Shown here: one piece after another, positions 1-64,000 of the stretch
Position numbering within the stretch: the first letter of the stretch is position 1
How the letters are laid out: each line of letters begins with the position of its first letter
From: an uncultured Pseudomonadota bacterium
GTDB taxonomy: Bacteria; Pseudomonadota; Alphaproteobacteria; Rs-D84
Direction of reading: 5' to 3'
DNA: 64,000 bases
Assembly: GCA_902801125.1 (NCBI GenBank)
Contig: CADCGT010000002.1
Span: 7,157-71,156 of the forward strand
Notes under the pieces: generated by a model
Seen by the model: only the letters and a program-made list of their open reading frames with translations
Told to the model about the DNA's origin: nothing
The model's database searches: none
Program-made: the position numbers and the translations under genes

Positions 1-138
1 AATACCCGTACGATGATATTATTTTGCCGGAAAACATGGTGTATATGCCCTGAATGTTTTCCACGTTGCATTTTCCACTTGCCCGGTGCGGGCAAAATCT
101 GTATCATAGATTCCCGTAGAGCAGGGAAACAATTTATT

Positions 139-2745
139 ATGAAATATCGTGGATTGACCGCCGCCGCGGTCGCGCAAAGTCGCGAAAAATATGGCGCAAA
201 CACTATGCCGGAACCACATGCGAAAACCGCATGGGAATTTTTATTGGATGTGTTTCGCGATAAAATAAACATTATTTTGTTGATAATGACGATTATATTC
301 GCGGTCCTTGCGATATTGGGCTTTGGCGAATTGACCGAGGCATTGGGTATCGGGGCGGTCTTGGTTATTGTATGTGTTGTAAATGTTATTACCCACCTGC
401 GCGCGCAGCACAGTACCATTGAACTGCGTCGCCGCGCATCAAAACAGATGTGCAATGTCGTGCGTGCCGGACGCGTGCGCAATATAGACAGCACAGAAAT
501 CGTCGTTGGCGATATAGTTTTAATTTCGGCGGGCGAAACAATCCCGGCCGATGGCTATATCGTGTCGGGACATGTGGAAGTAAATAATTCCGTCCTTAAT
601 GGCGAAAGTGACGAAGTTCATAAATCACCGGTTGCAAATTTCAAGTATAACCGCGATGCCACTGTGACGGCGGATGATTATACCGATGCGAATCATGTCT
701 TTGCGGGAACAACGGTTCATGGCGGCGGGGGCGCAATGATTGTGACGCGCGTTGGCATGGATACCGAAAACGCAAAAATCTTGCGCGCGGTCGGCGATGT
801 CCGCGAAGTAAAAACGACATTACAATTACAACTGGACCGGATTGCGCGTGTAATTGGAAAATTTGGTGCGATATGTGCGATTGTGGTTGCGGCCTGTATG
901 ATAATATTTCACCTGGTCGCGTCCGATGCGCACGGGGTTGGGAACATTGTTTATATTGTTGTGTCGGCAATAACACTGGCATTGACGATTTTTGTTGCCG
1001 CCGTTCCCGAAGGACTGCCGTTTATCATAGAAATCATTACATCCCAAAATGCGCACAAAATGACACGGGCGAACCTGTTGGCAAAAAATCCCCATAAAAT
1101 CCCAGAGGCCGGAAATATACAATTACTCTGTACCGACAAAACCGGCACGATTACATTTGGCCGGATGCAGCCGGTTGCAAATTACCTTGGCGATGGGACA
1201 AATGTCGGGTTTGCGGTCCGGTCGATTGGTGCCACGGCCGAAATTGCGAATAATATCGTCCTTAACGGGCGTGCAATGTTGGATGCAAACGGCAATATAG
1301 TCGGCGGAAACACGACGGAAAGGGCTTTGTTCGGGGCAATGAATTTAACCGCACACCGCATCGCAACCATTCGCCGCGAAAATCATATTGTTGCAAAAAT
1401 TCCGTTCGCCAGTGCGCATAAATTTTCGGCCACAACCGTGCGTGGCCCAAACGGCACGCGAACATATGTTATGGCGGCCCCAGAAATCATATTGGCGCAC
1501 GCGAACCGGTATATTGATACGGACGGTGCGGTTCATTCTATGCGTGGGTCCAAGGTAAAACGTTTAATGGTGTCAAATGCGCGCCGCGCGATGCGTGTAA
1601 TTGCAACCGCGTATTATGATGGCGCAATATCGGGTAATGCCGTGCCGAACAATTTGGTCTTTATCGCGTTGTCCATTATGCGGGACGAAGTGCGCCCCGG
1701 TGTTGCGGATGTTGTTGGCGCAATGCATGAATCGGGTGTTCGTGTTATGATGATAACGGGCGATAATTTGGAAACCGCGCGGGTTATCGCAACGGAATCG
1801 GGTATCATATCAAACGACCAAGACATCGCAATATCGGCCACCGAATTTGATGCTTTGCCGGATGCGCGGGCGCGCCGAATGTTGCCCAAGATATCGGTGA
1901 TTGCGCGTGCAACACCATACACTAAATTGCGCGTGGTTGAATTGGCGCGCATGGATGGAATAAGTATAGGTATGTGTGGCGACGGCACGAACGATGCGCC
2001 GGCACTGCGCGCCGCCGATGTGGGCTTTGCCATGGGCGACAGTACCGATGTATGCAAAGGCGCAAGCGATATAATCATTGTCGATAATAATTTTATATCT
2101 ATCGCGAACAGTATTTTGATGGGGCGCACATTTATGCACAATGTGGTTGGATTTTTGCGGTTTCAATTACCGATAAACTTTATCTTGGTCGCGGTCAGCA
2201 TTCTGTTCCCGATGTTTTTAGGTTTCAATGCGATAATGGCGGTCCAGATTTTGATTATAAACATTATTATCGACAGTTTGAATTCTTTGGCCTTTGGTGG
2301 CGAAGCGGCGCGACCCGAATACATGCGCGAACCCGTACGCGGGAAAAATTCGCCATTGATTACGCGTGAAACATTGCGCGGTGTTATTTGGACAACGGTG
2401 GTGGGCGTGTTCATAGTATCCATTACCACAACGCCGGCGGCAATGCGTTTGTTTGGCAATGCGGACGTGGCGTTGTCGGCCCGTTTCGCATTGATAATTA
2501 TTGTTGCGATGTTAAATGGTTTTTGTGTGCGTGCGCCGGGCTATAATATATTTTCGGGATTGCGTGCGAACCCAATGTTTGTGGCGGTGGCGGCGTTTGT
2601 ATTTGTGGGAACATACCTTTGCGTGACATTTGGTGGCGCGGCATTACACTTGGCACCAATGGGGTGGGAACAATGGTTTGTTGTTGCGGGATTGGGATTA
2701 TGCGTTGTTCCATTAAATATACTTTATAAAAGAATCTTTCGATAA
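139..2745 (+). CDS. P-type cation-transporting ATPase (E1-E2, Ca2+/Mg2+-type)
   Basis: Phosphorylation motif CTDKTGTIT, hinge MITGDN and GDGTNDAPAL, ~10 TM segments. Start moved to the internal ATG at 139 (MKYRGLTAAAV). Confidence 0.85.
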   Translation: MKYRGLTAAAVAQSREKYGANTMPEPHAKTAWEFLLDVFRDKINIILLIMTIIFAVLAILGFGELTEALGIGAVLVIVCVVNVITHLRAQHSTIELRRRASKQMCNVVRAGRVRNIDSTEIVVGDIVLISAGETIPADGYIVSGHVEVNNSVLNGESDEVHKSPVANFKYNRDATVTADDYTDANHVFAGTTVHGGGGAMIVTRVGMDTENAKILRAVGDVREVKTTLQLQLDRIARVIGKFGAICAIVVAACMIIFHLVASDAHGVGNIVYIVVSAITLALTIFVAAVPEGLPFIIEIITSQNAHKMTRANLLAKNPHKIPEAGNIQLLCTDKTGTITFGRMQPVANYLGDGTNVGFAVRSIGATAEIANNIVLNGRAMLDANGNIVGGNTTERALFGAMNLTAHRIATIRRENHIVAKIPFASAHKFSATTVRGPNGTRTYVMAAPEIILAHANRYIDTDGAVHSMRGSKVKRLMVSNARRAMRVIATAYYDGAISGNAVPNNLVFIALSIMRDEVRPGVADVVGAMHESGVRVMMITGDNLETARVIATESGIISNDQDIAISATEFDALPDARARRMLPKISVIARATPYTKLRVVELARMDGISIGMCGDGTNDAPALRAADVGFAMGDSTDVCKGASDIIIVDNNFISIANSILMGRTFMHNVVGFLRFQLPINFILVAVSILFPMFLGFNAIMAVQILIINIIIDSLNSLAFGGEAARPEYMREPVRGKNSPLITRETLRGVIWTTVVGVFIVSITTTPAAMRLFGNADVALSARFALIIIVAMLNGFCVRAPGYNIFSGLRANPMFVAVAAFVFVGTYLCVTFGGAALHLAPMGWEQWFVVAGLGLCVVPLNILYKRIFR

Positions 2746-2751
2746 AATCCC

Positions 2752-2780
2752 TTGACCGGGGTATGCGTTTTTGATAAAAT
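2752..2780 (+). promoter_or_regulatory. sigma70-like promoter TTGACC-N17-TAAAAT at the head of the conserved leader
   Basis: CCCTTGAC box and a -10 at 2775-2780. The same arrangement recurs at 35157-35186. Confidence 0.4.
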
Positions 2781-3021
2781 AGCAAATGAATCGGATGGGA
2801 ATCCGTTTCGGGGCTGTAGCAGGCCTATGTGTATCCGGTGCAAAGCATCGTAATCCGTTGCGATTTCCGTGTTTTTGCACCGCAATATTACCCCAATAGT
2901 GGTTGGGGTGCCGGTGGTGTATATATAAATATCATCGGGATCGTTGATACACATGATTTGCTAACACCCCGACCGTCAATTTCCATTGACGGTTGTTTTA
3001 TACCAAAAAAGAGGGAATTCA
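2781..3021 (+). promoter_or_regulatory. Conserved structured 5' leader (copy 1) ending in a hairpin (2972-2993) plus U-rich tract just before the RBS
   Basis: Blocks shared with 35187-35437: GGGAATCCGTTTCGGGGCTGTAGCAGGCC, ACCCC..GGGGTGCCGGTGGT, ATCGGGATC, GATTTGCTAACACCCCGACCGTCA. Terminal hairpin ACCGTCAatttccaTTGACGGT then TTGTTTTAT. Confidence 0.45.
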
Positions 3022-3504
3022 ATGAGCAAAAAATTACTTTTCGCCATAATCGCGACAATTTGCACCACCACCGCATTTGCAGATACCAAAACCGTCACCA
3101 CCAAGGATTATGTGGATACCGCGGACGCATTAAAGCAAGATAAAATAGTCGGACATACACAATACCGGCCCGATTCTGTTATAACAGATACCACAAATGA
3201 TGGCGTGCTGGGTAAACGTTTAACTTTGGGTAGTGATCACTGGCTTACCCCCGAGTTTTGGGCAGCTTATTTGGAAGCTGGGTCACTTACGCAAAATCCA
3301 AATGAAGATGTGCAAGAGATGGTAGAAGATGGAGAATTTACTTATGATGATTTGAGAAAATCGTTAGTCCAGGCAAATGTTTTGGAAATCGCATTATCAA
3401 GACTTACTAGCACAATAAATTTGAAACGTATGACCTGTGCGCGGTATGTTGAAAATGCCGCCCAAACGGCCGAAAATTGCCTGCTGTGGAACGTGGTGCA
3501 ATAA
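3022..3504 (+). CDS. Secreted protein, 'KTVTT-YVD / CLLW' family paralog 1
   Basis: Signal peptide MSKKLLFAIIATICTTTAFA, motif DTKTVTTKDYVDTADALKQDK, C-terminal ENCLLWNVVQ. Paralogous to 35438-35986 and 36094-37566. RBS AAGAGGGAA. Confidence 0.7.
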   Translation: MSKKLLFAIIATICTTTAFADTKTVTTKDYVDTADALKQDKIVGHTQYRPDSVITDTTNDGVLGKRLTLGSDHWLTPEFWAAYLEAGSLTQNPNEDVQEMVEDGEFTYDDLRKSLVQANVLEIALSRLTSTINLKRMTCARYVENAAQTAENCLLWNVVQ

Positions 3505-3572
3505 AACGCCGACGAATGTTTTATCATAATACCAAAAACCACCGCTTTTGCGATGGTTTTTATTGTGTGTAT

Positions 3573-3600
3573 TGACAAAAATAAATTTATGTATTATAAT
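3573..3600 (+). promoter_or_regulatory. Near-consensus sigma70 promoter TTGACA-N16-TATAAT
   Basis: TTGACA at 3573-3578 and TATAAT at 3595-3600, directly upstream of the HNH-motif gene. Confidence 0.5.
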
Positions 3601-3622
3601 TTTGTCAAACAAAGGGATTATA

Positions 3623-4669
3623 ATGCGTAAAATGTGTATTTTTTGCGGGCATCGGCCGGTGGACAAGAATAAAGAACATGTTATTCCGCAATGGTTAATA
3701 CGTGAAACCGGTCGGACAAAATCCCCAATTATTGATACACCGGATAAAAAAATTCCGTTCTTGGCGTTTACTATGCCGGCGTGTACGGCGTGCAATGAAC
3801 GGTATTCCAAAATGGAATCCGACGCGCAATCGGTAATGCAGAAAATTTTGGGCGGTATGTCAATAACCGCACCGGAAATCAACACATTGCTTGATTGGTT
3901 TGACAAGGTTCGCGTGGGCCTTTGGCTGGCGAACGCGTATTTGAATCCGCAAAAGTACGATTTTCAACCCAAAATTGCCATAGACACACGTGTCGGCAAA
4001 CTGGACCGCGCATTGGTCGTGGAAAAGATAGATATGCCGGCATCCGACAAGGGAATTTTAATTGAAGGCATTTATTCGCCGATATTCATATATTCTCCGT
4101 CGGTTTTTCAAATGTTGATAAATAATTATTCTTTTACCAGTGCATCGTGTGCAAACCTGGTATCAAACAGGTTGGGTTTCCCGGTTATAAGCAATGTCAC
4201 ATTGGTGTCGGGTGGTCGTACGCATGGTAATTTGTGCCCCGGCCGTGAAAAAGTGACACACCCCGTTATCAAAGATTTTGCACCGTCGGATAACCAGATT
4301 ATTTTATATCAACCGATTTTTTCTCAATTTCAAAAATCGCCACTGTGCCAAACAAAATATGTTCAAAAATACTCTTTGGACCATAATGCAGGTTTGGGCG
4401 GAATATTCTATCAACGCGGTGCAAATTCACCGGTTGTGTATATGTCGGGCGATGATAAAATCCGCCTGAATCCGCGACCATATCCCGATGATGACGCAGA
4501 ATTGGATAAAATATATAAACGTATGTATAACCTGCAAATTGCGGTAAATAATATGCCCATACGTTTCGATACGGGTGATACCGTGGCGGATGCGCAATAC
4601 GCGTTTTTGCGGAAATGTAAATCAGATTTAGTTGCAAATTATGTTAAAGATAATTTTAACGGCCGGTAA
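3623..4669 (+). CDS. HNH-motif nuclease-like protein with a ~300-aa C-terminal extension of unknown function
   Basis: N-terminus CIFCGHRPVDKNKEHVIPQWL (CxxC...EH.IP, HNH-like) and a second CTACN pair. The rest is unrecognised. Single gene with its own promoter. Confidence 0.55.
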   Translation: MRKMCIFCGHRPVDKNKEHVIPQWLIRETGRTKSPIIDTPDKKIPFLAFTMPACTACNERYSKMESDAQSVMQKILGGMSITAPEINTLLDWFDKVRVGLWLANAYLNPQKYDFQPKIAIDTRVGKLDRALVVEKIDMPASDKGILIEGIYSPIFIYSPSVFQMLINNYSFTSASCANLVSNRLGFPVISNVTLVSGGRTHGNLCPGREKVTHPVIKDFAPSDNQIILYQPIFSQFQKSPLCQTKYVQKYSLDHNAGLGGIFYQRGANSPVVYMSGDDKIRLNPRPYPDDDAELDKIYKRMYNLQIAVNNMPIRFDTGDTVADAQYAFLRKCKSDLVANYVKDNFNGR

Positions 4670-4826
4670 TATACGATTTTCCTTGATTTTTCAAAATAAA
4701 TGGTATAGTATGGCATCCGCTGGATAATATTTCAGGACTGATTAAGGCGCGGTGCGTTTTGGTCCCGCGGTCGATAAGGTTCCTGTCAAACGTCCGGCAC
4801 AATAAAAAACCAAAAGGATTATAAAA

Positions 4827-5459
4827 ATGGCAAGAGATGGGGCAAAACGTAATACCCGTAAATTGAAAATTGGCCGCCGGTTGGGTGTCAACCTGTGGGG
4901 CCAGGCAAAATCACCGTTTAACAAACGCAAATATAAACCGGGCCAGCATGGACCAACTTCGCGTGGCGGCAATATGACCGATTACGCAAAACAGATGCGT
5001 GCAAAACAGACCCTGAAAGGTTATTATGGCAATATCGGTGAAAAGAAGTTCCGTGCATATTATCTGGAAGCGGACAATATGAAAGGCGATACACCGGATA
5101 ACCTTATCGGTTTGTTGGAACGCCGTTTGGACGCGGTTGTATATCGTGCGAAATTTGCACCGACGGTTTTCTCGGCACGTCAGTTGGTAAGCCACGGTCA
5201 TATCTATGTCAACGATAAACGCGTGAAAATTGCATCTTACCAGGTTAAACCGGGCGATGTTATCACGGTAAGTGACAAGGCAAAACAAATGCCGTTGGTC
5301 GTTTTGGCGTTGGAATCGGGCGAACGCAATACACCGGACTATATCAATGTGGATTCTGCGAACTTTGTCGCAACATACACACGCGTTCCGGCATTTGCGG
5401 ATGTTCCGTATCCGGTCCAAATGTCCCCAGAATTGGTCGTCGAATTTTATTCACGTTAA
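4827..5459 (+). CDS. rpsD: 30S ribosomal protein S4
   Basis: [25 protein letters not shown]...KPGQHGP..., S4 N-terminal and S4-domain signature. Confidence 0.95.
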
Positions 5460-5480
5460 TTTTGGAACGCAAAATTCAGA

Positions 5481-5505
5481 ATCCGCCGTTTGGCGGATTT
5501 TTCTT
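5481..5505 (+). terminator. Rho-independent terminator after rpsD
   Basis: ATCCGCC-gttt-GGCGGAT followed by TTTTCTTTG. Confidence 0.6.
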
Positions 5506-5533
5506 TGATTTTCAATTCAATTCGTTGTATAAT
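5505..5533 (+). promoter_or_regulatory. sigma70-like promoter TTGATT-N17-TATAAT for trpS
   Basis: Hexamers at 5505-5510 and 5528-5533. Confidence 0.45.
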
Positions 5534-5560
5534 AATGCAAACAAAATAAAAGATTACAAA

Positions 5561-6565
5561 ATGTCAGATAACAAGATTTATTTGTCGGGGATAAAACCCA
5601 CTGGAACCGTCCATTTGGGCAACTATATTGGTATGCTGAGCCAAATGCGCGATATATCGCACGAACACAAAACGGTTATGTTTATTGCGGATTTGCACGC
5701 GTTGAATATTATGCGCGATGCGAATGCTGTGCGTGAACACACATACGAAATCGCCGCGATTATTATGTCTATGGGTTTTAATATGAACAATGTTTTAATG
5801 TTCCGCCAATCGGATGTGCCGGCCGTGTGCGAATTGTCAACAATGCTGACCAATGTCACGCCCAAGGGTTTAATGGATCGCGCCCATTCGTATAAGGCCG
5901 CGGTTGATAAAAACATCTCCGCCGGAAACGATACGGATTTGGGTGTGAATATGGGACTGTACACATATCCTATTTTGATGGCGGCGGATATATTACTGTA
6001 TAATTCCGATATTGTGCCCGTCGGTGCCGACCAAAAACAACATGTGGAATTTGCGCGTGATATTGCGGGACATTTCAATACAATATACGGCAATGTGTTC
6101 CGGTTGCCCGAACCCCAGATTATGCCAGATGCCGGAATTATACCGGGATTGGATGGCCGGAAAATGAGTAAATCTTATGATAACATCATCCCACTTATGG
6201 CGCCAAGTGCCGAATTGAAAAAGCGTATTATGCGCATAATCACCGACAGCAAAACACCCGACGAATCCAAAGACCCGGATGAATCTACGATATATATGCT
6301 TTATCGTCATTTTGCAACCGCGGCGGAATCGGCCGATTTGGCGGAAAAATTCCGCGCCGGCGGTATGGGATATGGCACGGCGAAGACAATCCTGTTTGAA
6401 AAATTGGATTCTGTGTTATCACCAATGCGGGTCCAATATGAATATTTAATGGCGAATAGCAATGAATTGGACGATGCGTTGTCGAACGGTGCGGAAATCG
6501 CGCGCCGTATCGCGGACAAGACCATGACACGCGTGCGCCATGTAATGTTGGGAACAAAAAAATAA
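5561..6565 (+). CDS. trpS: Tryptophan--tRNA ligase
   Basis: GIKPTGTVHLGNYIG (HIGH-type) and KMSKS. Start at the internal ATG 5561. Confidence 0.95.
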   Translation: MSDNKIYLSGIKPTGTVHLGNYIGMLSQMRDISHEHKTVMFIADLHALNIMRDANAVREHTYEIAAIIMSMGFNMNNVLMFRQSDVPAVCELSTMLTNVTPKGLMDRAHSYKAAVDKNISAGNDTDLGVNMGLYTYPILMAADILLYNSDIVPVGADQKQHVEFARDIAGHFNTIYGNVFRLPEPQIMPDAGIIPGLDGRKMSKSYDNIIPLMAPSAELKKRIMRIITDSKTPDESKDPDESTIYMLYRHFATAAESADLAEKFRAGGMGYGTAKTILFEKLDSVLSPMRVQYEYLMANSNELDDALSNGAEIARRIADKTMTRVRHVMLGTKK

Positions 6566-6586
6566 ATAAAAAACAAGGAGAGAGCA

Positions 6587-7315
6587 ATGAACAACAAAAC
6601 AATTGGAATAATCGCATGCGCGTTGTGCGTGTTGGTGTTGGGGTGGGGCGCGGTAAATCGATTGGCCGAACCACGGACAATAAGTGTGAATGGTGAATGT
6701 TTGACATCCGCGCCAAAGGACAGAACCGCAATCACAATTCGGGTCAGTGTCACGGATAAAAGTGCGGCAAAATCTATGAAGGCGGCATCATCCAAGATTG
6801 CAGAAATCAACAAATACCTTAAAACACTGGATGTCCAGGTTCAAACCAGTGAATTTAATTCATACGAAAAAAATGAATGGAATCCAACAACGCACAAGTC
6901 TGATTTTGTGGGCATTGAAACAAATATCGCACTGGATGTTTCCGCGGCCAGTATTGATACCATTGAAACGGTCTTGACACAATTCGCGGGCCAACCAGAT
7001 GTGTTTGTGACAAACCTGCGTATGTTCACATCAAGCGAAACAATGAAACCGATTCTGGAATCGTGCCTTGGGACGGCGGTTGAAAATGCGCGCGCCCGTG
7101 CGGACGCATTGGCCGCGGGCGTGGGTCGCCGTGCGGGTAAAATGTTAGCGGCATCCTATGGAACGGGCGGTTCATACGATGTGCGCCCAACGGCAAACTT
7201 CCGTATGGCAAAAATGGAAATGGCGGCGGTCGCGGATTCTTATGCCGGTGGCGCAATTACCGGTAAAGATACCGAGGTTTCCGTCACCGTTTCCGCAATA
7301 TTCGAAATAAAATAA
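6587..7315 (+). CDS. SIMPL/DUF541-family periplasmic protein (26-kDa periplasmic immunogenic protein-like)
   Basis: Signal peptide and an 'ISVNGE...' beginning typical of SIMPL proteins. RBS AAGGAGAGAG. Confidence 0.55.
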   Translation: MNNKTIGIIACALCVLVLGWGAVNRLAEPRTISVNGECLTSAPKDRTAITIRVSVTDKSAAKSMKAASSKIAEINKYLKTLDVQVQTSEFNSYEKNEWNPTTHKSDFVGIETNIALDVSAASIDTIETVLTQFAGQPDVFVTNLRMFTSSETMKPILESCLGTAVENARARADALAAGVGRRAGKMLAASYGTGGSYDVRPTANFRMAKMEMAAVADSYAGGAITGKDTEVSVTVSAIFEIK

Positions 7316-7316
7316 A

Positions 7317-8228
7317 ATGCAAGAAATCATTGATGAATTTACGAACTATTTAATCAAGACGCGTAATTATTCGGGCCATACGGCGGCGGCCTATGGAATG
7401 GATATTGATGATTTTTGCCGATTCTTTGAACGTTTTAATGGTGCGGCGGTCGGTGTGCGTGATTTTGCGCGCGCCGACACAATTTGTTTTCGTGCATGGT
7501 TGGCGGACCGGCAAAAACGCGAATTAGCGTTCAAATCTACGGCGCGCGCGTTGTCGGCATTGCGCGGGTTTTATAAATATCTGGCAAAGCATTATGATAT
7601 AAAAAATGATGCGATTGGTTTAATATCTTCGCCACGGATTCCAAAAAAGTTATCCAAGGCAATCGATGCATCCGATGTTGCAAACATGGCGGGCGCAATA
7701 CGTGTTGTTGACGGGGCCGAACCGTGGATTGCGGCACGCGATTGGGCGTTGGTGACATTACTGTTTGGTTGTGGATTGCGTATATCCGAAGCATTGGCAT
7801 TAAAAAATTCCGATGTTGCACATGCGCCGGAATCACTGCGCATTTTGGGCAAGGGTTCCAAGGAACGCATTGTTCCCGTGTTGCCGGCGGTGAATACGGC
7901 AATAAAAAAATATATGGACGTGCGACCCTGTGGAAACGCACCGGATGATGAATTGTTCCGCAGTGTTCGGGGCCTGCCTATGTCGGCACGCATGGCGGAA
8001 AAGGTTATTGAAAAATTGCGTGCATATTTACAATTGCCGGACTATGTGACGCCGCACGCATTGCGACACACTTTCGCGACGGCATTATTGTCAGATGGGG
8101 CGGATTTGCGCAGTCTGCAAGAATTATTGGGGCATTCATCGCTTTCCACTACGCAACTTTATACCAAGGTGAACATGTCGGAAATTATGGATATTTATGA
8201 ACATTGCCACCCCCGTGCCGGGGAATAG
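7317..8228 (+). CDS. Tyrosine site-specific recombinase, XerC/XerD family
   Basis: C-terminal HALRHTFATALLSDGADLRSLQELLGHSSLSTTQLYTKV with the catalytic R..H..R..Y arrangement. Confidence 0.85.
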   Translation: MQEIIDEFTNYLIKTRNYSGHTAAAYGMDIDDFCRFFERFNGAAVGVRDFARADTICFRAWLADRQKRELAFKSTARALSALRGFYKYLAKHYDIKNDAIGLISSPRIPKKLSKAIDASDVANMAGAIRVVDGAEPWIAARDWALVTLLFGCGLRISEALALKNSDVAHAPESLRILGKGSKERIVPVLPAVNTAIKKYMDVRPCGNAPDDELFRSVRGLPMSARMAEKVIEKLRAYLQLPDYVTPHALRHTFATALLSDGADLRSLQELLGHSSLSTTQLYTKVNMSEIMDIYEHCHPRAGE

Positions 8229-8392
8229 AATTAAATTGACTTGTTTGTGCATCTGTGCAAAAATAGAAACATGACAATAAGGTTTATAAATTTTTACTGT
8301 TGTTGTTAAATTGTTTTTCTGCAAACATATTGTTTGCGTATTCTGTGTGATTTTGTTATTATAACCATTACGAAAAATATAAGGATTTTGTT

Positions 8393-9811
8393 ATGCAAAT
8401 AAAACTTTACAACACCATGACCCGCAAAGTGGAAGAATTTGTGCCGATTACCCCCAACCATGTTGGAATATACAATTGCGGTCCAACCGTTTATTGGGAT
8501 CAACATTTGGGTAATATGCGCACATTTTTCAACAGTGATATGATGAAACGTATGTTTTTGGCAAATGGGTACACGGTGAATCATGTTATGAATTTTACGG
8601 ATGTTGGGCACCTTACCAGTGATGAAGACACCGGTGAAGATAAAATGGAAAAGGGTGCCGCGCGTGAAAATATGTCTGTGTGGGATATTGCAAACAAATA
8701 TATAAAAAGTTGCGTGAACGATATGAATTTGTTAAATATTATTCCACCGACCCATACACCGCGGGCCACCGACCATATCAAAGAACAAATAGAACTTATT
8801 CAAAAATTGGAAAAATTAGGCTTTACATATGAAATCCCAAACGACGGTATTTATTATGATACATCTAAATTGCCGGACTATGGCAAACTGGGCGGACAAA
8901 ATTTGTCCGAATTGCGTGGCGGCGCGCGCATAGAAAATAATAATAAACGCAATATAACCGATTTTGCGCTTTGGAAATTTTCCCCAAAGGATAAAAAACG
9001 TCAAATGGAATGGGACAGCCCATGGGGCGTGGGATTTCCGGGGTGGCACCTTGAATGCAGTGCAATGAGTATGAAATACCTTGGGGAACATTTTGATATT
9101 CACAGTGGCGGTCAAGAACATATCAAGGTGCATCATACCAATGAAATTGCACAATCTGAACCAATCGTTGGTGCGCCATGGGTGCGTTATTGGGTGCATT
9201 GGGCTTGGCTGATGTTGCGCGATGGGAAAATGGCCAAATCTTCGGGTTCTTTTTACACGGTTCGTGGTTTGATAGAAAAAGGCTATGACCCAATGGCGTT
9301 TCGTTATTTGTTGCTTACGGGGCATTATCGTCAACCGATGGAATTTTCATTTGAATCTTTGGATGCGGCGGCGGCGGGCTATAAAAACATGGTTCGTAAA
9401 ATTGCCGATTTAATGGCCGCGGGTGATACGGAACCGGTCAACCAAGATTTGTATAACGAATGGCATGACAAGATTCTGACCCCGATTTCTGATAATCTTA
9501 AAACATCGGAAACATTGGCGGCGGTCCAGGATTTATTGAAAAATCAGGTTGTAAATCCGGCAACAAAATTGTCGCTGGTCAATTTTATTGATGAATTATT
9601 GGGGTTGCAATTGATGGACCGTGCAAATAAATTGCGCGCGGCGGAATCAGAAACGGCGCCGGCGGATGTTCAAGAATTAGCGAACGCGCGGGCGGATGCC
9701 AAGAAAAATCGTGATTTTGCAACCGCGGACGAATTGCGTGCCAAGATAGATGCGGCGGGTTGGACGGTCATGGATACGCCGGGCGGATTCAAATTGGTTA
9801 AAAAACAGTAA
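8393..9811 (+). CDS. cysS: Cysteine--tRNA ligase
   Basis: YNCGPTVYWDQHLGNMRTF (HIGH region), KMAKSSG (KMSKS), zinc-binding Cys positions. Confidence 0.95.
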   Translation: MQIKLYNTMTRKVEEFVPITPNHVGIYNCGPTVYWDQHLGNMRTFFNSDMMKRMFLANGYTVNHVMNFTDVGHLTSDEDTGEDKMEKGAARENMSVWDIANKYIKSCVNDMNLLNIIPPTHTPRATDHIKEQIELIQKLEKLGFTYEIPNDGIYYDTSKLPDYGKLGGQNLSELRGGARIENNNKRNITDFALWKFSPKDKKRQMEWDSPWGVGFPGWHLECSAMSMKYLGEHFDIHSGGQEHIKVHHTNEIAQSEPIVGAPWVRYWVHWAWLMLRDGKMAKSSGSFYTVRGLIEKGYDPMAFRYLLLTGHYRQPMEFSFESLDAAAAGYKNMVRKIADLMAAGDTEPVNQDLYNEWHDKILTPISDNLKTSETLAAVQDLLKNQVVNPATKLSLVNFIDELLGLQLMDRANKLRAAESETAPADVQELANARADAKKNRDFATADELRAKIDAAGWTVMDTPGGFKLVKKQ

Positions 9812-9886
9812 AATATTTTACAAAAACCGCTTGAATATAACACATTTTGTGCTATATTAAGGCACGTTGCAACAAGAGGATTTTTT

Positions 9887-10438
9887 ATGAATTACCCATA
9901 TATGCCTAAATCCACTGCACTGTGGTTGATTGAAAATACGTCTTTAACATTTGAACAAATCGGCGAATTCTGCGGTCTGCACGAACTTGAGGTTAAAAAT
10001 ATCGCGGATGCCGAGGTTCAAAAGATTCAGGGTCTTGATCCGATTTTGAATGGGCAACTTACCCGTGAAGATATTCAAAAATGTGAATCTGATCCAAATG
10101 CGCGGTTGACATTGCGTGAAAATATTGTTCGTGCCCAAAATGCTCAAAATAAAAAGGGTGTAGGATACACACCAAAATTGCATCGCCAAAATCGTTTGGG
10201 CGGGATTTTGTGGATTTTGAAAAACTGTCCAGAATTGTCGGACGGTCAAATTGCGCGCCTTATGCGCAGCACAAACCCAACGGTTGCATCGGTGCGCAAT
10301 AAAACGCATAAAAATTACAGTGATATTCAAATTCAAAGCCCGATAGTATTGGGGTTGTTGTCGGAATCTGCACTACACGACGCGGTGGCCAAGGCAAACC
10401 GCGCGGCGGAAAAGACAACCAAAGGTAAAAAGAAATAA
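9887..10438 (+). CDS. DUF1013-family protein (alphaproteobacterial, commonly next to rpoD)
   Basis: MPKSTALWLIENTSLTFEQIGEFCGLHELEVKNIADAEV matches my recollection of the DUF1013 N-terminal signature. Confidence 0.55.
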   Translation: MNYPYMPKSTALWLIENTSLTFEQIGEFCGLHELEVKNIADAEVQKIQGLDPILNGQLTREDIQKCESDPNARLTLRENIVRAQNAQNKKGVGYTPKLHRQNRLGGILWILKNCPELSDGQIARLMRSTNPTVASVRNKTHKNYSDIQIQSPIVLGLLSESALHDAVAKANRAAEKTTKGKKK

Positions 10439-10456
10439 TTTATCAAACCATAAATC

Positions 10457-12547
10457 ATGGGGTTTTTGATGTCCAAAAAACTTGATAGCGCAACCAAATT
10501 ATTGGTGGATTCATTACCGGAAAACCTGCAAAAATTGGCGACTTCGTCATTGGAAAACGGGTATTTGTCCCAAATGGACTTTAATGCCGCGGTTGATGCC
10601 GACGAAATTCCCGACGAAGAACAATCCGAAGTCCAAGATTTCTTTAAACAAGATTTGGGTCTTGAATTTATTGAAAACGACGATTATCCCAAAGATTTGG
10701 AAAAGTATTATGATGAAGATTCCGATGAAAATGCGGAAAAATATCGCAATATTTTGAACGCCGATGCAGAACAGGTTGATATCAACGACGAAGACTATGA
10801 ACATTATGCCAAGCAATTGGAACGCAGCCAAACCGGCAATCTGGTCTTGGGCGTCCAAGATTCTGTGCAATCGTATTTGAAACAAATTGGTATGGTGCAA
10901 TTATTGACCGCCGCAGGTGAAGTCGCCATTGCCCAGCGTATAGAGGCCGCATCGCGTTTAATGATTTATGGCCTGTGCGAAAGCCCTATGACAATTCAGG
11001 CAATGCTTGATTGGTATCAACAATTATTGAATGAAGATATTCGGTTGCGATACATTGTGAATCTAGAAGCCATGTATTCGTCTGATTCTGAACAAAAATC
11101 TTTGGCGGCGATTTCCGAAACATTAAAATCCAAGGGCGTAGATCAGGTTGACGATTTGGACGACGATGATTTAGATGATTTGGAAGAAAGCGTCGGCGAC
11201 GACGATGACGATGATGATGATGACGATGTTTTGGACGACGACAAGAAAGAAGATACACCGCGCGGCACATCTGGGGTTCCGATTCCGGTAATGGAAGAAG
11301 CATTGATGCCGATGATTATGGATTTGTTCGCAAAAATCAAACGCACATTTACCGGTATGCAAAAATTACAGAATATGCGTTTGGAAAATTTGCTGACTTC
11401 GTCAAAGCCGGACCAGGCACTGGAAGACAAATACAATAAAATGCGCCTGAACCTGTTCGAGTATGTAAGCAAGATTCGAATGAACGACGACCGCATCGCG
11501 GAAATTATGGAAAAATTGACCCAGCGTGACCAGTTGTTGATGGGGTTGGAAGGCAAACTGTTGCGCCTTGCCATGGCGAACAAGATTAAACGCGAAGATT
11601 TCTTGGCGGAATATGTTGGCAACGAATTGAATCGTAATTGGGTCAAGAAATTATTGAAACACAAAAGCAATACATGGGTCAACTTTGCTAAAAAGCACGG
11701 TGCCGACATTGCAAAAATCCAAGACGATATTCGTGCGATTGCGTTTGAAACCGGTCAACCGACCGCCGAATATAAAAAAGTTGTAGAATTGGTCCGCCGT
11801 GGCCAGAGTGAGGCCGCCCGCGCAAAACGCGAAATGATTGAGGCAAATTTGCGTCTTGTTATCAAATTTGCGAAAAAAAGCAGTAATCGTGGTCTGGGGC
11901 TGGATTTTTCCGATTTGGTCCAAGACGGCAATATCGGTTTGATGAAGGCGGTTGATAAATTTGACTATCGTTTGGGAAACAAATTTTCAACATATGCCAC
12001 AAATTGGATACAACAGGCCATTTTGCGCAGCATCGCAGACCAGGCCCGCACAATTCGTATTCCGGTGCATATGATTGATAACATACACAAAATTCAACGT
12101 GCGTCGCGGCAATTTATGCATAAATATGGCCGGCAACCGACCGCCGAAGAATTGTCCAAAATTATATACTTGCCGGTGGAAAAAATTCACAAGGCCATGA
12201 AAGTGAACCTGCGTCCGATATCGCTTGAGGCACCCGTTGGCACCGAAGACGACAGTTCGCGTATGGAAATCATTGCGGATGAAACGGCAAAGAATCCATT
12301 TACATCGGCGGCGCAAAAGAATTTGCGGAAAATTGTCACACAAATTCTGTCTGAATTGGATCCCAAGGAAGAAACCGTCCTGCGCCAGCGCTTTGGTATG
12401 AGTACCAATAAAACCAGCACATTGGAAGAGGTTGGCGAATACATCGGTGTGACGCGTGAACGCATCCGCCAGATTGAACAAAAGGCACTGAACAAATTAA
12501 AGCACCCAACGCGGGCACGCAAATTGCGCAGTTTCTTGGAAGATTAA
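10457..12547 (+). CDS. rpoD: RNA polymerase sigma factor RpoD (sigma-70)
   Basis: Acidic region [23 protein letters not shown]. Regions 2-4 include IAKKYSNRGL-like and YATWWIRQAI-like segments. Confidence 0.97.
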
Positions 12548-12552
12548 ATAAC

Positions 12553-12576
12553 CGGGGGCGTTTTTGCGCCCCCGAT
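12553..12576 (+). terminator. Hairpin terminator after rpoD
   Basis: CGGGGGCG-ttttt-GCGCCCCCG palindrome. Confidence 0.5.
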
Positions 12577-12596
12577 TATAACCAAAGGGGGCAAAT

Positions 12597-13238
12597 ATGA
12601 AAAATACAATTTTGTTTTGTACGGGACCTTCGGGTTCGGGAAAATCGTATTTTATCAAGAACACTTTACCGGATGGGTTGTTCTATAACCTAAAATCTGC
12701 GACAACGCGCGATATGCGTGTGGGCGAGGTTGATGGGCGCGAGTATTATTTTCGTGATGAAGCATATTTTGATAATACGCCATTGGTTACGCGTTTGTGG
12801 GTGAATCGTGATTTTTGGAAACCGGGTGACCGGAAATGGTTGTATGGTGTTCCGGAAAGTGAAGTTATAAGCCACCTGGGCCAGAATTTTACATACGATG
12901 TAATTCAACCGCAATATGTGCGCCAAATGATAGATTGGTTCAACATGCACGGTTTGGATACATCGTACACGTATAAAATTGCGTGGTTTTTGCCCCCGAA
13001 AAATAATTTTGATGTTGTGGCGGCGCGCGCAAATATGCCGAACGATATGGCGGTTCGTCGCCAGAATACGTGTGATGCAAGTGATTTTTTGGATGCGGCT
13101 ATCTGGCCGGATTATATCTTGCGACCAATCACGGGCGATATGGATGCGCGTTTGATGCAATATATTGGCGCAGTATATGACGATATGATATGGCACCGTT
13201 CCAAAATCAAACCCAACCAACCCAAGAATGCGCGATAA
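12597..13238 (+). CDS. Guanylate-kinase-like P-loop NMP kinase (atypical, orphan)
   Basis: Walker A GPSGSGKS and a Gmk-like KSATTRDMRVGEVDGREYYF. The C-terminal half diverges from canonical Gmk. Confidence 0.5.
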   Translation: MKNTILFCTGPSGSGKSYFIKNTLPDGLFYNLKSATTRDMRVGEVDGREYYFRDEAYFDNTPLVTRLWVNRDFWKPGDRKWLYGVPESEVISHLGQNFTYDVIQPQYVRQMIDWFNMHGLDTSYTYKIAWFLPPKNNFDVVAARANMPNDMAVRRQNTCDASDFLDAAIWPDYILRPITGDMDARLMQYIGAVYDDMIWHRSKIKPNQPKNAR

Positions 13239-13244
13239 AAAACA

Positions 13245-13268
13245 CCGCCCGTTCGGGCGGCTTTTAAT
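13245..13268. terminator. Bidirectional hairpin terminator between convergent genes
   Basis: CCGCCCG-ttc-GGGCGG followed by CTTTTAATT. Confidence 0.5.
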
Positions 13269-14349
13269 TATCCAACACGCCGGCGTGATAGACGGTATTG
13301 TTGTATGTTAAATTCAAACTGACGGTGCCGCCGTTACCGGCCTCAAGTGGCACATAGCATGTCACGCCGTTTTGCCTAATATTGATTGCCACACTTGTCA
13401 CCTTGGTTGCAAACAGCGGAAATGATAAACCGGTACCGGTTTTTAATTGTGTGGCAAACGAACACAAATCCGGACACACACCATTATACGCGTGATCACA
13501 CGCCACCGCATCCGGTTTACAGGCAACACGCGGCGTTGCCGCGGTACCGCTTGTGCCAGGTTTCCAATAATTTTCATATCCGGTTGTTACTTGTGTTGTC
13601 CCGGTTGGACATGTTGTAGCCAACTTGGTATCGTTTTTGAATATATCGGTCATATTGGATGTGTTGGATGTGCTTATATTGTCAATACCATCAAATAAGT
13701 TATATGGTATATATCCATCCAAATTAGTGCATCCATAAAACATCTCGTTAAACATTCGTGTTCGTGCGTTTCCGTGTATCCCATCAAATAATGTAGCTGG
13801 AATTAGACCACGCAGGTTGGTTGCGCCACGAAACGCCGAATAAAATAATGGTTGATCCGTTGCACTGGTCCCGTTGTTCAGTGTTGGAAACAAAGCGCCC
13901 AAACTGCCCGAAATTTCGTACAGGTATTCTGGTGTTGCATAACCACCATATATACTTATAACCGCATTTGCATAATTTGTATCTTTCTTTGGATACTGAG
14001 TAAAATTGCCGCTCAATCTAATGGTATAACATTCTTGGTTATCATAAAATTTGCGCGTAATTGCCATACGGTTGTTCAGGTTATTATTTCCTAATGTTTT
14101 GGTTTCTGTGTACCCGTCCCCCCAATCAATATACAAAGTTCCAAGTGCAGAAACATAAAAAGTAAAATCGTCTCCGTTTGATGGGAAATTACATACCCGC
14201 ATTTCAAATTGTGATGGGACACATGTTGCACCGTTGTTTATAGAAATTTCATCAGCTGTGCATGCGACCGCGGGCGCGATATGAAGCGCGCCAAAAACAC
14301 CGACAAATACGAGTGTCGAAATACGCAAAAAACGCACAAGATTCAACAT
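13264..14349 (-). CDS. Secreted repeat protein of unknown function
   Basis: Signal peptide MLNLVRFLRISTLVFVGVFGALHIAPAVA. Internal repeats GLIPATLFDGIHGN / GYIPYNLFDGIDNIS. Cys-rich C-terminus. Confidence 0.55.
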   Translation of the reverse strand: MLNLVRFLRISTLVFVGVFGALHIAPAVACTADEISINNGATCVPSQFEMRVCNFPSNGDDFTFYVSALGTLYIDWGDGYTETKTLGNNNLNNRMAITRKFYDNQECYTIRLSGNFTQYPKKDTNYANAVISIYGGYATPEYLYEISGSLGALFPTLNNGTSATDQPLFYSAFRGATNLRGLIPATLFDGIHGNARTRMFNEMFYGCTNLDGYIPYNLFDGIDNISTSNTSNMTDIFKNDTKLATTCPTGTTQVTTGYENYWKPGTSGTAATPRVACKPDAVACDHAYNGVCPDLCSFATQLKTGTGLSFPLFATKVTSVAINIRQNGVTCYVPLEAGNGGTVSLNLTYNNTVYHAGVLDN

Positions 14350-14399
14350 GTTATATTTTTGCTGGTTTTTCCTTTCCTTATCTTTAATTTAAGGCTAGC

Positions 14400-14420
14400 A
14401 AAAATGCGCCAAACGGCGCA
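14400..14420 (-). terminator. Rho-independent terminator downstream of the coiled-coil gene
   Basis: GCGCC-gttt-GGCGC followed on the minus strand by ATTTTT. Confidence 0.5.
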
Positions 14421-14458
14421 AGTATAAATATATATTTTTTACAATTTTTTTAGATTTT

Positions 14459-16387
14459 TTATATCTGTGCGGCAAGTGCGGAATATATCACACCCAAATC
14501 CGTCTTGATCAATGTTGCCGACAATTTATCGGGGGCGTCTGTTTGTTTTGCCGCCACCAATATTTTATCGAAACTGCGCACGAATTGTGTCGCCTGGGAC
14601 CGGAATACAGAATCAGATTTTAACAAATCGCGAATCCTTTTTTTGTCGGCGGCGCGAACGATTTTCGCCATCCACTTTGCGAATATTGTTTTGTCGCCAT
14701 CGTGATACTTTTTCCAAACAACATCTGGAATTTCACCACCCATAGCGCGGGTAAGGTCGATTGTCTGTTCATACATTTTATCAAATTCACGCGCACTGGC
14801 GTCCAAGAAATCGCGGCTGCTGGCGCCCGGGATCGGTGCCGCGGTGGTGGCGGATTTAATCGCCTCCATCGGGGCGGCGGCGCGCGCAACCATCATTTGT
14901 TTGTTCAATGTCTGCATCGTGTCAACGGCCTTGGCATAGTCAGACATCAAATCAATCATTTGTTGGCGCGATGCCCCGGCCAGGTTTTCCAATTTCAACG
15001 CAGATTCAGAAACACTGACCGTCGATTTTTCGACCGTATCGCGTATTGCGGCAATTTTTTCATCCAATTCCGATACAATTTTGCCAAGTCCAATTCCGGC
15101 GTCGCCCGATTGCCGCGCCAATTCGGGCAGGGCTTCATAGTATTTTTCAATCAATTCAGACAGCGGTTTTAACTGGGCGGTTGTTTGTTCCGACATTTTA
15201 ATCAATCCTTCGGATTGGCCGGTCAATTGCGTGTGTGCCGCGTTCATTTCTATCAATGTTTCGCGCACGCCCGTCGCCATGGATTTAACCGATTCGGAAA
15301 ACGCGTTTGCGGCGGTCTTGGTGTCTTTTAATGTTGTGTTCGCAACGCCAGATACGGTCTGTAATTCACCAACAACATCGTTTGCAAAATCCTTGATTTC
15401 GGTTTCAAAATGATTGGTCAAACCCGACAATTCGGACGATATGCCGCGCACAGAACTTTCCGTTTCGGTTGCACTGGTCATCAAAGATTCAACCGCATCG
15501 GTCAATTTCTTGATTTGTTTTTCGATGGACGATTCCGATAATAAAACCTGGGCGCCGACGACATTCGCGGTGTTCGTAAGGGTGTTCATCTGGGCCGTCA
15601 ATTGCTTTTTGCTCTGTTTGCCGAAATTATCAAGTTTGCTAAGGTATGCATTTATAACCTTGTTATTTTCATCGATAACATTTTCATAATTTGATGCAGA
15701 ATTTTTAATTTCATTAAATCCATCAACACTGTTTTTGGTCAATTCTGAAATTTGACCCTGGATAGTATTTGATTCTTCGGTCATTTTTTGAAATTGTTCT
15801 GTGTTGGATTCAAACGCACTACGCAATTGGTTTTCAAGGTTTCCACTGGCATCGGTCCACTGTGCGATTTTTGTGTCGATTTGTGAAATTTTGTCGGTGG
15901 AATCGTTTGTGGTTTCGGTTATGCGCGCCAATGTTTCGCCAACGGTTTGTGCAAATCGGTCTGTTGCCGATGCGGCGTTTTCCCACGATTTGGATGTCAC
16001 CACCTGGGTAAGGCCGGAAATAGTATTATCCATGCGCCCGGTCATTTGAACCACGCGTTGAATCGCATTGTTTGCAACATCAACCAATTCTGTATTGTGC
16101 GTGTTCAATTCATCACGCAATTTCTGGGCAGATTCGATTTGTGAATTTAATGTTGCCTGCATGTTTTGGAAACACGCAATAATGCGTTTAATTTCATCCG
16201 CCATTATTACCTGTAATACGCGTGACGCATCGGTGATTCGCGCACGGTCGGGCGCGGTCATAATCGATATGACCGATTCCATAACGCGCTGGGATTTTCG
16301 CGATATGAAAAACAGCACAATCAACGCGATAAACATTAAACCCATAACCGATATACCGGCGATAACCAAAATATTGTTTAAATCCAT
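14459..16387 (-). CDS. Membrane-anchored long coiled-coil protein
   Basis: N-terminal TM segment ILVIAGISVMGLMFIALIVLFFI, then ~550 aa of Q/E/T/S-rich heptad-like sequence and a globular C-terminal domain. No MCP signalling signature. Start at the internal ATG with RBS AAGGAAATG. Confidence 0.55.
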   Translation of the reverse strand: MDLNNILVIAGISVMGLMFIALIVLFFISRKSQRVMESVISIMTAPDRARITDASRVLQVIMADEIKRIIACFQNMQATLNSQIESAQKLRDELNTHNTELVDVANNAIQRVVQMTGRMDNTISGLTQVVTSKSWENAASATDRFAQTVGETLARITETTNDSTDKISQIDTKIAQWTDASGNLENQLRSAFESNTEQFQKMTEESNTIQGQISELTKNSVDGFNEIKNSASNYENVIDENNKVINAYLSKLDNFGKQSKKQLTAQMNTLTNTANVVGAQVLLSESSIEKQIKKLTDAVESLMTSATETESSVRGISSELSGLTNHFETEIKDFANDVVGELQTVSGVANTTLKDTKTAANAFSESVKSMATGVRETLIEMNAAHTQLTGQSEGLIKMSEQTTAQLKPLSELIEKYYEALPELARQSGDAGIGLGKIVSELDEKIAAIRDTVEKSTVSVSESALKLENLAGASRQQMIDLMSDYAKAVDTMQTLNKQMMVARAAAPMEAIKSATTAAPIPGASSRDFLDASAREFDKMYEQTIDLTRAMGGEIPDVVWKKYHDGDKTIFAKWMAKIVRAADKKRIRDLLKSDSVFRSQATQFVRSFDKILVAAKQTDAPDKLSATLIKTDLGVIYSALAAQI

Positions 16388-16476
16388 TTCCTTTGCCCCC
16401 CAAAAAATAGAACATATATGTTCTTGCAGTTTCTGACACTTTATACTAAAATTCATAAAATAAAGCAAGGATATAA

Positions 16477-19107
16477 ATGATAAAAAAAGATAAACTTTCA
16501 CCCGAACAGGAAATTGCCGCCGAACCAACACTTAATGTCTGGGTCCAGGCAAACGCCGGCACCGGAAAAACCAGTGTTTTAACCGAACGGTTGTTGCGTA
16601 TATTGTTTCGGGCCGATGAACCAATGGGTGGAATTTTATGTTTGACCTATACCAACGCGGCGGCGGGCGAAATGCGTAATCGTATTTTGGCGGCGTTGCG
16701 TCGTTGGGCAATGTCAAATGATAAAGATTTGTGCGAATTATTGCGCGGGGTGACAACAAATAAAAATCCAACGCCGGCGGATATATCGCATGCGCGCGAC
16801 ATATTTTTTAAATATATCGACACACCGGAAATATTAAAGATAAAAACTATACACGGTTTTTGTGAAGAAATTTTGCATCGTTTCCCGACCGAGGCCGGCC
16901 TTTCACCATCTTGGTCTTTGATATCCGATGCACCGCAACAGGTTTTGTTAAATGATGCGTTAAATGCGCTTGTAAATTCTCCGTCAAACGATGCGCGAAC
17001 GGTTGGGGCGTTTAACCATATTGTTGGCATAGTATCTGAATATAAAATCGATGATTTATTAAAAAATATTGGTCAACAATACAAGCACTTTTTTACGGTG
17101 AATAATTTTGATAACTATCGCGAATACTTTATTGATACGATTGAAAAAATTCTAAATATAAAAAATAAAAATTATACACAAAAAAACGATGAAAAATTGC
17201 GTTTCATCGTTGAAAGCGCAAAAAACGAAAAAAAGATCGGTAAAAAACTTGAAAACCTGATTCGCCTTACCGAACAATATATTAAAAACACAATAGATTT
17301 TGAAGAATACAAATCTGCGTATTTAACCACGGCCGGAACGATTATCCAGGGAGGTCTAAATTATGATTATTTAGATGCGGAAAAAGAACGTGTGTTCAAC
17401 GAAAATGTGTATCGCATAAATTATAAAATTTATACGGCGACAATTGCGTTGTTTGATTTGTCGGCGGCATTTGCAAAAAAATATATGGAATTGAAACAAA
17501 TTCATAATGTGTTGGATTTTGAAGATTTGATTTTATACACACACCGTTTGTTTTCAAACCCGGAAAATATGGGCTGGGTTTTATCCCAGATGGATTTGTC
17601 CTTGTCGCATATCTTGGTGGACGAGGCCCAAGATACCGGCCCATTGCAATGGGAACTGTTGCAAATGTTGTCTGGGGATTTCTTTGCCGAAGGCGATAGA
17701 ACGAATTTGCCGCGTTCGTTGTTCGTTGTGGGCGATACAAAACAATCAATCTATGGATTCCAAGGTGCCGACCCGAACGCGTTTGCGGCAAGTCGCGAAC
17801 AAATATCGGCCCAAATTAAAAACAACGCGCGCCAAATACGCGAAGTACCACTGACGCAAAGTTTCCGTTCGGTTGAACCGATATTGCAAACGGTCGATAT
17901 GTTTTTTGGAAACGAAAATGTTGCCGCGCGCACGGGCTTTGTAAACAATCCGCATAAATGTTTTCGTGTTGGTGATGTGGGCGCGGTTGAATTGCATGGA
18001 CTGTGCACACCGGGCGAAAGGCAAACGGAAATCGCCCGCAAAGAATACATTCGTGATATTGCCGATAAAATAGAAACATTATTGTTGGGCGGTAAATATG
18101 AACCGCACGACATTATGATTCTTGTACAAAATCGGAATCCGCTTGCGGTTCCGATGGCAAATGAATTAAAGCGTCGCGGCATAGATGTCGCGGGCAGTGA
18201 TCGCGTCATTTTGCCAAATTTCCCGGTGATTCGCGATTTAATGAACTTGTTGCGTTTTTGCATGGATAATGACGATGATTATTCTTTGGCGTGTGTGTTA
18301 AAAAGTCCGTTATTCGGATTAAATGACGATGCGTTATATAAAATATGCATGGCGCGAAATAATGAAACGGTGCGTCGCCGTCGTGAAAATCCGGAGGCAC
18401 CGCGCGCAACAATTCGTGAATTTGTTAAAAATATGTATCCAGAAATATATTCGTGCCTGGTCGATTTTGTGGCGCGTGCGCAAATCGATGGACCATACAG
18501 TTTCTTTACATACGTATTAAACACAAATAAAACGCGTGAAAAGTTTATTGCGGCGCTTGGCCCCCAGATAATAGATCCATTGGAAGAATTTATTACCATG
18601 TGTCTTGCGTATGAACGCACGCGTCCTGGGGGGCTTAGACATTTTATAAAGTGGTTTATTACCGGAAACAGTGAAATAAAACGCGATATGGATTCGGGGT
18701 CTGGGGTTCGTATTGTCACTGTCCATGGCAGTAAAGGTCTGCAATCGCCCGTTGTATTTTTAATAGACACAACATCGGTTCCAAAATCACACAATATATA
18801 TGATTTGCCCGATGCCAATATGCCGATATGGCTTTGGACGCCACACACCGCGGATGGCGTGACACCACAATTATTAAACATTCGTGATAAACAATTGTCC
18901 AAAGATATCGAAGAAAGTTTTCGTTTGTTGTATGTGGCGATGACGCGTGCGCGTGACGAATTGTATATTTATGGGTTTACACCAAACAAATCCGCCCCAG
19001 AAATATCGTGGCATTCAATGTTGTGGGAAACTTTATCGCGGGCGCCGGGTATAACGGTTTCAAATGATTTAATAAGGATTTCAAACGATGACGGCAATGT
19101 TAAATGA
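16477..19107 (+). CDS. addA: Double-strand break repair helicase AddA, N-terminal UvrD-like helicase portion
   Basis: LSPEQEIAAEPTLNVWVQANAGTGKTSVLTERLLRIL (AddA N-terminus with Walker A), UvrD motifs, C-terminal VHGSKGLQ.. / YVAMTRARDELYIY. Confidence 0.8.
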   Translation: MIKKDKLSPEQEIAAEPTLNVWVQANAGTGKTSVLTERLLRILFRADEPMGGILCLTYTNAAAGEMRNRILAALRRWAMSNDKDLCELLRGVTTNKNPTPADISHARDIFFKYIDTPEILKIKTIHGFCEEILHRFPTEAGLSPSWSLISDAPQQVLLNDALNALVNSPSNDARTVGAFNHIVGIVSEYKIDDLLKNIGQQYKHFFTVNNFDNYREYFIDTIEKILNIKNKNYTQKNDEKLRFIVESAKNEKKIGKKLENLIRLTEQYIKNTIDFEEYKSAYLTTAGTIIQGGLNYDYLDAEKERVFNENVYRINYKIYTATIALFDLSAAFAKKYMELKQIHNVLDFEDLILYTHRLFSNPENMGWVLSQMDLSLSHILVDEAQDTGPLQWELLQMLSGDFFAEGDRTNLPRSLFVVGDTKQSIYGFQGADPNAFAASREQISAQIKNNARQIREVPLTQSFRSVEPILQTVDMFFGNENVAARTGFVNNPHKCFRVGDVGAVELHGLCTPGERQTEIARKEYIRDIADKIETLLLGGKYEPHDIMILVQNRNPLAVPMANELKRRGIDVAGSDRVILPNFPVIRDLMNLLRFCMDNDDDYSLACVLKSPLFGLNDDALYKICMARNNETVRRRRENPEAPRATIREFVKNMYPEIYSCLVDFVARAQIDGPYSFFTYVLNTNKTREKFIAALGPQIIDPLEEFITMCLAYERTRPGGLRHFIKWFITGNSEIKRDMDSGSGVRIVTVHGSKGLQSPVVFLIDTTSVPKSHNIYDLPDANMPIWLWTPHTADGVTPQLLNIRDKQLSKDIEESFRLLYVAMTRARDELYIYGFTPNKSAPEISWHSMLWETLSRAPGITVSNDLIRISNDDGNVK

Positions 19108-19534
19108 TTTAATATCTGTGCGCACACACCAAGAATACGCAACCGCATCGGGGCGTCGCACGCACGCACAAATGGCGCATGTCTTTTACACCAAAGATGG
19201 CTGGACGGGCGATACAGAATTGATAAAACAAATTTCTGGGATTCCAAATATGTCGGAATTTTTTGGGCCACTTTCCAGGACCGAGGTTCCAATCGCGGGG
19301 TATGTCGATGGAAAGTTTATAAGCCGTCGCGTTGACCGATTGTATGTTGATGATATGGCGCACAAAGTGGTTGTCTTGGATTATAAAACAGATGTAAATA
19401 AAAATTTGTTCCGTAAAAAATATACAGAACAATTAAAAGAATATTATTTATTGTTAAAGCAAATTTACAAAAATTATTCGATTGAATGCAATGTGCTTTG
19501 GCTGAATGATTTTACACTGGAAAACATAATATAA
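19088..19534 (+). CDS. addA: AddA C-terminal RecB-family nuclease domain in the +1 frame (frameshift-split or pseudogenised addA)
   Basis: GYVDGKFISRRVDRLYV...VVVLDYKTD...EQLKEYYLLL matches the RecB nuclease motifs (D...D.K, Q..Y). Overlaps the upstream ORF by 20 nt in another frame. Confidence 0.7.
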   Translation: MTAMLNDLISVRTHQEYATASGRRTHAQMAHVFYTKDGWTGDTELIKQISGIPNMSEFFGPLSRTEVPIAGYVDGKFISRRVDRLYVDDMAHKVVVLDYKTDVNKNLFRKKYTEQLKEYYLLLKQIYKNYSIECNVLWLNDFTLENII

Positions 19535-19551
19535 ACGGGTATAATACTGGC

Positions 19552-21201
19552 ATGCTTACGAACCTTAATATTTCTAATATTGTTTTAATAGATAAACTGA
19601 ACCTTGGGTTTGGTGTGGGTTTAAATATTTTGACCGGTGAAACGGGCGCGGGTAAAAGTATATTGCTGGATGCGCTTGCACTTGCGTTGGGTGCGCGGTC
19701 GGATATGGGGCTTGTGCGACATGGTGCAGACATGGCATCCGTGGTCGCGGAATTTGATGGGGCGAATGATAAAATATATTCGATTATGGACGAGGCGGGC
19801 ATTGAACGCGATACAAACATTATATTGCGACGCACGCTTGGCGCGGATGGTAAAAGTCGCGCCTGGGTCAATGACACGCCGGTATCAATCAAAACCCTTA
19901 AATCAATTGGTGATGAATTGGTGTCTGTGCACGGTCAATTTGCCAACCATGCATTATTGAACCAGGCAACACATCGCGCAACATTGGATGATTTTGCATT
20001 AAAAAACTATAATGATTTTAATGTGTTGTTAAACGATGTTCGCGAAACGTATCACGAATATCACACATTGGCACAACGCTTGAAAGAAACCGAAGATTTT
20101 ATTGCGCGCAATGCAACGGAACAAGAATACCTTGAACACAATGTTGCGGAATTGCGCAAATTGAATGTGCAACCGGGCGAAGAAGAAGAATTGGCTACGC
20201 GCCGCGCCGATTTAATAAATGCCGAAAAAAACGCCGCGATATTGACCGATGCGGCAAATGCAATTGGCGCGGGTGGCAATACTTTGGATGCCCAGATATT
20301 TGCGGTTGCACATATTTTGGAACGCATAAAAACCGAACCAAATCCATTTTCGGAACAAATAGACGCACTTTATAACGCGGCGGAAATGGTTGCGAATGTT
20401 GCGGGCGCGATTTCACCCGACGAAATCGACACAGACACGGTCGATTCAATCGAAGAACGTTTGTTCGCAATACGTGCGGTGGCGCGCAAACATCATGTCA
20501 CTGCGGATGAATTGCCAAATAAACTGCACGATATGGAATCGCAATTAAATACTATAAATAACAGTGACGCCGAATTAAAAAAATTGCGCGATGCCGTTGA
20601 TGGGGCGCATAAAAAATACGTGGTGTGTGCGGCGAAATTGACCGATGCGCGTCATGTGGCGGCGGCGAATATGCGCGAACGCATTTTGCGTGAATTGCCA
20701 GATTTGAAATTGGCAAATGCGGATTTTATGGTTGAATTTTCACAAATTGCGCCGTGTGCATCCGGTATGGATGACATAACATTTATGATAAAAACAAATC
20801 CAGGTATGCCATTTGCCCCATTGCATAAATCGGCCTCGGGGGGTGAATTGGCGCGTTTAATGTTGGCGATGCGCGTGGTGTTGGCAACGGCCGATAAGGC
20901 GCATACATTTGTTTTTGACGAAATTGACACGGGAATAAGTGGCGCCACCGCTTCGGCGGTGGGGGAACGGTTAAATCGCCTTGCCGCCGGGGGCCAGGCA
21001 TTGGTTATAACCCATTCGGCCCAGGTTGCAGGCTTTGCCGACCGGCATTTCAAAATTGAAAAGAATTCCAAGGACAATATTACAACAACCACAGTTCGCG
21101 AGATTTCCGGGGCCGAACGGCTAAACGAAATCGCCCGAATAATCAGTGGTGCGGAAATAACCCCCGAATCATTGGCCACCGCCAAGACATTGATGAAATA
21201 A
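19552..21201 (+). CDS. recN: DNA repair protein RecN
   Basis: LNISNIVLIDKLNLGFGVGLNILTGETGAGKSILLDAL. SMC-like coiled coil. C-terminal SGGELARLMLA...FVFDEIDTGISG. Confidence 0.95.
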   Translation: MLTNLNISNIVLIDKLNLGFGVGLNILTGETGAGKSILLDALALALGARSDMGLVRHGADMASVVAEFDGANDKIYSIMDEAGIERDTNIILRRTLGADGKSRAWVNDTPVSIKTLKSIGDELVSVHGQFANHALLNQATHRATLDDFALKNYNDFNVLLNDVRETYHEYHTLAQRLKETEDFIARNATEQEYLEHNVAELRKLNVQPGEEEELATRRADLINAEKNAAILTDAANAIGAGGNTLDAQIFAVAHILERIKTEPNPFSEQIDALYNAAEMVANVAGAISPDEIDTDTVDSIEERLFAIRAVARKHHVTADELPNKLHDMESQLNTINNSDAELKKLRDAVDGAHKKYVVCAAKLTDARHVAAANMRERILRELPDLKLANADFMVEFSQIAPCASGMDDITFMIKTNPGMPFAPLHKSASGGELARLMLAMRVVLATADKAHTFVFDEIDTGISGATASAVGERLNRLAAGGQALVITHSAQVAGFADRHFKIEKNSKDNITTTTVREISGAERLNEIARIISGAEITPESLATAKTLMK

Positions 21202-21203
21202 AA

Positions 21204-21226
21204 ATCGCCCATTTGGGCGGTTTATA
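21204..21226. terminator. Bidirectional hairpin terminator
   Basis: CGCCC-attt-GGGCG followed by GTTTATATATT. Confidence 0.4.
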
Positions 21227-21614
21227 TATTCATTTGCATTTGTTGGTTTTTCAATTGGTATTCGCGCACATTTAGATTTGTCTTGGCATTCAACCATTCC
21301 GCGACCAGATGCCTGTGACAAAACTTTTCCGGCGATTCAAAGCATAACAAAACAACATCGGTTCCCATTTGCTGTAATTGTTTTGCAACATCGTTTGGAT
21401 TCAACACATTTAAAACGGTTTCATAATATTTTTCTGCATACCATTTTTCAGATAAATTATTGTCGTGCCATTCGCGCCACCACGAATATTTGGGCGCCAA
21501 TTTTTTATACGTTTTTCCGGTATAACCACTGGGCGACCACCCAGAGATTCCAACAGGCGTTAGATGATTTAATTCATAATCATGTATTTTTGCCCAATAA
21601 CCCGTATAAATCAT
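21222..21614 (-). CDS. DUF488-like protein
   Basis: C-terminal VVLLCFESPEKFCHRHLVAEWL resembles the DUF488 LLCaE...CHR motif. Confidence 0.45.
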   Translation of the reverse strand: MIYTGYWAKIHDYELNHLTPVGISGWSPSGYTGKTYKKLAPKYSWWREWHDNNLSEKWYAEKYYETVLNVLNPNDVAKQLQQMGTDVVLLCFESPEKFCHRHLVAEWLNAKTNLNVREYQLKNQQMQMNI

Positions 21615-21970
21615 TTTGTTTTATCCTTTATCTTTTTCTCAAACCTTGTTTGTTGGGCAAGATAACGAATTTGCAACCAGTTATAAATTTCCAATATATC
21701 TTCCGCCCATGGGGTGTGAAACACGGCGCGTGGCCGTGCCAGGCATGAAATTTTCTTGCCGTCTGGGGTTGCTATTTCATATCTGCTAAAATGGCGTGAT
21801 ACCGTGGTGACAGAAATGTCCACCAATGGTTTGGAACACGAATCAAAAACTTTATAATATTTTGTTGGTTCATTTAGATATTCTGTATAATTGCAAAGTT
21901 CAATTTTAATATTTGGTTGTACAAATATGTCCGACATTTTTGCTTTATAATCTTTATTTATTCTGCACAT
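21611..21970 (-). CDS. Hypothetical protein, translationally coupled to the DUF488 gene
   Basis: ORF overlaps the downstream gene by 4 nt (ATGA). No recognisable motif. Start chosen at an internal ATG downstream of the xseA stop. Confidence 0.35.
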   Translation of the reverse strand: MCRINKDYKAKMSDIFVQPNIKIELCNYTEYLNEPTKYYKVFDSCSKPLVDISVTTVSRHFSRYEIATPDGKKISCLARPRAVFHTPWAEDILEIYNWLQIRYLAQQTRFEKKIKDKTK

Positions 21971-21986
21971 GTTCGCTCCATTTATT

Positions 21987-23222
21987 TTATATTTTTTTGA
22001 TTCCGTCTGCAAATTCAATGCTGGCAATTGGTTGTGTGGCATCGATGCTTGATATAATCGCGCCATTTGCCGCGCGCGCAATCGCATACCCGCGCGACAA
22101 AACATTTTTATAACCCAAAGAGTTTAGCATTTGCGCATTGTGTTCAACGCCGCGTTTCATATTTGCCATTTTATTATTCAATATGTCTGGCATACGCGCA
22201 ACAATGTCCATTTTACGACGCGCGTCGGTCATTTTCGCGTTTATAATTATCCCCAGTGTGCGCGTAATATCGTCCAACCGTTGTGCGCGTTCCATAACCA
22301 TTTGCCGCGGGCTTTTGATATTTATATTTTCAACGCGTGCGCGTGCATTTGTGATGCGCGTTGTAAAATTCACAGAAAGCCTGTGTCCCATATTATCAAT
22401 TTCTTGGACCAGTGATATTTTTGTTGGAACGACGGCCTCGGCTGCACCGGTTGGGGTTGGTGCCCGAAAGTCCGCCGCAAAATCAACCAGCATCCAATCT
22501 GGTTCATGTCCGACACCGGTTATAACGGGAATTTCACTGTTTGCGACGGCGCGCACGACAATTTCTTCGGAAAACGGCAACAGGTCTTCCAACGAACCAC
22601 CCCCGCGCGCCACAATTATAACATCAACATTTTTTGCGCGGTTAAAATATTCCACACCGGCGGCAACCTCGGTGGCGGCGGTCTGTCCCTGGACGGTGGC
22701 GGGGTACAGAATCACGCGCACCGGGAACCGTTCGCGCAAACGATTTTGAATATCTTGGAATGCGGCACCGGTCGGACTTGTCACTACGCCGATTGTTGTT
22801 GGCAATTTTGGTAATGGTTTTTTGCGCGATGCATCAAATAAACCTTCGCGTGATAATTTCTGTTTGCGTTCTTCCAACATTTTAAGAATCGCACCGACGC
22901 CCGCCATTTCTATGCTTGCGGCAACAATTTGATAATTGCTGCGTGCCGGATATGTAGTAAGGCGACCGGTAATAATAACCTCCATCCCGTCGGTCAAGGC
23001 GAAATTTACGGGTGTCCCACGCCATATAATAACCGACATCGCCGCACCGGAATCTTTGATAGTCATATACATGTGTCCCGATGTTGCGCGCGTAATCTGG
23101 GATAATTCGCCACGAATCTTGATAACTGGAAATGCGGCTTCAACAACATTTTTAAGTAATGCCGACGCATCGGTCACAGAAAAAATCATATCAGGTTTTA
23201 CAAATGGTTCGGGTTTTTGCAT
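21987..23222 (-). CDS. xseA: Exodeoxyribonuclease VII large subunit
   Basis: N-terminal OB-fold IFSVTDASALLKNVVEAAFPVIKIRGELSQI. Central catalytic region. Confidence 0.9.
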   Translation of the reverse strand: MQKPEPFVKPDMIFSVTDASALLKNVVEAAFPVIKIRGELSQITRATSGHMYMTIKDSGAAMSVIIWRGTPVNFALTDGMEVIITGRLTTYPARSNYQIVAASIEMAGVGAILKMLEERKQKLSREGLFDASRKKPLPKLPTTIGVVTSPTGAAFQDIQNRLRERFPVRVILYPATVQGQTAATEVAAGVEYFNRAKNVDVIIVARGGGSLEDLLPFSEEIVVRAVANSEIPVITGVGHEPDWMLVDFAADFRAPTPTGAAEAVVPTKISLVQEIDNMGHRLSVNFTTRITNARARVENINIKSPRQMVMERAQRLDDITRTLGIIINAKMTDARRKMDIVARMPDILNNKMANMKRGVEHNAQMLNSLGYKNVLSRGYAIARAANGAIISSIDATQPIASIEFADGIKKI

Positions 23223-23232
23223 AACACATACC

Positions 23233-24345
23233 TTATAATTCGGTCAGTGGCCAACGCGGACGTGGTGCAATCGGTTCACGAACGACATTACCAATTTTGT
23301 AGTTTTCCAATCCAGCCCAGGCAATCATTGCACCATTGTCGGTGCAAAGGCTCATTGGCGGGGCGGCAAAAATCATATTATGTTCATGCGCCAGGCGTTC
23401 CATCGCGTTTCTTATTGCGCTGTTTTTCGCGACGCCCCCCGCCACAACCAGTGTCTTGGGTTTAGCATTCAACACGACATCAGATTTCATCGCATGCCCA
23501 AGGCGGTTTATAATGCAATCTACAACCGCCGCCTGGAACGAAGCACAGAAATCATTTATAAATTCATCGGACCACGGCGCGGGCGTGCGTGATAAAAATG
23601 TCCGTGCGGCGGTCTTAATGCCACTAAACGAAAAATCACAGCCGGGTTTGTCACATAATGGACGCGGAAAATCAAATGCGCATGGATTTCCCAACGCGGC
23701 GCGTCGATCCACAATCGGCCCGCCCGGATACCCCAGGCCCAACATTTTTGAAACTTTATCGAATGCTTCGCCGGCACTGTCGTCCAATGTTTGCCCAATC
23801 AAATCGTATTTGCCAACCCCGCGCACCAATAAAATTTGGCAATGGCCACCCGACGCCAGCATAAGCAAGTACGGAAATTCCACCGTCACCGGGGCCGCCG
23901 AATTGTCCGCCGTTGCCGCGGCAAGGCGCGGAACCAACGCGTGGCCTTCTAAATGATTGACGGCAACCAACGGTTTGCCGGTTGATTGTGCGATACCCGT
24001 TGCCGCCATCCAACCGACCAATACCCCCCCAATAAGGCCCGGGCCCGCCGTCGCCGCAATAACATCAATATCGTCAATTGTCATATTCGCGCGGTTCAGT
24101 GTTTCATGAATAACCGTGTCAATTGCCAATATATGTGCGCGTGCGGCCAATTCCGGCACAACGCCGCCGTATTTTTGGTGTTCTGGAATTTGTGAATAAA
24201 TAATATGCGCAAGTATGTTTTTGTTTGAATCGACTATTGCGGCACTGGTTTCGTCGCACGAAGATTCAACACCCAAACAAACGGTGCCGCGTGCGGCGGT
24301 GCCGGATGCCCCCATATCCATATGAATAATTTTTTCGTCTGTCAT
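23233..24345 (-). CDS. tsaD: tRNA N6-adenosine threonylcarbamoyltransferase TsaD
   Basis: LGVESSCDETSAAIV. Kae1/Gcp family His pair and metal-binding motifs. The exact start is uncertain (several in-frame ATGs). Confidence 0.9.
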   Translation of the reverse strand: MTDEKIIHMDMGASGTAARGTVCLGVESSCDETSAAIVDSNKNILAHIIYSQIPEHQKYGGVVPELAARAHILAIDTVIHETLNRANMTIDDIDVIAATAGPGLIGGVLVGWMAATGIAQSTGKPLVAVNHLEGHALVPRLAAATADNSAAPVTVEFPYLLMLASGGHCQILLVRGVGKYDLIGQTLDDSAGEAFDKVSKMLGLGYPGGPIVDRRAALGNPCAFDFPRPLCDKPGCDFSFSGIKTAARTFLSRTPAPWSDEFINDFCASFQAAVVDCIINRLGHAMKSDVVLNAKPKTLVVAGGVAKNSAIRNAMERLAHEHNMIFAAPPMSLCTDNGAMIAWAGLENYKIGNVVREPIAPRPRWPLTEL

Positions 24346-25034
24346 TTTTTTATTTCCAAAATCATTATACCCAGATTGTTTGTATTTTTCATCATTTGTT
24401 TTGCATATTCAACAAAATTCATATCAACCACGCGGCCACGCCTTTTTGATGCGTGGCGCAACCGCCCATCTGGCAACAAGAACCCCATGTGCCGAATTGC
24501 CAAATCTGTACCGATTTTGTTTTTAATACCGTTGTCGCCACGCACAAACAATACAACAACCGGCCGGTCAACCACAATATCCAACGCGCGGGAATAGGGT
24601 ATATATTCTAAATCTATGGTTTGTGGTGTCGCGGCCACATTTATACCATACATCGTCTTGAACCATTTTTGTTTATCGATTGTGACACGGCGTCCAGATG
24701 TTGGGCCAAATTTTCGCGTAATATTTTTGACGATATCTGAATTATTTGTCATCCAATCGGTTTCAATAAAATGATTGCGATTTACAAAATCGACATTTCC
24801 GTCACGGTATCTTATTTTCGTAAGTTTATCTATATCGCCACCCGCCAATGCGGTTTCAACAAAAGTGGTGCAATCAAACGCATCAAAACGAATATTGGGG
24901 TCTGGGTCCGGGGGCGTGCCTTCGCCCAACGGGTTTGCAACGTATTTTGCCCCAATGTATTTTTCGCCGATATATTCGTTATGATTATTGCCCGCACATC
25001 CAACCAGTAAAACGCACAGTAATATCCGCCACAT
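24342..25034 (-). CDS. Putative lipoprotein (possibly DUF1460-like)
   Basis: Lipobox LLVGC. FDCTTFVETALAGGD motif. Confidence 0.45.
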   Translation of the reverse strand: MWRILLCVLLVGCAGNNHNEYIGEKYIGAKYVANPLGEGTPPDPDPNIRFDAFDCTTFVETALAGGDIDKLTKIRYRDGNVDFVNRNHFIETDWMTNNSDIVKNITRKFGPTSGRRVTIDKQKWFKTMYGINVAATPQTIDLEYIPYSRALDIVVDRPVVVLFVRGDNGIKNKIGTDLAIRHMGFLLPDGRLRHASKRRGRVVDMNFVEYAKQMMKNTNNLGIMILEIKK

Positions 25035-25345
25035 TAAATGTTTTCTTTAAGTTGGATGCCGATTAAACAAAGTTCCACCGCGTCACGCACGGCCATTTCC
25101 GATGAATCAGGCAGTTCCGCCATTTTATCAACACATTTCACTAACAAATCAAGATTTTTATCCGAAGCGGTTAAAATCTTGGTGGCATCGACACGACGTT
25201 CAATCGACGCGCCCCGCCAATTCTTTAATTGACCAGATTCCAGGGCGGTTGTTTTCTGGGTTTGAATAAACACCAGGGCAAAAAAGACCAACGCCGCCAC
25301 ACCGATTAAAAACACCAGATATTTTTTTATAAATTTTATCATTGT
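25034..25345 (-). CDS. Small membrane protein
   Basis: N-terminal TM segment LVFLIGVAALVFFALVFI. Confidence 0.35.
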   Translation of the reverse strand, partial: TMIKFIKKYLVFLIGVAALVFFALVFIQTQKTTALESGQLKNWRGASIERRVDATKILTASDKNLDLLVKCVDKMAELPDSSEMAVRDAVELCLIGIQLKENI

Positions 25346-25359
25346 TCCCCCCGTTTTAA

Positions 25360-25716
25360 TTATTCGCACCGCACCAACCACGCGTCATAGTCCGGATTCT
25401 GGACCGGATTTTTTCCTGGGTTGTTTCGATTCATCCAATTTGAAAATATTTTTGTATCGTTGTTTGCGGTAATCTCTATAAACGCATAGAAATTTTCCGC
25501 CTTGAATGGGTCACTTTGTTTGCATGCGCGCACGGTTATATTCAGTTTTTCGAACTGTGCGCTTTGTTCGACGGGAATGTTTAGTGTTTGTGCTTTGCCG
25601 GCGGCCTTGTTCATAACCTGGATAACCGCAGTATTACGATTAGTATACGCGTTCGCGCCCGTCGCCAAAACCGCGCCACAGAGTAAAATTAAAAAAAATC
25701 TTGAAATTTTCATCAT
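25360..25716 (-). CDS. Secreted DUF2155-like protein
   Basis: Signal peptide MMKISRFFLILLCGAVLATGANA. Conserved small periplasmic protein of alphaproteobacteria. Confidence 0.45.
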   Translation of the reverse strand: MMKISRFFLILLCGAVLATGANAYTNRNTAVIQVMNKAAGKAQTLNIPVEQSAQFEKLNITVRACKQSDPFKAENFYAFIEITANNDTKIFSNWMNRNNPGKNPVQNPDYDAWLVRCE

Positions 25717-25760
25717 GGTTAAATACTACCGCCATATCGCCAACAAGTCAAATTAAAAAA

Positions 25761-25794
25761 AGTGGCTAGTGCAAGTGGTTAGTGTTAGTGGGGG
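25761..25794 (+). repeat. Tandem TTAGTG-type hexamer repeats (GTGGCTAGTG CAAGTGG TTAGTG TTAGTG GGGG)
   Basis: Direct reading. Same motif at 35128-35150, 37683-37700 and 44053-44069. Confidence 0.6.
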
Positions 25795-25803
25795 TATTTA
25801 TCG

Positions 25804-25831
25804 TTGACTTGCCTTGATTTTATAGTATCAT
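25804..25831 (+). promoter_or_regulatory. Candidate sigma70 promoter TTGACT-N16-TATCAT for the orphan operon
   Basis: Hexamers about 25 nt upstream of the first ATG at 25857. Confidence 0.35.
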
Positions 25832-25856
25832 ACCCACAAAACCAAAGGATATTAGA

Positions 25857-26414
25857 ATGGCAGATAACGATAATTTTGAAGAAAAAGAAATACAATCTGA
25901 TGACCCAATGATCCAAAAATGTTTGGATATTATCCGTGATAAAAGGGCCTGGGTGGAAGATTTATGTGATAATGGTATTTACAGTGTATATATTGGTAGG
26001 AAAAAATATTTTCAAATTCAGAGATGTTATAATAGTGGTACGAAATACAATATAGACATAAACTACCAAACTTATAAGTTTTATGGGTCACGACCGGATT
26101 TGGAAGAATTGTATAGGTTGTGTAATTCTAAATATGCCGACAAATCAAAAGAAAGACAACAAAACGCACTTGATTTTTTGCGTACCAAGGAAAGTACCAA
26201 GGAAAGATGCAGAATAAAACCTGGGGTGCTTTTTATGATTGCGGGAATACTGGTCATGGCTGCAGCGATTGTGAAATATCAAAAAGACCAAAAAACGCAA
26301 CGCGTGGAAGAAAAAGTTAAAGCATATGAAAAAACTCTGCCGGCGGATTATTTGGAATATAAACAGGCGGTTGAACACTATCGCGACAGTTTAATGCACG
26401 CCAAAGGCCGGTAA
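25857..26414 (+). CDS. Orphan operon gene 1, hypothetical protein with one C-terminal TM helix
   Basis: ORF with RBS AAAGGAT. TM segment GVLFMIAGILVMAAAIV. AT-rich, AGA/AGG Arg codons. Confidence 0.5.
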   Translation: MADNDNFEEKEIQSDDPMIQKCLDIIRDKRAWVEDLCDNGIYSVYIGRKKYFQIQRCYNSGTKYNIDINYQTYKFYGSRPDLEELYRLCNSKYADKSKERQQNALDFLRTKESTKERCRIKPGVLFMIAGILVMAAAIVKYQKDQKTQRVEEKVKAYEKTLPADYLEYKQAVEHYRDSLMHAKGR

Positions 26415-26430
26415 ACAAAAAAGGAATAAA

Positions 26431-26826
26431 ATGCCAGCGCAATCGATAAATGAATACACTGAAATGATGTCTGAACCCGGGGTTAGCGTTTCCAAGGTCG
26501 ACCTGGGGGATTTTTGTGGCTTTATGGATGACCGGCGGGACAACAGTTTTATTATATCCAAAGATGGCGAAAAAGTATTCGGTATTCGGAATTCGCACAT
26601 ATACTTTGGCCGCATTATTAGAATCAAAATGAACACTATCACTTTGTATGATCCGCACGACTATCGGTCTTTGGTGACCAAGCGGTTCGGTCAAAATGGT
26701 TATAAAGAACTGTATAAATTGCAACGTGCGGTGGAAAATATCTATACAAAACAAAATGAATACGAAAAATCCAATATGTCGGATGTTCGTGGTCAGATGT
26801 TTCGGCATGATAACGGTCGGCAATAA
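26431..26826 (+). CDS. Orphan operon gene 2, hypothetical protein
   Basis: ORF 16 nt after gene 1 with RBS AAAGGAATAAAATG. Confidence 0.45.
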   Translation: MPAQSINEYTEMMSEPGVSVSKVDLGDFCGFMDDRRDNSFIISKDGEKVFGIRNSHIYFGRIIRIKMNTITLYDPHDYRSLVTKRFGQNGYKELYKLQRAVENIYTKQNEYEKSNMSDVRGQMFRHDNGRQ

Positions 26827-26838
26827 AAAGGATAAAAA

Positions 26839-27264
26839 ATGAATCAAACTGACAAGAAAACCGTGGTAACATTGACCAATATTCCACAGGGTTTGGGTGA
26901 ACGAACGAAATTGAATTGTGGCGAAATAACCGAAAAACAGAAACAAGATTTCTTGGCCTCAATTATGCGCTTTGACCCAGAATCAACAAATTTTGCCAAT
27001 CATTGTGGGTTTAATTTGTATTATGATAAATTTAATGCTTGGGTTGCTCCGTTTGGTATGAAAAGGAACTATAAACCACAATATCGCAGAAATGGTGACA
27101 AAGAAATGGTAATAGAAACCATGCCTATGAAATCCCCAGAATGCGGTGCATATGAAAAAAGCGAATGTCCAAAATATTTAGCAGACGGCAAATGCACATC
27201 GCCATTGGTTAAACGGACCGTTGGTGCACTGTTGTTCCCCGATAAATATGGGAAAGAAAGATAA
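26839..27264 (+). CDS. Orphan operon gene 3, hypothetical Cys-containing protein
   Basis: RBS AAAAGGATAAAAAATG. Cys pairs CGEI..., ECGAYEKSECPKYLADGKC. Confidence 0.45.
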   Translation: MNQTDKKTVVTLTNIPQGLGERTKLNCGEITEKQKQDFLASIMRFDPESTNFANHCGFNLYYDKFNAWVAPFGMKRNYKPQYRRNGDKEMVIETMPMKSPECGAYEKSECPKYLADGKCTSPLVKRTVGALLFPDKYGKER

Positions 27265-27282
27265 AAATAAAAGGATAAAACA

Positions 27283-27897
27283 ATGCGATTACAATCATCT
27301 GTTCATTTTGAGATTTTTTCCGAGCTGTTTTATTTGAAAAATATATCCGACCAGACTGGATACAAGCAGCTGTTGACACCGGCATCACGCAGAGCCTCCA
27401 TAGCCGCGCAATTACGTGACGGCACATCAAAACAACCCCAGGACCTGTTGGAATCTGTCCGCGATTTTTGTTTGCATATTGCGACAAGTGCCGAAGATTC
27501 CTTTTACCTGGACAAACTGACATACTTGGTTAAATTGTATCGCAAGGTTAGAATTGCCGATACTGATGACAAAGAGTATTTTCAACATCATGATTTTAAT
27601 GGTGACAAATTTGAATTTATACTGGCCACAAATGATAAATTGATATACCCACGCGATATTAAAAGTGCTTTGCGTGTCCCATTTTATTTTAGCAGCATTA
27701 TAAGCGATAAAGAATTAAAGTCGGATACCCCAGTATATATAGAAAAATATGACACACATAATGCCGTTGTGCGACCATTGACAATGCAAGATAGGGTCGT
27801 TGATAAAAATTTGAACCAAATTTGGCCACTGGATACAAGAGAAACTCCAATGGGGTTAAAGAAATTGCTAGAACAAACAACCGAAAAAGTGAGATAA
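27283..27897 (+). CDS. Orphan operon gene 4, hypothetical protein
   Basis: RBS AAAAGGATAAAACAATG. Confidence 0.45.
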   Translation: MRLQSSVHFEIFSELFYLKNISDQTGYKQLLTPASRRASIAAQLRDGTSKQPQDLLESVRDFCLHIATSAEDSFYLDKLTYLVKLYRKVRIADTDDKEYFQHHDFNGDKFEFILATNDKLIYPRDIKSALRVPFYFSSIISDKELKSDTPVYIEKYDTHNAVVRPLTMQDRVVDKNLNQIWPLDTRETPMGLKKLLEQTTEKVR

Positions 27898-27928
27898 CCA
27901 ATACGGTAAAAAATAAAAAGGTATTAAA

Positions 27929-28381
27929 ATGAACGATAATGAAGTAAATAAACTTATTCGTTATATATTAGAACATAAGCCACCAAAGTTTCGTCTGCGC
28001 ATAGAATATTTAGGAAAAGAAGTATCAAGAGCCGAACTTTTCGATATCGCGTATCCATTTAGGTATAATGATAGCGTTTTGCATTTAGGTAAAAAAATAA
28101 AACTGTCTTTTAATATGCTTGACACGTGTCAACGTTGTAAAGATGAAATCAATATAATGACATCTTTAACTAAATCAGATGTTGCATCAGAATTACTGCA
28201 ACATCACACCATTCAACCGGGCAATTATAGTATGGATGCAGATACTAAGAAAATGGTGATCAAGGCGTTTATACAGCAAAAGAACAAAGACATTCGTATC
28301 AGAAAATTTCAAGACGGGATCTATGCTGTGTTTCATCAGTTGGCGCACTTTGGTAAAAAAGCACAAACAAATAATCGATAA
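27929..28381 (+). CDS. Orphan operon gene 5, hypothetical protein
   Basis: RBS AAAAAGGTATTAAAATG. Confidence 0.45.
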   Translation: MNDNEVNKLIRYILEHKPPKFRLRIEYLGKEVSRAELFDIAYPFRYNDSVLHLGKKIKLSFNMLDTCQRCKDEINIMTSLTKSDVASELLQHHTIQPGNYSMDADTKKMVIKAFIQQKNKDIRIRKFQDGIYAVFHQLAHFGKKAQTNNR

Positions 28382-28399
28382 AAAAAAAGGAAAATAAAA

Positions 28400-29020
28400 A
28401 TGTCTTATTGGTTTTGGGATGATTGTGGTGGTATGTCGGATTTTCAACAGGAGTATGTTGCGGCATTCCTGGATGGTAAAATGCCCGATTTAATGAACGA
28501 AATTATGGAAACCGCCAACAAGTTCAACAATGATGTTTGTAAAAATGATGTCCGTAAATCTGATATTCCAAATACAGAATACATAACAATAAACGCCAAT
28601 GGTATCTTTGTTGGTGGTAAACCATCGACACATTATCGTGGTGAAAAAATAAAGTCCTCGGACTTGGCAATTAGCATTTTTGGTTCCATACAAAGAGAAA
28701 TCAATCCAAATGTTCAAGAATTACATGTTTTGTCATCTGAAACCAGGGGGCATCGTGCGCAAACTGGGAAACCAAGTGCTGAACCTGGCGAAAATGCATG
28801 GTATCGTGTGAAATTTAATGATGGAACAATATCTGATTGGGTTTATCTTTCATCACAAGGCAGTGGCCCAAGTTGTGCACGAATTTGTGCATATATTTGT
28901 GCAGATGATGCCCGCTATGGCCACCAATTTCTTCCTGTAGAAAAGCCGGAAGAAACAATGTCCGCTTGCGAAAGAATAAAAAGATTTTTTGGTAAAAAAA
29001 CAACCGAAATTTCGCGATAA
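28400..29020 (+). CDS. Orphan operon gene 6, hypothetical protein
   Basis: RBS AAAAGGAAAATAAAAATG. CARICAYICADD Cys cluster. Confidence 0.45.
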   Translation: MSYWFWDDCGGMSDFQQEYVAAFLDGKMPDLMNEIMETANKFNNDVCKNDVRKSDIPNTEYITINANGIFVGGKPSTHYRGEKIKSSDLAISIFGSIQREINPNVQELHVLSSETRGHRAQTGKPSAEPGENAWYRVKFNDGTISDWVYLSSQGSGPSCARICAYICADDARYGHQFLPVEKPEETMSACERIKRFFGKKTTEISR

Positions 29021-29034
29021 TAAAAAGGCAACAA

Positions 29035-29940
29035 ATGTCGAATTCGTATGATAAACATGTCTATAGGGTTAAGTCGGATGAAGAAATGGCAAAGATCGCG
29101 GCCAAGGCCGAGGAAGAATTTCGCGATCAACAAACAATCGAACTGAATAAAGAATTGGACCGGCATAAAACCGAACTCGATCAATTGCCGGAAATATTTC
29201 GTGTCCGAATTGGTGCCTTGCAAGAAGTCAACCCAGAAAAATTTTCGGATTGCCCCGAACTTACCCTGGCCAGTTTGGCGGCCGCGCGCCTGGTTCGGAG
29301 TTTGCCGGACAAATTCCGGGATATTTCAAACACATATTATAACGAGGTTATTTTTGAATATGGGATATTGTGGGACGTTATCAAACCGAACGCGGTATCA
29401 AAATTGGTGTATGCATATCGCGATGATGTAAAAAGCGGCGCAATTGATAAAAATGGTAATGTTAAAAATCTGACAAAATCCAAAGTTATGACACTATGTC
29501 ACGATTCCGAAGAATACGGCCGGCCGTGTGATGCCAATGGTGTGTATTTTCGGTTTAACTGTAAAAAGCCAAAATCGGGAATAACCCTTAAACAAATTAT
29601 TCGCAGTCATATACGACCATACAAATACTATTCCGATGATAACAAACTGGTTGGATCCTATGTCATGCATATGCCGAATGAATTTGATGGGCGACCATGG
29701 CCCAGTATAAAATTTACCCCATCTGTTGGAACGTATGTCGAAACCGCGGTTGGTGCATCAATTCAGATATCGTACGATTATCAAACCAATGTTTGGATGG
29801 TGTTCCGTGGTGTGCAAATCGATGTGCCGTATAAAACCAAACCCAGCGAGATTGAGGCAATTGTTGATAAATACCTTAACGCATGGCATCAATTGGTGGC
29901 GACACGTGGGCATCTTGTCGCCGCAGATTATAGCGATTAA
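29035..29940 (+). CDS. Orphan operon gene 7, hypothetical protein
   Basis: RBS AAAAAGGCAACAAATG. 301 aa, no recognisable motif. Confidence 0.45.
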   Translation: MSNSYDKHVYRVKSDEEMAKIAAKAEEEFRDQQTIELNKELDRHKTELDQLPEIFRVRIGALQEVNPEKFSDCPELTLASLAAARLVRSLPDKFRDISNTYYNEVIFEYGILWDVIKPNAVSKLVYAYRDDVKSGAIDKNGNVKNLTKSKVMTLCHDSEEYGRPCDANGVYFRFNCKKPKSGITLKQIIRSHIRPYKYYSDDNKLVGSYVMHMPNEFDGRPWPSIKFTPSVGTYVETAVGASIQISYDYQTNVWMVFRGVQIDVPYKTKPSEIEAIVDKYLNAWHQLVATRGHLVAADYSD

Positions 29941-29961
29941 ACAATATGAAAGGAAAATAAA

Positions 29962-30729
29962 ATGATGGATAAAACAAATTCAAAAACAATTCCAACACCA
30001 TTGTTCGAGGCATCTACGGCATACAAACGTCTGTGTGGCTTGCAATGTGATATTAAAAACAATGATGTATATGGGCTTTATGTTTATATGCGTGGCGATG
30101 GGGTCGCGTTGGTGCAAGACAAAGATACCGATTTAGGGGTTGAACAATATCATTTGGCCAATGGGGATTATTGCGACAAATATTACAATTTATTGTGCCA
30201 GGTCAAAGATTATGAAAATTTTTTGATTTCCGAGGTTAATGAAAACGCCAAAATAGCCAGCATTATGCCCAAAAATATTGATATATTTAACAAAGGATAT
30301 AACCCCAATGAAACAACATCGTGGCGCAGGTCGCGTTGCATTTTTCGATTTGGCAACCCACAAATGGTGCCATTGAATGTATTTGGCGGATACAATCCGA
30401 TAGTTATACAAAAAGATAGTGCCGATTTGATCGGGATTGGCGAATGTGTTCCTGTATTCAAAACGGTCATAGTTTGTAAAAACCAACCGGATTATTATGT
30501 GTATTTGATAAAATTGATTGATTCCATTCATGCCGGGGCCGGCACTTATGCAAAACGCCCCTGTATTCACATTTCGTTATTTGATAACAGGGAAAATGCG
30601 GATGCATACAAAGAATATATGGACTCGGAATCTGAAAAATTTCAAAACTATCCGATGTATCCGGACATTGAAAAACAGTGTTATCCCGCCCTGCAACGGT
30701 TCGATAAATATATGGGCAAATCGCGGTAA
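29962..30729 (+). CDS. Orphan operon gene 8, hypothetical protein
   Basis: RBS GAAAGGAAAATAAAATG. Confidence 0.45.
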   Translation: MMDKTNSKTIPTPLFEASTAYKRLCGLQCDIKNNDVYGLYVYMRGDGVALVQDKDTDLGVEQYHLANGDYCDKYYNLLCQVKDYENFLISEVNENAKIASIMPKNIDIFNKGYNPNETTSWRRSRCIFRFGNPQMVPLNVFGGYNPIVIQKDSADLIGIGECVPVFKTVIVCKNQPDYYVYLIKLIDSIHAGAGTYAKRPCIHISLFDNRENADAYKEYMDSESEKFQNYPMYPDIEKQCYPALQRFDKYMGKSR

Positions 30730-30742
30730 AAGGAAAACAAAA

Positions 30743-31495
30743 ATGGCAGAAGCTGCAAAGAAATTCTTGGAACAATATGGGCTGGACAAATTGCCACGAA
30801 TTGACGGTAATTACGCAAAGTTTCGGGGCAAATACGTCTTTATGTTGCACGATTATGCACCAATATCTCAATCGATACTGCATGGCGGTAGCGGTAGAAT
30901 TGGTGTTAAACGCATGGAAAATTTTTGGTCCTTGGTGGCGAACGGTGCACGCGTGGTGGATGGCATATTTATCTCCACCCCATGGTCAATCGAAGACCCT
31001 TTTCAAAGACGTTTGGGAGAACCAAAAAAAATAGATACAAATTATGTGATATATACTATGAAAGCTATCAAGAATGATAATTGGATTGATGTGCCACATG
31101 GATTTGCGAAAGACCCATACGATAAGACCTTTATGAAACACATGCGGGATGGCGACCGTGCAACATTAGAAAACATAATTATTCATGAACGGGATAAAGA
31201 AGGTTGGTGGGATTTTAACGAACGAAAAAAGTGGTGGGATTACGAAAAATCCAAGATCAAATCAGCACTGTTATTAGATGGTTTTGATGTGTTTGTTTGG
31301 GCAACGACTTTGTTGGATGTTGACCCAAAGGCAACACTTAACCTTTTGCGTTATGCTAGCACAAAAATGCCATGTTTCCTGGATTCTGGTTTTGAACATT
31401 ATTATGATGACAACAGTCAATGTGAACCATATATTCCTAACAAAGTCAGGGTAACCGTATATCTTGGTACAGAAATTGTGGACCAAAGTCGTTGA
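30743..31495 (+). CDS. Orphan operon gene 9, hypothetical protein
   Basis: Start chosen at MAEAAKKF with RBS AAAAGGAAAACAAAAATG. The longer track ORF (30518) overlaps gene 8. Confidence 0.45.
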   Translation: MAEAAKKFLEQYGLDKLPRIDGNYAKFRGKYVFMLHDYAPISQSILHGGSGRIGVKRMENFWSLVANGARVVDGIFISTPWSIEDPFQRRLGEPKKIDTNYVIYTMKAIKNDNWIDVPHGFAKDPYDKTFMKHMRDGDRATLENIIIHERDKEGWWDFNERKKWWDYEKSKIKSALLLDGFDVFVWATTLLDVDPKATLNLLRYASTKMPCFLDSGFEHYYDDNSQCEPYIPNKVRVTVYLGTEIVDQSR

Positions 31496-31521
31496 TTTTT
31501 AACAACAAAAAAGAGATAAAA

Positions 31522-31803
31522 ATGGCAAAAGAAATTGAAATGGAACCTTTGTATGAACGGGATTATAATTTGCCCCAAGACACATATGTTTGTTCGGCTA
31601 CTGGGTTGGTATGTGAAAAGGTATCACAACATTTTCGTGAATATCGTGCATTTATAGAACACTTGTCTGAAACAAATGATAACAGATTATTTTTACAAGG
31701 TGAACCAAATTTGTGTATTGATCCGGATTATTTTGGTCGTTGCACTGTTTATGATAATGTTATGAAAAAAGTTGCCGAGCTCGCCAAAAACAAAGGTCGT
31801 TAA
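31522..31803 (+). CDS. Orphan operon gene 10, hypothetical small Cys-containing protein
   Basis: Start at MAKEIEME with RBS AAAGAGATAAAAATG. Confidence 0.4.
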   Translation: MAKEIEMEPLYERDYNLPQDTYVCSATGLVCEKVSQHFREYRAFIEHLSETNDNRLFLQGEPNLCIDPDYFGRCTVYDNVMKKVAELAKNKGR

Positions 31804-31838
31804 AAATCCTATCCTTTACACCGATTTTATGATATAAT

Positions 31839-31863
31839 TCTCCTGTTATCACAGGAGATTTTT
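31839..31863 (+). terminator. Rho-independent terminator whose 3' arm supplies the SD for the next gene
   Basis: TCTCCTGT-tatc-ACAGGAGA followed by TTTTT, then ATG at 31864. AGGAGA sits 5 nt before the ATG. Confidence 0.55.
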
Positions 31864-32154
31864 ATGAAAGAAATAATTGCTTATGCATTTTTATCTGTTT
31901 ATACCATTTTGGAATTTGTTGCCTATATTCCCCAGATTATCAAGATATTAAAGACCCGGCATGCCGATGATTTAAGTTTAACATCTTGGTTCGTATGGAT
32001 TACAACCGATTTGTCTTATTTGGGGTATGTTCTGTTGGAAACACCAGAGGTTGGTGTGATATTTATCGCCACACTAGATTTGGTATTTATTGTGACCGTA
32101 TTCTTGCTAACCGCATATTATCAAAAACACAACAAACGTAAAAAAAGATGCTAG
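31864..32154 (+). CDS. PQ-loop / SemiSWEET-like small membrane transporter
   Basis: 96 aa, three predicted TM helices, YIPQIIKILKTRHADDLS (PQ-loop motif). Confidence 0.55.
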   Translation: MKEIIAYAFLSVYTILEFVAYIPQIIKILKTRHADDLSLTSWFVWITTDLSYLGYVLLETPEVGVIFIATLDLVFIVTVFLLTAYYQKHNKRKKRC

Positions 32155-32161
32155 CACTAAA

Positions 32162-32187
32162 AAAATCCCCGCATTTGCGGGGATTTT
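32162..32187. terminator. Bidirectional rho-independent terminator
   Basis: AAAATCCCCGC-attt-GCGGGGATTTT. Confidence 0.7.
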
Positions 32188-32201
32188 GAAATACGCAAAA
32201 A

Positions 32202-32600
32202 TTATTTTGCTTCTTTTGCGACCTTTTCGTTCGCGGTTGCGGACAAATCTTCCACAATACGCGCCTTTTTACCGGACAGTTTGCGCAAAAAGAACAATTT
32301 TGCACGACGCACACGGCCGATACGAACCTTTTCTATTTTTTCGATTGCCGGGCTGTACAGCGGGAATTTGCGTTCTACACCCACGCCATAGGATTCACGA
32401 CGAACGGTGAAAGACGCGGTATTACCCATACCACCATCACGTGCAATAACAACACCTTCGAATAACTGAATACGGAATTTGTCGCCATCTTTGATTTTTA
32501 CATGCACGCGCAGTGTATCACCGGCCTTGAAATTCGGGATTGTTTTACCCGCACGCATTTTTTCAACATTTTGTTGTTCTATTTTTTTTACAATGTTCAT
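32202..32600 (-). CDS. rplS: 50S ribosomal protein L19
   Basis: [41 protein letters not shown]... Confidence 0.95.
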
Positions 32601-33286
32601 TTTTTTGTTTCCTTTATTAAGTCCGGACGTCTTTGTTTGGTTATTGCGTCCGATTGTTGTTTCCGCCACCGTTCTATATTGCCGTGGTGACCGGACAGCA
32701 GGACTTCTGGGACACTTTGTCCACGCCATACTGACGGGCGGGTGTATAACGGCCATTCCAGCCCCCCGATTTCGAAACTTTCATTTGCGGTGGCATCAAC
32801 CCCACCACCGACGACATTATCAACCAAGCGAACGCAACTGTCAACAAAAACTTGCGCGGCAATTTCGCCACCCGAAAGGATGTAATCGCCGATTGATAAT
32901 TCCATAATATTATACGCGTCAATGACCCTTTGGTCAATTCCTTCGTACCGACCACAGAGCAGGGTATACACCGCATCATCCGGATTCTTTGCAAATTCAC
33001 GCACCATTTTTTGCGAAAGCCTTGGCCCGCGTGGCGAAAAGTATATAATTTGCCCCGGGTTTTTAATTGAATCAATCGCATCGCCCAACACATCGGGGCG
33101 CATAACCATGCCCGCGCCACCGCCGAATTGCGCGTCATCGACACTGCCGTAATCATTTATGGCAAAATCGCGAATATTTATCACATCATAAGACCAAATT
33201 CCGTTTTCCAACGCGCGCCCAACCACCCCGGCACCAAGTGTGCCCGGAAACATTTCTGGGAAAACGGTCAGTATATGAAAGTGCAT
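32597..33286 (-). CDS. trmD: tRNA (guanine37-N1)-methyltransferase
   Basis: [13 protein letters not shown]...; [13 protein letters not shown]; 4-nt overlap with rplS. Confidence 0.95.
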
Positions 33287-33287
33287 T

Positions 33288-33458
33288 TTATCTTTGTTTT
33301 TGTTGCAATTGACGCCAACATTTGATGCATGTTTCACATATTTCTGCGTTGGTTTTTTCTTCCATTTCTGCCTGAACCGCCGGGCATTCGCTCAACGACA
33401 AACATTTTTTATTAGAACCTGTAAGTATTGAATAAATAACTTCTTTGAAAACGCCCAT
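33288..33458 (-). CDS. Candidate small Cys-rich ORF (56 aa) between rimM and trmD, not in the ORF track
   Basis: Minus-strand ATG at 33458 with GGAG 7 nt upstream. Translation MGVFKEVIYSILTGSNKKCLSLSECPAVQAEMEEKTNAEICETCIKCWRQLQQKQR (C-x5-C...C-x2-C-x2-C). Stop overlaps the trmD start (TAAAATG). Confidence 0.3.
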   Translation of the reverse strand: MGVFKEVIYSILTGSNKKCLSLSECPAVQAEMEEKTNAEICETCIKCWRQLQQKQR

Positions 33459-33461
33459 TTT

Positions 33462-33926
33462 TTACTCCGTATAAATTATGTTCGAATCGAAATCAACCGT
33501 TGCGCCACGGAAAGAAACCATGTCACCGTTGTCCAGTTCCATAATATCGCCGGCACCAAAGTTTTGAAAGCACACAACGCGTCCCAATATTTCCCCGTCA
33601 CGCACAACCGTCATCCCAACCAGGTCCGCCTGGTAATATTCGCCATCTTGGGCCGCGGGCAAAGAATCGCGCATTATGAACAATTCGGTCCCGCGCAGTG
33701 TTTCCGCCGCATTTCGGTCGGTAATTCCGTCAATTCGTGCAATAATAACATTTGTGTTTGGAACCTTGCGCACAAAGTGAAACGCGGACGCATCGATATT
33801 ATTGCCGAATACCGACAATTTTTTGAAATCGTCCGGTGCGGCGGTAAAGGCCTGAACGCGCACTTCGCCCCGTATTCCCTGGGCTGCGACGATTTTTCCA
33901 ACCAAGATTTGTTTATTGTTTTTCAC
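33462..33926 (-). CDS. rimM: Ribosome maturation factor RimM
   Basis: ILVGKIVAAQGIRGEVRVQAFTAAPDDF (RimM N-terminal beta-barrel) and the PRC-barrel C-terminus. Confidence 0.85.
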   Translation of the reverse strand: MKNNKQILVGKIVAAQGIRGEVRVQAFTAAPDDFKKLSVFGNNIDASAFHFVRKVPNTNVIIARIDGITDRNAAETLRGTELFIMRDSLPAAQDGEYYQADLVGMTVVRDGEILGRVVCFQNFGAGDIMELDNGDMVSFRGATVDFDSNIIYTE

Positions 33927-34185
33927 GGTGCTTTTTCTTTAACCAGGTTTTATATCGGGCACAATCAAACCCTTCTTTGTTTATGTTCGGGCATTCGGCA
34001 AAGAAATCTTTGCCGGGCGACACAAACATACTTTCCCGAAAACGTATGCTCAAACTTTCGGCCAATTTTTTGCGTGCATCCAATTCGTATTGGAATTCGG
34101 GGCAATGCGCCCGATCATACGGGCAAATATGGTCGCGAATTTGTTCTGGGGTTGGGTCCGACATATCAAAATCCTTATCGTTCAT
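33913..34185 (-). CDS. Hypothetical Cys-rich small protein inserted between rpsP and rimM
   Basis: HICPYDRAHCPEF...ECPNINKEGFDCARY. Overlaps the rimM start. Confidence 0.4.
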   Translation of the reverse strand: MNDKDFDMSDPTPEQIRDHICPYDRAHCPEFQYELDARKKLAESLSIRFRESMFVSPGKDFFAECPNINKEGFDCARYKTWLKKKHREKQ

Positions 34186-34423
34186 GCACGCCGGGCATTT
34201 TTAACAATGTTTCCCGGATGGCCAGCAAGTAATCCAGTTCATCAATACGGTTTTTGTGTGCATATTGCATCATAGGCCAAAGGTTTATAAAATAACTATC
34301 GCGCATAATACGACCAAAATCAACATCATCGAATTTGACAGAATCAAATACGAATCCCAACGCCTTTTGACGCAGGCGCGACGGATATTCATGATATGGT
34401 TGCCTATGCGCGATGTTATTCAT
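34175..34423 (-). CDS. Hypothetical small protein inserted between rpsP and rimM
   Basis: 82-aa ORF on the operon strand, 14 nt from the rpsP stop. Confidence 0.4.
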   Translation of the reverse strand: MNNIAHRQPYHEYPSRLRQKALGFVFDSVKFDDVDFGRIMRDSYFINLWPMMQYAHKNRIDELDYLLAIRETLLKMPGVHER

Positions 34424-34436
34424 ATTTCAAACCCAA

Positions 34437-34874
34437 TTATTCTGCCGCTGCGTCACTGGCCGGGGCTTCTGCGGGTGCTTCGGCTGCGGCTTTGGCGGCT
34501 TCTTCTGCCTTGGCTTTTTCTTCGGCTAACTTGGCCAATTTATCGGCTTTGTCTTTAATTTTCTGTAAAGTTTTTTCGCTTTGCAGGTTTTTCTTGGTCT
34601 GGTTCGGCACAACGCGTTTCGCGACCAATCCGGCGTTGGCAAGGAAACGATACACACGGTCAGACGGCTTTGCGCCCTTGGCCATCCAAGCCTTGATTTC
34701 ATCGATTTTCAAAATAACGCGTTTTTCATTATCGCGTGCCAACATTGGGTCATATTTACCAACGACTTCCAGGACATTACCGGAATTACGCGCCACACGT
34801 GAATCGACCACAACGATGTGGTAATACGGGCGTTTTTTTGCACCATGACGTGCCAAACGAATAACAGTTGCCAT
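34437..34874 (-). CDS. rpsP: 30S ribosomal protein S16 with Ala/Lys-rich C-terminal extension
   Basis: MATVIRLARHGAKKRPYYHIVVVDSRVARNSG... Confidence 0.95.
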   Translation of the reverse strand: MATVIRLARHGAKKRPYYHIVVVDSRVARNSGNVLEVVGKYDPMLARDNEKRVILKIDEIKAWMAKGAKPSDRVYRFLANAGLVAKRVVPNQTKKNLQSEKTLQKIKDKADKLAKLAEEKAKAEEAAKAAAEAPAEAPASDAAAE

Positions 34875-35062
34875 ATTTGCTCCTTTTGGGTTTGTTAAAA
34901 CTGTTTTTTATCCACAAAGAAAACCGCCATCAAGGGTGAAACTCACCGGATGATGTTCCTTGTGCATACCGCACACAGGTTTTATTCAAATGGCAATCTT
35001 TGGGATTTGCGCGTCCATTATGCGCCACAAATATTAAAAAGTCAAGTATTTTCACAAATAAT

Positions 35063-35089
35063 GCGGGGCGAATTCCCCGCACACTAACC
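35063..35089. repeat. GC hairpin GCGGGGC-gaatt-CCCCGC followed by CACTAACC, the same module as at 44078-44108
   Basis: Direct comparison of the two loci. Confidence 0.5.
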
Positions 35090-35127
35090 CATTGTCGCGA
35101 CGGAGCACACAAAATGTGCGTAGACGG

Positions 35128-35150
35128 AACTAACACTAACCACTAACACT
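35128..35150 (-). repeat. Tandem hexamer repeats AACTAAC ACTAAC CACTAAC ACT (reverse complement of TTAGTG repeats)
   Basis: Direct reading. Sits immediately 5' of the leader promoter -35 element. Confidence 0.6.
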
Positions 35151-35156
35151 TTTCCC

Positions 35157-35186
35157 TTGACGCCGAATCGTGTTTTTTGTTAGAAT
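35157..35186 (+). promoter_or_regulatory. sigma70-like promoter TTGACG-N18-TAGAAT (leader copy 2)
   Basis: Aligned with the 2752-2780 copy, including the CCCTTGAC box. Confidence 0.4.
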
Positions 35187-35437
35187 GTGTTTGAACCAAT
35201 GGGAAACCATTCTCGGTTCGGGCTGTCGTAGGCCCACATCTTGGACGGCACGCAATTTTTTTGGGTGTGCCAAATACCCCGCCTGTCGGGGTGCCGATGG
35301 TTATAATGCGCTGTCAAAAGGCCTATCGGAATCAAATTCCAAGATGTGATTTACGAACACCCCGACCGTCATGGATTCCACGACGGTTTATTTATACACA
35401 AAACAATCCCGCACGGGGGGAAGGAGAAAAACAAGCA
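35187..35437 (+). promoter_or_regulatory. Conserved structured 5' leader (copy 2) ending in a hairpin (35365-35387) plus U-rich tract before the RBS
   Basis: Same conserved blocks as 2781-3021. Terminal hairpin ACCGTCatggattccacGACGGT followed by TTTATTTAT. Confidence 0.45.
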
Positions 35438-35986
35438 ATGACAAATCACAAAATTCTATTATTTGGCGCGGTTCTGTCCGCTTTGACAATTGATACATTT
35501 GCGGTGACAAAAACCGTCACGACCCAGGGTTATGTTGATAACGCGGTCGCCACGAAACAGAATAAATTATCGGGTTCATCCGGCTATGCCGTCACATACG
35601 GATCAAGCGCGGGTACAACGGATGAACGGCAAATCGTAACATCACTTGGGTCGGATACGACGGCGACGACATTGCCGACAACGGGTGCGGTTGTGTCGGG
35701 CCTGAACGCGAAACAAAATACATTAAACGGTGCGGCAAACACGGTTATTACATATACCGGCACGGCGGGCGGCACCGGTTCCAAGGGCGTGTACCAGGCA
35801 TCGGGTTCTTACAGTTCCCAGACAAATAGTTTGGCCGAGGCCGGACATGTCAACACGGCGGTTGCGAACGCGTTTAATGAACATTTAACATGCAATACAT
35901 ACGCAACACCCGGGGATACGACCAGTGATTGTTTGCTCTGGAATGTGAACACATTGTCGGGAACATATATGCCGCAAAACCAGTAA
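35438..35986 (+). CDS. Secreted protein, 'KTVTT-YVD / CLLW' family paralog 2
   Basis: Signal peptide MTNHKILLFGAVLSALTIDTFA; AVTKTVTTQGYVDNAVATKQNK; ...SDCLLWNVNTL. RBS GGGGGAAGGAGAAAA. Confidence 0.7.
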   Translation: MTNHKILLFGAVLSALTIDTFAVTKTVTTQGYVDNAVATKQNKLSGSSGYAVTYGSSAGTTDERQIVTSLGSDTTATTLPTTGAVVSGLNAKQNTLNGAANTVITYTGTAGGTGSKGVYQASGSYSSQTNSLAEAGHVNTAVANAFNEHLTCNTYATPGDTTSDCLLWNVNTLSGTYMPQNQ

Positions 35987-36093
35987 GCGTGGCCATGTCA
36001 CCCCGCGGACGCGCGGGGCCCAGTGCGAGCAAAGCGAACACCAGTGTTGGCGCCGGCGTATAAAATGAAAGAGAGAATAAAAGGACAGAGAAT

Positions 36094-37566
36094 ATGAAAC
36101 TATCAAAATACGGTTTTAATGTTGCATTGGTTTTATTATTGGTACCGGGAATCGCCCGTGCAGAAAATCCCGACCTTATGACGCTTATCGGCGCCAGCGG
36201 CGAGGCCGACACATATGCGGCACGTGACAACAATGGGGAGGATACGAACGACAACGCATCAACATACGGATTAAGTTCATCCGACCATAATTCATTTGCG
36301 GTTGATTACGGCAACAGCGGTATCGTACGTGGTCATGGCCGTTGCAGCACGCGTGCGGGCGATTCTGGGACGTGGAATAATGACACATACAATGTAATAT
36401 CCGGTAATTTTGTAGATAGCTTAACCGATGAAACGGGCCAAAGCGGTGCACAATATTGCTATTGCCAATTGGACAGTTATACGGCCTCTGGTGGTTCTGC
36501 CCAGGCTTTGTCTGGCCCGTGGGTGTTCCGCAGTGACGACGAGGACGCGGACACTTGCGCGGACGACTGTGCGCTCGACTGTGCGGATGCCCTGATGTTC
36601 GGCGGCGCGGACGGTCTCGCGTTCCGGGCTGCAATGTTTAATGCCTATGCGCCGGCGGGCGGGGCCAGTGGTGGCAGTGCGGTGACGACACAAACCTATG
36701 TTGATAATAAATTGGCGACAAAACAGGCGCGGATTACCACCACCGGCACAAATAAACTTATGACATACGGTGCATCCACGGGCGCGACCCCGGGTTCGCG
36801 TGATATTGTGACCGCGCTTGGCACATCCACCACCGCAACCACTGTGCCAACGGTTGGCCCAATCGTCACGGCCGTAAATAATAAACAAGACGCGGTCAAC
36901 GGCACAGCGGACTATGTTATGACCGGCACCGGCACGGCCGGCACACTCGGTGAAAAACCGGTCTACAGTGCCAGTGCACAATTGTCGACCGCCCTGGTAA
37001 CCGCCCAGACGATAAATACGGCGGCAATGGACGCGGCCAACAGTGAAATGATGTGTCATTCCTATGTTGCCAACGCATCTCAAACCCCGGAGAATTGCCT
37101 GCTGTGGGAAATAAAACAAAGTATTTCTAAACCGTTGCAATCGTATTGGCAAAATCCGTCGACACCATACACAAGTTCTTGTTATCGTAAGGCATATGGT
37201 AATTATACAGAAGGCGGTATAGCACGTAATGATCAGAATGGTAATTGTAGCAGTGCAACTGTATCGTATCTTGGGGCATTGAACAACAAAAGTGGTAAAT
37301 GGGGCACTGTTTTCCCATATGGTGATATAAGCGGTGTAAGTAAATGTGTTAATTATATTGCCAATCCTGGTATTGCGACAGATGAGCAAATTAATTCGCA
37401 GTCTACGGGCGGGGTTTGTTGGTGCAAGATGCAAAATCCGATAGTTTCAAAATGGGCGATCGGCATGAGTTATGGAAATCTTACCAATTGTAATAAGGTA
37501 TGTGCAGGGACGTGCGCCGCACTTCAACCATCGTATAGAGAAGTTATGTACAGCACAATAGAATAA
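36094..37566 (+). CDS. Secreted protein, 'KTVTT-YVD / CLLW' family paralog 3 with extra N- and C-terminal Cys-rich domains
   Basis: Signal peptide MKLSKYGFNVALVLLLVPGIARA. Internal VTTQTYVDNKLATKQARI...PENCLLWEIKQ domain alignable to paralogs 1 and 2. Confidence 0.7.
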   Translation: MKLSKYGFNVALVLLLVPGIARAENPDLMTLIGASGEADTYAARDNNGEDTNDNASTYGLSSSDHNSFAVDYGNSGIVRGHGRCSTRAGDSGTWNNDTYNVISGNFVDSLTDETGQSGAQYCYCQLDSYTASGGSAQALSGPWVFRSDDEDADTCADDCALDCADALMFGGADGLAFRAAMFNAYAPAGGASGGSAVTTQTYVDNKLATKQARITTTGTNKLMTYGASTGATPGSRDIVTALGTSTTATTVPTVGPIVTAVNNKQDAVNGTADYVMTGTGTAGTLGEKPVYSASAQLSTALVTAQTINTAAMDAANSEMMCHSYVANASQTPENCLLWEIKQSISKPLQSYWQNPSTPYTSSCYRKAYGNYTEGGIARNDQNGNCSSATVSYLGALNNKSGKWGTVFPYGDISGVSKCVNYIANPGIATDEQINSQSTGGVCWCKMQNPIVSKWAIGMSYGNLTNCNKVCAGTCAALQPSYREVMYSTIE

Positions 37567-37651
37567 TGTTTGTTATTGTACAATATAACCCTGCAAATGC
37601 GGGGTGTTTTTATGAAATAATTGCCGTGAATACTGCGCCGTGGTGACAATT

Positions 37652-37680
37652 AAAAAGGTTGCCAAACGCAACCTTTTTTA
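37652..37680. terminator. Bidirectional rho-independent terminator between paralog 3 and gdhA
   Basis: AAAAAGGTTGC-caaac-GCAACCTTTTTTA. Confidence 0.65.
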
Positions 37681-37682
37681 AT

Positions 37683-37700
37683 ACTAACACTAATCACTAA
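37683..37700 (-). repeat. Tandem hexamer repeats ACTAAC ACTAAT CACTAA immediately 3' of the gdhA stop
   Basis: Direct reading. Confidence 0.55.
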
Positions 37701-38954
37701 CTAGCACCAGCCGCGCAGTTTCATTGCCGTTGCAACGCGTTTAATGGAATACATATATGCGGCCTCACGCATAGACACATTATATTCACATTTGATTTTA
37801 TAAATCGCGTCAAATGCGGTAATCATCGCATGGCGTTCTTTGTCTTCGACTTCGCTTTCCGGCCAATAATACCCATAGCGATTTTGCACCCATTCAAAGT
37901 ACGAAACCGTCACACCGCCGGCGTTCGCCAAAATATCCGGCACAATCATAACGCCGCGCGATGCCAATATTTCTTCCGCTTCCAGTGTGGTTGGACCATT
38001 CGCACCTTCGACAATCAAATTTGTTTTAATCAATGGCGCGGTGTCCGCGTTGATTGTGTTTTCCATCGCGCACGGCGACAACACATCCACATCCAGGCCC
38101 CAAAACTCATCGGCGGAAATAACCCGTGCGCCCGGGAAATCCTTGATTGACCCCGCGTTTTTGTTTTTGTATTCCATCAACGCGTCAATATCCAACCCCG
38201 CATCATTAAACAGTATTGTATTCCATTCCGCAATCGCGACAATTTTTGCGCCCATATCCGCCGCGCATTTGGCGGTAAAAGACCCAACATTACCGAAACC
38301 TTGAATCGCGATGCGCGCGCCATTTATATCTTTGTTCAATGTCTTTAATGCGGATGCGATTGTAATCGCAATGCCCAATCCCGTTGCGCGCGTGCGCCCC
38401 AACGAACCATTTAATTCAACCGGTTTTCCGGTAAATGTGCCAAACGAATTATCGCCCGAAAGTTTAATATACTCGTCAATCATCCAAGACATAATTTGCC
38501 CGTTGGTGTTGACATCCGGCGCCGGCACATCGCACTTTTCGCCCAAAATCGGGTAAATTGCATCAACATATCCGCGGCACAGCCGTTCCAATTCGCCCGC
38601 CGACAGTGTTTTCGGGTCAACGATAATGCCACCCTTGCCACCACCATAGGGCAGGCCCGTCACGGCGCATTTGAATGTCATCCAAATAGAAAGTGCCGAC
38701 ACTTCGTCGCGTGACACCATCGGGTGAAAACGAATTCCGCCCTTGCTTGGCCCCAATGCGGTATTATGTTGCGCACGGAACCCGGTAAAGGTCTTAATCG
38801 AACCGTCATCCATTTTGACCGGAATTTGCACTTCCACGATGCGTGCCGGATTTTTAAGAATTTCATATACATTGGTTGACAATCCCAACTTATCACACGC
38901 CGATTTAACGCGCGCCTGGGCGGCAACCAAAGGGTTTAAATTTTCAACTGACAT
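37701..38954 (-). CDS. gdhA: NAD(P)-specific glutamate dehydrogenase
   Basis: GPSKGGIRFHP...GLPYGGGKGGI (Glu/Leu/Phe/Val dehydrogenase signature) and a GFGNVG dinucleotide-binding motif. Confidence 0.9.
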   Translation of the reverse strand: MSVENLNPLVAAQARVKSACDKLGLSTNVYEILKNPARIVEVQIPVKMDDGSIKTFTGFRAQHNTALGPSKGGIRFHPMVSRDEVSALSIWMTFKCAVTGLPYGGGKGGIIVDPKTLSAGELERLCRGYVDAIYPILGEKCDVPAPDVNTNGQIMSWMIDEYIKLSGDNSFGTFTGKPVELNGSLGRTRATGLGIAITIASALKTLNKDINGARIAIQGFGNVGSFTAKCAADMGAKIVAIAEWNTILFNDAGLDIDALMEYKNKNAGSIKDFPGARVISADEFWGLDVDVLSPCAMENTINADTAPLIKTNLIVEGANGPTTLEAEEILASRGVMIVPDILANAGGVTVSYFEWVQNRYGYYWPESEVEDKERHAMITAFDAIYKIKCEYNVSMREAAYMYSIKRVATAMKLRGWC

Positions 38955-39046
38955 TTTTATTTCTCCATTTGAAAAACAATATAATAAAAATTCGCTTACG
39001 TCACCACAACCCAAAAATACAATTGGTACAAGACCAATTCTATTTT

Positions 39047-39120
39047 TGGTGCGAGTGAAGGGAATCGAACCCTCGTCTAAAGCTTGGGAAGCTTTCGTTC
39101 TACCATTGTACTACACTCGC
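39047..39120 (-). tRNA. tRNA-Gly (anticodon CCC)
   Basis: Minus-strand cloverleaf GCGAGTG-TA-GTAC-AATGGTA-GAAC-G-AAAGC-TTCCCAA-GCTTT-AGAC-GAGGG-TTCGATT-CCCTT-CACTCGC-A-CCA. Closely resembles E. coli glyU. One A.A mismatch in the D-stem. Confidence 0.85.
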
Positions 39121-39170
39121 ACTTGCCCAGACATTTTATACCCAACAACACCAATTGTCCAGGATAAAAA

Positions 39171-39659
39171 TTATTTGCTACGCCCCTTGCCATATACCGC
39201 CGATATGTCAACGCCCGAAGCGCCGTTTATACGAACATGCTTGCGCCGCCTGTCGCCAGAATTATCATATTTGTTTTTCTTTGATTTTCCGCCAGACCGT
39301 CCACATTTCTTTTTGCCGTCTTTAAGCATTTGTTCCAACAATTCCGGGTCAACATGGCAAAAATACGTCTCGTCTATTTCATCGCCTTTGGCAACATTGC
39401 ACCATGTATGCATCGGTTGCAGGTTTCCAATTTGTGTTGGACCGCCCTTGGATTCTGCGATAACATGATCCCATGAAAAATCATCCATACTAAATATCGG
39501 TTTGCCACACGCGGCACATTTTGGCAATTCGCCACGCACAACCAAGATTTTAAGCAAACTTTTGACCTCGGTCGGGGTTAAAGATTTCCAATGTTCTAAT
39601 ATACCCGCCAAAATGGCCTGAACTTCGTTTTCTGTCATGTTGCTATTCTGTTCTTTCAT
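39171..39659 (-). CDS. HNH endonuclease
   Basis: CAACGKPIFSMDDFSWDHVIAESKGGPTQIGNLQPMHTWCN (HNH/H-N-H with flanking Cys zinc knuckle). Basic C-terminal tail. Confidence 0.7.
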   Translation of the reverse strand: MKEQNSNMTENEVQAILAGILEHWKSLTPTEVKSLLKILVVRGELPKCAACGKPIFSMDDFSWDHVIAESKGGPTQIGNLQPMHTWCNVAKGDEIDETYFCHVDPELLEQMLKDGKKKCGRSGGKSKKNKYDNSGDRRRKHVRINGASGVDISAVYGKGRSK

Positions 39660-40846
39660 TATTTCTTTGTTGGAATTTGCAGTAATTGATTTGTTAGAAT
39701 TAAATCCGGGTTTTCAATATTATTGCGTTCTGCAATTATACTGAACAATACACCGCGACGCAGAAAATTCCGCGCAATAATCCACAAACAATCACCACGA
39801 CGCACAGTATAAAATGTATCGTTGTCGCCCGTCATTTCTGGCATAATAAAGTTGTGATTTACCGTCGCAATCGTTTGGCCGTCACCGTCATGCAACCGCA
39901 CAGTCAGGTTATATTCATTTCCAGGCTTTAATTCACCGACATCGGCACCAACACCAAAATGTTTATAATCTGATACGCGGGCAAATCCCATATATTTATC
40001 ATTTAATGACAAAGACACGCGCAACCGCGGCAATGCGTCACCCGTCACAATTATGCGACCGGTATCAAGATAATCTATCTTTGAAACGACCAAATCGCCA
40101 TCGGTCAAAATAGACGGTGATTGTAAAACGCGACTGCCGTCACGGGTCATCAACAAAGACACAGAATTCCGATAATCCGCATCCGAGATATAAAGGAAAA
40201 CTTTATCTTTGGATTTCATTTTTGGATTTGCCCCCAACAAAGACAATGTATAATTACCCGGTTTTAACCCGGTGTTTGGTGCATAAACAAATTCGCCGTT
40301 TTCATTTGTCCTTTCGGTGGCGACAATTTTATTATTGATTAAAACAGAAATATTTTTATTCGCCTGCCAACGCCCGGCGACAATAATGCCGTTTTCTTTA
40401 ACACGAACAATATCAAATGTTGGAATGTCCGTCGGTTCAACAATATTTTTAACCGTGTCACGCGACACGGTTTCAATTGGTACAGGATTTGCTTTCGCAT
40501 TTGCGTTCATGTCCAATCCAACAACGCGTCCCGGTACACCAACACGAATAAATACAACCCAAACCGCAACAAACAAAACAATCAGCGCGCACAATATTGG
40601 AAACCAATATTCGCGCAACACAGATTTGTTTTTATTTTTTTCATCACGTGTGGTGCGTTCACGAACAACAACTTTTTCTTCTTGTGGTTCAGACTTGCGC
40701 GAAAAAACATTCACGCTTTTAAGGAAACGCCGTGTAAAGTTGCGACGCCGATTTAACCAACCGTTTTGTTGTGCGATTGCTTCGTCAATCATGTTATCGG
40801 TGGAACGTTTTGTCTTGCCGATTGCGGTGCTGTTATTGTTTGCCAT
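39659..40846 (-). CDS. LysM domain-containing membrane protein
   Basis: One TM segment WFPILCALIVLFVAVWVVFI. C-terminal LysM YTVRRGDCLWIIARNF...LQIPTKK. Confidence 0.7.
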   Translation of the reverse strand: MANNNSTAIGKTKRSTDNMIDEAIAQQNGWLNRRRNFTRRFLKSVNVFSRKSEPQEEKVVVRERTTRDEKNKNKSVLREYWFPILCALIVLFVAVWVVFIRVGVPGRVVGLDMNANAKANPVPIETVSRDTVKNIVEPTDIPTFDIVRVKENGIIVAGRWQANKNISVLINNKIVATERTNENGEFVYAPNTGLKPGNYTLSLLGANPKMKSKDKVFLYISDADYRNSVSLLMTRDGSRVLQSPSILTDGDLVVSKIDYLDTGRIIVTGDALPRLRVSLSLNDKYMGFARVSDYKHFGVGADVGELKPGNEYNLTVRLHDGDGQTIATVNHNFIMPEMTGDNDTFYTVRRGDCLWIIARNFLRRGVLFSIIAERNNIENPDLILTNQLLQIPTKK

Positions 40847-40950
40847 AATAATTATCTCCTGCGGATAGTTTTTCTAATGGACAAATTAGCATAAAAAAGT
40901 TTTCTTTGTCAATTTATTTATGATATAATCTTGAAATAAATGGGGGAAAA

Positions 40951-42030
40951 ATGAAAAAAATAGGAATTATGACAACGGGCGGCGATTGCAGTGGCCTTAA
41001 CAGTGTAATAAATCGCGTTGTTTTGGGCGCGTATAATCGTGGTTGGCGCACATTTGGTATTATTGACGGCACAGATGGCCTGTGCCACATGCCGGCGAAC
41101 GCGATAGAATTGACACCGGAATCTTTGCCGATTGAAAACGCGCGCCTTGCGGGCAGTTTTCTGCACAACGGCAATTCCGGGGTTATGAATTTTGAAACCG
41201 CGGTTAAAATGGGGCGCATTGCAACATTTAACAAGAACCTTAAAAAATCTTTGGCGGGCATGGGGCTGGACGCGTTGATTTTAATCGGTGGCAACGGCAG
41301 TTTTTCGCTTGCATACAAAAACAACGATATTTATAACAACCTGTCATTGGTATGTATTCCCAAAACAATCGATTTTGATATACCACTGACCGACCGGACA
41401 ATCGGTTTTGATACGGCGGTAAACGAATTGGTAAAATACTGTGACCAGGTTTTATTGACCGCACGCAGTCATCATCGTTGGTTTGTTGTTCAAACCATGG
41501 GGCGCGAATGTGGGCGGCTTGCGCTGAATGCGGGTGTGGCGGTCGGGGCCGATGCAATCATTGTCCCGGAAATAAAGTTTAACATTCATGATTTGGTTGA
41601 ACATATTAAATGTGCAACACGCGACTATGGCATAATCATGGTATCCGAAGGCATTACAATTCGTGGTCATTCGGGCCGGCCGGCGGATATGATATCGCGC
41701 GCATTGTCGGCCGCGGGCATCAACAACCGTGCCGCATTTCCGGACTATATCCAACGCGCCGGTGACACAACCGCGGCGGACCGGATTACGGCGGCAAAAA
41801 TGGTGACCTGTGCGTTGGATGCGATTGAAAACGGCGAAACAAATGTTATGACGGCGTTGCGCGGGGGCGAATGTATGACGGTGCCATTGGCGGAATTTTA
41901 TGCGGCGGGCGATGTGTCGCCGGACCCGAATATTCCGGACCTGTGCACATCAAACGCATATATTGAACCAGATGACCCATTATTGGATGTTGCCGCGGCA
42001 ATGAACATTTACATCGGTGAAATGAAATAA
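40951..42030 (+). CDS. pfkA: 6-phosphofructokinase
   Basis: MKKIGIMTTGGDCSGLNSVI, IGGNGS, GFDTAVN, PFK family signatures. Confidence 0.88.
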   Translation: MKKIGIMTTGGDCSGLNSVINRVVLGAYNRGWRTFGIIDGTDGLCHMPANAIELTPESLPIENARLAGSFLHNGNSGVMNFETAVKMGRIATFNKNLKKSLAGMGLDALILIGGNGSFSLAYKNNDIYNNLSLVCIPKTIDFDIPLTDRTIGFDTAVNELVKYCDQVLLTARSHHRWFVVQTMGRECGRLALNAGVAVGADAIIVPEIKFNIHDLVEHIKCATRDYGIIMVSEGITIRGHSGRPADMISRALSAAGINNRAAFPDYIQRAGDTTAADRITAAKMVTCALDAIENGETNVMTALRGGECMTVPLAEFYAAGDVSPDPNIPDLCTSNAYIEPDDPLLDVAAAMNIYIGEMK

Positions 42031-42034
42031 AAAA

Positions 42035-42056
42035 TACGGGGCGTTTGCCCCGTATT
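42035..42056. terminator. Bidirectional rho-independent terminator between pfk and dnaK
   Basis: ATACGGGGC-gttt-GCCCCGTAT with A/T runs on both sides. Confidence 0.7.
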
Positions 42057-42074
42057 ATAAGTATCGAATACCGA

Positions 42075-43973
42075 TTATTTCTTTTCAGAAAAATCTGCAT
42101 CACGTGCGCCATCGGATTTGTTGTCGTCCGCATTATTTGCACCGGCGGCATTTTGTGCCTCTTGTTGTGCTTTATACACGGCTTCGCCCAACTTCATGGC
42201 TTTTTCGCTTAACGCATCGGTTTTCGCCTTTAAACTTTCCGCGGTCGCATCAGATTTTGCCAATTCGTCCGCCAAATCTTTCTTGGCGTTTTCAATCGCA
42301 GATTTTTCATCGGCCGAAATTTTATCGCCGTGTTCTTTTAACGATTTTTCAATCGCAAAGATTGCGGTTTCGGCGGCATTTTTTGCCTCGGCCAATTCGC
42401 GTTTCTTTTTATCTGCGTCGGCATTTGCGGCGGCTTCGTCAACCATGCGTTTGATTTCATCTTCGGACAAACCACCATCAGATTTAATCGAAATCGCCTG
42501 TTCTTTGCCAGTGCCTTTATCTTTGGCCGACACATGAACGATACCGTTTGCGTCGATATCAAAAGACACTTCGATTTGCGGCATACCGCGCGGGGCCGGT
42601 GCGATACCTTCCAAATTAAATTGACCCAACAATTTATTATCTGCGGCCATATCGCGTTCGCCTTGGAATACCCGAATTGTCACGGCCGATTGGTTATCTT
42701 CGGCGGTTGAAAAGACCTGGGACTTTTTGGTTGGAATTGTTGTGTTCCGGTCAATAAGGCGCGTGAACACACCGCCCAACGTTTCAATACCCAACGACAA
42801 CGGCGTCACATCCAACAACAGGACATCTTTAACATCGCCCTTTAACACACCACCTTGAATTGCGGCACCCATTGCGACAACTTCGTCCGGGTTCACGCCC
42901 TTGTGCGGTTCACGACCAAAGAATTCTTTGACGGTTTCGACCACTTTTGGCATACGGGTTTGGCCACCGACCAAGATAACTTCGTTGATTTGCGATTTTT
43001 GGATACCCGCATCCGCCAACGCCTTTTTGCACGGTTCGATTGTGCGTTCAATCAAATCGGATACCAAAGATTCCAACTTTGCGCGGGTCAACGTTGTATT
43101 AAAGTGTTTCGGACCCGACGCGTCTGCCGTAAGAAAGGGCAGGTTGATATCGGTTGACATCTTGGACGACAGTTCGATTTTCGCCTTTTCGGCGGCTTCT
43201 TTCAAACGTTGCAACGCCAATTTATCGCCCGACAAATCAATTCCGGTTTGCGATTTGAATTCTTCAATCAAATATTTCAACACGCGCGCATCAAAATCCG
43301 AACCACCCAAGGTCGTATCGCCATTGGTTGATTTTACTTCAAACACGCCGTCAACGATTTCCAACACGGACACATCGAATGTTCCACCACCAAGGTCATA
43401 GACAACAATCGTTCCGTCTTTGTTTTTATCCAAACCATAGGCCAGGGCGGCCGCCGTCGGTTCGTTCACAATACGCAACACATTAAGGCCCGCAATACGC
43501 CCCGCGTCTTTGGTTGCCTGGCGTTGGGAATCATTAAAATACGCCGGCACAGTAATAACCGCATCGGTCACCGTTTCGCCCAAATAACTTTCTGCGTCTT
43601 TTTTCAGTTTTGCCAACACCATAGCCGAAATCTGGGACGGCGCGTATTTTTTGCCGTCAATTTCGACCCATGCGTCGCCATTATCGCCGGCAACAATTTT
43701 ATACGGCACGCGCGCCATAATTTCACGCACGGCGGGACTGTCAAAGCGCAATCCCATAAGGCGTTTAATTTCATAAATAGTATTTTCTGGGTTTGTGACC
43801 GCCTGGTTTTTTGCGGTGACACCAACCAATTGTTCGCCATTTGATGTAATTGCGACGACGGACGGCGTAGTGCGCCCACCTTCGGCGTTTTCAATAATTT
43901 TTGGGTCATTTCCGTCCATGAATGCCATTGCGGAATTTGTTGTTCCCAAATCGATACCAAGTACTTTTGCCAT
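42075..43973 (-). CDS. dnaK: Chaperone protein DnaK (Hsp70)
   Basis: [27 protein letters not shown], full Hsp70 architecture. Confidence 0.98.
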
Positions 43974-44052
43974 AATTCACTCCTATTTGCATTTCTTGTA
44001 TGCCAGAAATATAGTTACCCCAAAACCGATTTCAAGACCATAGGAATAAAAA

Positions 44053-44069
44053 TTAGTGGTTAGTGGACA
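44053..44069 (+). repeat. TTAGTG GTTAGTG repeat upstream of the rplY terminator hairpin
   Basis: Direct reading. Inverted partner CACTAACC at 44099-44106. Confidence 0.5.
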
Positions 44070-44097
44070 ACAAAAAAACGCGGGGCAAACGCCCCGC
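44070..44097 (-). terminator. Rho-independent terminator for rplY
   Basis: Minus strand: CGCGGGGC-gttt-GCCCCGCG followed by TTTTTTTGTT. Confidence 0.7.
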
Positions 44098-44126
44098 GCA
44101 CTAACCAATTTATACTGGCCATTATA

Positions 44127-44747
44127 TTATTTCTTGGCCGGTGCCGCCGGTGCCGCAGCCGCCGCCGGTTTTTTCGCATCGGCTTCTTCAGGCATTTTAC
44201 CACCGATGGTGGCGAATGCCAATTCCGCCTGGTGCAGGCCCAACGACACGCCGTCCGGCAATTTCAAATCCGAACCGTGAACCGTGTCGCCAATGGTCAA
44301 ATCGGCCAAATCCAAAATAATCTTTTCCGGTAATTTATCAACCAAGGCAACAACCGAAACCTTACGAACTGCAAAGTTCAAAACACCGCCCAATTTCAAA
44401 CCCTTGGACGTTTCTGCGTTGATGATTTCAACCGGAACAGACACACAAACCGGCTTTTTAACATCGATGCGTTTGAAATCGACATGAATTATACGGTCGG
44501 TCACCGGGTGATATTGAATATCCATCAACATCGCGTCTTCTTTGCCTTTGCCGGTTGTAATGTTGAAAAGTTTTGTCCGCAACGCCGGAATCACAGATAT
44601 TGGTGCAAAATCACGACCGGAAATTTCAATTGCGACCGGTTCTTTTTTTTCACCATAGATAACGGCGGGGATGTTTTTATTATTACGAATTGCACGTGCG
44701 GCCCCCTTGCCGGCAACATTGCGAATTTCTGCCTTTAATTCAATTGC
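44127..44747 (-). CDS. rplY: 50S ribosomal protein L25 / general stress protein Ctc
   Basis: MAIELKAEIRNVAGKGAARAIRNNKNIPAVIYGEKKEP. Pro/Ala/Lys-rich C-terminal tail. Confidence 0.85.
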   Translation of the reverse strand, partial: AIELKAEIRNVAGKGAARAIRNNKNIPAVIYGEKKEPVAIEISGRDFAPISVIPALRTKLFNITTGKGKEDAMLMDIQYHPVTDRIIHVDFKRIDVKKPVCVSVPVEIINAETSKGLKLGGVLNFAVRKVSVVALVDKLPEKIILDLADLTIGDTVHGSDLKLPDGVSLGLHQAELAFATIGGKMPEEADAKKPAAAAAPAAPAKK

Positions 44748-44845
44748 CATTTTTAGTCCTTTTTGTTTTTTTATGGTCTTGCGCAACCTCCAAGGGTGTT
44801 GCGCGGACGACATTATGTAATAAAACAAACGAAAAATCAAGCATT

Positions 44846-45406
44846 TTATTTGCCACGTCGGCGCAAAATCAAGAATCGCGCCCGACCGTATTTTTTATCC
44901 CGCAAAACATCCCATTTTGTTTCATCGGGCGTATAGGACACATTTGATTCAATTTCTTGGACAACAACGGTGCCGGCCCGCGCCTGTTCCGCCAATTTCG
45001 CGACAAAATCGATTCCGACACGCGCATCTTCATATGGCGGATCAACAAATATCAAATCAACACCAACGGCGTGTTTTTTTATTTCTTTTAATGCGTCTGC
45101 CTTGACAATACGAATACGATTTGCAGCAATATCAGTGGTGTTTTTTGTTATGGTTTTGATTGATGTATCCGATATATCGGTAAAAATCGCCGTTGAATTT
45201 GCATATCGCGACAGGGCTTCCACCCCCAATGCACCGGAACCAGCAAACGCATCCCATACGATAATCTTGTTGCCCGCCGGTATAATAGTCGCCAACATAT
45301 TGAATATTGCCCCGCGTGCCATATTTTGTGTTGGACGGGCAAACGGTGGCAATATCAGCCGCCGCCCACGAAATTCCCCAGAAATAATTTGCAATTTTGA
45401 ATCCAT
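44846..45406 (-). CDS. rsmD: 16S rRNA (guanine966-N2)-methyltransferase RsmD
   Basis: LQIISGEFRGRRLILPP...DAFAGSGALGVEALSR...FVDPPY. Confidence 0.85.
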   Translation of the reverse strand: MDSKLQIISGEFRGRRLILPPFARPTQNMARGAIFNMLATIIPAGNKIIVWDAFAGSGALGVEALSRYANSTAIFTDISDTSIKTITKNTTDIAANRIRIVKADALKEIKKHAVGVDLIFVDPPYEDARVGIDFVAKLAEQARAGTVVVQEIESNVSYTPDETKWDVLRDKKYGRARFLILRRRGK

Positions 45407-45424
45407 GTGGTAGATTCTATATCA

Positions 45425-45871
45425 ATGAACATAATGACGCAAGTTTTAAATTTGGCGCGACGCGCGGGCGACGCGGGCGATGTGCCTGTTGGCGCGGTAA
45501 TTGTCCGCGACGGGAAAATTATTTCACGCGGGGAAAACCTGGTCCAACGGAAAATGAACCCAACATTGCATGCAGAAATCGTTGCGATAAACCGCGCATG
45601 TAGAAAATTGGGAACAAAATTCTTGGACGACTGTGACATTTATGTATCATTGGAACCATGTGCGATGTGTGCGACGGCAATATCTTTTGCACGCATACGC
45701 AATATATACTTTGCGGCACGGGACGACAAGGGCGGCGGCATAACCGCAAACGCCCGCGTGTTTGAAAACGACAAACACCTGTGGCGCCCAAATATAGTCC
45801 AAATGCCGGAATACGCGGACGCGTCCGCCGAATTACTGCGCGGATTTTTTGCCCGGCGGCGAAAACAATAA
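45425..45871 (+). CDS. tadA: tRNA-specific adenosine deaminase TadA
   Basis: HAEIVAI...LEPCAMCA (CDA zinc-binding motifs). Confidence 0.9.
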   Translation: MNIMTQVLNLARRAGDAGDVPVGAVIVRDGKIISRGENLVQRKMNPTLHAEIVAINRACRKLGTKFLDDCDIYVSLEPCAMCATAISFARIRNIYFAARDDKGGGITANARVFENDKHLWRPNIVQMPEYADASAELLRGFFARRRKQ

Positions 45872-45894
45872 CCATAACAAAAAAAAGGAAAAAT

Positions 45895-46455
45895 ATGTCA
45901 AAGAACTTAACTCCTATGGAAAAATTTAACGCAATGGAAGAAAAACGCATATTTAACGAATATATTGTTGTGGATTACAACTGTCGCAATAAAGGCACTG
46001 TTACCGTGACATTGATTTCAACATATACAACCGCAGCCCCTAAACAAATTACATTAGATAATCATTGGGGTGCCCGCAAAAAAATGTTAGATGCAGACAG
46101 TTGTATATGGAACATTGGTTCTTTGGTCACTTTAACCAAAGACGGTAAAATCAAACCGGTTAAATATGATATGCGTAAATGCGACACTATGTTGGTCACC
46201 GGTGCATATAACACCTTTAACACATCGCGAATATTATCGTTGATGGGCAAAAAGTTTGGTCAGACAACACTGTGTATTTCCCCGGAACCAATACATATTT
46301 GGCATCAAAAATTCTATTCAACTGAACGGGGCGATATCGTATTGGTTCGCCCAACCAACCCACAATTGGAACCAGACAACGAATATCAAATCCTGCGTAA
46401 TTTCACAATGGAAGAAAAAATACGCAAGTTTTTTGAATCGCAACGCCAAAGATAA
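45895..46455 (+). CDS. Hypothetical protein (mini-island gene 1)
   Basis: Start at MSKNLTPMEKF with RBS AAAAAGGAAAAATATG. AT-rich, AGA codons, no recognisable motif. Confidence 0.45.
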   Translation: MSKNLTPMEKFNAMEEKRIFNEYIVVDYNCRNKGTVTVTLISTYTTAAPKQITLDNHWGARKKMLDADSCIWNIGSLVTLTKDGKIKPVKYDMRKCDTMLVTGAYNTFNTSRILSLMGKKFGQTTLCISPEPIHIWHQKFYSTERGDIVLVRPTNPQLEPDNEYQILRNFTMEEKIRKFFESQRQR

Positions 46456-46537
46456 TACCACGGTGCATTACAAGTGCCGGAATATGTGGGCGTGTTTGCC
46501 GAACGGCGAAAAAAAGAATAAAATAAAAAGATTAAAA

Positions 46538-47422
46538 ATGTTAAAGAATAGGTGGGTTGTTACCAAGAAAAATAATGTTGCAAATTGTCCCGGTATATTT
46601 AATTACACTATTGTTCCTGTGGATGGATGGGGCGACAAGGATGATTATGAATTATATGATAAAGACATTTTATCAAAACGAAATCTTGATATTGGCACAT
46701 ATACCGATGATGACCTGAACCCGGTATATGAACACTATAAATACCTGAACACCGATATCGCCACCGTAGAATCAACCACAGTCCAGGTGTATAAACCTGG
46801 CATGACCCGGTTAAATGTTTTTGGGGACCGTTTTGGTGAATTTTCCTTTTTGGTTGATGACCAAGGCATACCGTTCAGAATCACCCGTGGCGATAACATC
46901 TTGGTTCAGCGCAAATATGACGTGGCGGACTTTGTGTGGCCCCAAAAACCCGATGATGATGACGATGAATACAGCGACCCATTATTGCAGGATATTATGG
47001 GGACACGCCGTGAAATGCAAAGATGCCAAGAACCAGAAGAATTGGTTGGGCCTTACTTTCACATACTGTATAATGTGACCACAAAACGCAAAGCAAAAAG
47101 TTTTCCAAAAACCAAAAAAACGCACTCAAAAAGTAATTTCGGCGATTGTGACCGTGTGGTCGTATTGGGTGTTTCACCCACATGTCTTGAATACGATATG
47201 CAAAAGCACCTGATTATACACAGTGACAAATTCGGGTTAATAAGTTGTTTGGCCGATGAATATCAATCCGAATTTCATGCCTATACCCAAGATAAACTTT
47301 TAATTCAGCAATACTATGATTACAACGCGGGCGAAATTGCATACAGGATACTGGCCAACAAAACCATCGATGACATGCGCAGCTTGATGTTAAGACGGAA
47401 TATTCAATTCCGTCATCGGTAA
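46538..47422 (+). CDS. Hypothetical protein with poly-Asp tract (mini-island gene 2)
   Basis: Start at MLKNRWVV with RBS AAAAAGATTAAAAATG. KPDDDDDEYSD acidic tract. Confidence 0.45.
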   Translation: MLKNRWVVTKKNNVANCPGIFNYTIVPVDGWGDKDDYELYDKDILSKRNLDIGTYTDDDLNPVYEHYKYLNTDIATVESTTVQVYKPGMTRLNVFGDRFGEFSFLVDDQGIPFRITRGDNILVQRKYDVADFVWPQKPDDDDDEYSDPLLQDIMGTRREMQRCQEPEELVGPYFHILYNVTTKRKAKSFPKTKKTHSKSNFGDCDRVVVLGVSPTCLEYDMQKHLIIHSDKFGLISCLADEYQSEFHAYTQDKLLIQQYYDYNAGEIAYRILANKTIDDMRSLMLRRNIQFRHR

Positions 47423-47426
47423 CAAA

Positions 47427-48899
47427 CTAAATCAAACTTTTACCGGTCATATCGGCGGGCTTTGGCATGCCCAACAATTTTAATATTGTTGGGGCCACAT
47501 CGGCCAATCCACCGTTTTTAATCTTTTTTACCCGTGGTTCGCCAACCATAATCGCACGCACTTTGTTGTTTGTGTGCGCCGTCCATGGTGCATTTGCTTT
47601 ATCGTCCCACATTTTTTCTGCGTTTCCGTGGTCCGCGATAATAAGCATTTTTCCGCCAAGTTTCAACACCGCCGGAACAATTTCCGCCAATTGCGCATCA
47701 AGGCATTCCATGGCACGAATTGCCGCAGATTCATTTCCGGTATGTCCAACCATATCGCCATTGGCAAAGTTCATCAACACCACATCAAACCTGTCAAGGC
47801 GTGGCAACAATGCACGCGTAATTTCCGGCGCAGACATTTCCGGTTTCAAATCAAATGTTGCGACATTCGGCGAATCAATCAACACCTTTTCTTCGCCGGG
47901 AAAATCGATCGTGCGTTCCGCATCCATAAAGTATGTGACATGATTATACTTTTCGGTTTCAGCGATACGCAACTGACGCAATCCCGCCGCCGCAATAACA
48001 TCACCCAAGGTATTTTTAACCGGAATATCAGAAAGCAGTGCAGGGCATTTTTCATTTAATCCTTCGCCATATTGTGAAAAGCATAACATATGCGCACCCG
48101 TATCCAACATGGCACGCACAATCTGGCGCGCGCGGTCACTGCGATAATTTCCAAATACAAATCCATCACGCGCGGTAATTGGCGTGGCATTTATAATTGT
48201 CGGTTTGAAAAATTCATCGGTCACGCCCGCGGCATAGGATTGTTTAATCGCGTCTTCGATGGTATCCGCATGCGCGTCGGCCGTCGCATTTGCAATTGCA
48301 TTAAACGCCAATTCTGTGCGGTCCATATTCTTGTTGCGGTCCATCGTCCAATACCGCCCAGAAAGGGTTCCAAAGAACGCGCGTCCGTCCGCAAAATACG
48401 GTGCCAACATGCGTTTAATTGTTCGAACATATTTTAATGCAGATTTCGGTGGCGTGTCGCGCCCATCGCCAATAAAATGAATACAAACGCGCAATCCCGC
48501 GTCAAGGATGTATTTTGCAATCTTCATTTCGTCGCGCACATCGGAATGCACACGCCCATCGGACATAAGGCCCGCAAAATGCACAATTCCGCCATCGCGC
48601 CGCACATCGGCAATAAAATTATTTAACGGTTTATTTTTCGTCCAATCTTCACGCGCGAACCGCAACAGGTATTGCATAACTACGCGCCCGGCACCGATAC
48701 AGATATGTCCAACCTCGGAATTACCCATCAAATTACCCGGCAACCCGACGGCGGTTCCACTTGCGCGCAACAAAGAATTCGGATATTTCTTAACCAAGCC
48801 ATTAAAAAACGGCATTTTTGCCATTTCCACCGCATTATGTTCACGCACATCACTGACCCCAACACCATCAAGGATACATAAAACAACTGGTTTTGTCAT
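47427..48899 (-). CDS. gpmI: 2,3-bisphosphoglycerate-independent phosphoglycerate mutase
   Basis: MTKPVVLCILDGVGV...; metal-binding and Ser-phosphorylation motifs of iPGM. Confidence 0.95.
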   Translation of the reverse strand: MTKPVVLCILDGVGVSDVREHNAVEMAKMPFFNGLVKKYPNSLLRASGTAVGLPGNLMGNSEVGHICIGAGRVVMQYLLRFAREDWTKNKPLNNFIADVRRDGGIVHFAGLMSDGRVHSDVRDEMKIAKYILDAGLRVCIHFIGDGRDTPPKSALKYVRTIKRMLAPYFADGRAFFGTLSGRYWTMDRNKNMDRTELAFNAIANATADAHADTIEDAIKQSYAAGVTDEFFKPTIINATPITARDGFVFGNYRSDRARQIVRAMLDTGAHMLCFSQYGEGLNEKCPALLSDIPVKNTLGDVIAAAGLRQLRIAETEKYNHVTYFMDAERTIDFPGEEKVLIDSPNVATFDLKPEMSAPEITRALLPRLDRFDVVLMNFANGDMVGHTGNESAAIRAMECLDAQLAEIVPAVLKLGGKMLIIADHGNAEKMWDDKANAPWTAHTNNKVRAIMVGEPRVKKIKNGGLADVAPTILKLLGMPKPADMTGKSLI

Positions 48900-49031
48900 A
48901 ATTTCCCCCATAATTAGAATTTATTGTCCATAAATCATATCACAACGCTTTTTTGATTGCAAAACAAAAAGAAAAATAGTATGTATAAATAAAACTAGGA
49001 CATGTGTCCTTGTGGATTAAAGGGGAAAATT

Positions 49032-49460
49032 ATGGCAGGCAAGTCATATATACCAACTGCTGTGGACCAACATATCGGCAAACGCATGCAACTGCGTCGG
49101 ACTATGCTTGGGCTATCATTAAAAGACTTGGCGAAAATTTGTGGTGTCACATTTCAACAGATTCAAAAATATGAAACGGCGGACAATCGTATATCTGCGT
49201 CGCGTCTGTTTGAAATTGGTATGGCGATGCAAACGCCGGTTTCGTTTTTCTTTAACGGGTTGCCGGGGAATATGCCGGACGAAACGCGCGCGACGCGTTC
49301 CATGCACCTGCATCAACCGGATTTGAACGAAAATTTGGACGACCCAATGTTGCGCACAGAAAGCCTTAAATTGGTCCGTCTTTATTGGCGCCTTGCCAAT
49401 GATGAACAGCGTGCGGCCATCATGAATATGTTAAAGACAATGGTTGGCGCGCCGGAATAG
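49032..49460 (+). CDS. XRE-family (Cro/C1-type) helix-turn-helix transcriptional regulator
   Basis: IGKRMQLRRTMLGLSLKDLAKICGVTFQQIQKYETADNRISASRLFEI. RBS AAAGGGGAAAATTATG. Confidence 0.7.
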   Translation: MAGKSYIPTAVDQHIGKRMQLRRTMLGLSLKDLAKICGVTFQQIQKYETADNRISASRLFEIGMAMQTPVSFFFNGLPGNMPDETRATRSMHLHQPDLNENLDDPMLRTESLKLVRLYWRLANDEQRAAIMNMLKTMVGAPE

Positions 49461-49481
49461 GGCGCCCAAGGTAAAAATTCA

Positions 49482-49510
49482 ACACCGCCAAACGGCGGTG
49501 TATTTTTGTT
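49482..49510. terminator. Rho-independent terminator (convergent junction)
   Basis: ACACCGCC-aaac-GGCGGTGT followed by ATTTTTGTTT. Confidence 0.7.
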
Positions 49511-49559
49511 TATTGCACATAAAACACCGACCAGCCGGCCGATGTATTATTTGGGTCAC

Positions 49560-51632
49560 CTATTGATCAGCCTTTGGTGCCGCACAAGTCGAACAAGCCT
49601 CCATAGCGGTTACACGACTTTGCAACGCCGTGTAATTTGCGGACAATGTACTATAATTATTCTGCAACGTGGTATAACTATTCCGCAAATCGGTAAGTTG
49701 CGCCTGCAATCCCTGTGTACAATTACCACCATCAGAAACACTGGTGCCACTGCATGTGCCATTAACAGTTGTTTCAACGGTACCTAAACGCCCCAGAACA
49801 CTGTTCGCACCGGCCGTACCTATACCAACCGTAGTGTTCAAAGTGTTAATCTGTGACGTATGACCACTGGCTGTGGTTTGTGCGCTTTGTGCTGCGCTTA
49901 ACGCACTGGATGCGTCGTTGGCCGCATTGTTCGCGGTGGTCTCGACGGTTGTCAATGCCGACTTGGTCGCATAGGTGCTTGATGCGTTGTTTTGTGTTAA
50001 ATACGTACTGCTGGCATCAGTCTGTTTTAGATACGTGTTGGTTGCATCGGTTTTGCTAAGGTACGTACTTTGCGCGTCTGTTTTATTCAACTTGTCATCC
50101 AAACCGCTTAATGCGCTGGCTGCATCTTGCTTTGCCTGGGTTGCATCGGTTGATGCCGTATTCGCGGTACTTACCGCATTTGCCGCACTTGTCTTGGCAT
50201 CTGCAACATCTTTGACCAGGCCACCGGACGCATTGCCAATGGTACTGGTGTTTGTTGTCACCTGTTTAACCAGACCGCCATTCGAATCACCAACCGTTGT
50301 TTCCAACGCAGTAATTTTGCCATCTGCGGTATTCAACGCCGTTTGTGTTGCGTACGTTGATGACGCATCCGCACTGGTAAGGTATCCGGTTAACGCACCC
50401 GAACCCGCAACCGCGCTTGCCAAATCTGTCTTCACAGAATTGTCCTTTAACGCGGTTCCCAAATTCGCCGTTTGCAGATACGAACTTAATGTCGTATTCA
50501 AACTATCGGTCGTTACCTTGTTAGATGTTGCCGACGTGATTTTATTGGTCACTTGAGCTGACGTATCATAATCCGACAACGCCGTGCTTATCGCACTGTT
50601 TACATCGGACGATGTCACCTTGTTTGCGACCGCATTATCGGTATAAGTTTCCGCCGCAGTTTGCGCCGCATCAATTGCCGTAGAAATTGCACTGGCATTT
50701 TGTGTGGTTATCGGACGACAGATATTATATACCGCACTGGTATCTTGACGTGCACATTCCATATATACTCCGTCATTACCACTGCATATATCCTTGTTTG
50801 ATGAAACAATTGGAACACACGTATCTTCATAATCTGTGCTGTTTATGGTATCGTTGCACATTGTTTGCGCCAATCTTACATACCCCGCCTTCGTCGCAGT
50901 CGGCGCCGTATATGTTTTTGTATACGTTTTCACCGCGGTCGCCGGATTTGCAACATTATCGCAAATTCCGACACCGTTTGTACCCGGCGCACCATCGTTA
51001 CCATCCTGACCGTCCGGTATATCCACCGTACTGGTGCTGCCGCAACCACTAATGGTCACAACTGTCTTTTTATTCGTGGCATCATGTGCACTGCTGAATG
51101 TCGGTTCGCAATTTGTACCATTGGTACCCGGCGCACCGTCACATACCAGTTTATTAACTGGTGTGCCGGCGGTACAGGCGTCATTTACCAAAGAATACGG
51201 TGTCTTGGTAATAGTATAGCAACCCTGGGCATTCTTATCGCTAATATCAACCTTGTCCGCACAACCCGGCGCACCGTCTTGACCCGCGGCACCGTCTGTA
51301 CCGTCTTGAACGGTTTCCGTCCAAACCGTGGTGTTATTACAATCCGTTGCCGTCAGTGTCGTTGTGCCCCCAACTTTACTCTTGGTAATCGTCGTTGCAC
51401 AACCTGGCGCGCCATCTTGACCCGCGGCACCGGTTGCGCCAACCAGCGATGCCAAGAAATCGGCCTCGCTTCCGGTATTACCGGCATCCTGCCAAATCTG
51501 ATATGCAGATTTACCGGTTGCACCAACAGGAACCTTGATAGTTCCCATGGTTGTCTGTGCGGAAACATTATCGGTCACACCGAAACCCAACAACACAGCA
51601 CCACACAAACACAACAAACTTACTTTCTTCAT
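49560..51632 (-). CDS. Large secreted fibre protein with collagen-like GxY triplets, Cys-paired beta modules and Ala/Thr/Ser-rich coiled-coil repeats
   Basis: Signal peptide MKKVSLLCLCGAVLLGFGVTDNVSA. Repeated GQDGAPGC / DGAPGTNG. Module shared with the next gene (VANPATAVKTYTKTYTA...YEDTCVPIV). STY-rich heptads. Confidence 0.6.
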   Translation of the reverse strand: MKKVSLLCLCGAVLLGFGVTDNVSAQTTMGTIKVPVGATGKSAYQIWQDAGNTGSEADFLASLVGATGAAGQDGAPGCATTITKSKVGGTTTLTATDCNNTTVWTETVQDGTDGAAGQDGAPGCADKVDISDKNAQGCYTITKTPYSLVNDACTAGTPVNKLVCDGAPGTNGTNCEPTFSSAHDATNKKTVVTISGCGSTSTVDIPDGQDGNDGAPGTNGVGICDNVANPATAVKTYTKTYTAPTATKAGYVRLAQTMCNDTINSTDYEDTCVPIVSSNKDICSGNDGVYMECARQDTSAVYNICRPITTQNASAISTAIDAAQTAAETYTDNAVANKVTSSDVNSAISTALSDYDTSAQVTNKITSATSNKVTTDSLNTTLSSYLQTANLGTALKDNSVKTDLASAVAGSGALTGYLTSADASSTYATQTALNTADGKITALETTVGDSNGGLVKQVTTNTSTIGNASGGLVKDVADAKTSAANAVSTANTASTDATQAKQDAASALSGLDDKLNKTDAQSTYLSKTDATNTYLKQTDASSTYLTQNNASSTYATKSALTTVETTANNAANDASSALSAAQSAQTTASGHTSQINTLNTTVGIGTAGANSVLGRLGTVETTVNGTCSGTSVSDGGNCTQGLQAQLTDLRNSYTTLQNNYSTLSANYTALQSRVTAMEACSTCAAPKADQ

Positions 51633-51662
51633 ATCAACATCTCCATAAATTATCAATTGTCT

Positions 51663-52901
51663 TTAATCGTTGCAAATAATATCATAGGCTACCGCAGTTT
51701 CGCTTGATTGTCCTGGATTAGGCGCCACACTGAACGAATTACATCCTTTATCACCTTTTTCACCCTTGATGTCCGCCAATGCAACAACATTTTTGGTTGT
51801 GTCTCCATCGGTCAAAACAATATATCCCGTTTGGGTATTTGTGCTAAAAGTTGCATTTTTAGATATTTTGCTATCCGCTGTTGATTGCGCATTCGCCGCC
51901 GCAGTATTTGCCTGGGATGCCAACGAATATGTCGCCGCCAAACCAGTTGTATTATTATCAACCTTGTTCGCGGTTGTGGTTGCGGTTGATTGCGCATTGT
52001 CCGCGGCTGATTGTGCCGCGCCAATGGCCGCGCCTATTGACTGTGCGTTTTCACTGGTCACAGTCTTGCAGATATTATACGTGTTGCCGCCATTTTGTGG
52101 GGTGCATTCCATATATGTTCCATTACTGCAAATATTTTGTGCGGTTCGCGTTGGAACAATTGGCACACAGGTATCTTCATATATTGTGTTATTGGTATTG
52201 TTGTCGCACATGGTTTGCTCCAATGTCACATAACCCGCAGCCGTTGTTGTGTGTGCAGTATATGTCTTGGTATATGTTTTAACCGCCGTTGCCGCATTTG
52301 CAACCCCGTCACAGATTCCCGCGCCATTGTTACCGTCGGCAATTTCAAAACTTTGGTTTGTCGAACCGCATACATATTGTACTGTTGTTTTGCGTGCAGT
52401 CGAATTATAGGCACTGGTAAACGACGGTGTGCACGGTTCTGCGCCATCGGCAATTTCAAAACTTTCATCTGTGTTGCCACAGGTATATCTTACCGTCGTC
52501 TTGCGCGTGGCATCGTTATGTGATGAGGTAAATGCCGGAATACATGCATCCTGACCCGCGGTTCCTTGTGGTCCCTGTGGACCGACGGGTCCCTGTTCAC
52601 CTTGTTCACCCTTGAACGGAACACCACCACCCGGACACGTTGGAAACGCGGTTCCATTATAAATGTAAAGCAATCCTTCATCACGGTTGTAATATGCGTC
52701 ACCCTGGATCATGCCAGTCAATTGCCCAAGTTCAGTACAATTATCAACCTCTCCCTTGTAAGTAATGCCTACACCCGGTTCACCTTGGGGACCGCGCGGA
52801 ACGGTGATAGTTCCGATAACTGTCGATGCCGCATACGCACCCGCGCCAATCAACATGGCAACCGCCGCACAGATTCCACCAAAAATTTTTGCTTGTTTCA
52901 T
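51663..52901 (-). CDS. Secreted collagen-like repeat protein, paralog of 49560-51632
   Basis: Signal peptide MKQAKIFGGICAAVAMLIGAGAYA; GEQGEQGPVGPQGPQGTAGQD; duplicated CxPxFTSxxNxTxRKTTVxYxCG modules; shared VANAATAVKTYTKTYTA block. Confidence 0.6.
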   Translation of the reverse strand: MKQAKIFGGICAAVAMLIGAGAYAASTVIGTITVPRGPQGEPGVGITYKGEVDNCTELGQLTGMIQGDAYYNRDEGLLYIYNGTAFPTCPGGGVPFKGEQGEQGPVGPQGPQGTAGQDACIPAFTSSHNDATRKTTVRYTCGNTDESFEIADGAEPCTPSFTSAYNSTARKTTVQYVCGSTNQSFEIADGNNGAGICDGVANAATAVKTYTKTYTAHTTTAAGYVTLEQTMCDNNTNNTIYEDTCVPIVPTRTAQNICSNGTYMECTPQNGGNTYNICKTVTSENAQSIGAAIGAAQSAADNAQSTATTTANKVDNNTTGLAATYSLASQANTAAANAQSTADSKISKNATFSTNTQTGYIVLTDGDTTKNVVALADIKGEKGDKGCNSFSVAPNPGQSSETAVAYDIICND

Positions 52902-52946
52902 TTTTTCCTTCCTTTTTTTTTATTTTAATTGTTTGTTTATTGTTTT

Positions 52947-54464
52947 TTACTTTGCTGCCCCATCTTCACACACCAGGTTGTATGTTGCTCCGCCGGCGTC
53001 TGTTGATACAGGCTCCAAACTTATACCACCCGGGCATGGGTTCACACCACGTTTAACTGTATAGCGTCCAAGAACCTTACTGCTATCTTCTTTACAGGTT
53101 ATTACAACATCTGTATCGCCGTTGGCATTTTCGGTGCCGGTATATTGTGGCTCGCAGGCATCCGCACCATCATTTCCATTATTTCCGGCCGGCCCAGTAA
53201 TATCATTTACCGAAACAATGTCTTTTACAACACCATTTTCTGGATCGGTATAGACAATTTTTCCATCAGAAATACTAAATGTGCCATCGTTGCTTAACAC
53301 CTCACTCTTTTTCGCATATTCGCCAAGGGCAGATTTATCCGCCTTGTCGGTTTGCAGGCCACTGATGCTTGTCTCATTTGTGCCGACACGAGCGCCAAGC
53401 GCTGTTAAATCAGATTCTTTTGCAAAACCTGCACCATCAACCGCCTGTGTAATCAATTCGGAAACACGATTTTCATCAAACCCAGATGACGCATTTTCAA
53501 TTTTCGCATCAACGTCCGCCTTGCTGTACGAAAAATCTTTACCGGCATAATATTCGTCCGCTTGTTCCCTGGTCAGTTTTCCATCCGCCGCAGATTGTGC
53601 GCTTTGTGCCGCCAACAATGCTTCATCGGCCTTGGAACCGGCATTTTCCGCCGCGGATTGTGCCGTGGTTATTTTGCCGTCTGTGGTTGCTTTATCTGTA
53701 TCATAGGTTTCACGTGTCACATAATTTCCGGACAAAAATTCTTTGGACGGTAAATCTTTTTCATCAATCTTTTCATTTACAACGCGTTCCAACTGGGCCG
53801 CATCAACCGAACCGTCCTCGCCTTTCTCACCCCTGTCACCTTTGTCGCCCTTAAGGTCGGACAAAAGTGCCACATTTTTGGTGACACCGTTGCCATCGGT
53901 CATAATAATATGCGTATCATTCTTGGAAAAACTGACATTCTTGTCCAAGGCATAATCTTTCATTGCGTTCTCGTCAACCAATTTCTTTTCATCGGCACGT
54001 GTATCAAATTTAGATTCAAATTCGTCCTTGGCCAATTTCGCGCTGTCCGCATCGTCAACATACGGAACCGTAGCGTAATTTTTGTTTGCCAATTCAGAAT
54101 CCAAAATATCGCGAACCGCGCCTTCGTCAACGCCGGCATTGCGTAACGCATCTACATCCGCGGATAATTCACTTAATTTATCCTGTAAATCGGCAACCGC
54201 CGCCGCAGACGCGCCCGATGGCAATTTCGGTTTTGCCCCAAGGTTATTCATGCCCGCCAATGTCGCCATACGCGATGGTTCGGATGAAACCGTTGGCGTC
54301 GCCACCGACGACGATGACACAGACCGCGACCCGGTCACCCCCGGTTGAACACGCAACGACCCGGCACGCCCAGGAACGGCCGCCACGGCACTTCCCGCCG
54401 CAAACACAGCCCCCATACAGCTTGCCATCGCTACTACACTAACAAACTTTTTCTTACCCAACAT
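52947..54464 (-). CDS. Secreted collagen-like / coiled-coil repeat protein
   Basis: Signal peptide MLGKKKFVSVVAMASCMGAVFAAGSAVAA. KGDKGDRGEKGEDG triplets. TDGNGVTKNVALLSDLKGDKGD block shared with 51663 gene. Cys-containing C-terminal domain. Confidence 0.6.
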   Translation of the reverse strand: MLGKKKFVSVVAMASCMGAVFAAGSAVAAVPGRAGSLRVQPGVTGSRSVSSSSVATPTVSSEPSRMATLAGMNNLGAKPKLPSGASAAAVADLQDKLSELSADVDALRNAGVDEGAVRDILDSELANKNYATVPYVDDADSAKLAKDEFESKFDTRADEKKLVDENAMKDYALDKNVSFSKNDTHIIMTDGNGVTKNVALLSDLKGDKGDRGEKGEDGSVDAAQLERVVNEKIDEKDLPSKEFLSGNYVTRETYDTDKATTDGKITTAQSAAENAGSKADEALLAAQSAQSAADGKLTREQADEYYAGKDFSYSKADVDAKIENASSGFDENRVSELITQAVDGAGFAKESDLTALGARVGTNETSISGLQTDKADKSALGEYAKKSEVLSNDGTFSISDGKIVYTDPENGVVKDIVSVNDITGPAGNNGNDGADACEPQYTGTENANGDTDVVITCKEDSSKVLGRYTVKRGVNPCPGGISLEPVSTDAGGATYNLVCEDGAAK

Positions 54465-54486
54465 TTTACACCTTTCCTTTTTGTTT

Positions 54487-56913
54487 TTAATTACCAGATG
54501 AAGATATATAACACACCCCATCCAAATAATATCCTGTTCCTAACTCGGCACACTTGTGTTCGTACCATGAATCATAGAATATACACATACGATTCGCTTC
54601 GTCCCATCTTGTTACCGGGTTTTCCGTCGTTCCCCATATATCTTGATAATATTCGCATGCCAATTTCGCGCTGCTTCTGAAACAGTATCCCCACCCGGAC
54701 CCGTCTGCACGATTCGCCGTTGTTCCATCATTGCCATCACCCGTCGGTGGCGTATTCCCGCCAAACGCCGTATCATAAAACGCCAACAGCAATTCAGAAC
54801 CATCCGTATTCCGCGTATCGATATGTGACCACATTCCGCCCAATTCTGTACACACATCGGCCAATGCGCCACTCATTGCATCATCTACATCACGAATCAG
54901 CCAATCCACACGCGATCTAACGGTTTCTGGCAAACTGATATAATTTCCCGCACCACCATTGATCGGGTCGGCGCAATTACTGGCCGCGAAATTCTGTATA
55001 TTTGTCGTCAATTCGTTTTTCGACAACCGGCGACAGTTATATGGATACGAATATGTTGAATCCGGCGCGCACAGGTCTTGAACATATTCATCCAATGCCG
55101 CGATACATTTTTCCGCCACACTTAACGAATCAACCGCCGACACATAATTCAACAAAGATGTCAAACCACAATTTGCCCCGCTGTTGGTAAGGTGACCGCG
55201 CGAATCAAAACTGCATTGCGTCGTTTGTTCCCGGTTACCCCATAATGTTGCACACGCCACAACGCGTTCGTGGCACATATCGCCCGCCACATAACGTGCC
55301 AACGCCGCCGCGGTTGTCGCCGTATTTTTATCCACATTCTTTAATGCATTTGTTTGCGTGTCATAGCATTCAGAAATTACATTCACACACGAAGATTTAA
55401 CTTCTTCTATTTTTTCTGTTTGCGCCTGGGCAATTTCAATAATGGCGTTGCGTTTGAATTCCGTCCAAACGAAATCCGCGATGTCACGGCATGTATCCAA
55501 TGCGCCGGCCGCATATTTACGATATGTTTCCAAGAAATTAGAATAGGTGGGGTTTTGTCCAATTATGTCGGTCACAACATCCCCATTCGTCGTCACGCCA
55601 TCCAACGCAATTGTTTGTTCCAATTGGAACAGGCGCGGGCTGTAAATTGCCTCTCCGGTGGCACCATTTATATATGCACCCGTCGGGTCTAAACACCGTT
55701 TATAGTTTGCGCCGCACGCGGTATCCGCCAATATCGCATTACGCACATTGGCGATACATTCATTGACATCGGCCGAATTATGCGCACGATATTCTTCCAG
55801 GCGCGCCTCGCGCAAATACTTTTCCGCCATACGCACCGCAGATGCCACCGTTTCGCGTTTTTTATTCAGTGTCTTTTCGTATGTGTTGCAATCCTGGGTA
55901 ATTAAAATATTATAAGAACTGCGCGCCATGGTTGCGACAGAATTACTGCTGCACATTTCTGCACTAAGGTTTGCGCACTGGCGTTGCGCCGCATTGAACA
56001 GCGCACTGCCTTCTAAACTGGATATATCCGATGTTGTCGAAGAAAATATAGACGACACATCATTTGACCAGATATCATCTAAATCGGTTGAAAAATTCAA
56101 ATCAAGTATACCAATGGAATTTCCGGTTCCCGAATATGTTGTGTTGGATTTTCCAGACAATAAATCACTTATTGCGTCCAATGTCTTGGCGGCGGCACTG
56201 GTGTCGCGTTTAATTGCCAATTCACCAACAGTTGCGGAATACATTGCTTCAACCTCGGCCGCGGTTTTATCGACCGCGTTCAGGTTGTTATCTTGAAAAT
56301 CTTGCAACATAATCATTGCCTGGTCCAAAGAATTTTCAATTTCGCGGAATTTTACAAATCGGTCACTGCAAAAACAGCGGCGATATGTATCATTTGCGTT
56401 TGCGCACATTTGGTCCATACATGTTGAATACGATTCACGACACGCGGCATAACCGGAACCAATCTTGCTTACATCATTAAAGACCGCGGTTGCACGGGCG
56501 GCCGATGCACTGCGCGCGATTCCCGCCATTCCCGATACGGTCTTTTTACCGGTGCGGGCATTTGTCGGCATGGACGCTGTTGCGGTCCTTGCGCTGCGTG
56601 CGCGGGCGACCGGCAACGCACTGCGTGTCGCAGACCCCGCACGCAGGTTCGGCGTGTCCGCCACACGAACCGCCGTTATAGTTGTCGCGCTGCGTCCGCC
56701 ATTTGAATTTACACGGGTTGGACCAATCGCGCGAATACGCGTTGGGTTTGCCACCGCGCGACGCGATGAAACATCCCCAGATAACGATTGTCGCGCCGAA
56801 ACATCCGAATCGGTTGCACGCGGATTCACCGGCATGGCCGCAAAGGAATGCGCACACACAGATGCCGCAAATACCGCAAAAAACCAAGAAAAATTCTTTG
56901 TTTTTGATACCAA
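54487..56913 (-). CDS. Large secreted Cys-rich protein (808 aa), first gene of the fibre-protein cluster
   Basis: Probable TTG start with RBS AAGGGAG. Signal peptide VSKTKNFSWFFAVFAASVCAHSFAA. RSA/RAT low-complexity stretch then ~650 aa with >30 Cys. Confidence 0.5.
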   Translation of the reverse strand: MVSKTKNFSWFFAVFAASVCAHSFAAMPVNPRATDSDVSARQSLSGDVSSRRAVANPTRIRAIGPTRVNSNGGRSATTITAVRVADTPNLRAGSATRSALPVARARSARTATASMPTNARTGKKTVSGMAGIARSASAARATAVFNDVSKIGSGYAACRESYSTCMDQMCANANDTYRRCFCSDRFVKFREIENSLDQAMIMLQDFQDNNLNAVDKTAAEVEAMYSATVGELAIKRDTSAAAKTLDAISDLLSGKSNTTYSGTGNSIGILDLNFSTDLDDIWSNDVSSIFSSTTSDISSLEGSALFNAAQRQCANLSAEMCSSNSVATMARSSYNILITQDCNTYEKTLNKKRETVASAVRMAEKYLREARLEEYRAHNSADVNECIANVRNAILADTACGANYKRCLDPTGAYINGATGEAIYSPRLFQLEQTIALDGVTTNGDVVTDIIGQNPTYSNFLETYRKYAAGALDTCRDIADFVWTEFKRNAIIEIAQAQTEKIEEVKSSCVNVISECYDTQTNALKNVDKNTATTAAALARYVAGDMCHERVVACATLWGNREQTTQCSFDSRGHLTNSGANCGLTSLLNYVSAVDSLSVAEKCIAALDEYVQDLCAPDSTYSYPYNCRRLSKNELTTNIQNFAASNCADPINGGAGNYISLPETVRSRVDWLIRDVDDAMSGALADVCTELGGMWSHIDTRNTDGSELLLAFYDTAFGGNTPPTGDGNDGTTANRADGSGWGYCFRSSAKLACEYYQDIWGTTENPVTRWDEANRMCIFYDSWYEHKCAELGTGYYLDGVCYISSSGN

Positions 56914-56983
56914 TTCGACTCCCTTCGATTAAGATTATAGTAAAAATTCAAAAAATGAATCAACCATAAAATCAATCAATTTT

Positions 56984-57562
56984 TTATTCAATACAACAAT
57001 TCACCGCGTTTTTAACCCAATCTCCCAATTTCCGCACTGTTGATTTGGATTCAGACATTTGTGCCTTGACATCCTTTTTGTCTTTCTTGGCGTCCATCCC
57101 AATCGCAGATGTGTATAATTCTGGTTCCATTTTTTGCACGCCGGCCAAATCGATCATCTTCATATTCAGTCCCCAGAACAAAGAATACAATTCATACGCG
57201 CGTTCAAACATCGCATAGGCATCTTTCTTGTTGCCCGCACCCAACGCCTTGGTTCCAACCTCGTACAAACGCATAGACGCCGCCAGTAAATGTTTTGATA
57301 TACACCAAACCTCGCCGCCCTGGGCCGCGTTTTTATCGACGATGCGCGCCATCAATTCTTTGCGCATTTCGCGCACAACATTTATCAAATCATAAAATCC
57401 AGGCTTTTTGGTCTTTGCGCCACTGAAAAAGAAATGTTCTTCCAACGACACAAGGTTCATCAACGCAATAGACAAATCTTGGTCCGAAGATAAATCCAAC
57501 GGATTTACTTTTTTTGAATCATCTATTTTTTGAACCATTTCTTCCAAAGACATTTTTTTCAT
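56984..57562 (-). CDS. Hypothetical protein
   Basis: ORF on the operon strand. No recognisable motif. Start ambiguous (MERRKVMKKM). Confidence 0.4.
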   Translation of the reverse strand: MKKMSLEEMVQKIDDSKKVNPLDLSSDQDLSIALMNLVSLEEHFFFSGAKTKKPGFYDLINVVREMRKELMARIVDKNAAQGGEVWCISKHLLAASMRLYEVGTKALGAGNKKDAYAMFERAYELYSLFWGLNMKMIDLAGVQKMEPELYTSAIGMDAKKDKKDVKAQMSESKSTVRKLGDWVKNAVNCCIE

Positions 57563-57586
57563 AACTTTTCTCCTTTCCAATATCTG

Positions 57587-58096
57587 TTATTTCGTAATAA
57601 ACCAAAACACCAGTGTCGCAACCAACAAGAAACTTATTGGAACAACAACTTTCTGAAACGCAAACTGTGCATGCCCACCGTTTCTGCGCTTGATTGAAAC
57701 ATACCAACGCGCCCCGGCCCAAAAACACACCGTTCCAACAATGATTCCCAACAAGAATTTATCGATTCCCCACAATGTGTGCATGCCATAATGAACATCT
57801 GGCAACAAATAAACCATGCCCAACAACGCGTAATAACATACGAACGGAACGACCAATTGCCAAAAAGCACTTGTCACGCCACGTTTTTTTAACCAACCCG
57901 CCGTCCACAAAAACAGCGATAATGTAAGTCCCCCGGCCCATATTCCGGTTATAACATCATCAACCCCCAAAAGGCGCGCACCTTCTAACCCCGCACCAAC
58001 GGCCACCGTACAAACCGGGCAAACCGCGTTCGCCACCGTCGCACACAAGGCGCCACACAACGCCGCGCCACCGATTTTCCAAATATTTTTCGTCAT
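57587..58096 (-). CDS. Integral membrane protein with N-terminal CPVC pair
   Basis: Four or more predicted TM helices; CGALCATVANAVCPVCTVAVGAG. Confidence 0.45.
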   Translation of the reverse strand: MTKNIWKIGGAALCGALCATVANAVCPVCTVAVGAGLEGARLLGVDDVITGIWAGGLTLSLFLWTAGWLKKRGVTSAFWQLVVPFVCYYALLGMVYLLPDVHYGMHTLWGIDKFLLGIIVGTVCFWAGARWYVSIKRRNGGHAQFAFQKVVVPISFLLVATLVFWFITK

Positions 58097-58151
58097 TTTT
58101 CCTTTCCTTTGTTTAATTTTTTGTCATCTTACAAAAATCCATGTGTGCGGG

Positions 58152-59000
58152 TCAATATGATTTTACAACGCCGCGCATATGCGCACTGCGCGCACGCGGA
58201 TTTTGGGTTATTTCCTGAATGGTTGGTGTTCGCGCCCGTATCAATTCAAATCGCGCCGCCGCCACCTGGGGCAGGTGGGAATCACCGGGCGCGGTCGTCC
58301 AATCACGAAAAGTATTCTTTACAATTCGATCTTCCAAAGAATGAAATGTCACACATATACACCGGCCACCAACATTCAATAAATTCGGCACCGAATCCAG
58401 CGCGCGTGACAATTCCCCCATTTCATCATTGACCGCGATACGCAACGCCTGGAACACCGGGGCAACATCGCGCGGATTATGAATCAAATCACGCAATTCG
58501 AATGTGGTCGTCGGCATTTTCCGCTTTATCGCGTTTGCAATTGCCACCGCCGGCCTAACATCGCCATAATCACGCAGCACCCTGGATATATCGGCCACCG
58601 TCCATTGTTCAAACATATCAACCACCGTTGGACCATTTTCCGACATGCGCATATCCAACGGCGCGTCCGCCCGGAAAGAAAAACCGCGTTCCGGATTATC
58701 TATCTGCATCGAAGAAATTCCCAAATCGAAAACTATCGCATCAAAAGTATCATTCAATTCCGCCATCGCCGAAAAAGGCCGTGCAATAAATTCAAATCGC
58801 GCACCAAATTCTTGTTTAATTTGTTTTGCATCATCCAATACATTCGGGTCACGGTCAAACGCCAAAACATTTGCACCCGCATTCAAAAATGCGCGCGTAT
58901 AACCACCCGCGCCGAATGTAGCATCTATGACGCGTGCAGCGTGAATATCGCCAATCGCATCCATAACCGAACCCAACAAAACCGGAATATGTTTTATCAT
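58152..59000 (-). CDS. rsmH: 16S rRNA (cytosine1402-N4)-methyltransferase RsmH (MraW)
   Basis: HIPVLLGSVMDAI...DATFGAGGYTRAFL...DLGISSMQ. Confidence 0.9.
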   Translation of the reverse strand: MIKHIPVLLGSVMDAIGDIHAARVIDATFGAGGYTRAFLNAGANVLAFDRDPNVLDDAKQIKQEFGARFEFIARPFSAMAELNDTFDAIVFDLGISSMQIDNPERGFSFRADAPLDMRMSENGPTVVDMFEQWTVADISRVLRDYGDVRPAVAIANAIKRKMPTTTFELRDLIHNPRDVAPVFQALRIAVNDEMGELSRALDSVPNLLNVGGRCICVTFHSLEDRIVKNTFRDWTTAPGDSHLPQVAAARFELIRARTPTIQEITQNPRARSAHMRGVVKSY

Positions 59001-62000
59001 TCTATTGTCACCTTGATTCCCAAACCCATAAAATCACCGATTGTGTTTTTTCCCAACTCCACACCGCCACGCAATTCCATTGTCGTCTTTTTGTCACCGG
59101 AATAAAGGTTTAGTGCGACACGCGTGCCGCCGGCCGGCAATGTAGCAAGTGCCTTTTTAACATCCGCCAAGACCGATTTTTCACGAATATCCAATGTAAT
59201 TTTCTTTGCGATTTTCGCAACCCATTGGGCCAGTGGCATAATAGAATCAACGAAAACCGACACCCGGTCATCACGATTCGACAATCGACCAGAAATTACA
59301 ACCTCGTTTTCGGTTGCCAATATTGGCGCCAATGTTGCAACCGCGTCCCCAAACGCAACCGCATCTATGTTACCAAAACCATCGGACGCATTTATAGTTA
59401 TCATATCTTTGCCGGCCTTGGTCCGCCGTTGCGAATAAGAATTTACATTTGCGGCAATACGAACATTTGCACGATCGGGCATTTCCATAATCTTGGCACT
59501 GGTTGCCAAATTTGCCCCGGCGATTAAATGTTTGTATCGGTCCAATGGGTGCGCCGATATATAGAATCCCAATGCCGACAATTCATTTTCTAATTTCTGA
59601 CTAAATGTCCATGGTTCAGTTTTAACCAAATTCTTGGCCAACCGATCTTCGGTGACATCATCTTCAACCGTGTTCGCAAACAGCGACAACATATTCGCAC
59701 TTTCTTTTGATTTTGCGGCATACGACAGAATCATATCTGCATTCATAAATATCTCTGCGCGGTTAGGATTGATAGAATCCAACACACCTACCTTGGCAAA
59801 GGCCTCTAGTATTCGTTTATTCATTATCGGTGCGCAACGCTTTGCAAAATCGGTAATGTTTTTGAATTTACCCTTGGCGCGTTCTGCAATAATTGCATCG
59901 GTTGCGGCAACCCCGACACCCTTGATTGCCGCCAACGCATAAATAATCTTGCCGCCATCAACCGTGAACAAAGATTCACTCTTATTTATATCTGGCGGAA
60001 CAATTTGTATTCCAAAATTAGACTTTGCATCATCAACAAACAACGCCAATTGGTCGGTGTCATTCATATTACTGGACATAGATGCCGCCAAAAATTCCGG
60101 CGTATAGTGCGCTTTCAGATACGCACATTGGTTTGCAACAATAGAATAGGCGATAGCATGTGATTTATTAAACGCATATTTTGCAAATTCTTTGAATTTT
60201 TCCCAAAGGTCTTTTGCGGTCACTTCGTCCAATGTTCCTTCGGCTTTACATCCTTCAAGGAATTTAACCTCTAATTTCGCCAACAAATCCAGTTTCTTTT
60301 TACCCATTGCCTTGCGCACGGTATCCGATTCCCCACGGGTAAACCCGGCCAATGCACGCGTCAACTGCATAACCTGTTCTTGATAAACAATAATACCATA
60401 ACTTTCTTTCAAAATGGGTTCTGCGCACGGATGCACATATTCAATTGGTTCTTCGCCATGCATACGTTTTATAAATTGCGGAATAAATGCAATTGGTCCC
60501 GGGCGATTTAATGCATTCAAAGCCGAAATTTCCAAGAAATTTGTTGGATGCATCTGACGCAAAGTTTGTTGAACAAACGGGGCATCGAATTGGAATATAC
60601 CTTCGGTCATACCCGATTGCCAAAGTCCCAAAGTCTTTTCATCATCTGTGGGAATTTCGTCCAAATTCACATTGATACTGCGCGTTTTTTGAATAAGTTT
60701 TGTCGCATATTTTAACACCACCAATGTTTCCAACCCCAAAAAGTCAAATTTAATCAAACCGGCCGATTCCAAATAATGCCCATCAAATTGACACGACGGC
60801 AACGGGTTCGCCGGGTCACGATAAACCGGCGCAATCTTGGTTGTGGGTCTGTCACCAATAACAACCCCGCATGCGTGTTGACCAAGGTTACGGAAAGAGC
60901 CTTCCAATTCTTCGGCGATTGAAAACACCTTGGCCATGTCGGAATCTGTATCTAATACATTTTGAATTTCTTGCGACGTATCAACGGCTTCTTTTAGCTT
61001 CTTGGCATCGGGCGGAATCATTTTAGAAAGCCTGTCCGATTTAGAATATGGTATGCCATACACACGCCCGACATCGCGAATTGCACCACGGGCTTGCAAA
61101 CTGCCGAATGTAATGATACGACACACGGAATCGTGACCATATTTATCACAAATATAGGCCAAAACCTGTTCAATACCATTCGGTTCAAAATCAACATCAA
61201 AATCCGGCATTGAAATACGGTCCGGGTTCAAGAAACGTTCAAACAACAACCCATACTTTAACGGATTCACATGCGTGATACCCAACGCCCACGCCACAAT
61301 GGATCCCGCGCCCGAACCACGCCCCGGGCCGGTCAAAATATCGTGTTTTCGGCACCAATCTATATAATCTGCAACAATAAGGAAATACCCCGGAAATCCC
61401 ATACCAATAATAACATCTAATTCATAATTTGCCTGTTCAAAATACGGGGCCGTATCGGTAATATTATGTTGTTTCAAACGTTCTGTAAGGCCGTTTATCG
61501 TATTATCACGTAACATTTTACATTCGGTATCAAAATCATCACCAAAACGTGGCAGCAACGGTTTTTCATGAACATTTACAAGGAACGCGCACCGATGCGC
61601 AATCACCACAGTGTTTTCTATCGCCTCTGGTAAATCTGAAAAAACATCAATCATTTCCGCCGAACTTTTAAAGTATTGCTCCGACGATTTCCGTGGTCGT
61701 TCTGGGTCAATAACTTTAACCTGGTTTAAAATACAACCCAATGCATCGGCGGCCTCGTAATCCGACGCGCCGGCAAAACAAACATCATTTGTTGCAACAA
61801 TCGGGATATTTAAATCTTTTGCAATTTGCAAAAACATCGGTTCGGTTTTAATTTCATCATTCAAACCATGACGCTGGATTTCCATATAAAAACGGTCTCC
61901 AAAAATTTTTGTAAAACGTTCCGCATACATACGTGCCTGGGTATCCTGGTTATTTATTATCGCCATTCCTATTGGCCCCAAATGCGCCCCAGACAAACAT

Positions 62001-62404
62001 ATCACACCATCCGAATGTGATTCTAATTCCTCAAAGGTTATATAAGGTCCCAAATGATGATTGACATCACGCATATACATAACGCGGCTAAGTTCACACA
62101 GATTCAAATACCCCGCGTGATTTTGCGCCAACAAAACAATCCGCGACAACGCAGACGCGCGCAGCATTTTTGGATCGGCCGTATGATGATTTAATGTTAT
62201 TTCCACGCCAATAATCGGTTGAACATGACCGCCCGGCATAACATCCGAAAATTCTGCACAGCCCGACATCATGTTCGTATCGGTCAACGCGCACGCAAAC
62301 ATACCGTTTTCCGCGCAAAGTTTCGGAATACGCTTTACTTCCAGTGTGCTTGCCCCAATAGACAAACGGCTGTGTACATGAAGATGAATAAAGTTGCCTT
62401 CCAT
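58997..62404 (-). CDS. dnaE: DNA polymerase III subunit alpha
   Basis: N-terminal PHP domain FIHLHVHS..., polymerase core, OB-fold. 1135 aa. 4-nt overlap with rsmH. Confidence 0.97.
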   Translation of the reverse strand: MEGNFIHLHVHSRLSIGASTLEVKRIPKLCAENGMFACALTDTNMMSGCAEFSDVMPGGHVQPIIGVEITLNHHTADPKMLRASALSRIVLLAQNHAGYLNLCELSRVMYMRDVNHHLGPYITFEELESHSDGVICLSGAHLGPIGMAIINNQDTQARMYAERFTKIFGDRFYMEIQRHGLNDEIKTEPMFLQIAKDLNIPIVATNDVCFAGASDYEAADALGCILNQVKVIDPERPRKSSEQYFKSSAEMIDVFSDLPEAIENTVVIAHRCAFLVNVHEKPLLPRFGDDFDTECKMLRDNTINGLTERLKQHNITDTAPYFEQANYELDVIIGMGFPGYFLIVADYIDWCRKHDILTGPGRGSGAGSIVAWALGITHVNPLKYGLLFERFLNPDRISMPDFDVDFEPNGIEQVLAYICDKYGHDSVCRIITFGSLQARGAIRDVGRVYGIPYSKSDRLSKMIPPDAKKLKEAVDTSQEIQNVLDTDSDMAKVFSIAEELEGSFRNLGQHACGVVIGDRPTTKIAPVYRDPANPLPSCQFDGHYLESAGLIKFDFLGLETLVVLKYATKLIQKTRSINVNLDEIPTDDEKTLGLWQSGMTEGIFQFDAPFVQQTLRQMHPTNFLEISALNALNRPGPIAFIPQFIKRMHGEEPIEYVHPCAEPILKESYGIIVYQEQVMQLTRALAGFTRGESDTVRKAMGKKKLDLLAKLEVKFLEGCKAEGTLDEVTAKDLWEKFKEFAKYAFNKSHAIAYSIVANQCAYLKAHYTPEFLAASMSSNMNDTDQLALFVDDAKSNFGIQIVPPDINKSESLFTVDGGKIIYALAAIKGVGVAATDAIIAERAKGKFKNITDFAKRCAPIMNKRILEAFAKVGVLDSINPNRAEIFMNADMILSYAAKSKESANMLSLFANTVEDDVTEDRLAKNLVKTEPWTFSQKLENELSALGFYISAHPLDRYKHLIAGANLATSAKIMEMPDRANVRIAANVNSYSQRRTKAGKDMITINASDGFGNIDAVAFGDAVATLAPILATENEVVISGRLSNRDDRVSVFVDSIMPLAQWVAKIAKKITLDIREKSVLADVKKALATLPAGGTRVALNLYSGDKKTTMELRGGVELGKNTIGDFMGLGIKVTIE

Positions 62405-62466
62405 ACCACCAAGGCTAGCAAAAATATCAAATCGCTGTAAAGTAAATTATTTGGAAAATTTATATT

Positions 62467-63192
62467 TTATGCGGATTTTCTTTTATTTCTCATAAACCGA
62501 TTCCAAAAGAAATCAAAAACATACCTGTCTGTATCTGGACTTTTTGCGATTGAACACATATCCCAATCTATAATACCAATTATATTCATTTTATCATCAA
62601 ACAACAAATTGGTTTCGTTTAAATCAAAATGCGCCAAAACCGGATGCGGAACATTTATTTTTGGTTCTGCATTGCGTTCTGGTTGCAAACTGTGCAAAAA
62701 ACGTTTATAGCCTGGTATAGATTCAATTTTAATTGATTGGATTTCAGAAATGATTTTTTCAACCTGACTTTTTATCTTATTTTCGTTTTTTAAAATTGTA
62801 TCATTATCAAATTCATCGATTTTACGTCCTGGAATCTTTTCACTAACATACATCGCCATACTTTTGTCGGCATGCACAACCGGCATACGAACACTTATGC
62901 GCGGCGCGATAAAATCCATAAGTTCCTGATAATTCCTTACACGTTCTGGTGTAATATTACGAAACAATTTCACATAATATTTATCATTCACACAAAGACA
63001 CACGCGATTCAAATTTATTTGACGAATAAATTTTATGCTTTTAACCGGTTCATTATAAACCCGTTTAATAAAGTGTTTAATACGCGGTGCATACAAGGCC
63101 ATATTCACATTACCGCGCACACGCGCACGACGCACACCATCAGGCACAAACATTGCCAAAAAATTTCCAACATAAAACGGTACTTTGCTCAT
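62467..63192 (-). CDS. Aminoglycoside/choline-kinase-like phosphotransferase (APH family)
   Basis: HFDLNETNLLFDDKMNIIGIIDWDMCS (catalytic HxDxxxxN...IDW/D motif of the ePK-like APH fold). Confidence 0.55.
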   Translation of the reverse strand: MSKVPFYVGNFLAMFVPDGVRRARVRGNVNMALYAPRIKHFIKRVYNEPVKSIKFIRQINLNRVCLCVNDKYYVKLFRNITPERVRNYQELMDFIAPRISVRMPVVHADKSMAMYVSEKIPGRKIDEFDNDTILKNENKIKSQVEKIISEIQSIKIESIPGYKRFLHSLQPERNAEPKINVPHPVLAHFDLNETNLLFDDKMNIIGIIDWDMCSIAKSPDTDRYVFDFFWNRFMRNKRKSA

Positions 63193-63271
63193 TTTAACCC
63201 TCAATGATAATACCTGCATACTACACAAAAATCACCAGGAAGGCAAGACAATATTCCCATTTGCGCCACAT

Positions 63272-63295
63272 AAAAAAACAGGCCCGTTTGGGCCC
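63272..63295 (-). terminator. Rho-independent terminator for secA
   Basis: Minus strand: GGGCC-aaac-GGCCC stem followed by TGTTTTTTT. Confidence 0.5.
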
Positions 63296-63298
63296 GTT

Positions 63299-64000
63299 TT
63301 ATTTTAATTTACCACAACAATGTTTATATTTTAATCCCGAACCACACGGGCAGGGCGCGTTTCGTCGCGCCTCGCCGGCGGAATTCAACGCCTGGTCATG
63401 TTCGGCGCGCTGTTTTTCGGTTGCGTCAACATCCGCACGTGTCAATTCCATGCGCGAAATATACGCCACGGACATTATTTTGAAATTGTTTATAGTATTT
63501 TTAAACAATCCCAACGCTTCGCGTTTATATTCATACAGCGGATTTTTTTGCGCATATCCACGCAAACCGATACCGGTCTGTAAATAATCCATCTGTTGCA
63601 GGTGTTGTTTCCAAACCGTATCCAACGCCCCCAACATCATTTGACGCGTTGCCGTTTGCATCATTTCTGGGCCATACTTTTCCGCCTGTTGATTATACCG
63701 TTGTTTGGCTAAATTCAACAAAGTTTCATACGCCTTGCGTTCTGTAATTGTTTCATCTTTCTTCCAATTTTCGATATCGGTAATATCCAGTGCAAAAATA
63801 CGAACCATTGCGTCATGAATGCCGCGAATATTCCAATCTGCCGGTTGTGTTTTTTCCGGAATATTATTTTCGCAAATAATTTCAACGACATCGGCAATCA
63901 TTTCATTCGCCAACGGCGCCAAGTCTTTGGCGGTCATCAAATCGTCGCGTTGTTTATAGACCACACCACGCTGTTCGTTCATAACATCGTCGTATTTAAG
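63299..64000 (-). CDS. secA: Protein translocase subunit SecA, C-terminal fragment (continues past the window edge)
   Basis: NEQRGVVYKQR...; C-terminal zinc finger NAPCPCGSGLKYKHCCGKLK. The reading frame stays open to position 64000. Confidence 0.85.
   Translation of the reverse strand, partial: LKYDDVMNEQRGVVYKQRDDLMTAKDLAPLANEMIADVVEIICENNIPEKTQPADWNIRGIHDAMVRIFALDITDIENWKKDETITERKAYETLLNLAKQRYNQQAEKYGPEMMQTATRQMMLGALDTVWKQHLQQMDYLQTGIGLRGYAQKNPLYEYKREALGLFKNTINNFKIMSVAYISRMELTRADVDATEKQRAEHDQALNSAGEARRNAPCPCGSGLKYKHCCGKLK

Follow-up and report, generated by a model that had tools for sequence, protein, structure and literature searches.

A mosaic island of small orphan genes between DUF2155 and rplS in some species of Candidatus Enterousia

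A compact run of ten small genes lies between the DUF2155 gene and rplS on a 64-kb stretch of DNA (64,000 nucleotides, referred to as the window throughout) from Candidatus Enterousia, a gut bacterium of the alphaproteobacterial order Rs-D84 with genomes of less than 1 Mb. How did these genes come to be there, and what might their products do? The best explanation overall is an island formed by a shuffled array of cassettes with conflict-related cargo, which we consider about equally likely to hold or to fail.

Layout of the array and its boundaries

The 6.4-kb block comprises ten co-directional ORFs (g1 to g10; these, the PQ-loop gene behind them and the directional elements of the array lie on the forward strand) which code for proteins of 93 to 301 amino acids and are separated by gaps of 12 to 31 nt (16, 12, 18, 31, 18, 14, 21, 13 and 26 nt in order). 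An A-rich SD sequence of the AAGGA type stands upstream of every start, and a cassette unit extends from this SD through the ORF to the stop codon, after which 12 to 31 nt remain to the next start. Both the tight co-directional packing and the common SD context, already noted in a preliminary description of the locus, are borne out. No internal paralogy was found among the ten proteins.

The first gene, g1 (25857..26414; 185 amino acids), encodes an N-terminal alpha+beta domain and, in agreement with the preliminary description, a single TM helix, recognisable as one hydrophobic helix. Its family, which usually provides the first gene of arrays, combines conserved ends, among them a near-invariant C-terminus of 40 residues, with a hypervariable centre (dN/dS ~0.5). 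The following four genes encode orphans: g2 (26431..26826; 131 amino acids) shares its C-terminal tail with the unrelated family f11; g3 (26839..27264; 141 amino acids), which contains Cys and ends in Arg, has a distant relative (29% identity) in the L133 array; g4 (27283..27897; 204 amino acids, Arg end) has alleles of 33-36% identity in loci L081, L042 and L047; and g5 (27929..28381; 150 amino acids, Arg end) is a mobile cassette which is 97% identical across three differing neighbour contexts (dS 0.035-0.047). The product of g6 (28400..29020; 206 amino acids, Arg end) bears a Cys triad, CAxxCAxxC, and a core domain (residues ~55-175) that falls into an uncharacterised family of considerable size (620 representatives). 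The fold of g6 is confidently predicted by its AlphaFold model; no known structural neighbour was found for either of two models, those of g6 and g1. For the orphan g7 (29035..29940; 301 amino acids), one of two products without a terminal Arg, only relatives at 77% identity or more were found, apart from one partial match at 49%. It always adjoins g8 (29962..30729; 255 amino acids), an orphan with nine Cys and an Arg end whose tail is common with f14 and whose place is taken in L084 by a divergent allele (60% identity). The last two orphans, both ending in Arg, are g9 (30743..31495; 250 amino acids counted from ATG), with an allele of 47-48% identity in L059, and g10 (31522..31803; 93 amino acids, four Cys), whose paralogues, g10', bear a g6-type tail.

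Searches of g1 to g10 against Pfam, PHROGs, NCBIfam and PADLOC returned no family match at E<0.001, and the orphan status assigned to the proteins beforehand holds for all ten. The sole PADLOC matches are one of 12 bits for g10 and one of 17 bits for g1 to the generic single-TM model "1TM effector", which lies at E=0.001 exactly and covers the TM helix only. The ORFs are nevertheless real genes, since intact frames are kept in many MAGs and dN/dS amounts to 0.10-0.56. In composition the cassette deviates from 27 flanking genes, with a GC content of 0.387 vs 0.461, a GC3 of 0.359 vs 0.458 and AGA plus AGG making up 27% vs 5% of the Arg codons; the lower GC and the free use of AGR codons described before thus persist when computed. 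The label "lysine-rich", in contrast, applies to a modest degree only (Lys 6-11% in the cassette vs 3-9%).

The left insertion boundary is formed by AAGTCAAATTAAAAA (25746..25760), which is also found at empty sites, there directly 5' of the rplS terminator. It is followed by a variable upstream element, GTGGCTAGTGCAAGTGGTTAGTGTTAGTGGGGG, with TAGTG-type repeats (25762..25794), which is a candidate operator and is partly replaced in other arrays by an 18-bp perfect palindrome, GTCACGACATGTCGTGAC. Next comes a sigma-70-type promoter (TTGACT-16-TATCAT; 25804..25831) which is conserved at nine loci and kept upstream irrespective of which gene stands first. This one conserved promoter drives the whole tightly packed run, the genes of which would be co-expressed and translationally coupled. 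Behind g10, a conserved hairpin of eight pairs, TCTCCTGT-tatc-ACAGGAGA, followed by TTTTT (31839..31858), looks like the terminator of the array; pairing at one position is kept via a compensatory change, and the SD of a PQ-loop/SemiSWEET-like gene (PQ) sits within the 3' arm. A bidirectional intrinsic terminator common to PQ and rplS (about 32160..32189), present at empty sites as well, constitutes the right boundary. The preliminary description had proposed a TTAGTG-hexamer array and candidate promoter upstream and, downstream, a terminator whose 3' arm is the PQ SD, succeeded by a bidirectional terminator, all of which we recover. It had missed that the PQ gene, with an extended -10 promoter of its own, TGATATAAT (31830..31838; invariant in 11 arrays), is a transcription unit apart from the array.

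An accessory island with exchanged and shuffled genes

We compared the DUF2155-rplS interval among 80 tsaD-anchored loci of related species. It is empty (42-160 bp) in about 40 of the 80, while in 8 species it spans 1.3-7.4 kb and holds mosaic arrays; several metagenome contigs also bear mosaic arrays there, gene sets and orders differing. The segment 25761..32159 is an accessory island that some Ca. Enterousia species carry in the space from DUF2155 to the rplS terminator, with an empty site in relatives, a deviant composition and a divergence out of step with its flanks. The horizontal acquisition formerly suggested on the basis of composition is strongly supported beyond composition by the empty site in most relatives, by low dS and by the mosaic arrays.

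From species to species the arrays comprise 2 to 12 cassettes, the families and their order varying. The window has g1-g2-g3-g4-g5-g6-g7-g8-g9-g10-PQ, L081 has g1-f13-g4'-f14-g5-g6-g7-g8-g10'-g10-f15-f6-PQ, L083 has g1'-g7-g8-g5-PQ and L008 has g1-g6-g5-g10-PQ, and the array of the closest relative, L002, consists of f10-f5-PQ only, g1 to g10 being absent. Cassettes have been gained, lost, duplicated, reordered or swapped for divergent alleles among species. This shuffling, like the common C-terminal Arg tails, was overlooked in the preliminary description. Array genes show a dS of 0.03-0.48 vs 0.9-1.7 for core flanking genes, a synonymous divergence which is 5-30 times lower and differs gene by gene. 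By these values, interspecies exchange of the array genes is recent, far more so than the divergence of the core genes around them.

Homology between arrays begins and ends at stop-codon/SD junctions, and in L008 g5 is preceded by 31 nt left over from the 3' end of g8. Such boundaries at stop codons and the neighbour-gene remnants left behind set the arrays apart from integrons and argue for homologous or microhomology recombination rather than a site-specific process. In L002, the insert is flanked on both sides by a direct repeat of 130 nt that comprises the terminator and the 3' end of rplS, a signature of recombination in the flank. The breakpoints suggest that variation would arise via homologous recombination, with crossovers falling in shared cassettes, in short conserved junctions or tails and in the strongly conserved flanks, without participation of a dedicated integrase or of att sites. 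As in integron cassette arrays, a promoter at the head is followed by promoterless, co-oriented, mostly orphan cassettes whose number, order and identity vary among close relatives. Unlike in integrons, however, no IntI integrase is encoded within 10 kb of the window's array, and spacers of 12-31 nt take the place of attC sites, which are imperfect inverted repeats some 60-140 nt long; a repeat search yielded the A-rich SD junctions alone, without inverted repeats at the junctions.

The genes located within 10 kb are uvrD, recN, xseA, tsaD, an AmiA-like gene, DUF2155, rplS, trmD and rimM, without any Phage_integrase match, and no mobility or defence gene was found over this distance. With core-flanked transfer hotspots and defence islands the locus has in common its core-gene flanks, deviant composition, variation at strain or species level and want of mobility genes of its own. 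It differs from them in the uniformity of the arrays, each a single, tightly coupled operon for small proteins that have a C-terminal tail in common, and known defence families, as searched with PADLOC, are absent here.

Arrays at other sites and a possible conflict-related cargo

Elsewhere on the chromosomes of this lineage similar arrays occur as well, in many cases next to operons for ribosomal proteins; the module lies upstream of rimM in L004 and between rnhB and pgk in L133. In L130/L131, two integrases, a resolvase, HTH_17, HNH and an MmeI-like RM gene are followed, after 14 nt, by g1 and the array. In L136 the array has type I RM, SIR2_2 and DUF4238 genes as neighbours, and capsid genes are found close by. 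L126 carries a g6-family gene whose island also encodes an OLD-like nuclease and a SLFN-type helicase, an integrase being located a few kb off. These associations with mobile elements and defence genes, in which the arrays of other loci resemble hotspots and defence islands with adjacent RM, SIR2 and OLD-like genes, derive from only three other loci and none from the window's own array. Other arrays contain GNAT, NUDIX-adjacent, SAM-methyltransferase-like, AlkD-like and ACP-like genes.

Within the preferred explanation, g1 to g10 would act as conflict-related cargo of a recombination hotspot, serving defence, counter-defence or addiction/immunity under diversifying selection, an assignment which we make tentatively and hold to be somewhat less probable than its opposite. 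The genes would work singly or as the pairs g7-g8, g9-g10 and g5-g6. Against this assignment, no cassette protein matches a known defence, anti-defence, toxin or immunity family, and the sequence and fold searches described below gave no viral relatives. Gut Bacteroidales harbour recombinase-associated immunity-gene arrays (rAID), and polymorphic-toxin loci harbour orphan immunity arrays; these are long runs of co-oriented, small, fast-evolving and horizontally exchanged genes with conserved junctions. The arrays described here likewise belong to gut bacteria and are long, co-oriented and composed of small, fast-evolving, exchanged genes with conserved junctions, but have neither a recombinase nor a toxin gene adjacent, and no Pfam immunity or toxin domain was matched in their proteins. 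A survey records few known defence systems in Enterousia (PMC11834463), which leaves room for novel ones and is no evidence for them.

The C-terminal tail and alternative readings of the array

Eight of the ten unrelated array proteins of the window end in Arg (p=2.4e-7), and in nine other arrays 67% of the proteins end in Arg and 14% in Lys; the basic, Arg-ending tail is real. Within the tail "(I/F)AETQQ(N/I)KR" residues are kept despite synonymous codon changes, which suggests a shared handling step at the protein level. At the DNA level, some arrays show next to no variation in their final codons, AAA AGA TAA AAGG, and part of the tail signal may therefore be that of the junction. The tail may be a protein recognition tag or reflect a constraint on the stop-SD junction. 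A shared tail-handling step is not predicted by the conflict-cargo idea.

If the tail is taken as an uncleaved export or targeting signal, read by a type IV-like or novel translocation system, the array would be a variable repertoire of exported effectors or partner-interaction proteins, reshuffled in an arms race with a partner cell or with the animal host on which the bacterium depends. We regard this reading, which takes up the secreted effectors of the preliminary description, as possible but doubtful. It agrees with the possession of common tails by non-homologous proteins, with the flexibility or exposure of these tails in AlphaFold models and with the fast evolution of alleles. Inspection of the translations revealed a signal peptide in none of the ten proteins, the same result as in the preliminary description, yet several are Cys-rich, and P0310, a distant relative of the g6 domain with five repeats, is Sec-secreted. 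VirB/D4-type T4SS effectors, as is generally known, also carry an uncleaved, positively charged C-terminus on unrelated proteins of host-dependent alphaproteobacteria. Known alphaproteobacterial T4SS signals, however, are looser clusters of positive charge lacking a defined terminal residue, whereas here the terminal residue is fixed (Arg, less often Lys) and a tail of eight residues is shared in some clades. The effector interpretation is further weakened since a cytoplasmic enzyme, the MmeI-like RM protein, is joined to one array via the same "...SR-TAA-SD" junction, and the near-invariance of that junction in DNA also speaks against it. No T4SS gene was found among the annotated neighbours in the 64-kb window and the relatives' fragments, nor any secretion-system gene in the window or the relatives' loci compared. 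The genome paper, which describes a reduced genome with presumed partner dependence, a point in favour of effectors, mentions no secretion system (PMC12306168).

An origin from a phage, satellite or integrative element, of which the array would be a remnant or the cargo (early or anti-defence genes stranded in the chromosome), is unlikely. Small, packed, co-directional, low-GC orphans, some with four-Cys motifs, would suit such an origin, and one array does lie inside an integrase/resolvase/excisionase-like element and another near capsid genes. Yet the phage-derived gene set considered in the preliminary description finds no support: g5, g7, g8 and the g6-family profile were without relatives in IMG/VR (four scans) and g7 also in INPHARED, none of the ten gave a significant match in PHROGs, and the g6 model had no neighbour in a BFVD search by fold. 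Integrase, capsid, terminase and replication genes are absent from the window and from canonical-site arrays, as the neighbourhood annotation confirms for what had been stated of the window's array, and a conserved chromosomal promoter and purifying selection on arrays in several species likewise argue against this origin.

The undescribed multi-component system also raised in the preliminary description is very improbable. In this reading the ten genes would all encode subunits of one machine or pathway, with g1 and PQ as membrane components and the soluble proteins as parts or substrates. The single promoter, tight spacing, constant orientation, usual placement of g1 first and PQ last and recurrence of the g1-PQ pair at at least three chromosomal sites would fit. 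The free variation of content and order between species, down to a closest relative without any of the ten, fits poorly and gives the genes the look of separate cassettes or pairs. Each gene also has a separate divergence history, and PQ is preceded by an invariant promoter of its own and occurs by itself in species further removed.

The PQ gene itself (31864..32154), the usual right end of arrays, encodes a membrane protein of 96 amino acids with three hydrophobic segments, within the ~90-100 residues of the PQ-loop family. Residues 6-59 match PF04193 in Pfam (E=4.2e-13; 49.3 bits at a cut-off of 22) and include the PQ motif, as in SemiSWEET/PQ-loop transporters, PQ being a putative transporter. 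In contrast to these transporters, PQ moves together with the array, has its SD sequestered in a 5' hairpin and shows a dN of 0 across species (dS 0.05-0.08), its protein being 100% identical between species whose rplS is only 87% identical.

Gene content and signals of the array

The ten orphan ORFs, all on the forward strand, are g1 (25857-26414), g2 (26431-26826), g3 (26839-27264), g4 (27283-27897), g5 (27929-28381), g6 (28400-29020), g7 (29035-29940), g8 (29962-30729), g9 (30743-31495) and g10 (31522-31803). They are separated by spacers of 12-31 nt and each of the ten starts is preceded by an A-rich AAGGA-type SD sequence, which bears out the tight packing reported in the preliminary description. 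The signals it had named could all be located: a sequence match to a promoter upstream (TTGACT-16-TATCAT, 25804-25831, forward strand), a predicted and conserved hairpin overlapping the SD of the next gene (31839-31858, forward strand) and a terminator common to this gene and rplS, at which Rfam returned only sub-threshold matches. The gene in question, PQ (31864-32154, forward strand, 96 aa), indeed encodes the proposed SemiSWEET-like protein as it matches the PQ-loop family with 49 bits (cut-off 22). The composition of the array clearly deviates, as had been claimed, from that of 27 flanking genes (GC 0.387 versus 0.461; GC3 0.359 versus 0.458; AGA/AGG share of arginine codons 27% versus 5%). 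Of the label “lysine-rich”, however, only a slight elevation of lysine remains.

PQ possesses, in addition to the hairpin, its own extended -10 promoter (31830-31838, forward strand) which is invariant among arrays, and in more distant species homologues of 70-90% identity occur as stand-alone genes. Hence, PQ is a separate unit and not an obligatory array part; in this clade it is linked to the arrays and sweeps with them.

In agreement with the initial failure to assign any motif, Pfam, PHROGs, NCBIfam and PADLOC yield no significant match for any of the ten proteins, and an all-against-all BLASTP comparison of g1-g10 gave nothing below E=0.9. Among further families found in other arrays, Pfam recognises only DUF1653 (family f10), one ACP-like and one DUF3419-like domain. 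While g7 has close relatives only, g1 forms 75 sequence clusters whose ends are near-invariant and whose centre is hypervariable; its predicted structure gives solely helix-driven matches and the model of its N-terminal domain has no meaningful neighbour. The core of g6 defines a new and large domain family, which comprises 620 representatives and for which no fold neighbour is known. Sequence searches of the PDB with profiles of g6 and g1 and with g7, g8 and g9 produced a single lead, a similarity of g7 to PvuII. We rejected it since the match covers 35 residues at an hhalign probability of 2.4% and the putative catalytic lysine is glutamate in most homologues.

Mosaic arrays and their exchange between species

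Every gene was mapped in 80 species-level loci retrieved around tsaD (78-96% identity). In about 40 of the 80 species the canonical site, i.e. the interval between DUF2155 and rplS, is empty, the two genes being 42-160 bp apart; this short spacer holds the rplS terminator as well as AAGTCAAATTRAAAA. Two unrelated genes occupy this position in about 14 more distant species, and 8 species harbour arrays of 1.3-7.4 kb whose gene sets overlap yet differ. The closest relative (L002, tsaD 96% identical) contains none of g1-g10. Additional arrays were drawn from metagenome contigs and further look-ups (L083, L084, L132 and others). The array genes recur across species in differing sets and orders: L083 reads g1'-g7-g8-g5-PQ, L132 reads g1-f11-g10-PQ, and in L084 a g8 allele of 60% identity is flanked by copies of g7 (100%) and g9 (96% identical). 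At 97% identity, g5 is found in three differing neighbour contexts and its position relative to g6-g8 varies, while some arrays hold duplicates of g10 and family f7. Homology at the DNA level begins and ends at the stop-codon/SD junctions of the arrays, and in some of them remnants persist there, such as a 31-nt piece of the g8 3' end preceding g5 in L008. The module extending from g1 to PQ also occurs elsewhere, namely upstream of rimM (L004) and between rnhB and pgk (L133), and further orphan arrays adjoin rpsB-tsf or rpsD.

Nei-Gojobori dN and dS values were calculated for the window against L081, L043, L058, L057 and L083. The core genes tsaD, xseA, rplS and rimM show a dS of 0.9-1.7, whereas that of the array genes amounts to 0.03-0.48 (g5 0.035-0.047; g7 0.08; g6 0.11) and that of PQ to 0.05-0.08 at a dN of 0. 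The dN/dS ratio is 0.10-0.56 for the array and 0.04-0.2 for the core. From these values it follows that the array ORFs are under purifying selection and moved between species long after the species had split. Together with the empty sites and the mosaic arrays, an array dS far below that of the core substantiates the horizontal acquisition which composition had indicated. Each array gene has a separate history.

Neither an integrase nor an att-like repeat was found in arrays at the canonical site. In L002 an insert composed of f10, f5 and PQ is flanked by a direct repeat of 130 nt (95% identical) which consists of the rplS terminator and the last ~90 nt of rplS, suggesting Campbell-type or flank-mediated recombination through the conserved flank. 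Judging from the breakpoints, shuffling would be driven by homologous recombination at three kinds of site: the highly conserved flanks, the cassettes which arrays have in common, and the short junctions or tails. Although the arrays resemble integrons in their cassette dynamics, the integron model was discarded since both integrase and attC sites are absent; they apparently represent a case of integron-like dynamics without either. The object is an integrase-less, probably recombination-shuffled cassette array in a core-flanked hotspot of a reduced-genome gut alphaproteobacterium.

Several further features of these loci were recorded. In L137 (162-3526 and 5583-8561) and L129 (10001-14504), arrays of 6-9 tightly spaced orphans flank rpsB-tsf; they include several g6-domain paralogues and nearly all of the proteins end in ...Q(N/I)KR. 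Between g10 and PQ, L081 (~6004-7073) and L043 (~3317-4480; interval coordinates in both cases) contain a stretch of about 1 kb with a TATAAT-like motif and only the short ORFs f15 and f6, which could represent either a non-coding element or cassettes that have decayed. In L081 a perfect 18-bp palindrome, GTCACGACATGTCGTGAC (8548-8565), lies just ahead of the -35 of the array promoter; it is a candidate operator by its sequence and position, with variants in L043, L008 and L059; in the window TAGTG repeats take its place. As no further copy is present in the window or the fetched loci, a dispersed repeat or regulon site was dismissed. Adjacent to the array, three core genes, namely the AmiA-like gene, a 102-aa ORF and DUF2155 (24342-25716), diverge between species (dN 0.25-0.37) much faster than tsaD or xseA (dN 0.03-0.15), and the AmiA-like gene is missing from several species.

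A common C-terminal signature

Eight of the ten array proteins of the window terminate in arginine compared to 9.5% of 412 core ORFs (binomial p 2.4e-7), with four different arginine codons in use. Of 49 proteins from nine other arrays, 33 have a terminal arginine and 7 a terminal lysine; in the g6 family the shares are 53% and 21%. Longer tails are common to otherwise unrelated proteins: '...RIKRFFGKK.TEI.R/K' to g6 and g10', '...CYPALQRFDKYMGKSR' to g8 and f14, and '...VRGQ.FRHDNGR' to g2 and f11. In L129, L135, L136 and L137 unrelated proteins end in '(I/F)AETQQ(N/I)KR' followed by TAA AAGG. Here synonymous variation affects the codons for Ala, Thr, Asn and Ile while CAA ... AAA AGA TAA is invariant, which argues for constraint on both the protein and the junction. 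A recoding event fusing neighbouring ORFs at the AGA-TAA junction was rejected as the spacer lengths leave the downstream ORF in any of the three frames. The MmeI-like restriction enzyme ahead of the L130 array ends in '...QMSR' with the same junction, which speaks against a pure secretion signal. Together with the stop-SD junction, the terminal-arginine tail forms a simple sequence signature by which more such genes can be found.

Elsewhere in the window (45895-47422, forward strand), two adjacent low-GC orphans of 186 and 312 aa (GC 0.38-0.40) likewise end in arginine. They have no homology to the array families and are absent from the other fetched loci; the tail of the first (45895-46455), '...IRKFFESQRQR' (EEKIRKFFESQRQR), resembles that of g6.

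Genomic neighbourhood and possible role

Ties to mobile or defence genes were found at three other loci. In L130/L131, integrases, a resolvase, HTH_17, HNH and an MmeI-like RM gene precede g1 and the array, with 14 nt between the RM stop codon and the g1 start. In L136 an array lies beside a type I RM system, SIR2_2 and DUF4238, and in L126 a g6-family gene adjoins an OLD-like nuclease and an SLFN-type helicase, an integrase lying at a distance of a few kb. GNAT, methyltransferase-like, AlkD-like and ACP-like genes occur in other arrays. We also observed that the integrative element of L130/L131 (~1-10000) encodes two tyrosine recombinases, Type_ISP_C and AAA_14/DUF4143, its RM enzyme comprising 819 aa, and that the Enterousia-like contig L136 carries capsid-like Phage_T7_Capsid and Phage_capsid_2 genes (13816-15973) a few kb from its orphan array and its type I RM/SIR2/DUF4238 island.

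Taken together, the mobile/defence loci, the free variation in content, the conserved adjacent pairs (g7-g8, g9-g10), the divergent alleles at one position and the fast-evolving lead gene lead us to rank conflict-related accessory cargo first, albeit tentatively. Ranked second, and rather doubtful, are exported proteins interacting with a partner cell, against which the ending of the MmeI-like enzyme with its identical junction has to be weighed. Somewhat less probable still, the tail ('...GK..R', '...AETQQNKR') might be a new C-terminal sorting tag marking a lineage-specific, traded repertoire for export or delivery to a partner cell by undescribed machinery. If so, Ca. Enterousia, a Patescibacteria-like reduced-genome gut alphaproteobacterium, would keep a partner-interaction toolkit in shuffled integrase-less arrays beside ribosomal-protein operons. 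Stranded phage or MGE genes are unlikely: IMG/VR scans (g7, g8, g5 and the g6 profile) and an INPHARED tblastn search with g7 gave no viral relatives, and a BFVD Foldseek search with the g6 model no viral fold neighbours. That the array encodes one multi-subunit machine seems highly improbable.

All ten array proteins have exact matches in MAGs labelled Alphaproteobacteria bacterium. Genomes of Ca. Enterousia (order Rs-D84) are smaller than 1 Mb and lack respiration and most biosynthetic pathways, and the organisms are thought to depend on other cells as obligate symbionts or parasites (PMC12306168). Genus and order are uncultured yet widespread in gut and rumen. Given this small genome size, an orphan operon of 6-7 kb which purifying selection maintains, which species trade and whose genes are reshuffled one by one is likely important in dealings with phages, mobile elements, competitors or a partner. 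The arrays offer a defined set of candidate genes. As a variable accessory island or cassette array, that of the window is of a known kind; it would be newer if the tail proved to be a sorting tag.

Between iPGM and dnaE (49560-56913, reverse strand), the window contains four consecutive large ORFs of ~690, 412, 524 and 782-808 aa, for which Pfam gives no match at E<1e-5. N-termini resembling signal peptides occur in at least two of them, and the four make up a further orphan cluster, possibly of surface proteins.

Follow-up and report, generated by a model that had tools for sequence, protein, structure and literature searches.

A structured leader RNA of an undescribed family adjoins a mosaic intergenic repeat upstream of a secreted-protein gene in an uncultured gut alphaproteobacterium

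Several described riboswitches and dispersed repeats share features with the locus reported here. As in the c-di-GMP-I class (GEMM-I, RF01051), its leader RNA has a multi-helix core followed by an intrinsic terminator and is present in multiple genomic copies, many of them 5′ of genes for secreted or surface proteins. In the cobalamin (L5-L13), SAM-II and preQ1 riboswitches a hairpin loop pairs with the strand immediately 5′ of the expression platform, as it does in this leader. The DNA upstream of the leader promoter recalls the REP/BIME elements of enterobacteria and pseudomonads, which are intergenic, often lie by terminators, and combine imperfect palindromes and conserved linkers into variable mosaics. 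It also recalls the pneumococcal BOX and neisserial Correia elements, variable-copy modules between genes that are sometimes part of, or abut, promoters or terminators, and the 7-bp promoter repeats of Haemophilus hmw1A and hmw2A, short tandem repeats by the promoters of surface-protein genes. The locus consists of two unrelated things that adjoin each other, an RNA leader and a copy of an intergenic repeat.

The window (the whole 64,000-nucleotide stretch of DNA analysed) is chromosomal DNA of an uncultured rumen or gut alphaproteobacterium. An identical copy of the 182-aa protein encoded at 35438-35986 was found on metagenome contigs, and MAGs from the rumen of goats, buffalo and cattle, titled Candidatus Enterousia or Alphaproteobacteria bacterium, encode its relatives. 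Genomes of Ca. Enterousia (order Rs-D84) are reduced, mostly to <1 Mb (PMC12306168). A blastn search against a phage collection gave no match. The spacer between rpsP, on the minus strand, and the 182-aa gene is 563 nt long and houses hexamer repeats as well as the leader; the interval 35153-35437 starts just 5′ of the -35 box and ends at the base preceding the ATG. Related loci are given L numbers below. The main features around the leader are:

34437-34874, minus strand: rpsP open reading frame (Pfam Ribosomal_S16 was recorded for the identical gene in L001)
35017-35045, minus strand: divergent rpsP promoter, TTGACT-17-CATAAT, the left limit of the shared intergenic region
35157-35186, plus strand: sigma-70-type promoter of leader and gene, with TTGACG (35157-35162), an 18-nt spacer containing TG, and TAGAAT (35181-35186)
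35193-35395, plus strand: leader copy 2, the 5′ untranslated leader of the secreted-protein operon
35408-35418, plus strand: small hairpin CCCG-ca-CGGG, directly 5′ of the Shine-Dalgarno sequence
35420-35426, plus strand: Shine-Dalgarno sequence GAAGGAG, followed by the ATG at 35438
35438-35986, plus strand: regulated gene for a 182-aa signal-peptide protein with a KTVTTQGYVD...KQ motif
36094-37566, plus strand: gene for a 490-aa Cys-rich secreted paralogue, after a 107-nt spacer

The original prediction described this interval as the second copy of a conserved structured leader with a promoter of its own, which was borne out by a covariance model and by covariation. Metagenome contigs scanned with the conserved 3′ segment TGATTTNNNAACACCCCGACCGTC yielded 37 loci, nearly all of which are complete leaders behind a TTGAC-type promoter, and four GTDB genomes reached by a genome scan with a 14-sequence protein alignment supplied further leaders. 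Upstream of many of these homologues a (CCC)TTGAC box can be read, with a -10-like TA..AT hexamer after it. The first structure came from a MAFFT alignment of 31 leaders analysed with RNAalifold, and the covariance model was built from that alignment. The model matches the window exactly twice, once at 35193-35394 (137 bits, E = 3e-44) and once at the other copy:

2784-3000, plus strand: leader copy 1 (219.6 bits), 5′ of a 160-aa paralogue at 3022-3504, with no hexamer array upstream

The two copies have a modular layout in common, and their sequence likeness is only patchy. The first set of loci gave 44 genuine matches to the model, and later loci gave five more. The roughly 50 homologues, which come from Alphaproteobacteria of rumen and gut (Ca. 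Enterousia / Rs-D84, genomes <1 Mb), have in common six helices, a loop-to-tail pseudoknot and an intrinsic terminator. In copy 2 these parts are placed as follows:

35193-35357, plus strand: aptamer-like domain of ~165 nt, with P1, P2, and P3 closing a junction of P4, P5 and P6
35193-35219, plus strand: P1
35220-35235, plus strand: P2
35226-35230 (UCGUA, P2 loop) with 35352-35356 (UACGA, the tail just 3′ of P3), plus strand: pseudoknot
35236-35245 with 35338-35347, plus strand: P3, a long-range helix
35247-35251 with 35267-35271, plus strand: P4, within P3
35277-35281 with 35287-35291, plus strand: P5, within P3
35294-35301 with 35322-35329, plus strand: P6, within P3
35285-35293, plus strand: GUCGGGGUG, the P5 3′ arm plus UG, complementary to 35358-35366 and proposed as the antiterminator strand
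35358-35366, plus strand: CACCCCGAC, which repeats the P5 5′ arm and overlaps the first three bases of the terminator stem
35364-35395, plus strand: intrinsic terminator GACCGUC-AUGGAUUCCAC-GACGGUU then UAUUUAU (stem 35364-35388, U-rich tract to 35395)

Fitted to the model, the alignment has 95.2% of its cells paired, and both sides change in 35 of the 55 pairs; none of 500 shuffles reached the values of the leader, and partners slid out of register were paired in 35-46% of cells. The same structure laid on the plain MAFFT alignment, to which no model had been fitted, is paired in 90.8% of cells with 31 of 55 pairs double-changed, and thus the support is not a product of model fitting. The 5′ UTR therefore holds a covariation-supported structured domain, as a riboswitch does (31-35 of 55 pairs compensatory, 91-95% of cells paired). 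The sequence of P3 is different in almost every homologue and is still paired in 97.8% of cells. G-U pairs are frequent, which establishes that the transcribed strand is the mRNA strand. Folding of the single copy-2 sequence with RNAfold recovers the helices in the minimum free energy structure (-84.5 kcal/mol, z = -5.4).

The loop-to-tail pairing covaries perfectly. Its cells are paired in 98.7% (MAFFT) and 100% (model-fitted) of cases, with three positions fully compensatory (for example CG:18/AU:9/GC:9); the middle three positions correspond to the NNN of the search pattern and covary completely with the loop. Unlike in the cobalamin, SAM-II and preQ1 riboswitches, to which we found no homology, the pseudoknot joins the loop of the 5′ hairpin P2 to a strand ~120 nt downstream, across the whole multi-helix junction. 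The terminator, which folds alone at -12.7 kcal/mol and ends 43 nt 5′ of the start codon, is conserved across homologues; in L058 its stem is replaced by another complementary pair, CCGCAU.GG/CCAUGCGG. The small hairpin at 35408-35418 covaries with its counterpart in L004-L007 (CCCU-gug-AGGG).

No Rfam family matched the leader when the whole window was searched at gathering thresholds, and among the families without a match are c-di-GMP-I/II, T-box, cobalamin, ykkC, raiA, ROOL and GOLLD. The sole Rfam match in the window at these thresholds is a tRNA gene at 39050-39120 (minus strand). Searching both leader copies against Rfam 15 with E values up to 10 gave only chance-level matches of ~14-16 bits to unrelated models. 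Thus, unlike c-di-GMP-I, the leader has no Rfam match in sequence or structure, and its architecture is that of P1-P6 with a loop-to-tail pseudoknot. In the literature on Enterousia, Rs-D84 and riboswitch candidates we found neither the leader RNA nor the repeats described. We conclude that this RNA is truly structured and belongs to a family not yet described.

Two explanations of its conservation that involve no RNA function were considered. A conserved small ORF is unlikely, because leader indels do not come in multiples of three. The leader could also be conserved as a recombination or duplication cassette of a multigene family. It does lie 5′ of many paralogous genes, and its patchy presence among close orthologues suggests modular exchange of upstream regions; homogenisation, however, cannot yield dozens of compensatory double substitutions that keep pairs intact despite divergence. 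This explanation is already disfavoured, and we give it hardly any credence.

The leader is probably a riboswitch-like transcription attenuator, as the terminator lies directly 3′ of the conserved multi-helix domain. In the proposed mechanism, the terminator would form by default. Read-through would occur when GUCGGGGUG, the P5 3′ arm, pairs with the downstream repeat CACCCCGAC and strips the base from the terminator stem, and a ligand or factor bound to the conserved core would set the choice between the two states. The exchange of P5 and antiterminator predicts changes of the kind seen in the divergent leader L014 (12.4 bits), in which the P5 5′ arm (CCUCCAACC), the P5 3′ arm (GGUUGGAGG) and the downstream repeat (CCUCCAACC) have all changed together. 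This three-way covariation comes from one sequence, since all the others were collected with a pattern that fixes CACCCCGACCGTC, and the downstream segment therefore cannot vary in the sample. When homologues of the L014 protein were used to look for further L014-like leaders, the loci returned had no leader or a standard one. When the 9-bp antiterminator pairing was forced, the fold lay ~16 kcal/mol above the minimum free energy structure and was topologically knotted with P3. Given this cost and the knot, the switch may work otherwise, for example via the pseudoknot or a protein.

The energetic cost would fit a need for a factor, as in a protein- or RNA-dependent attenuator in place of a small-molecule riboswitch. 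In the protein-dependent form, the repeated ACCCCGAC segments or the conserved junctions GGGGUGCC / GGAAUC would be bound by a lineage-specific RNA-binding protein for termination or antitermination. Each leader carries the motif (A)CCCCGAC twice and the regulon is a single functional class, secreted proteins, both of which would suit such a factor. Against this, the size of the fold (six helices and a pseudoknot) and the strong conservation of its junction nucleotides are more typical of metabolite aptamers than of protein-binding leaders (RAT, ANTAR and PyrR sites), and no candidate protein was identified. We regard factor-dependent attenuation as unlikely, though a serious alternative.

The genes behind the leaders bear on what a riboswitch-like attenuator might sense. 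Almost every leader is followed by a first ORF for a signal-peptide protein; a (V/I)(T/P)(T/S)xxYVD...KQ motif is present in many of these proteins, and others are rich in Cys. When the regulated proteins were searched by profile against Pfam, PHROG and PDB, no relatives were found, with two exceptions: a GT2 glycosyltransferase after one leader and a sub-threshold match to a Listeria-Bacteroides repeat. An AlphaFold2 model of the 182-aa protein from 14 sequences had a pLDDT of 33 and was unusable. The 490-aa gene is probably co-transcribed with the 182-aa gene, because the spacer between them holds no terminator. Its product contains the TTQxYVD...ENCLLW domain of both small proteins, flanked by Cys-rich regions, and a DNA repeat shared by 3445-3489 and 37063-37107 corresponds to this domain of the paralogues.

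Extrapolated from two copies in the 64 kb of the window and a further two within 9 kb of L053, leader density would point to tens of copies in a ~0.9 Mb genome. The most plausible input is a global signal (for example a second messenger, or a molecule from the host or the environment), because the leader family precedes many surface and secreted proteins in a very small genome.

Three further observations concern this gene family and its surroundings. In L058-L060 a reverse-transcriptase (RVT_1) gene at 6019-6639 lies ~3 kb downstream of a leader-controlled gene. A palindrome, AAAGGTACCTTT, is present in one or two copies around the promoters of leaderless secreted-protein paralogues (L009 2360-2457, L010 2428-2439, L013 2432-2443, L015 2338-2349 and L061 158-169) and absent from the window; it may be an alternative control element for the family. 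In L054 (38-59) and L055 (26-47), a homopolymer of ~21 T lies immediately 5′ of the promoter of an L014-like leaderless paralogue.

Upstream of the leader promoter, the hexamers, the GCGGGGC hairpin and the CACTAACC that follows it, all noted in the original prediction, are present at or within a few bases of where they had been placed. The hexamers had been said to abut the -35 box, which is approximately right; the array ends 9 nt before the TTGACG box. The modules are, from left to right:

35063-35080, plus strand: GC-rich hairpin GCGGGG/CCCCGC with loop CGAATT, the first module of a mosaic intergenic repeat
35082-35089, plus strand: CACTAACC, 3′ of the GC-rich hairpin
35090-35128, plus strand: type-A core CATTGTCGCGACGGA-GCACA-caaaa-TGTGC-GTAGACGGA, a weak hairpin with conserved GTCGCG...GACGG flanks
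35129-35147, with a partial unit to 35150, plus strand: hexamer array ACTAAC ACTAAC C ACTAAC (AC), at about -64 to -43 from the leader start

As a lone tandem repeat the array is weak (Tandem Repeats Finder: period 6, 3.5 copies, score 35), and the hairpin of the type-A core in the window does not exceed shuffled sequence in stability. Both the hexamers and the GC-rich hairpin are real and non-random. The window contains three occurrences of ACTAACNACTAAC at up to one mismatch (0.08 expected) and 11 of CACTAAC (2.8 expected); none of 100 shuffles reached either count. The module of hairpin and CACTAACC is also found at 44078-44106 and in L007, L053 and L069.

The hexamers had been proposed to add a layer of protein binding or regulation specific to this leader copy. 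We found the same arrays at three other intergenic sites in the window and on many related contigs, which argues against that proposal. The three sites are:

37683-37701, plus strand: second full array, ACTAAC ACTAAT C ACTAAC, with the same 6+6+1+6 spacing as at 35129-35147
25768-25792, minus strand: ACTAAC array between two divergent promoters
44052-44106, array (44052-44066) on the minus strand: array, terminator hairpin and CACTAACC, which form an extended palindrome (-18.6 kcal/mol, z = -6.4)

The array at 37683-37701 lies in a convergent-gene spacer, between a bidirectional terminator and the stop codon of gdh (minus strand), and at 44078-44106 the hairpin and CACTAACC serve as terminator to a gene on the minus strand. 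The window contains 14 exact ACTAAC/GTTAGT hexamers, of which 10 lie in its ~9% of non-coding DNA. In 349 kb of related DNA there are ~30 arrays of 2 to 7 units, which follow terminators, precede leader and non-leader promoters, or lie at (often exactly at) the stop codons of convergent genes. On the convergent-gene strand, the GTTAGT/ATTAGTG arrays between stop codon and terminator (window 37673-37703 and L018 ~830-870) provide TAG/TGA stops in all three frames.

Nine composite copies in the related DNA have the order [hairpin, often with a T-run] ACTAACC [core] (ACTAAC)n, where the core follows the pattern GTC(G/C)C...stem-loop...GACGG or GTGG. There are three types of core, all flanked by ACTAAC: type A in L007 and L031, type B in L023, L024, L038 and L050, and type C in L023 and L053. 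L023 carries two cores in tandem, and the type-B core folds at -14.2 kcal/mol. These elements share with REP/BIME their multiple copies in intergenic DNA and their imperfect palindromic units arranged as a mosaic. Unlike in REP/BIME, the linkers are tandem direct ACTAAC(C) hexamers, and a GTAG head is present only in the core of the window and L007. Compared with BOX and Correia elements the units are far smaller (6-7 bp, with cores of ~40 bp), and they lack terminal inverted repeats with TA duplication. With regard to MITEs, the flanking hexamer units are direct repeats and no terminal inverted repeats were seen; in L038 both flanks of the core are the identical 13-mer ACTAACCACTTAC, which could be a duplication. 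The stretch 35063-35150 is a type-A copy of a lineage-specific, REP/BIME-like mosaic intergenic repeat, and its hexamers are an undescribed but ordinary kind of dispersed repeat. This copy would have accumulated between the rpsP promoter and the leader promoter and would not be a dedicated operator.

The window also carries a second dispersed repeat, GTCAYCCCGC...GCGGGRCCCAGTG.GA.C.AAG.GAACAC, at 35997-36050, between the 182-aa and 490-aa genes, with further copies in L069/L070 (~1090-1150) and L012 (1-60).

Comparison of orthologous loci separated the leader from the array. For each, we give identity to the 182-aa protein, the neighbouring gene, and the state of leader and repeat:

L007: 86% identity; rpsP neighbour; leader; hairpin, core and three units
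L069/L070: 79%; rpsP; leader; hairpin and two units, no core, and a different repeat further upstream
L004-L006 and L066: 77-87%; divergent gene, no rpsP (Peptidase_S11 recorded for L066); leader; no ACTAAC array
L062: 91%; rpsP; no leader; no hairpin, core or array
L063: 81%; Peptidase_S11 gene; no leader

The original prediction had named an array dispensable for expression and absent from orthologous loci as evidence against it, and such absence is the case in L004-L006 and L066, which keep the leader and the gene. An operator specific to this copy does not fit an array that is absent from these four loci and from L062 and reduced in L069/L070. Among the orthologous loci, presence of the array does not track with the leader. 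The leader itself is patchy among near relatives; L062 and L063 keep the gene without it, and it is thus dispensable in some genomes. L062 (1240-1500) has a plain promoter in an unrelated AT-rich spacer, and L063 is leaderless at 1378-1500. Comparison of L069 with the window suggests that the core and the extra hexamer units were inserted into a short array that was already there. In L004 (~2085-2100) and L005 (~2095-2110), two tandem AATAAC units, one mismatch from ACTAAC, lie ~50 nt 5′ of the -35 box; the pair may be due to chance or may be a decayed array.

An array lies within 130 nt of four of the 34 leaders with enough upstream sequence, namely those of the window, its orthologue L007, L018 and L039. 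All four arrays have the same orientation and end 42-48 nt before the leader start, and three independent leader loci have their array ends at near-equal distances from the -35 box; arrays also lie 2-16 nt 5′ of -35-like boxes of other genes. The array could therefore be a functional promoter-proximal element, UP-like or a site for a global DNA-binding protein, that acts on this promoter and others. However, identical arrays have no promoter following them, as at 37683-37701 and at stop codons in L015, L024, L025 and L037, the orthologues noted above have the same leader and promoter without an array, and the 6-7 bp spacing of units is off helical phase. The sequence is unlike the A/T-tract UP consensus, and readings of the array as CtrA, DnaA, UP-element or EcfG-promoter sites were dropped because spacing and sequence presumably do not fit. 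We consider a promoter-proximal function improbable for the array. A generic promoter-proximal effect, or preferred insertion next to CCCTTGAC-type boxes, is possible.

Unit number varies from 2 to ~7 across loci and the downstream genes encode secreted or surface proteins, as would be expected if the array were a phase-variable contingency repeat whose unit number tunes surface-protein genes by slipped-strand mispairing. The longest array found, a run of six to seven perfect CACTAA units in L039 (~330-368, minus strand), adjoins the -35 box of the leader promoter on its 5′ side and is a candidate for slippage. The array in the window, in contrast, is imperfect (6+6+1+6) with only three units. 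It is identical in three independent assemblies that encode the identical protein (L001-L003), and L007 also has three units. Among close relatives, tract length differs only in L069/L070, where the difference is linked to absence of the core. Arrays also occur in non-promoter contexts. Unlike the hmw1A and hmw2A repeats, these arrays showed no length variation within populations and are also found away from promoters. Contingency control by the array is thus very improbable.

In combination the results favour, with reasonable though not high confidence, a joint reading in which the leader represents a new attenuator family, with the switch as proposed above, and 35063-35150 is a mosaic repeat copy rather than a dedicated operator. 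More tentatively, and on balance doubtful, the leader may be a new riboswitch class for a global signal (a second messenger or a host- or rumen-derived metabolite), with tens of copies that control a large share of the secreted and surface proteome, while the ACTAAC arrays and cores would be a new mosaic repeat system that remodels those promoters.

The hexamers offer a corrective case, in which a dispersed repeat that adjoins a promoter may wrongly be taken for an operator dedicated to it. As a small family of mosaic repeats, they are also markers of intergenic DNA in the lineage. The leader structure, with six helices and a pseudoknot across ~50 sequences, is defined enough for immediate biochemistry. 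Should it prove to be a riboswitch, it would form a new class whose regulon is unusually large and devoted to one theme, secreted and surface proteins; its host lineage, uncultured, gut-dwelling and genome-reduced, has a biology that is almost unexplored. Control of a large share of the secreted and surface proteome, if true, would operate in symbionts of the gut, Ca. Enterousia / Rs-D84, that have few regulators and genomes of <1 Mb. The ligand, once found, would reveal the signal that these symbionts sense in the course of remodelling their surface.

Follow-up and report, generated by a model that had tools for sequence, protein, structure and literature searches.

Two genes that match no database family separate tadA from gpmI in the window, as we call the whole 64,000-nucleotide stretch of DNA that was analysed. 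Taking all parts of the reading together, we consider it reasonably probable that they are functional genes of a single superfamily, confined to this slot, carried in cassettes that are shuffled by recombination and encoding putative nucleic-acid binders. The host is Candidatus Enterousia (order Rs-D84), an alphaproteobacterium of the animal gut with a genome of less than 1 Mb. Members of the Rs-D84/Enterousia group have genomes below 1 Mb and are predicted to be obligate symbionts or parasites that depend on a partner cell (PMC12306168).

An initial annotation of this DNA had reported two open reading frames of 186 and 294 amino acids between tadA and gpmI. Both frames, here called ORF1 and ORF2, were confirmed on the forward strand, as were the two flanking genes by their Pfam matches (Table 1), and the slot contains nothing else. 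ORF1 begins 23 nt after the tadA stop codon, and the stop codons of ORF2 and the convergent gpmI gene are 4 nt apart. TadA is 154 amino acids long, which is ordinary, has no additional domain and is 82-94% identical in amino acids among relatives. The longest ORF on the strand opposite ORF1 and ORF2 does not exceed 62 amino acids, and an Rfam search of positions 40000-52000 gave no match. A scan of the cassette for promoters and terminators found only weak promoter-like sites and no terminator, either within the cassette or between tadA and ORF1. In relatives the ORF1-type gene starts 10-25 nt after the tadA stop codon or overlaps it in an ATGA, as in the related locus L012. Because the gap in the window is only 23 nt, no terminator intervenes and the start codon in relatives overlaps or lies just past the tadA stop, transcription of tadA probably reads through into ORF1.

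Table 1. Features of the tadA-gpmI slot, in coordinates of the window.
Feature	Position	Strand	Basis or remark
tadA (tRNA adenosine deaminase), left slot anchor	45407..45871	+	Pfam PF00383/PF14437, E = 1e-27 to 1e-30
Functional tadA 3' end and stop region, direct-repeat copy 1	45800..45882	+	Repeat search; alignment with relatives' tadA 3' ends
ORF1, 186 aa	45895..46455	+	
Recently exchanged tract	45940..47453	+	Sliding identity and breakpoint alignments
Decayed tadA 3'-end copy (insertion scar), within the 82-nt ORF1-ORF2 spacer	46471..46529	+	Aligns with genuine tadA 3' ends
ORF2, 294 aa, two ORF1-like units	46538..47422	+	8 homologue clusters; both halves matched by the ORF1-family profile
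Linker of ORF2 (aa 128-171), acidic with a net charge of -10	46919..47050	+	Mostly low-confidence in model
gpmI (2,3-bisphosphoglycerate-independent phosphoglycerate mutase), convergent right slot anchor	47427..48911	-	Pfam PF01676/PF06415

Profile comparison places ORF1 and ORF2 in one narrow, lineage-restricted and fast-evolving superfamily. The two family profiles match one another with E = 5e-6 and a probability of 86%. When the ORF1-family profile was aligned to ORF2, the C-terminal half was matched with E = 8e-7 (probability 84%) and the N-terminal half with E = 2.4e-5, here with a probability of only 50%. From 1.84 billion representative proteins the ORF1 profile retrieves only 16, the ORF2-like proteins P0036 and P0039 among them. 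The homologues of ORF1 form 24 clusters, and those of ORF2 form 8, at 40-96% identity. More than 40 distinct intact family members, whose identities range from less than 25% to 96%, keep conserved motifs; GKKFG, RGDxVLV and YxILRNFT are conserved in, and private to, the slot family. Relatives of ORF1 are 38-50% identical. The dN/dS ratio of ORF1 is 0.1-0.3, and dN for the family is four to six times that of tadA. Neither ORF had a match in scans of Pfam, PHROG, NCBIfam and PADLOC: the best PHROG E value for either was at least 0.13, and no family of the PADLOC-DB v2 defence models was matched at E values up to 1. Sequence profile searches of the PDB with both ORFs found no relative, a scan of IMG/VR with both family alignments found no relatives in viral contigs, and a Pfam scan of the remote family relatives was likewise without a match.

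The ORF1 protein is basic (pI 9.3) and soluble by prediction, and no signal peptide was found in it or in ORF2. Its AlphaFold2 model is confident (pLDDT 85, pTM 0.81) and consists of an N-terminal helix, a first barrel (aa 22-88), a second barrel (aa 97-169), a C-terminal helix and a tail ending in SQRQR. The strand order b1-b2-b3-helix-b4-b5 occurs twice in the model and corresponds to a predicted five-stranded closed barrel of the OB type. The top Foldseek matches of this model include the tandem-barrel proteins Teb1, ModG (a molybdate binder), eIF5A and PrgE, none of them significant, and its OB matches include tRNA-binding and anticodon-binding domains. The two-barrel arrangement as a whole reaches a TM-score of at most 0.38 to any solved structure, and Foldseek against predicted viral structures gave no meaningful match. 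Among the Pfam OB families (SSB, tRNA_anti-codon, S1, CSD and eIF-1a), none matched ORF1 or ORF2 above its gathering score, and when 29 aligned members were compared with these families the only hit was to eIF-1a, in one member, with E = 0.15.

The model of ORF2 is poor (pLDDT 59), and fold searching was confined to ORF1. Its N-terminal unit (aa 1-127) has a pI of 5.1 and its C-terminal unit (aa 172-294) a pI of 9.3. In the linker between them pLDDT is below 50 at aa 128-142 and 152-171, and the model places a helix at aa 148-163. The tract KPDDDDDEYSD, to which the initial annotation had drawn attention, is present here, with its poly-Asp stretch at aa 139-143 (nt 46952-46966). The predicted unit of the family is a pair of small OB-type beta-barrels with a C-terminal helix behind them and a basic tail, mostly ending in arginine; ORF1 is one such unit and ORF2 two, with the acidic linker between them.

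The family is restricted to the tadA-gpmI slot in Candidatus Enterousia and related Rs-D84: all members with visible genomic context lie between these two genes. The content of the slot was determined in 58 complete tadA-gpmI slots from metagenomes. Of these, 19 are empty; a single family member is present in 19 and a pair in 7, and the remaining 13 contain other genes. The empty slots rule out that every genome keeps at least one member there, and copy number across genomes varies from 0 to 4. This variation extends to close relatives, as is the case for integrative islands. In L037 the slot is empty, and this genome is as close to the window (TadA 84% and GpmI 88% identical) as are genomes that bear the cassette. 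L031, a contig of the window's own species, has no ORF1; L006 and L025 are also without an ORF1-type gene. L002 and L025 represent one species, with flanks 98-99% identical, and carry different gene sets, with ORF2 alleles that are only ~70% identical. The slot is thus a mosaic. The ancestral tadA-gpmI gap was probably empty, and the slot now behaves as a recombination hot spot for the gain, stacking, replacement and loss of cassettes; the conserved 3' ends of the two genes presumably serve as anchors for the crossovers. No integrase, recombinase or transposase was detected in the slot or in the neighbouring genes scanned.

Inspection of the spacer between ORF1 and ORF2 provides a glimpse of how the present arrangement may have arisen. 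The two tadA 3'-end segments listed in Table 1 are 71-79% identical and bracket ORF1. Such direct repeats of a target gene's 3' end around the insert are another property of integrative islands. Alignment identifies the decayed copy as an insertion scar. In its 3' part the scar has exactly the sequence that L031 carries at its tadA stop region and ORF2 leader, and it is this part that supplies the leader of ORF2 in the window; L002 shows a tadA scar of the same kind. The likely earlier state is that of L031, with the order tadA-ORF2-gpmI. A segment carrying a tadA 3' end together with ORF1 would then have been inserted upstream of ORF2, so that the 3' end of the resident tadA stayed behind in decayed form and now acts as the leader of ORF2. 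Few genomes underlie this reconstruction of the direction and order of the recombination events.

The composite ORF1-ORF2 cassette appears to have moved later between two species. It is 96% identical to the cassette of another species (L016, L024 and L038), whereas the flanking genes are about 80% identical (70-87%). One breakpoint falls within the 5' end of ORF1 and the other in gpmI, 27 nt into its 3' end. Synonymous divergence shows the same contrast, with a dS of 0.10 for ORF1 as opposed to 0.84 for tadA and 0.65 for gpmI. This evidence comes from metagenome assemblies, and chimeric contigs are an unlikely source of the 96% identity because the pattern is seen in three independent assemblies; the chimeric assembly of a single MAG was rejected as the origin of the mosaic when two further independent assemblies displayed it as well. 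Empty slots (19 of 58), variation within species, the scar of the tadA 3' end and a 96%-identical cassette between flanks of about 80% identity therefore identify the locus as a recombination-shuffled mini-island, a more specific form of the mini-island that had been proposed initially.

The proposal had rested on composition and on translation-initiation context, which were confirmed only in part. The initiation-context string AAAAAGGAAAAATATG does occur, starting at 45882, as does AAAAAGATTAAAAATG, starting at 46525, and the leaders of the two ORFs resemble one another through common descent from the 3' end and stop region of tadA. An A-rich SD is no mark of acquisition, since such sequences are common across the genome: among 17 other genes with a recognisable SD, 5 are equally A-rich (for example those at 4827, 6587, 16477, 51663 and 57587). 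The ORFs are AT-rich only to a modest degree. Compared with a GC content of 0.457 +/- 0.035 in the other genes of the window, ORF1 has 0.378 (z = -2.3) and ORF2 0.407 (z = -1.4), and the corresponding z-scores for GC3 are -1.7 and -0.8. AGA and AGG account for 6 of 29 arginine codons; the background count is 53 of 889 (Fisher p = 0.008). Nearly all of this excess lies in ORF2 (5 of 18), whereas ORF1, with one AGA among 11 arginine codons, behaves like tadA. Of the supposed richness in Lys, Asn and Asp only the Asp of ORF2 was borne out (z = +3.0), Lys and Asn being ordinary (z -0.4 to +1.0); the clearest departure in amino acids is a low Ala content (z = -2.1 in both ORFs). Lower GC and commoner AGA/AGG persist in family relatives across the genus and are therefore traits of the family rather than evidence of recent foreign origin. 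A recent foreign origin deduced from composition alone was rejected, the relatives in every genome being equally lower in GC. At this locus, then, low GC and A-rich leaders are gene-family and genome traits and do not prove recent acquisition.

These considerations bear on a further suggestion, that ORF1, ORF2 and a 10-gene operon (25857-31803) derive from one acquired gene pool, as paralogues or as functionally linked cargo, for instance as substrates of one export or recognition system. The operon does lie at about the distance of 14 kb that had been given (14,092 nt). Both loci are lineage-restricted, lack database matches and occupy conserved slots with variable content. Both have lower GC and commoner AGA/AGG than their neighbours, the share of these codons among arginine codons being 21% for the ORFs and 27% for the operon as against 6% in neighbouring genes. 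However, the features common to the operon and the ORFs (lower GC, AGA/AGG, A-rich SD and missing database matches) are mostly generic: many genes of the host genome have no database match, the A-rich SD is genome-wide, and the similarity of the leaders stems from the duplicated tadA 3' end. BLASTP against the ten operon proteins found no similarity (best E 0.28 in a 13-sequence database), profile comparison with them gave probabilities of at most 0.8%, and HMMs of the ORF1 and ORF2 families matched nothing in the operon loci of relatives (L026-L028) or elsewhere in the window. With all three approaches negative, paralogy was rejected. The evolutionary rates are also about fivefold apart, the operon being the slower; across the genus its core proteins share 78-94% identity, as opposed to 38-50% for the relatives of ORF1. 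No secretion machinery was identified in the window or in the relatives' loci that were examined. The suggestion of a common acquired pool is mostly unsupported, given the lack of homology and the different rates, and we regard it as unlikely.

One specific trait common to both loci was unexpected and had not been listed initially. The last residue is arginine in 8 of the 10 operon proteins and in both ORF1 and ORF2, compared with 4 of 50 other genes in the window (Fisher p = 7.5e-6 for the operon and p = 0.011 for the two ORFs). This arginine is kept in relatives of the operon proteins (5 of 6 and 8 of 10), and 22 of 41 distinct, divergent slot-family members end in it, as compared with 19 of 203 long ORFs on the same contigs. 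Its conservation in the slot family is only about 54%; Lys, Ile, Tyr and His also occur in this position. On account of this trait, a functional link between the two loci keeps a low probability.

What, then, might these proteins do? We infer from the predicted fold that they may bind single-stranded nucleic acid, because the relatives of ORF1 combine OB topology with a basic character (pI 8.4-9.6 for most) and many aromatic residues (18-25 per protein), and also because ORF2 has one basic and one acidic unit as well as an acidic linker, an arrangement reminiscent of self-regulating single-strand binding proteins. Proteins of the latter kind, such as T7 gp2.5 and the bacterial SSB, regulate themselves by means of an acidic tail. 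However, sugars, metals and proteins are also ligands of OB-like barrels, and the top matches include ModG. Given the high turnover of the cassettes, the proteins may act in conflicts with phages or mobile elements or in contacts with a partner cell, and less likely in housekeeping, although no known defence-system model was matched and viral contigs held no relatives.

An alternative is that ORF1 and ORF2 are putative exported effectors, recognised by their basic, arginine-ended C-terminus and acting on a partner or host cell, which would account for their rapid diversification. The enrichment of C-terminal arginine, the fast evolution, duplication and exchange between species, and the partner-dependent lifestyle predicted for Rs-D84 (PMC12306168) would all fit. 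The C-termini also recall those of the Agrobacterium VirB/D4 type IV substrates, which carry an Arg-rich, positively charged signal according to the passage of PMC8525350 that cites Vergunst 2005, and this likeness is a lead rather than a test. But no secretion system was found in the window or in the loci of relatives that were examined, neither protein has a signal peptide, and about half of the family ends in residues other than arginine. We judge the effector reading distinctly unlikely. A broader conjecture, equally a long shot, is that Enterousia maintains a repertoire of Arg-ended, lineage-specific proteins, comprising the twin-barrel family and the unrelated operon proteins, in which the arginine would be a common signal for export, sorting or degradation, and that the slot is an integrase-free, diversity-generating locus, shuffled between species in an arms race with the partner cell or with phages.

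The position of ORF1 raises another possibility, that it encodes a putative TadA accessory subunit, which would bind tRNA through its OB-type fold and be produced by co-transcription and translational coupling with the deaminase. The ORF1-type gene, where present, always lies directly downstream of tadA, at 10-25 nt or with the ATGA overlap, no terminator separates the two, its relatives are basic, and tRNA-binding and anticodon-binding domains are among the OB matches. Against this, many slots are empty (19 of 58, including that of the close relative L037), three other loci (L006, L025 and L031) lack an ORF1-type gene, copy number ranges from 0 to 4, family dN is four to six times that of tadA, and TadA is of ordinary length; the bacterial enzyme acts as a homodimer and is not known to need a partner. 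This reading is very improbable. Several further candidates were rejected: a toxin-antitoxin pair (ORF1 is the sole slot gene in many genomes and no toxin-antitoxin match was found), an immunity array serving a deaminase toxin (what lies upstream is an ordinary TadA with no extra domain) and a phage or prophage gene pool (PHROG E of at least 0.13, no relatives in IMG/VR). Finally, that the ORFs are non-functional remnants or chance frames in AT-rich intergenic DNA is scarcely credible, for in spite of the absent annotation, a GC content below that of the neighbours and the fragments that relatives carry (49 aa remaining in L002, a split ORF2 in L016), it is contradicted by a dN/dS of 0.1-0.3, more than 40 distinct intact members with conserved motifs, a confident fold prediction and the lack of any ORF longer than 62 aa on the opposite strand; both are real genes.

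Much of what explains the lifestyle of Rs-D84/Enterousia is presumably hidden in unannotated genes, and the tadA-gpmI locus is a cleanly delimited case of these. It presents a new protein family with a predictable fold, under purifying selection yet exchanged between species and reshuffled within them, and this without mobility genes. The slot may be used as a marker of strain-level variation, and its proteins are tractable for biochemistry, in particular for nucleic-acid binding and the role of the acidic linker. The common C-terminal arginine hints that the many orphan proteins of these genomes may share a sorting or recognition signal.

Of the known systems compared, the 10-gene operon is likewise lineage-restricted and free of database matches, with lower GC, more AGA/AGG codons, A-rich SD sequences, a slot of its own and C-terminal arginines, but the slot family has no sequence or profile similarity to it and evolves far faster. 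In fold class the closest proteins are multi-barrel OB proteins, namely the telomere binders of the RPA/Teb1 type, the N-terminal domain of RecO, S17, eIF1A and the plasmid SSB-like PrgE. Unlike these, the slot family is related in sequence to no Pfam OB family or PDB sequence, and no solved structure covers the two-barrel arrangement predicted for ORF1 (TM-score at most 0.38). ORF2 resembles the acidic-tailed bacterial SSB and T7 gp2.5 in combining a basic barrel unit with an acidic segment; its acidic tract is internal rather than C-terminal, however, it has neither an SSB Pfam match nor a DDDIPF-like tip, and ORF1 has no acidic tract. The closest parallel for the locus is with integration hot spots and islets between core genes, which like this slot are empty or filled, vary among strains between conserved anchors, and hold cassettes that depart in composition and move between species. 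As in tandem island accretion, a direct repeat of the target gene 3' end brackets the inserted ORF1. The slot differs from such hot spots in lacking an integrase, transposase or other mobility gene, in using the 3' end of a protein-coding gene rather than a tRNA gene as its target, and in the nature of its cassettes, which are only 0.5-1.5 kb long and belong nearly all to one family found nowhere else. Homologous or illegitimate recombination via the flanks seems the likelier mechanism, not site-specific integration.

The initial annotation had described ORF1 and ORF2, the two orphan genes in the gap between tadA and gpmI (the slot), as a second AT-rich mini-island that might derive from the same acquired gene pool as the 10-gene orphan operon elsewhere in the window (25857-31803, +). 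As an observation this was largely correct: the two ORFs have the lengths and coordinates listed in the table, which were verified, the leader strings quoted for both are found in the sequence, and ORF2 contains the tract KPDDDDDEYSD. As an interpretation it was half right. The mini-island is genuine, built by lateral exchange and accretion, but what it contains is one private protein family, evolved in place, and not a pool shared with the operon. There are no ORFs longer than 62 aa on the strand opposite ORF1 and ORF2, and no tRNA genes or Rfam matches around them.

Features of the tadA-gpmI locus (window coordinates)
Feature	Position	Strand	Remarks
tadA	45407-45871	+	immediate 5' neighbour of ORF1
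ORF1	45895-46455	+	186 aa; start 23 nt past tadA stop codon
ORF2	46538-47422	+	294 aa; end 4 nt short of gpmI stop codon
poly-Asp in KPDDDDDEYSD of ORF2	46952-46966		aa 139-143
gpmI	47427-48911	-	convergent with ORF2

Exchange is seen with another species, represented by three independent assemblies (L016, L024 and L038), in which the cassette, that is, the gene content of the slot, is 96% identical to window positions 45940-47453, whereas other genes are far more divergent from those of the window (tadA 82%, gpmI 79%, rsmD 69-70% and dnaK 86%). The 96% tract starts within the 5' end of ORF1 and stops 27 nt inside the 3' end of gpmI, and between the window and this species dS is 0.10 for ORF1 compared with 0.84 for tadA and 0.65 for gpmI. 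A second mosaic tract (49560-50464), in the 3' part of a gene for a 698-aa protein (-), is 97.5% identical to L038, and near it the L038 gpmI is only 79% and the HTH gene 70% identical, so that exchange between these two species reaches beyond the tadA slot.

The content of the slot turns over rapidly. Every family member with visible context lies in the tadA-gpmI gap, including remote relatives on the short contigs L029 and L030, and the family HMMs find no other match in the window and none in relatives' operon loci. In metagenome contigs a TadA-based census yielded 58 complete slots: 19 have nothing in a gap of 4-51 nt, a single family member occupies another 19, a pair occupies 7, and 13 contain other genes, such as one for an 85-98 aa protein predicted to lie in the membrane. 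One slot (L037) is empty although its flanks (TadA 84%, GpmI 88%) are as close as those of cassette-bearing genomes. L002 and L025 belong to one species and their flanks are 98-99% identical, yet their gene sets differ, the L002 slot holding four genes and a 49-aa fragment; the two ORF2 alleles share only about 70% identity, and the N-terminal part of the L025 ORF2 is 90-95% identical to that of the window. Across the genus, dN is 0.4-0.57 for ORF1 relatives and 0.06-0.12 for tadA and gpmI, and the dN/dS of the former, 0.1-0.3, indicates purifying but relaxed selection.

Several other slot genes were noted. The 85-98 aa protein (L053 2595-2927, L063 2187-2528, L068 5431-5712) occurs in more distant Rs-D84 relatives; it has one predicted membrane segment and is unrelated to the ORF1/ORF2 twin-barrel family, with a similar basic C-terminus (KQYQ, KQK, KQR). 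A 215-aa gene ending in AQIQR (L002 9337-9984, L025 8509-9156) has no similarity to the ORF1 and ORF2 families that profile comparison could detect (probability <1%) and may be a third, unrelated cassette type. A multi-copy family of secreted proteins bearing signal peptides, with window paralogues at 2986-3504, 35261-35986 and 36094-37566, also has copies inside the slot (L012 8641-9384, -; L017 10603-11298, -). Just past tadA and ahead of the cassette, L002 (about 8400-8450) and L006 (about 9905-9955) carry a promoter close to consensus (TTGACA, 16-17 nt spacer, TATAAT); the window lacks such an element, and its ORF1 lies 23 nt beyond tadA. An rsmD-like methyltransferase gene (44846-45406, -) adjoins tadA; in most comparisons among relatives it is only 55-74% identical, with TadA, GpmI and L25 at 82-97%, an unusually fast divergence for a housekeeping gene.

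The 82-nt spacer between ORF1 and ORF2 bears on how the island may have been built. It holds a decayed copy of the tadA 3' end (46471-46529), 71-79% identical to 45800-45882 and with a deletion. The 3' part of this scar exactly matches the tadA stop region and ORF2 leader of L031, a contig of the window's own species (nucleotide identity 95.7% for ORF2, 96.3% for gpmI and 96.9% for the HTH gene), whose slot contains ORF2 only, directly 3' of an intact tadA. A similar scar, a tadA 3' fragment, precedes the 215-aa gene in L002, whose L025 counterpart stands behind an intact tadA. In the simplest history, the initial state would have been tadA-ORF2-gpmI, and a segment consisting of a tadA 3' end and ORF1 would then have been inserted, stranding the older tadA end as the scar. 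This duplication of the tadA 3' end accounts for the likeness of the ORF1 and ORF2 leaders. No integrase is present, so the pattern resembles homologous or illegitimate recombination that uses the conserved flanks as anchors.

Composition bears on the age of the island. Relative to 45 other window genes (GC 0.457 +/- 0.035), ORF1 has a GC of 0.378 (z = -2.3; GC3 z = -1.7) and ORF2 of 0.407 (z = -1.4; GC3 z = -0.8), and both are low in Ala (z = -2.1 each). The description of both as Lys/Asn/Asp-rich holds for Asp in ORF2 only (z = +3.0), Lys and Asn being ordinary. AGA/AGG use is raised when the two are pooled (6 of 29 Arg codons versus 53 of 889 in the background, p = 0.008; 30 of 110 in the operon), but ORF1 contributes just one AGA. 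The A-rich Shine-Dalgarno context is no special trait, because housekeeping genes have A-rich leaders too and, of the 17 genes whose SD could be recognised, 5 are just as A-rich. In every related genome the relatives of ORF1 and ORF2 likewise have lower GC and higher AGA/AGG than their neighbours; these are therefore family traits, not signs of recent arrival.

ORF1 and ORF2 represent a new family, though its fold and its variable locus are both of known types. Neither has a match in Pfam, PHROGs, NCBIfam, PADLOC or PDB sequences. Exact and near matches were confined to gut metagenomes and MAGs from ruminants and other animals, which carry the label Alphaproteobacteria bacterium or Candidatus Enterousia. 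The latter belongs to order Rs-D84; its genomes are below 1 Mb, without respiration or most biosynthetic capacity, and are predicted to be those of obligate symbionts or parasites (PMC12306168). Many other window genes have no Pfam match, so that a gene without a database match is nothing unusual here. Six such genes are consecutive at 49560-58096 (-; 698, 412, 524, 808, 198 and 169 aa), and relatives likewise have large unannotated genes at this position; the GAxGQDGAPG repeats and long Ser/Thr/Ala-rich stretches of the 698-aa protein suggest a surface structure.

Homologues fall into 24 clusters for ORF1 (38-95% identity) and 8 for ORF2 (40-96%). ORF1 residues 88-182 align with ORF2 residues 196-287 in profile comparison (E = 5e-6, probability 86%), and the ORF1 profile matches both the C half of ORF2 (170-294; E = 8e-7, probability 84%) and its N half (1-130; E = 2.4e-5, probability only 50%). 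Among 1.84 billion representative proteins the profile has just 16 matches, including the ORF2-like P0036 and P0039 and other relatives of 150-290 aa. ORF2 is thus an internal duplication of an ORF1-like unit. The motifs GKKFG, RGDxVLV and YxILRNFT, with a C-terminal helix after them, are common to the family. A confident AlphaFold2 model of ORF1 (pLDDT 85, pTM 0.81) consists of an N-terminal helix, two barrels (aa 22-88 and 97-169), each with the strand order b1-b2-b3-helix-b4-b5, and a C-terminal helix. Foldseek returned no significant match to this model; the best of the non-significant ones include the tandem-barrel proteins Teb1 AB, ModG, eIF5A and PrgE. Most ORF1 relatives have a pI of 8.4-9.6 and many aromatic residues; in ORF2 the N unit is acidic (pI 5.1), the C unit basic (pI 9.3), and the linker, mostly modelled at low confidence, has a net charge of -10. 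In L016 (831-2009) ORF2 is broken in the acidic-linker region into ORFs of 151 and 141 aa, either by an error of assembly or by a disruption at strain level, and in the same-species contigs L024 and L038 it is intact. No signal peptide or membrane segment was found in ORF1 or ORF2. From the modelled fold and the basic, aromatic and charge features, nucleic-acid binding can reasonably be inferred; more tentatively, the ligand might be single-stranded nucleic acid and the role one in conflict or in interaction with a partner.

A shared pool with the operon finds no support in pairwise and profile comparison with its ten proteins or in the family HMMs, none of which detected homology. The operon lies in its own conserved slot, with DUF2155/amiA/tsaD/xseA genes on one side and PQ-loop/L19/trmD genes on the other; its core (op1, op5-op10) is 78-94% conserved, the presence of some members varies, and its evolutionary regime differs from that of the ORF1 family.

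One unexpected feature is common to the operon and the slot proteins. A C-terminal Arg ends 8 of 10 operon proteins (p = 7.5e-6) and both ORFs (p = 0.011), compared with 4 of 50 other window genes. Arg is among the last two residues of 9 of 10 operon proteins (ending GR, SR, ER, VR or NR, the ninth RQ), op7, ending YSD, being the one clear exception. It is kept in operon relatives (5/6 and 8/10; L026 9720-13161, L028 5316-11150), non-orthologous operon genes included. Among distinct slot-family members, 22 of 41 end in Arg versus 19 of 203 long ORFs on the same contigs, where Lys dominates; the members counted are mutually related, so that these counts overstate independence, and the residue recurs across members less than 25% identical. 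No secretion machinery was seen in the window or in the loci retrieved from relatives. Substrates of the Agrobacterium type IV system are described, in work cited in PMC8525350, as having Arg-rich, positively charged C-termini, and the Arg-ended slot and operon proteins may resemble them in this respect, a likeness that we offer as a lead only.

Follow-up and report, generated by a model that had tools for sequence, protein, structure and literature searches.

Genomic setting of the locus

The 64,000-nt stretch of DNA analysed here (the window) comes from the chromosome of a Candidatus Enterousia strain, in the alphaproteobacterial order Rs-D84. This uncultured animal-gut lineage has genomes of less than ~1 Mb, and dependence on partner cells has been proposed for it (PMC12306168). 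Every Candidatus Enterousia genome examined keeps the gene order dnaE-rsmH-p169-p198-A-[slot]-XRE-gpmI. In the window, A and the slot comprise four consecutive minus-strand genes of 808, 505, 412 and 690 aa, as the first-pass annotation had described: A (54487–56913), B (52947–54464), C (51663–52901) and D (49560–51632); features within these genes lie on the same strand. Gaps of 22, 45 and 30 nt separate the genes. B starts with ATG and has GGAAAGG upstream. The best sigma-70-like promoter match, TTGATT-18-TATAAT (56934–56963, minus strand; 10/12 consensus matches only), lies upstream of A, and terminator-like hairpins follow D (49482–49545). One of these (49482–49501) is bidirectional and common to the end of D and the convergent XRE gene, and the interval from A to D contains no comparable terminator. 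Judged from these signals, A, B, C and D probably form one transcription unit, with its promoter upstream of A and termination after D.

Upstream of A lie two conserved syntenic partners, p198 and p169 (56984–58096, minus strand), with dN/dS of 0.01–0.05 in strain comparisons. p169 is a membrane protein that contains a CPVC motif, and a PDB search with both returned no relative. The right flank of the slot is a convergent gene (49002–49460, plus strand) whose HTH_3 match agrees with its earlier assignment to the XRE family. It is not evidently a dedicated cassette regulator, since it is kept as a syntenic neighbour in genomes that lack the cassette as well as in those that carry it.

All four proteins begin with the signal peptides noted at first pass, each with a K/R n-region, a hydrophobic core (12-aa Kyte-Doolittle mean 2.1–2.75) and an A-x-A-type site, as judged by a heuristic check only. 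In a diderm, a Sec signal peptide provides delivery to the periplasm only. The analysis turned up neither a translocator for the outer membrane nor an anchor motif or beta-barrel, and the reported lack of adjacent phage structural or dedicated secretion genes holds for about 10 kb around the locus.

Gene A is a conserved core gene

The description of the first gene as very Cys-rich with a TTG start is borne out: A has 29 Cys, and a ribosome-binding site, AAGGGAG, precedes the TTG. The N-terminal ~125 aa are predicted to be disordered and are rich in Arg, Ala, Ser and Thr, while the remaining body is predicted to be all-helical. Nearly all 29 Cys are invariant in 42 homologues. The family is large and unannotated, has a member in every Candidatus Enterousia genome examined and is kept across the whole lineage irrespective of the presence of B, C and D. 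A is a conserved exported protein, disulfide-rich and all-helical as modelled. It has no Gly-X-Y runs and no similarity to B, C or D; together with its all-helical model and its status as a lineage-wide core gene, this removes A from the cluster of four paralogous fibre genes that had been proposed.

B, C and D are mosaics of short modules

B, C and D combine a Sec signal peptide with short Gly-X-Y runs, small Cys-paired beta modules and modules that phage tail fibres also have, and C and D also have a helical stalk. The collagen-type runs reported in three genes are genuine, the longest in B, C and D having 5, 7 and 5 triplets, lengths equalled in 3, 0 and 5 of 5000 shuffles, respectively. 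Individual runs span 3–7 triplets and usually end at a Cys, which directly follows 6 of the 8 window runs and, among homologues, 23 of 40 (background 0.146). Paralogous blocks are indeed shared. An alignment of C and D covers about 390 aa (E=4e-51), B–C and B–D align at about 1e-9, and B and C have a T-D-G..T-K-N-V..L.D.K-G.K-G-D block in common. No Pfam, NCBIfam or PDB family matches B, C or D, and the Pfam Collagen score stays below threshold (13 vs 27.2 bits). Fold searches gave no significant PDB match, and viral matches (BFVD) were marginal, with tail fibres on top. AF2 models were built as monomers and are of moderate to low confidence (pLDDT about 60, pTM 0.27–0.36).

B has an N-terminal module and, at the C-terminus, Cys-pair modules, together with two short Gly-X-Y runs. 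The N-terminal module (about aa 29–125; 54090–54380), with the motif R-A-G-S-L-R ... R-M-A-T-L ... K-P-K-L-P-S, is conserved, across species, in the first gene of the slot at 10 other loci and is a candidate anchoring part. B lacks the N-terminal strand and Cys-rich domain found in C and D.

C begins, after its signal peptide, with a VIGxIxVP strand, followed by a Gly-X-Y run, a small beta domain and a second Gly-X-Y run, of 7 triplets. Beyond these lie two Cys-pair modules and then a conserved beta domain rich in Cys; a helical stalk leads from there to a small beta module at the C-terminus. The small beta domain between the two Gly-X-Y runs (residues 46–97; 52611–52766; pLDDT about 80) is common to collagen-containing phage tail-collar proteins; it is 37% identical to P0417, a protein with PF07484 Collar, and it also weakly matches PHROG tail-fibre families. 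The duplicated ~35-aa Cys-pair modules recorded at first pass are found in tandem in C (residues 119–153 and 156–190; 52332–52547), where they form DNA repeat D4 (52333–52394 and 52444–52505). The Cys-rich beta domain (residues 197–280; 52062–52313; pLDDT about 78) has the motif VAN..TAVKTYTKTYTA...YEDTCVPIV...YNIC and invariant Cys at C197, C232, C245, C258, C266 and C278. The AF2 model of C shows small beta domains as beads on a string and a 63-residue helix; its Gly-X-Y runs have low confidence, as expected for a monomer.

D starts with the N-terminal strand and a phage-like module, continues with four Gly-X-Y runs alternating with Cys modules and then reaches the conserved Cys-rich beta domain (residues 224–305; 50718–50963), a paralogue of that in C. 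The two domains form a 183-nt repeat, D1, with 73% identity. The SAYQIWQDAGNTGSEADFLASL module with its Gly-X-Y run (residues 37–85; 51378–51524) is common to phage tail or virion proteins, those of Pseudomonas phages LUZ7 and D6 being 59–68% identical, and is also matched weakly by PHROGs. The distal part of D is a ~315-aa Ala/Ser/Thr-rich stalk (residues 306–619; 49776–50717) with 10-residue T-Y-L-x-K/Q-T-D repeats, followed by a C-terminal heptad coiled coil (residues 620–690; 49563–49775) with terminal Cys pairs, ending in C-x-x-C. The long heptad stretches claimed earlier hold only in part: periodicity is significant in D 620–690 (period 3.45, equalled by 0/500 shuffles) and in C 283–345, but is weak in D 306–620 (3.5 residues, equalled by 16/500 shuffles) and absent from B.

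Strain variation of the cassette

B, C and D are an interchangeable three-gene cassette downstream of the conserved A. Strains ~95% identical (L089/L090) lack exactly these genes, a 4.9-kb segment (49555–54462). The alignment jumps from window position 54463 to 49554, so that the ribosome-binding site of B is retained and the sequence after D comes next. In a 96%-identical strain (L006), the cassette is replaced by very divergent alleles with sharp boundaries. Nucleotide identity collapses over a hypervariable core (49526–53508; dS 0.58–1.85) between flanks that are 96–97% identical (dS 0.08–0.20). Amino-acid identity to L006 is 97% for A, 68% for B, 56% for C and 42% for D; the first ~318 aa of B, including the N-terminal module, are ~96% identical and the remainder diverges. 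Across three strain comparisons, most values of dS for B, C and D are 0.23–1.85 against 0.00–0.20 for the flanks, with dN/dS of 0.2–0.8 against 0.01–0.15, all below 1. The exceptions are B compared with L088 and D compared with L087, which diverge no more than the flanks do. The raised dS of the divergent alleles points to recombination.

Length also varies. B and D are polymorphic between 98%-identical strains, indels relative to L087 and L088 (50392–50491 and 50491–50648) change the length of the D stalk, and the C-terminal coiled-coil segment of D is replaced in L088. The copy-number and repeat polymorphism that had been put forward as a check is present and extreme.

The slot varies between species as well. 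Nine other species carry three-gene modules of differing sizes with segments shared mosaically, some hold unrelated secreted proteins with 20–73 Cys, and many lack the cassette. B, C and D are lineage-specific, as had been suggested. All 8 complete B/C/D-homologous slots (window, L004–L006, L008, L011–L013) contain three genes.

Proposed model of cassette function

On balance, we favour reading B, C and D as a cassette, variable between strains, for exported and probably surface-located fibres or adhesins. The locus is probably one for variable surface fibres, which belongs to a familiar general type but has no characterised relatives. Synteny, paralogy, gene structure, the make-up of the modules and the pattern of cassette loss and allelic replacement are observed directly; for B, C and D we infer surface location, trimerisation, disulfide locking, anchoring and ligand binding. 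Each chain would be exported by Sec, and the chains would associate through their short Gly-X-Y segments, in C and D also through the alpha-helical stalks. The Gly-X-Y segments appear too short for stability alone and may be locked by the following Cys and the adjacent Cys-paired beta modules, giving a beaded fibre. Candidate anchors close to the cell are, in B, the conserved N-terminal module and, in C and D, the VIGxIxVP strand. The divergent remainder would then be the exposed part, binding a partner or host ligand and/or being targeted by phage or antibody. Variation would arise by homologous recombination through the conserved flanks, with A and the 5′ third of B bordering the variable part at one end and XRE and gpmI at the opposite end, and by module shuffling, repeat-number change and whole-cassette loss.

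The strongest rival, although unlikely, is that B, C and D, with A, form a periplasmic or envelope-embedded lattice, cross-linked by disulfides and lying in or beneath the outer membrane, comparable in principle to the cysteine-rich envelope proteins of Chlamydia. The presence of Sec signals only, with no device for export across or anchoring in the outer membrane, the abundance of conserved Cys in A and in B–D, the Cys-rich occupants of the same slot elsewhere and the additional secreted Cys-rich ORFs encoded by the genome all suit a lattice. However, a housekeeping lattice would not be expected to be dispensable, as the cassette is in ~95%-identical strains and many species, nor to show 42% identity beside 96–97% flanks, which is typical of exposed, selected surfaces, and modules in common with phage receptor-binding fibres fit an outward-facing role.

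We regard as quite unlikely a single heterotrimeric fibre, as in C1q or the heterotrimeric collagens, with B, C and D as its three chains rather than as separate homotrimers. The constant number of three genes, the collinearity of C and D and the block common to B and C are consistent with it, but the chains differ in length and module order, their Gly-X-Y runs are mostly out of register, the genes change length independently among strains, and B lacks two domains of C and D.

Release of B–D as soluble proteins, such as bacteriocin-like or host-interacting effectors with fibre-type receptor-binding modules, is very unlikely. Signal peptides without a recognisable anchor would agree with release, and strain-specific allelic diversity is typical of antagonism loci too; yet B–D and adjoining genes have no toxin, enzymatic or immunity domain, and conserved N-terminal modules with variable distal parts suit anchored fibres better. 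We know of no bacteriocin layout with three co-varying fibrous paralogues.

Least probable is a domesticated or remnant tail-fibre module of a phage, tailocin or gene-transfer agent encoded apart from its particle genes: the D 37–85 identities, weak PHROG matches, a tail-collar match of C 33–97, the top BFVD folds and the mosaicism and hypervariability typical of tail-fibre genes speak for it, but virion fibres assemble in the cytoplasm, whereas B, C and D each carry a Sec-type signal peptide. Scans of about 10 kb around the locus and of 10 further window ORFs yielded no genes for phage structure, lysis or integrase, the chromosomal slot downstream of a core gene is fixed in many species, and comparison with 50,697 phage records gave no similarity outside two short modules.

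Comparison with known systems

As a fibre or adhesin cassette, B–D resemble Bacillus BclA, Streptococcus Scl1/Scl2 and Legionella Lcl, exported bacterial Gly-X-Y proteins with flanking non-collagen domains, strain-variable repeat number and length and a presumed fibre or adhesin role. Lcl illustrates that a Gram-negative bacterium can use a collagen-like surface protein. Membership of the BclA/Scl type, to which a resemblance was noted at first pass, is not upheld. The runs of B–D are short, several per chain and mostly end at Cys, the Pfam Collagen score is too low, a C1q/TNF-like C-terminal head and an LPXTG motif are lacking, and neither sequence nor profile searches matched a solved structure.

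The proposed likeness to phage tail fibres (PHROGs 3904, 819, 1806; LUZ7 tail protein) stands for two modules, SAYQIW..GNTG.EADFL.SL and the small beta domain flanked by Gly-X-Y runs, and for the beads-on-a-string, mosaic, hypervariable architecture of both. It fails for prophage-fibre membership, as the cassette is not in a prophage, has Sec signal peptides and a core-genome slot, and about 85–90% of each protein has no phage homologue.

Like variable surface-antigen loci (O-antigen/capsule, pilin/adhesin cassettes), the cassette occupies a fixed slot between conserved flanks, with sharp identity breakpoints, divergent alleles of raised dS and presence/absence polymorphism. Its cargo, three genes for fibrous proteins, differs from the glycan-synthesis or pilin genes of those loci, and a search for silent cassettes, an invertase or DGR elements detected none.

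The collagen-flanked surface repeat (CFSR, PF19079) family of Gram-positive cocci likewise has ~35-aa beta modules between Gly-X-Y runs, and pairwise alignment gives a common pattern, P-x-[FI]-[ST]...T-[IV]...S-F-x-[IV]-x-[DN]-G. There is, however, no Pfam match at E<=0.1, profile-profile comparison gives a probability of 21% over 10 columns and no confirmation, and the Enterousia modules have an invariant Cys pair that CFSR lacks.

Trimeric-autotransporter membership was rejected, given the lack of a YadA-type C-terminal beta-barrel anchor and of head, neck and stalk Pfam domains. An Ala/Ser/Thr-rich stalk with heptad periodicity is nevertheless common to B–D's stalked members and to these adhesins and alpha/beta coiled-coil fibres. 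The Y-[LA]-[ST]-[KQ]-x-[DN] motifs that interrupt it look like beta-layer motifs, and the T-Y-L-x-K-T-D repeats of D resemble, in sequence only, the beta-layer motif of trimeric fibres, [aliphatic]-A-T-K-[polar]-[DE] (Hartmann et al. 2016, PMC4786415).

Organization of the locus

The locus holds four minus-strand genes at the positions reported in the first-pass annotation: A (54487–56913, 808 aa), B (52947–54464, 505 aa), C (51663–52901, 412 aa) and D (49560–51632, 690 aa). The TTG start proposed for A was upheld and lies six bases after AAGGGAG. Gene B begins with an ATG at 54464 preceded by the ribosome-binding sequence GGAAAGG, and its reading frame is open as far as 54521, beyond this ATG. 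The gaps between A, B, C and D measure 22, 45 and 30 nt, and the best match to a promoter consensus in the region (TTGATT-18-TATAAT, minus strand, 56963–56934) is located upstream of A. The only good terminator hairpins of the region follow D, one at 49545–49524 and a bidirectional one at 49501–49482 that is common to the convergent XRE gene. Given the promoter-like site before A, the short gaps and the terminators only after D, a single A-B-C-D transcript is plausible from these consensus matches.

By a heuristic check, the N-termini of all four proteins carry K/R residues, a hydrophobic core and an A-x-A-type site, and look like the Sec type-I signal peptides that had been proposed for them. 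Lipoprotein signals were rejected: the Cys residues in the signal-peptide regions are not kept among homologues, and type-I signal peptides are therefore assumed. The remaining window is ordinary chromosome (P-type ATPase, rpoD, uvrD, cysS, xseA, gdh, dnaK, gpmI, rsmH, dnaE). Scans of A–D and of p169 and p198, two small genes upstream of A, against Pfam, NCBIfam and PHROGs gave no family above threshold.

The order dnaE-rsmH-p169-p198-A-slot-XRE-gpmI, in which the slot is the interval between A and the XRE gene, is kept in all relatives examined, and the convergent XRE gene noted at the distal end belongs to this order, before gpmI. Genes p169 and p198 (56984–58096, minus strand) lie between rsmH and A in every Enterousia locus examined, in the place of ftsL/ftsI, the usual genes after rsmH. 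Both are under strong purifying selection (dN/dS 0.01–0.05) and have no Pfam, NCBIfam, PHROG or PDB relative, the PDB search with p169 returning chance matches only. The p169 product is a membrane protein that crosses the bilayer several times, and its first hydrophobic segment contains a CPVC motif; p198 (192–198 aa) is predicted to be soluble and ends in CCIE. As a guess only, p169 might be a thiol-oxidoreductase serving the adjacent Cys-rich exported proteins.

Gene A is a conserved core gene

All four genes had been read as one paralogous cluster of fibre genes. The locus consists instead of a conserved Cys-rich core gene, A, and a variable three-gene cassette, B-C-D. A contains no Gly-X-Y runs, and BLAST detects no similarity to B–D or to the slot proteins of other species, and paralogy of A with either was rejected. 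More than 970 full-length homologues were found at 46–96% identity, none with a Pfam domain, and a scan of species-representative genomes placed relatives in 259 genomes. An exhaustive profile search expanded the family to 795 clusters at 50% identity, none of them annotated; a scan of six members that are distant and longer likewise gave no Pfam match above threshold. Full-length homology, a conserved Cys pattern and rsmH-p169-p198-A synteny all characterize the family. Nearly all of the 29 Cys of A are invariant, and its structural model (pLDDT 59.8) shows a disordered Arg/Ala/Ser/Thr-rich N-terminal region of ~125 residues followed by long helices. From the synteny, the lack of similarity to B–D and slot proteins, the invariant Cys, the helical prediction and the unannotated family, A is a lineage-wide conserved core protein and not a collagen-like fibre.

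Informative record titles point to rumen and gut bacteria, named either as Candidatus Enterousia or as unclassified Alphaproteobacteria. Two contigs with other titles are probably mis-binned or mislabelled: CAVGNU010000005.1, titled Bacteroides fragilis, carries an A homologue (53% identity) with XRE and gpmI directly downstream, and CAZJGX010000017.1, titled Muribaculaceae, carries one at 47% identity and ends before XRE/gpmI.

The cassette is lost or exchanged between close strains

We compared the window with homologous loci of other strains and found presence/absence, length and allelic polymorphism. In L089 and L090 (~95% nucleotide identity), the alignment skips from 54463 to 49554, and exactly B, C and D (4.9 kb) are absent. 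The ribosome-binding sequence of B, ggaaaggtgtaaaat, is retained at the junction and is followed by the sequence that normally follows D, which indicates that these strains lost the cassette. In L006, the flanking identity of 96–97% extends from dnaE over rsmH, p169, p198 and A up to about codon 318 of B and resumes in XRE and gpmI; it collapses between 49526 and 53508. Amino acid identity to L006 is 97% for A, 68% for B, 56% for C and 42% for D. Even at ~98% identity (L087/L088), B is shorter by 94 aa in L087, the stalk of D gains 52–65 aa, and L088 has a different stretch in place of the final ~113 aa of D.

By Nei-Gojobori estimates, the flanking genes have a dS of 0.00–0.20 and a dN/dS of 0.01–0.15, and B, C and D reach a dS of 0.23–1.85 and a dN/dS of 0.2–0.8 in seven of nine comparisons; the other two (B against L088 and D against L087) show flank-like rates. 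The raised dS means that the divergent alleles would have been imported by recombination, not produced solely by local mutation, and the dN/dS below 1 together with intact reading frames means that B–D would be functional but less constrained. Positive selection in situ was rejected as the sole cause of divergence, as dS rises along with dN and dN/dS stays below 1. A DGR or cassette-switching mechanism was also rejected, since 49400–57000 contains no near-identical repeat pair of the template/variable type and there are no tandem DNA repeats of note. No neighbouring gene encodes a reverse transcriptase, and no extra copies occur elsewhere in the window.

Identity between the window and L006 breaks down in a second strain-variable segment, 45900–47439, where a different gene, of 178 aa, is present in L006; in the window and in L087/L088 this segment has a gene of ~294 aa (46535–47422, plus strand, no Pfam match) and two smaller genes. 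L006 also encodes a giant protein directly after dnaK (GCA_045224415.1, locus positions 18952–22094), called at 3057 aa and running off the locus, with no Pfam match and no window counterpart at that position. The L089/L090 contigs end ~380 nt past the A homologue, and breaks at or close to the slot occur in several metagenome contigs, a pattern that fits assemblies fragmenting where strains vary; surveys of short contigs would thus under-count cassette diversity.

Slot contents in other species

Across genomes, the content of the slot differs. In some species it is empty (56–280 nt), and in many it holds a single secreted protein of ~380–430 aa with 20–25 Cys and an N-terminal W-G motif, BLAST-unrelated to A, B, C or D; these are more distant species (L030, L031 at 10389–11531, L033, L034, L038, L042, L073 and others). 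Giant proteins of 1000–1560 aa with 37–73 Cys occupy the slot in L020, L025, L027 and L039. In the clade that shares at least 63% identity in A with the window, the slot usually contains a three-gene B/C/D-like module of widely varying size (for example 274/410/559, 270/354/393 or 508/402/697 aa). BLAST further shows segments shared mosaic-wise among B-, C- and D-type slot proteins across species. Given the 20–25-Cys proteins and the 37–73-Cys giants, the slot is a general hotspot for predicted Cys-rich exported proteins. The initial reading as a lineage-specific fibre or adhesin-type locus is partly right; the locus is strongly polymorphic, and the four-gene paralogous cluster does not stand.

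Architecture of B, C and D

The Gly-X-Y runs described in three of the genes are present in B, C and D, with longest runs of 5, 7 and 5 triplets that were reached in 3, 0 and 5 of 5000 shuffles, respectively; alleles at other loci extend to 11–13 triplets. The claimed paralogy holds for C and D, which are clear paralogues (E = 4e-51 over ~390 aa), and for shorter blocks that B shares with both (~1e-9), and does not include A. The duplicated ~35-aa Cys-pair modules and the VAN..YEDTCVPIV domain are also detectable as DNA repeats. Heptad periodicity is significant in D 620–690 and C 283–345, weak in D 306–620 and absent from B, a caveat to the long heptad stretches first described.

In C and D, a conserved [TV]-[IL]-G-x-[IF]-x-V strand lies behind the signal peptide, and next comes a region in which small beta modules and Gly-X-Y runs alternate. 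A conserved beta domain of ~85 aa, in which six Cys are invariant, then precedes an Ala/Ser/Thr-rich helical stalk that leads to a short C-terminal element ending in Cys. Unlike C and D, B opens with a strongly conserved module (R-A-G-S-L-R ... R-M-A-T-L ... K-P-K-L-P-S), which also forms the start of the first slot gene at ten other loci, giants included; the rest of B comprises a charged stretch that lacks heptads, then a Gly-X-Y run, then Cys-pair modules at the C-terminus. An AlphaFold2 (AF2) monomer model of C resembles beads on a string, with residues 46–97 and 197–280 at pLDDT ~80, two three-stranded modules at 120–188, a helix at 283–345 and Gly-X-Y runs of low confidence. C ends in a small beta module of ~60 aa and D in a coiled coil.

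Gly-X-Y runs of 3–7 triplets are too short to form a stable triple helix alone. Of the eight runs in the window, six have a Cys almost directly after them, as do 23 of 40 runs from homologous modules (background 0.146), a regularity absent from the first-pass annotation. From the short runs and these adjacent Cys, we infer that the run-following Cys and the adjoining, putatively disulfide-bonded modules may lock the chains together.

Proposed function of the cassette

We lean towards B, C and D being exported fibrous proteins, probably displayed on the surface and encoded by a cassette that is exchanged by recombination. Short collagen-like joints locked by Cys would hold the chains together, C and D having a coiled-coil stalk in addition; the conserved N-terminal parts would be proximal and the divergent parts probably exposed. 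Recombination between the conserved flanks would exchange, reshape or delete the cassette, and the pressure behind this, diversifying or frequency-dependent, would come from ligands of partner or host, from phages or from host immunity. The main rival, which we consider quite improbable, places B–D in a periplasmic or envelope lattice.

Comparison with known families and folds

B and C match no Pfam or NCBIfam model at E ≤ 0.1, and D has sub-threshold matches to Alanine_zipper/Ala_zip_lipo (E ~0.004), STALD and Collagen; the Ala-zipper matches are weak across the Pfam, NCBIfam and PHROGs scans. Against the collagen family PF01391 (cut-off 27.2 bits), D scores 13.0 bits (E 0.09), and B and C give no match at E ≤ 0.1 in whole-protein hmmscan. 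PDB sequence and profile searches with A, D and alignments of A and C returned nothing meaningful.

The likeness to BclA/Scl-type fibres does not amount to membership. BclA-type proteins end in a C1q/TNF-like beta-sandwich head of ~130 aa, which C and D lack; the C model matches no PDB fold below E 0.009 (TM ≤ 0.14). Scl1 and Scl2 carry a C-terminal LPXTG sortase anchor for the Gram-positive wall, whereas A–D have no LP.[TSA]G motif and the host is an alphaproteobacterium. Trimeric autotransporters end in a YadA-like beta-barrel anchor; here there is no corresponding Pfam match and the C-termini are short and polar, which excludes membership. In the D stalk, the T-Y-L-x-K/Q-T-D repeats look similar to the beta-layer motif described from trimeric alpha/beta coiled coils (PMC4786415), a resemblance only. 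The Cys-pair modules align by BLASTP to the CFSR repeats (PF19079) of protein P0426; hmmscan with PF19079 gave no match and hhalign of the module profiles reached 21.5% probability over 10 columns, which is not significant and leaves the suggestive pairwise alignment unconfirmed.

A domesticated phage or tailocin fibre is a smaller rival. Residues 37–85 of D (SAYQIWQDAGNTGSEADFLASL plus Gly-X-Y) share 59–68% identity with tail or virion proteins from the Pseudomonas phages LUZ7 and D6, and residues 33–97 of C are 37% identical to a protein that combines collagen repeats with a Phage Tail Collar domain. These modules (residues 31–118 in C) also give weak matches to PHROG tail-fibre families, and among BFVD fold matches tail fibres are on top and enriched, with marginal scores. 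The suggested tail-fibre likeness is confined to these two short shared modules. No phage counterparts were found for the rest of C and D, and tblastn of C against 50,697 phage records gave no match. As first noted, no virion genes flank the cassette (neighbours dnaE, rsmH, gpmI, deaminase, L25, dnaK, PFK and similar). The Sec-type signal peptides (heuristic check), the fixed core-genome slot and the absent virion genes argue against a prophage fibre. Release of B–D as effector proteins, and a B:C:D heterotrimer as a variant of the surface-fibre model, are likewise smaller rivals. In these searches, both A and B-C-D are without characterised relatives.

Significance and further Cys-rich proteins

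Animal and human guts commonly harbour Candidatus Enterousia (order Rs-D84). Its genomes, of ~0.75–1.0 Mb, are missing most pathways for biosynthesis and respiration, and dependence on partner cells has been proposed (PMC12306168). A hypervariable exported-fibre cassette at a fixed slot offers a concrete candidate for attachment that differs by strain or for a phage-receptor function, and could serve as a marker for strain typing in metagenomes. Variable collagen-like surface fibres are already known in general, so the locus extends this theme and overturns nothing. It adds two unannotated families, that of A and the similarly unmatched B-C-D module set, and a Gly-X-Y run with an immediate Cys may interest protein design as a natural stabiliser of very short triple helices.

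A bolder reading, which we hold to be unlikely, is that A and the slot form a surface-protein expression site, the bacterium being obligately partner-dependent. In it, A would be a conserved disulfide-rich platform for exchangeable fibres, perhaps together with p169 and p198, with the cassette varying by strain and species among B-C-D fibres, single Cys-rich proteins and giants. The cassette fibres would bind ligands and decide to which partner cell or host surface the bacterium attaches, and the Cys-capped short Gly-X-Y runs would be previously undescribed, covalently locked mini-collagen joints.

Elsewhere in the window, a large ORF (14459–16531, minus strand, 690 aa) has only a sub-threshold ATG17-like match and no family above threshold. 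Two further ORFs, at 13264–14349 (minus strand, 361 aa) and 36094–37566 (plus strand, 490 aa, no Pfam match), have signal-peptide-like N-termini and ~3% Cys, and exported proteins rich in Cys seem to be a recurrent feature of this genome.
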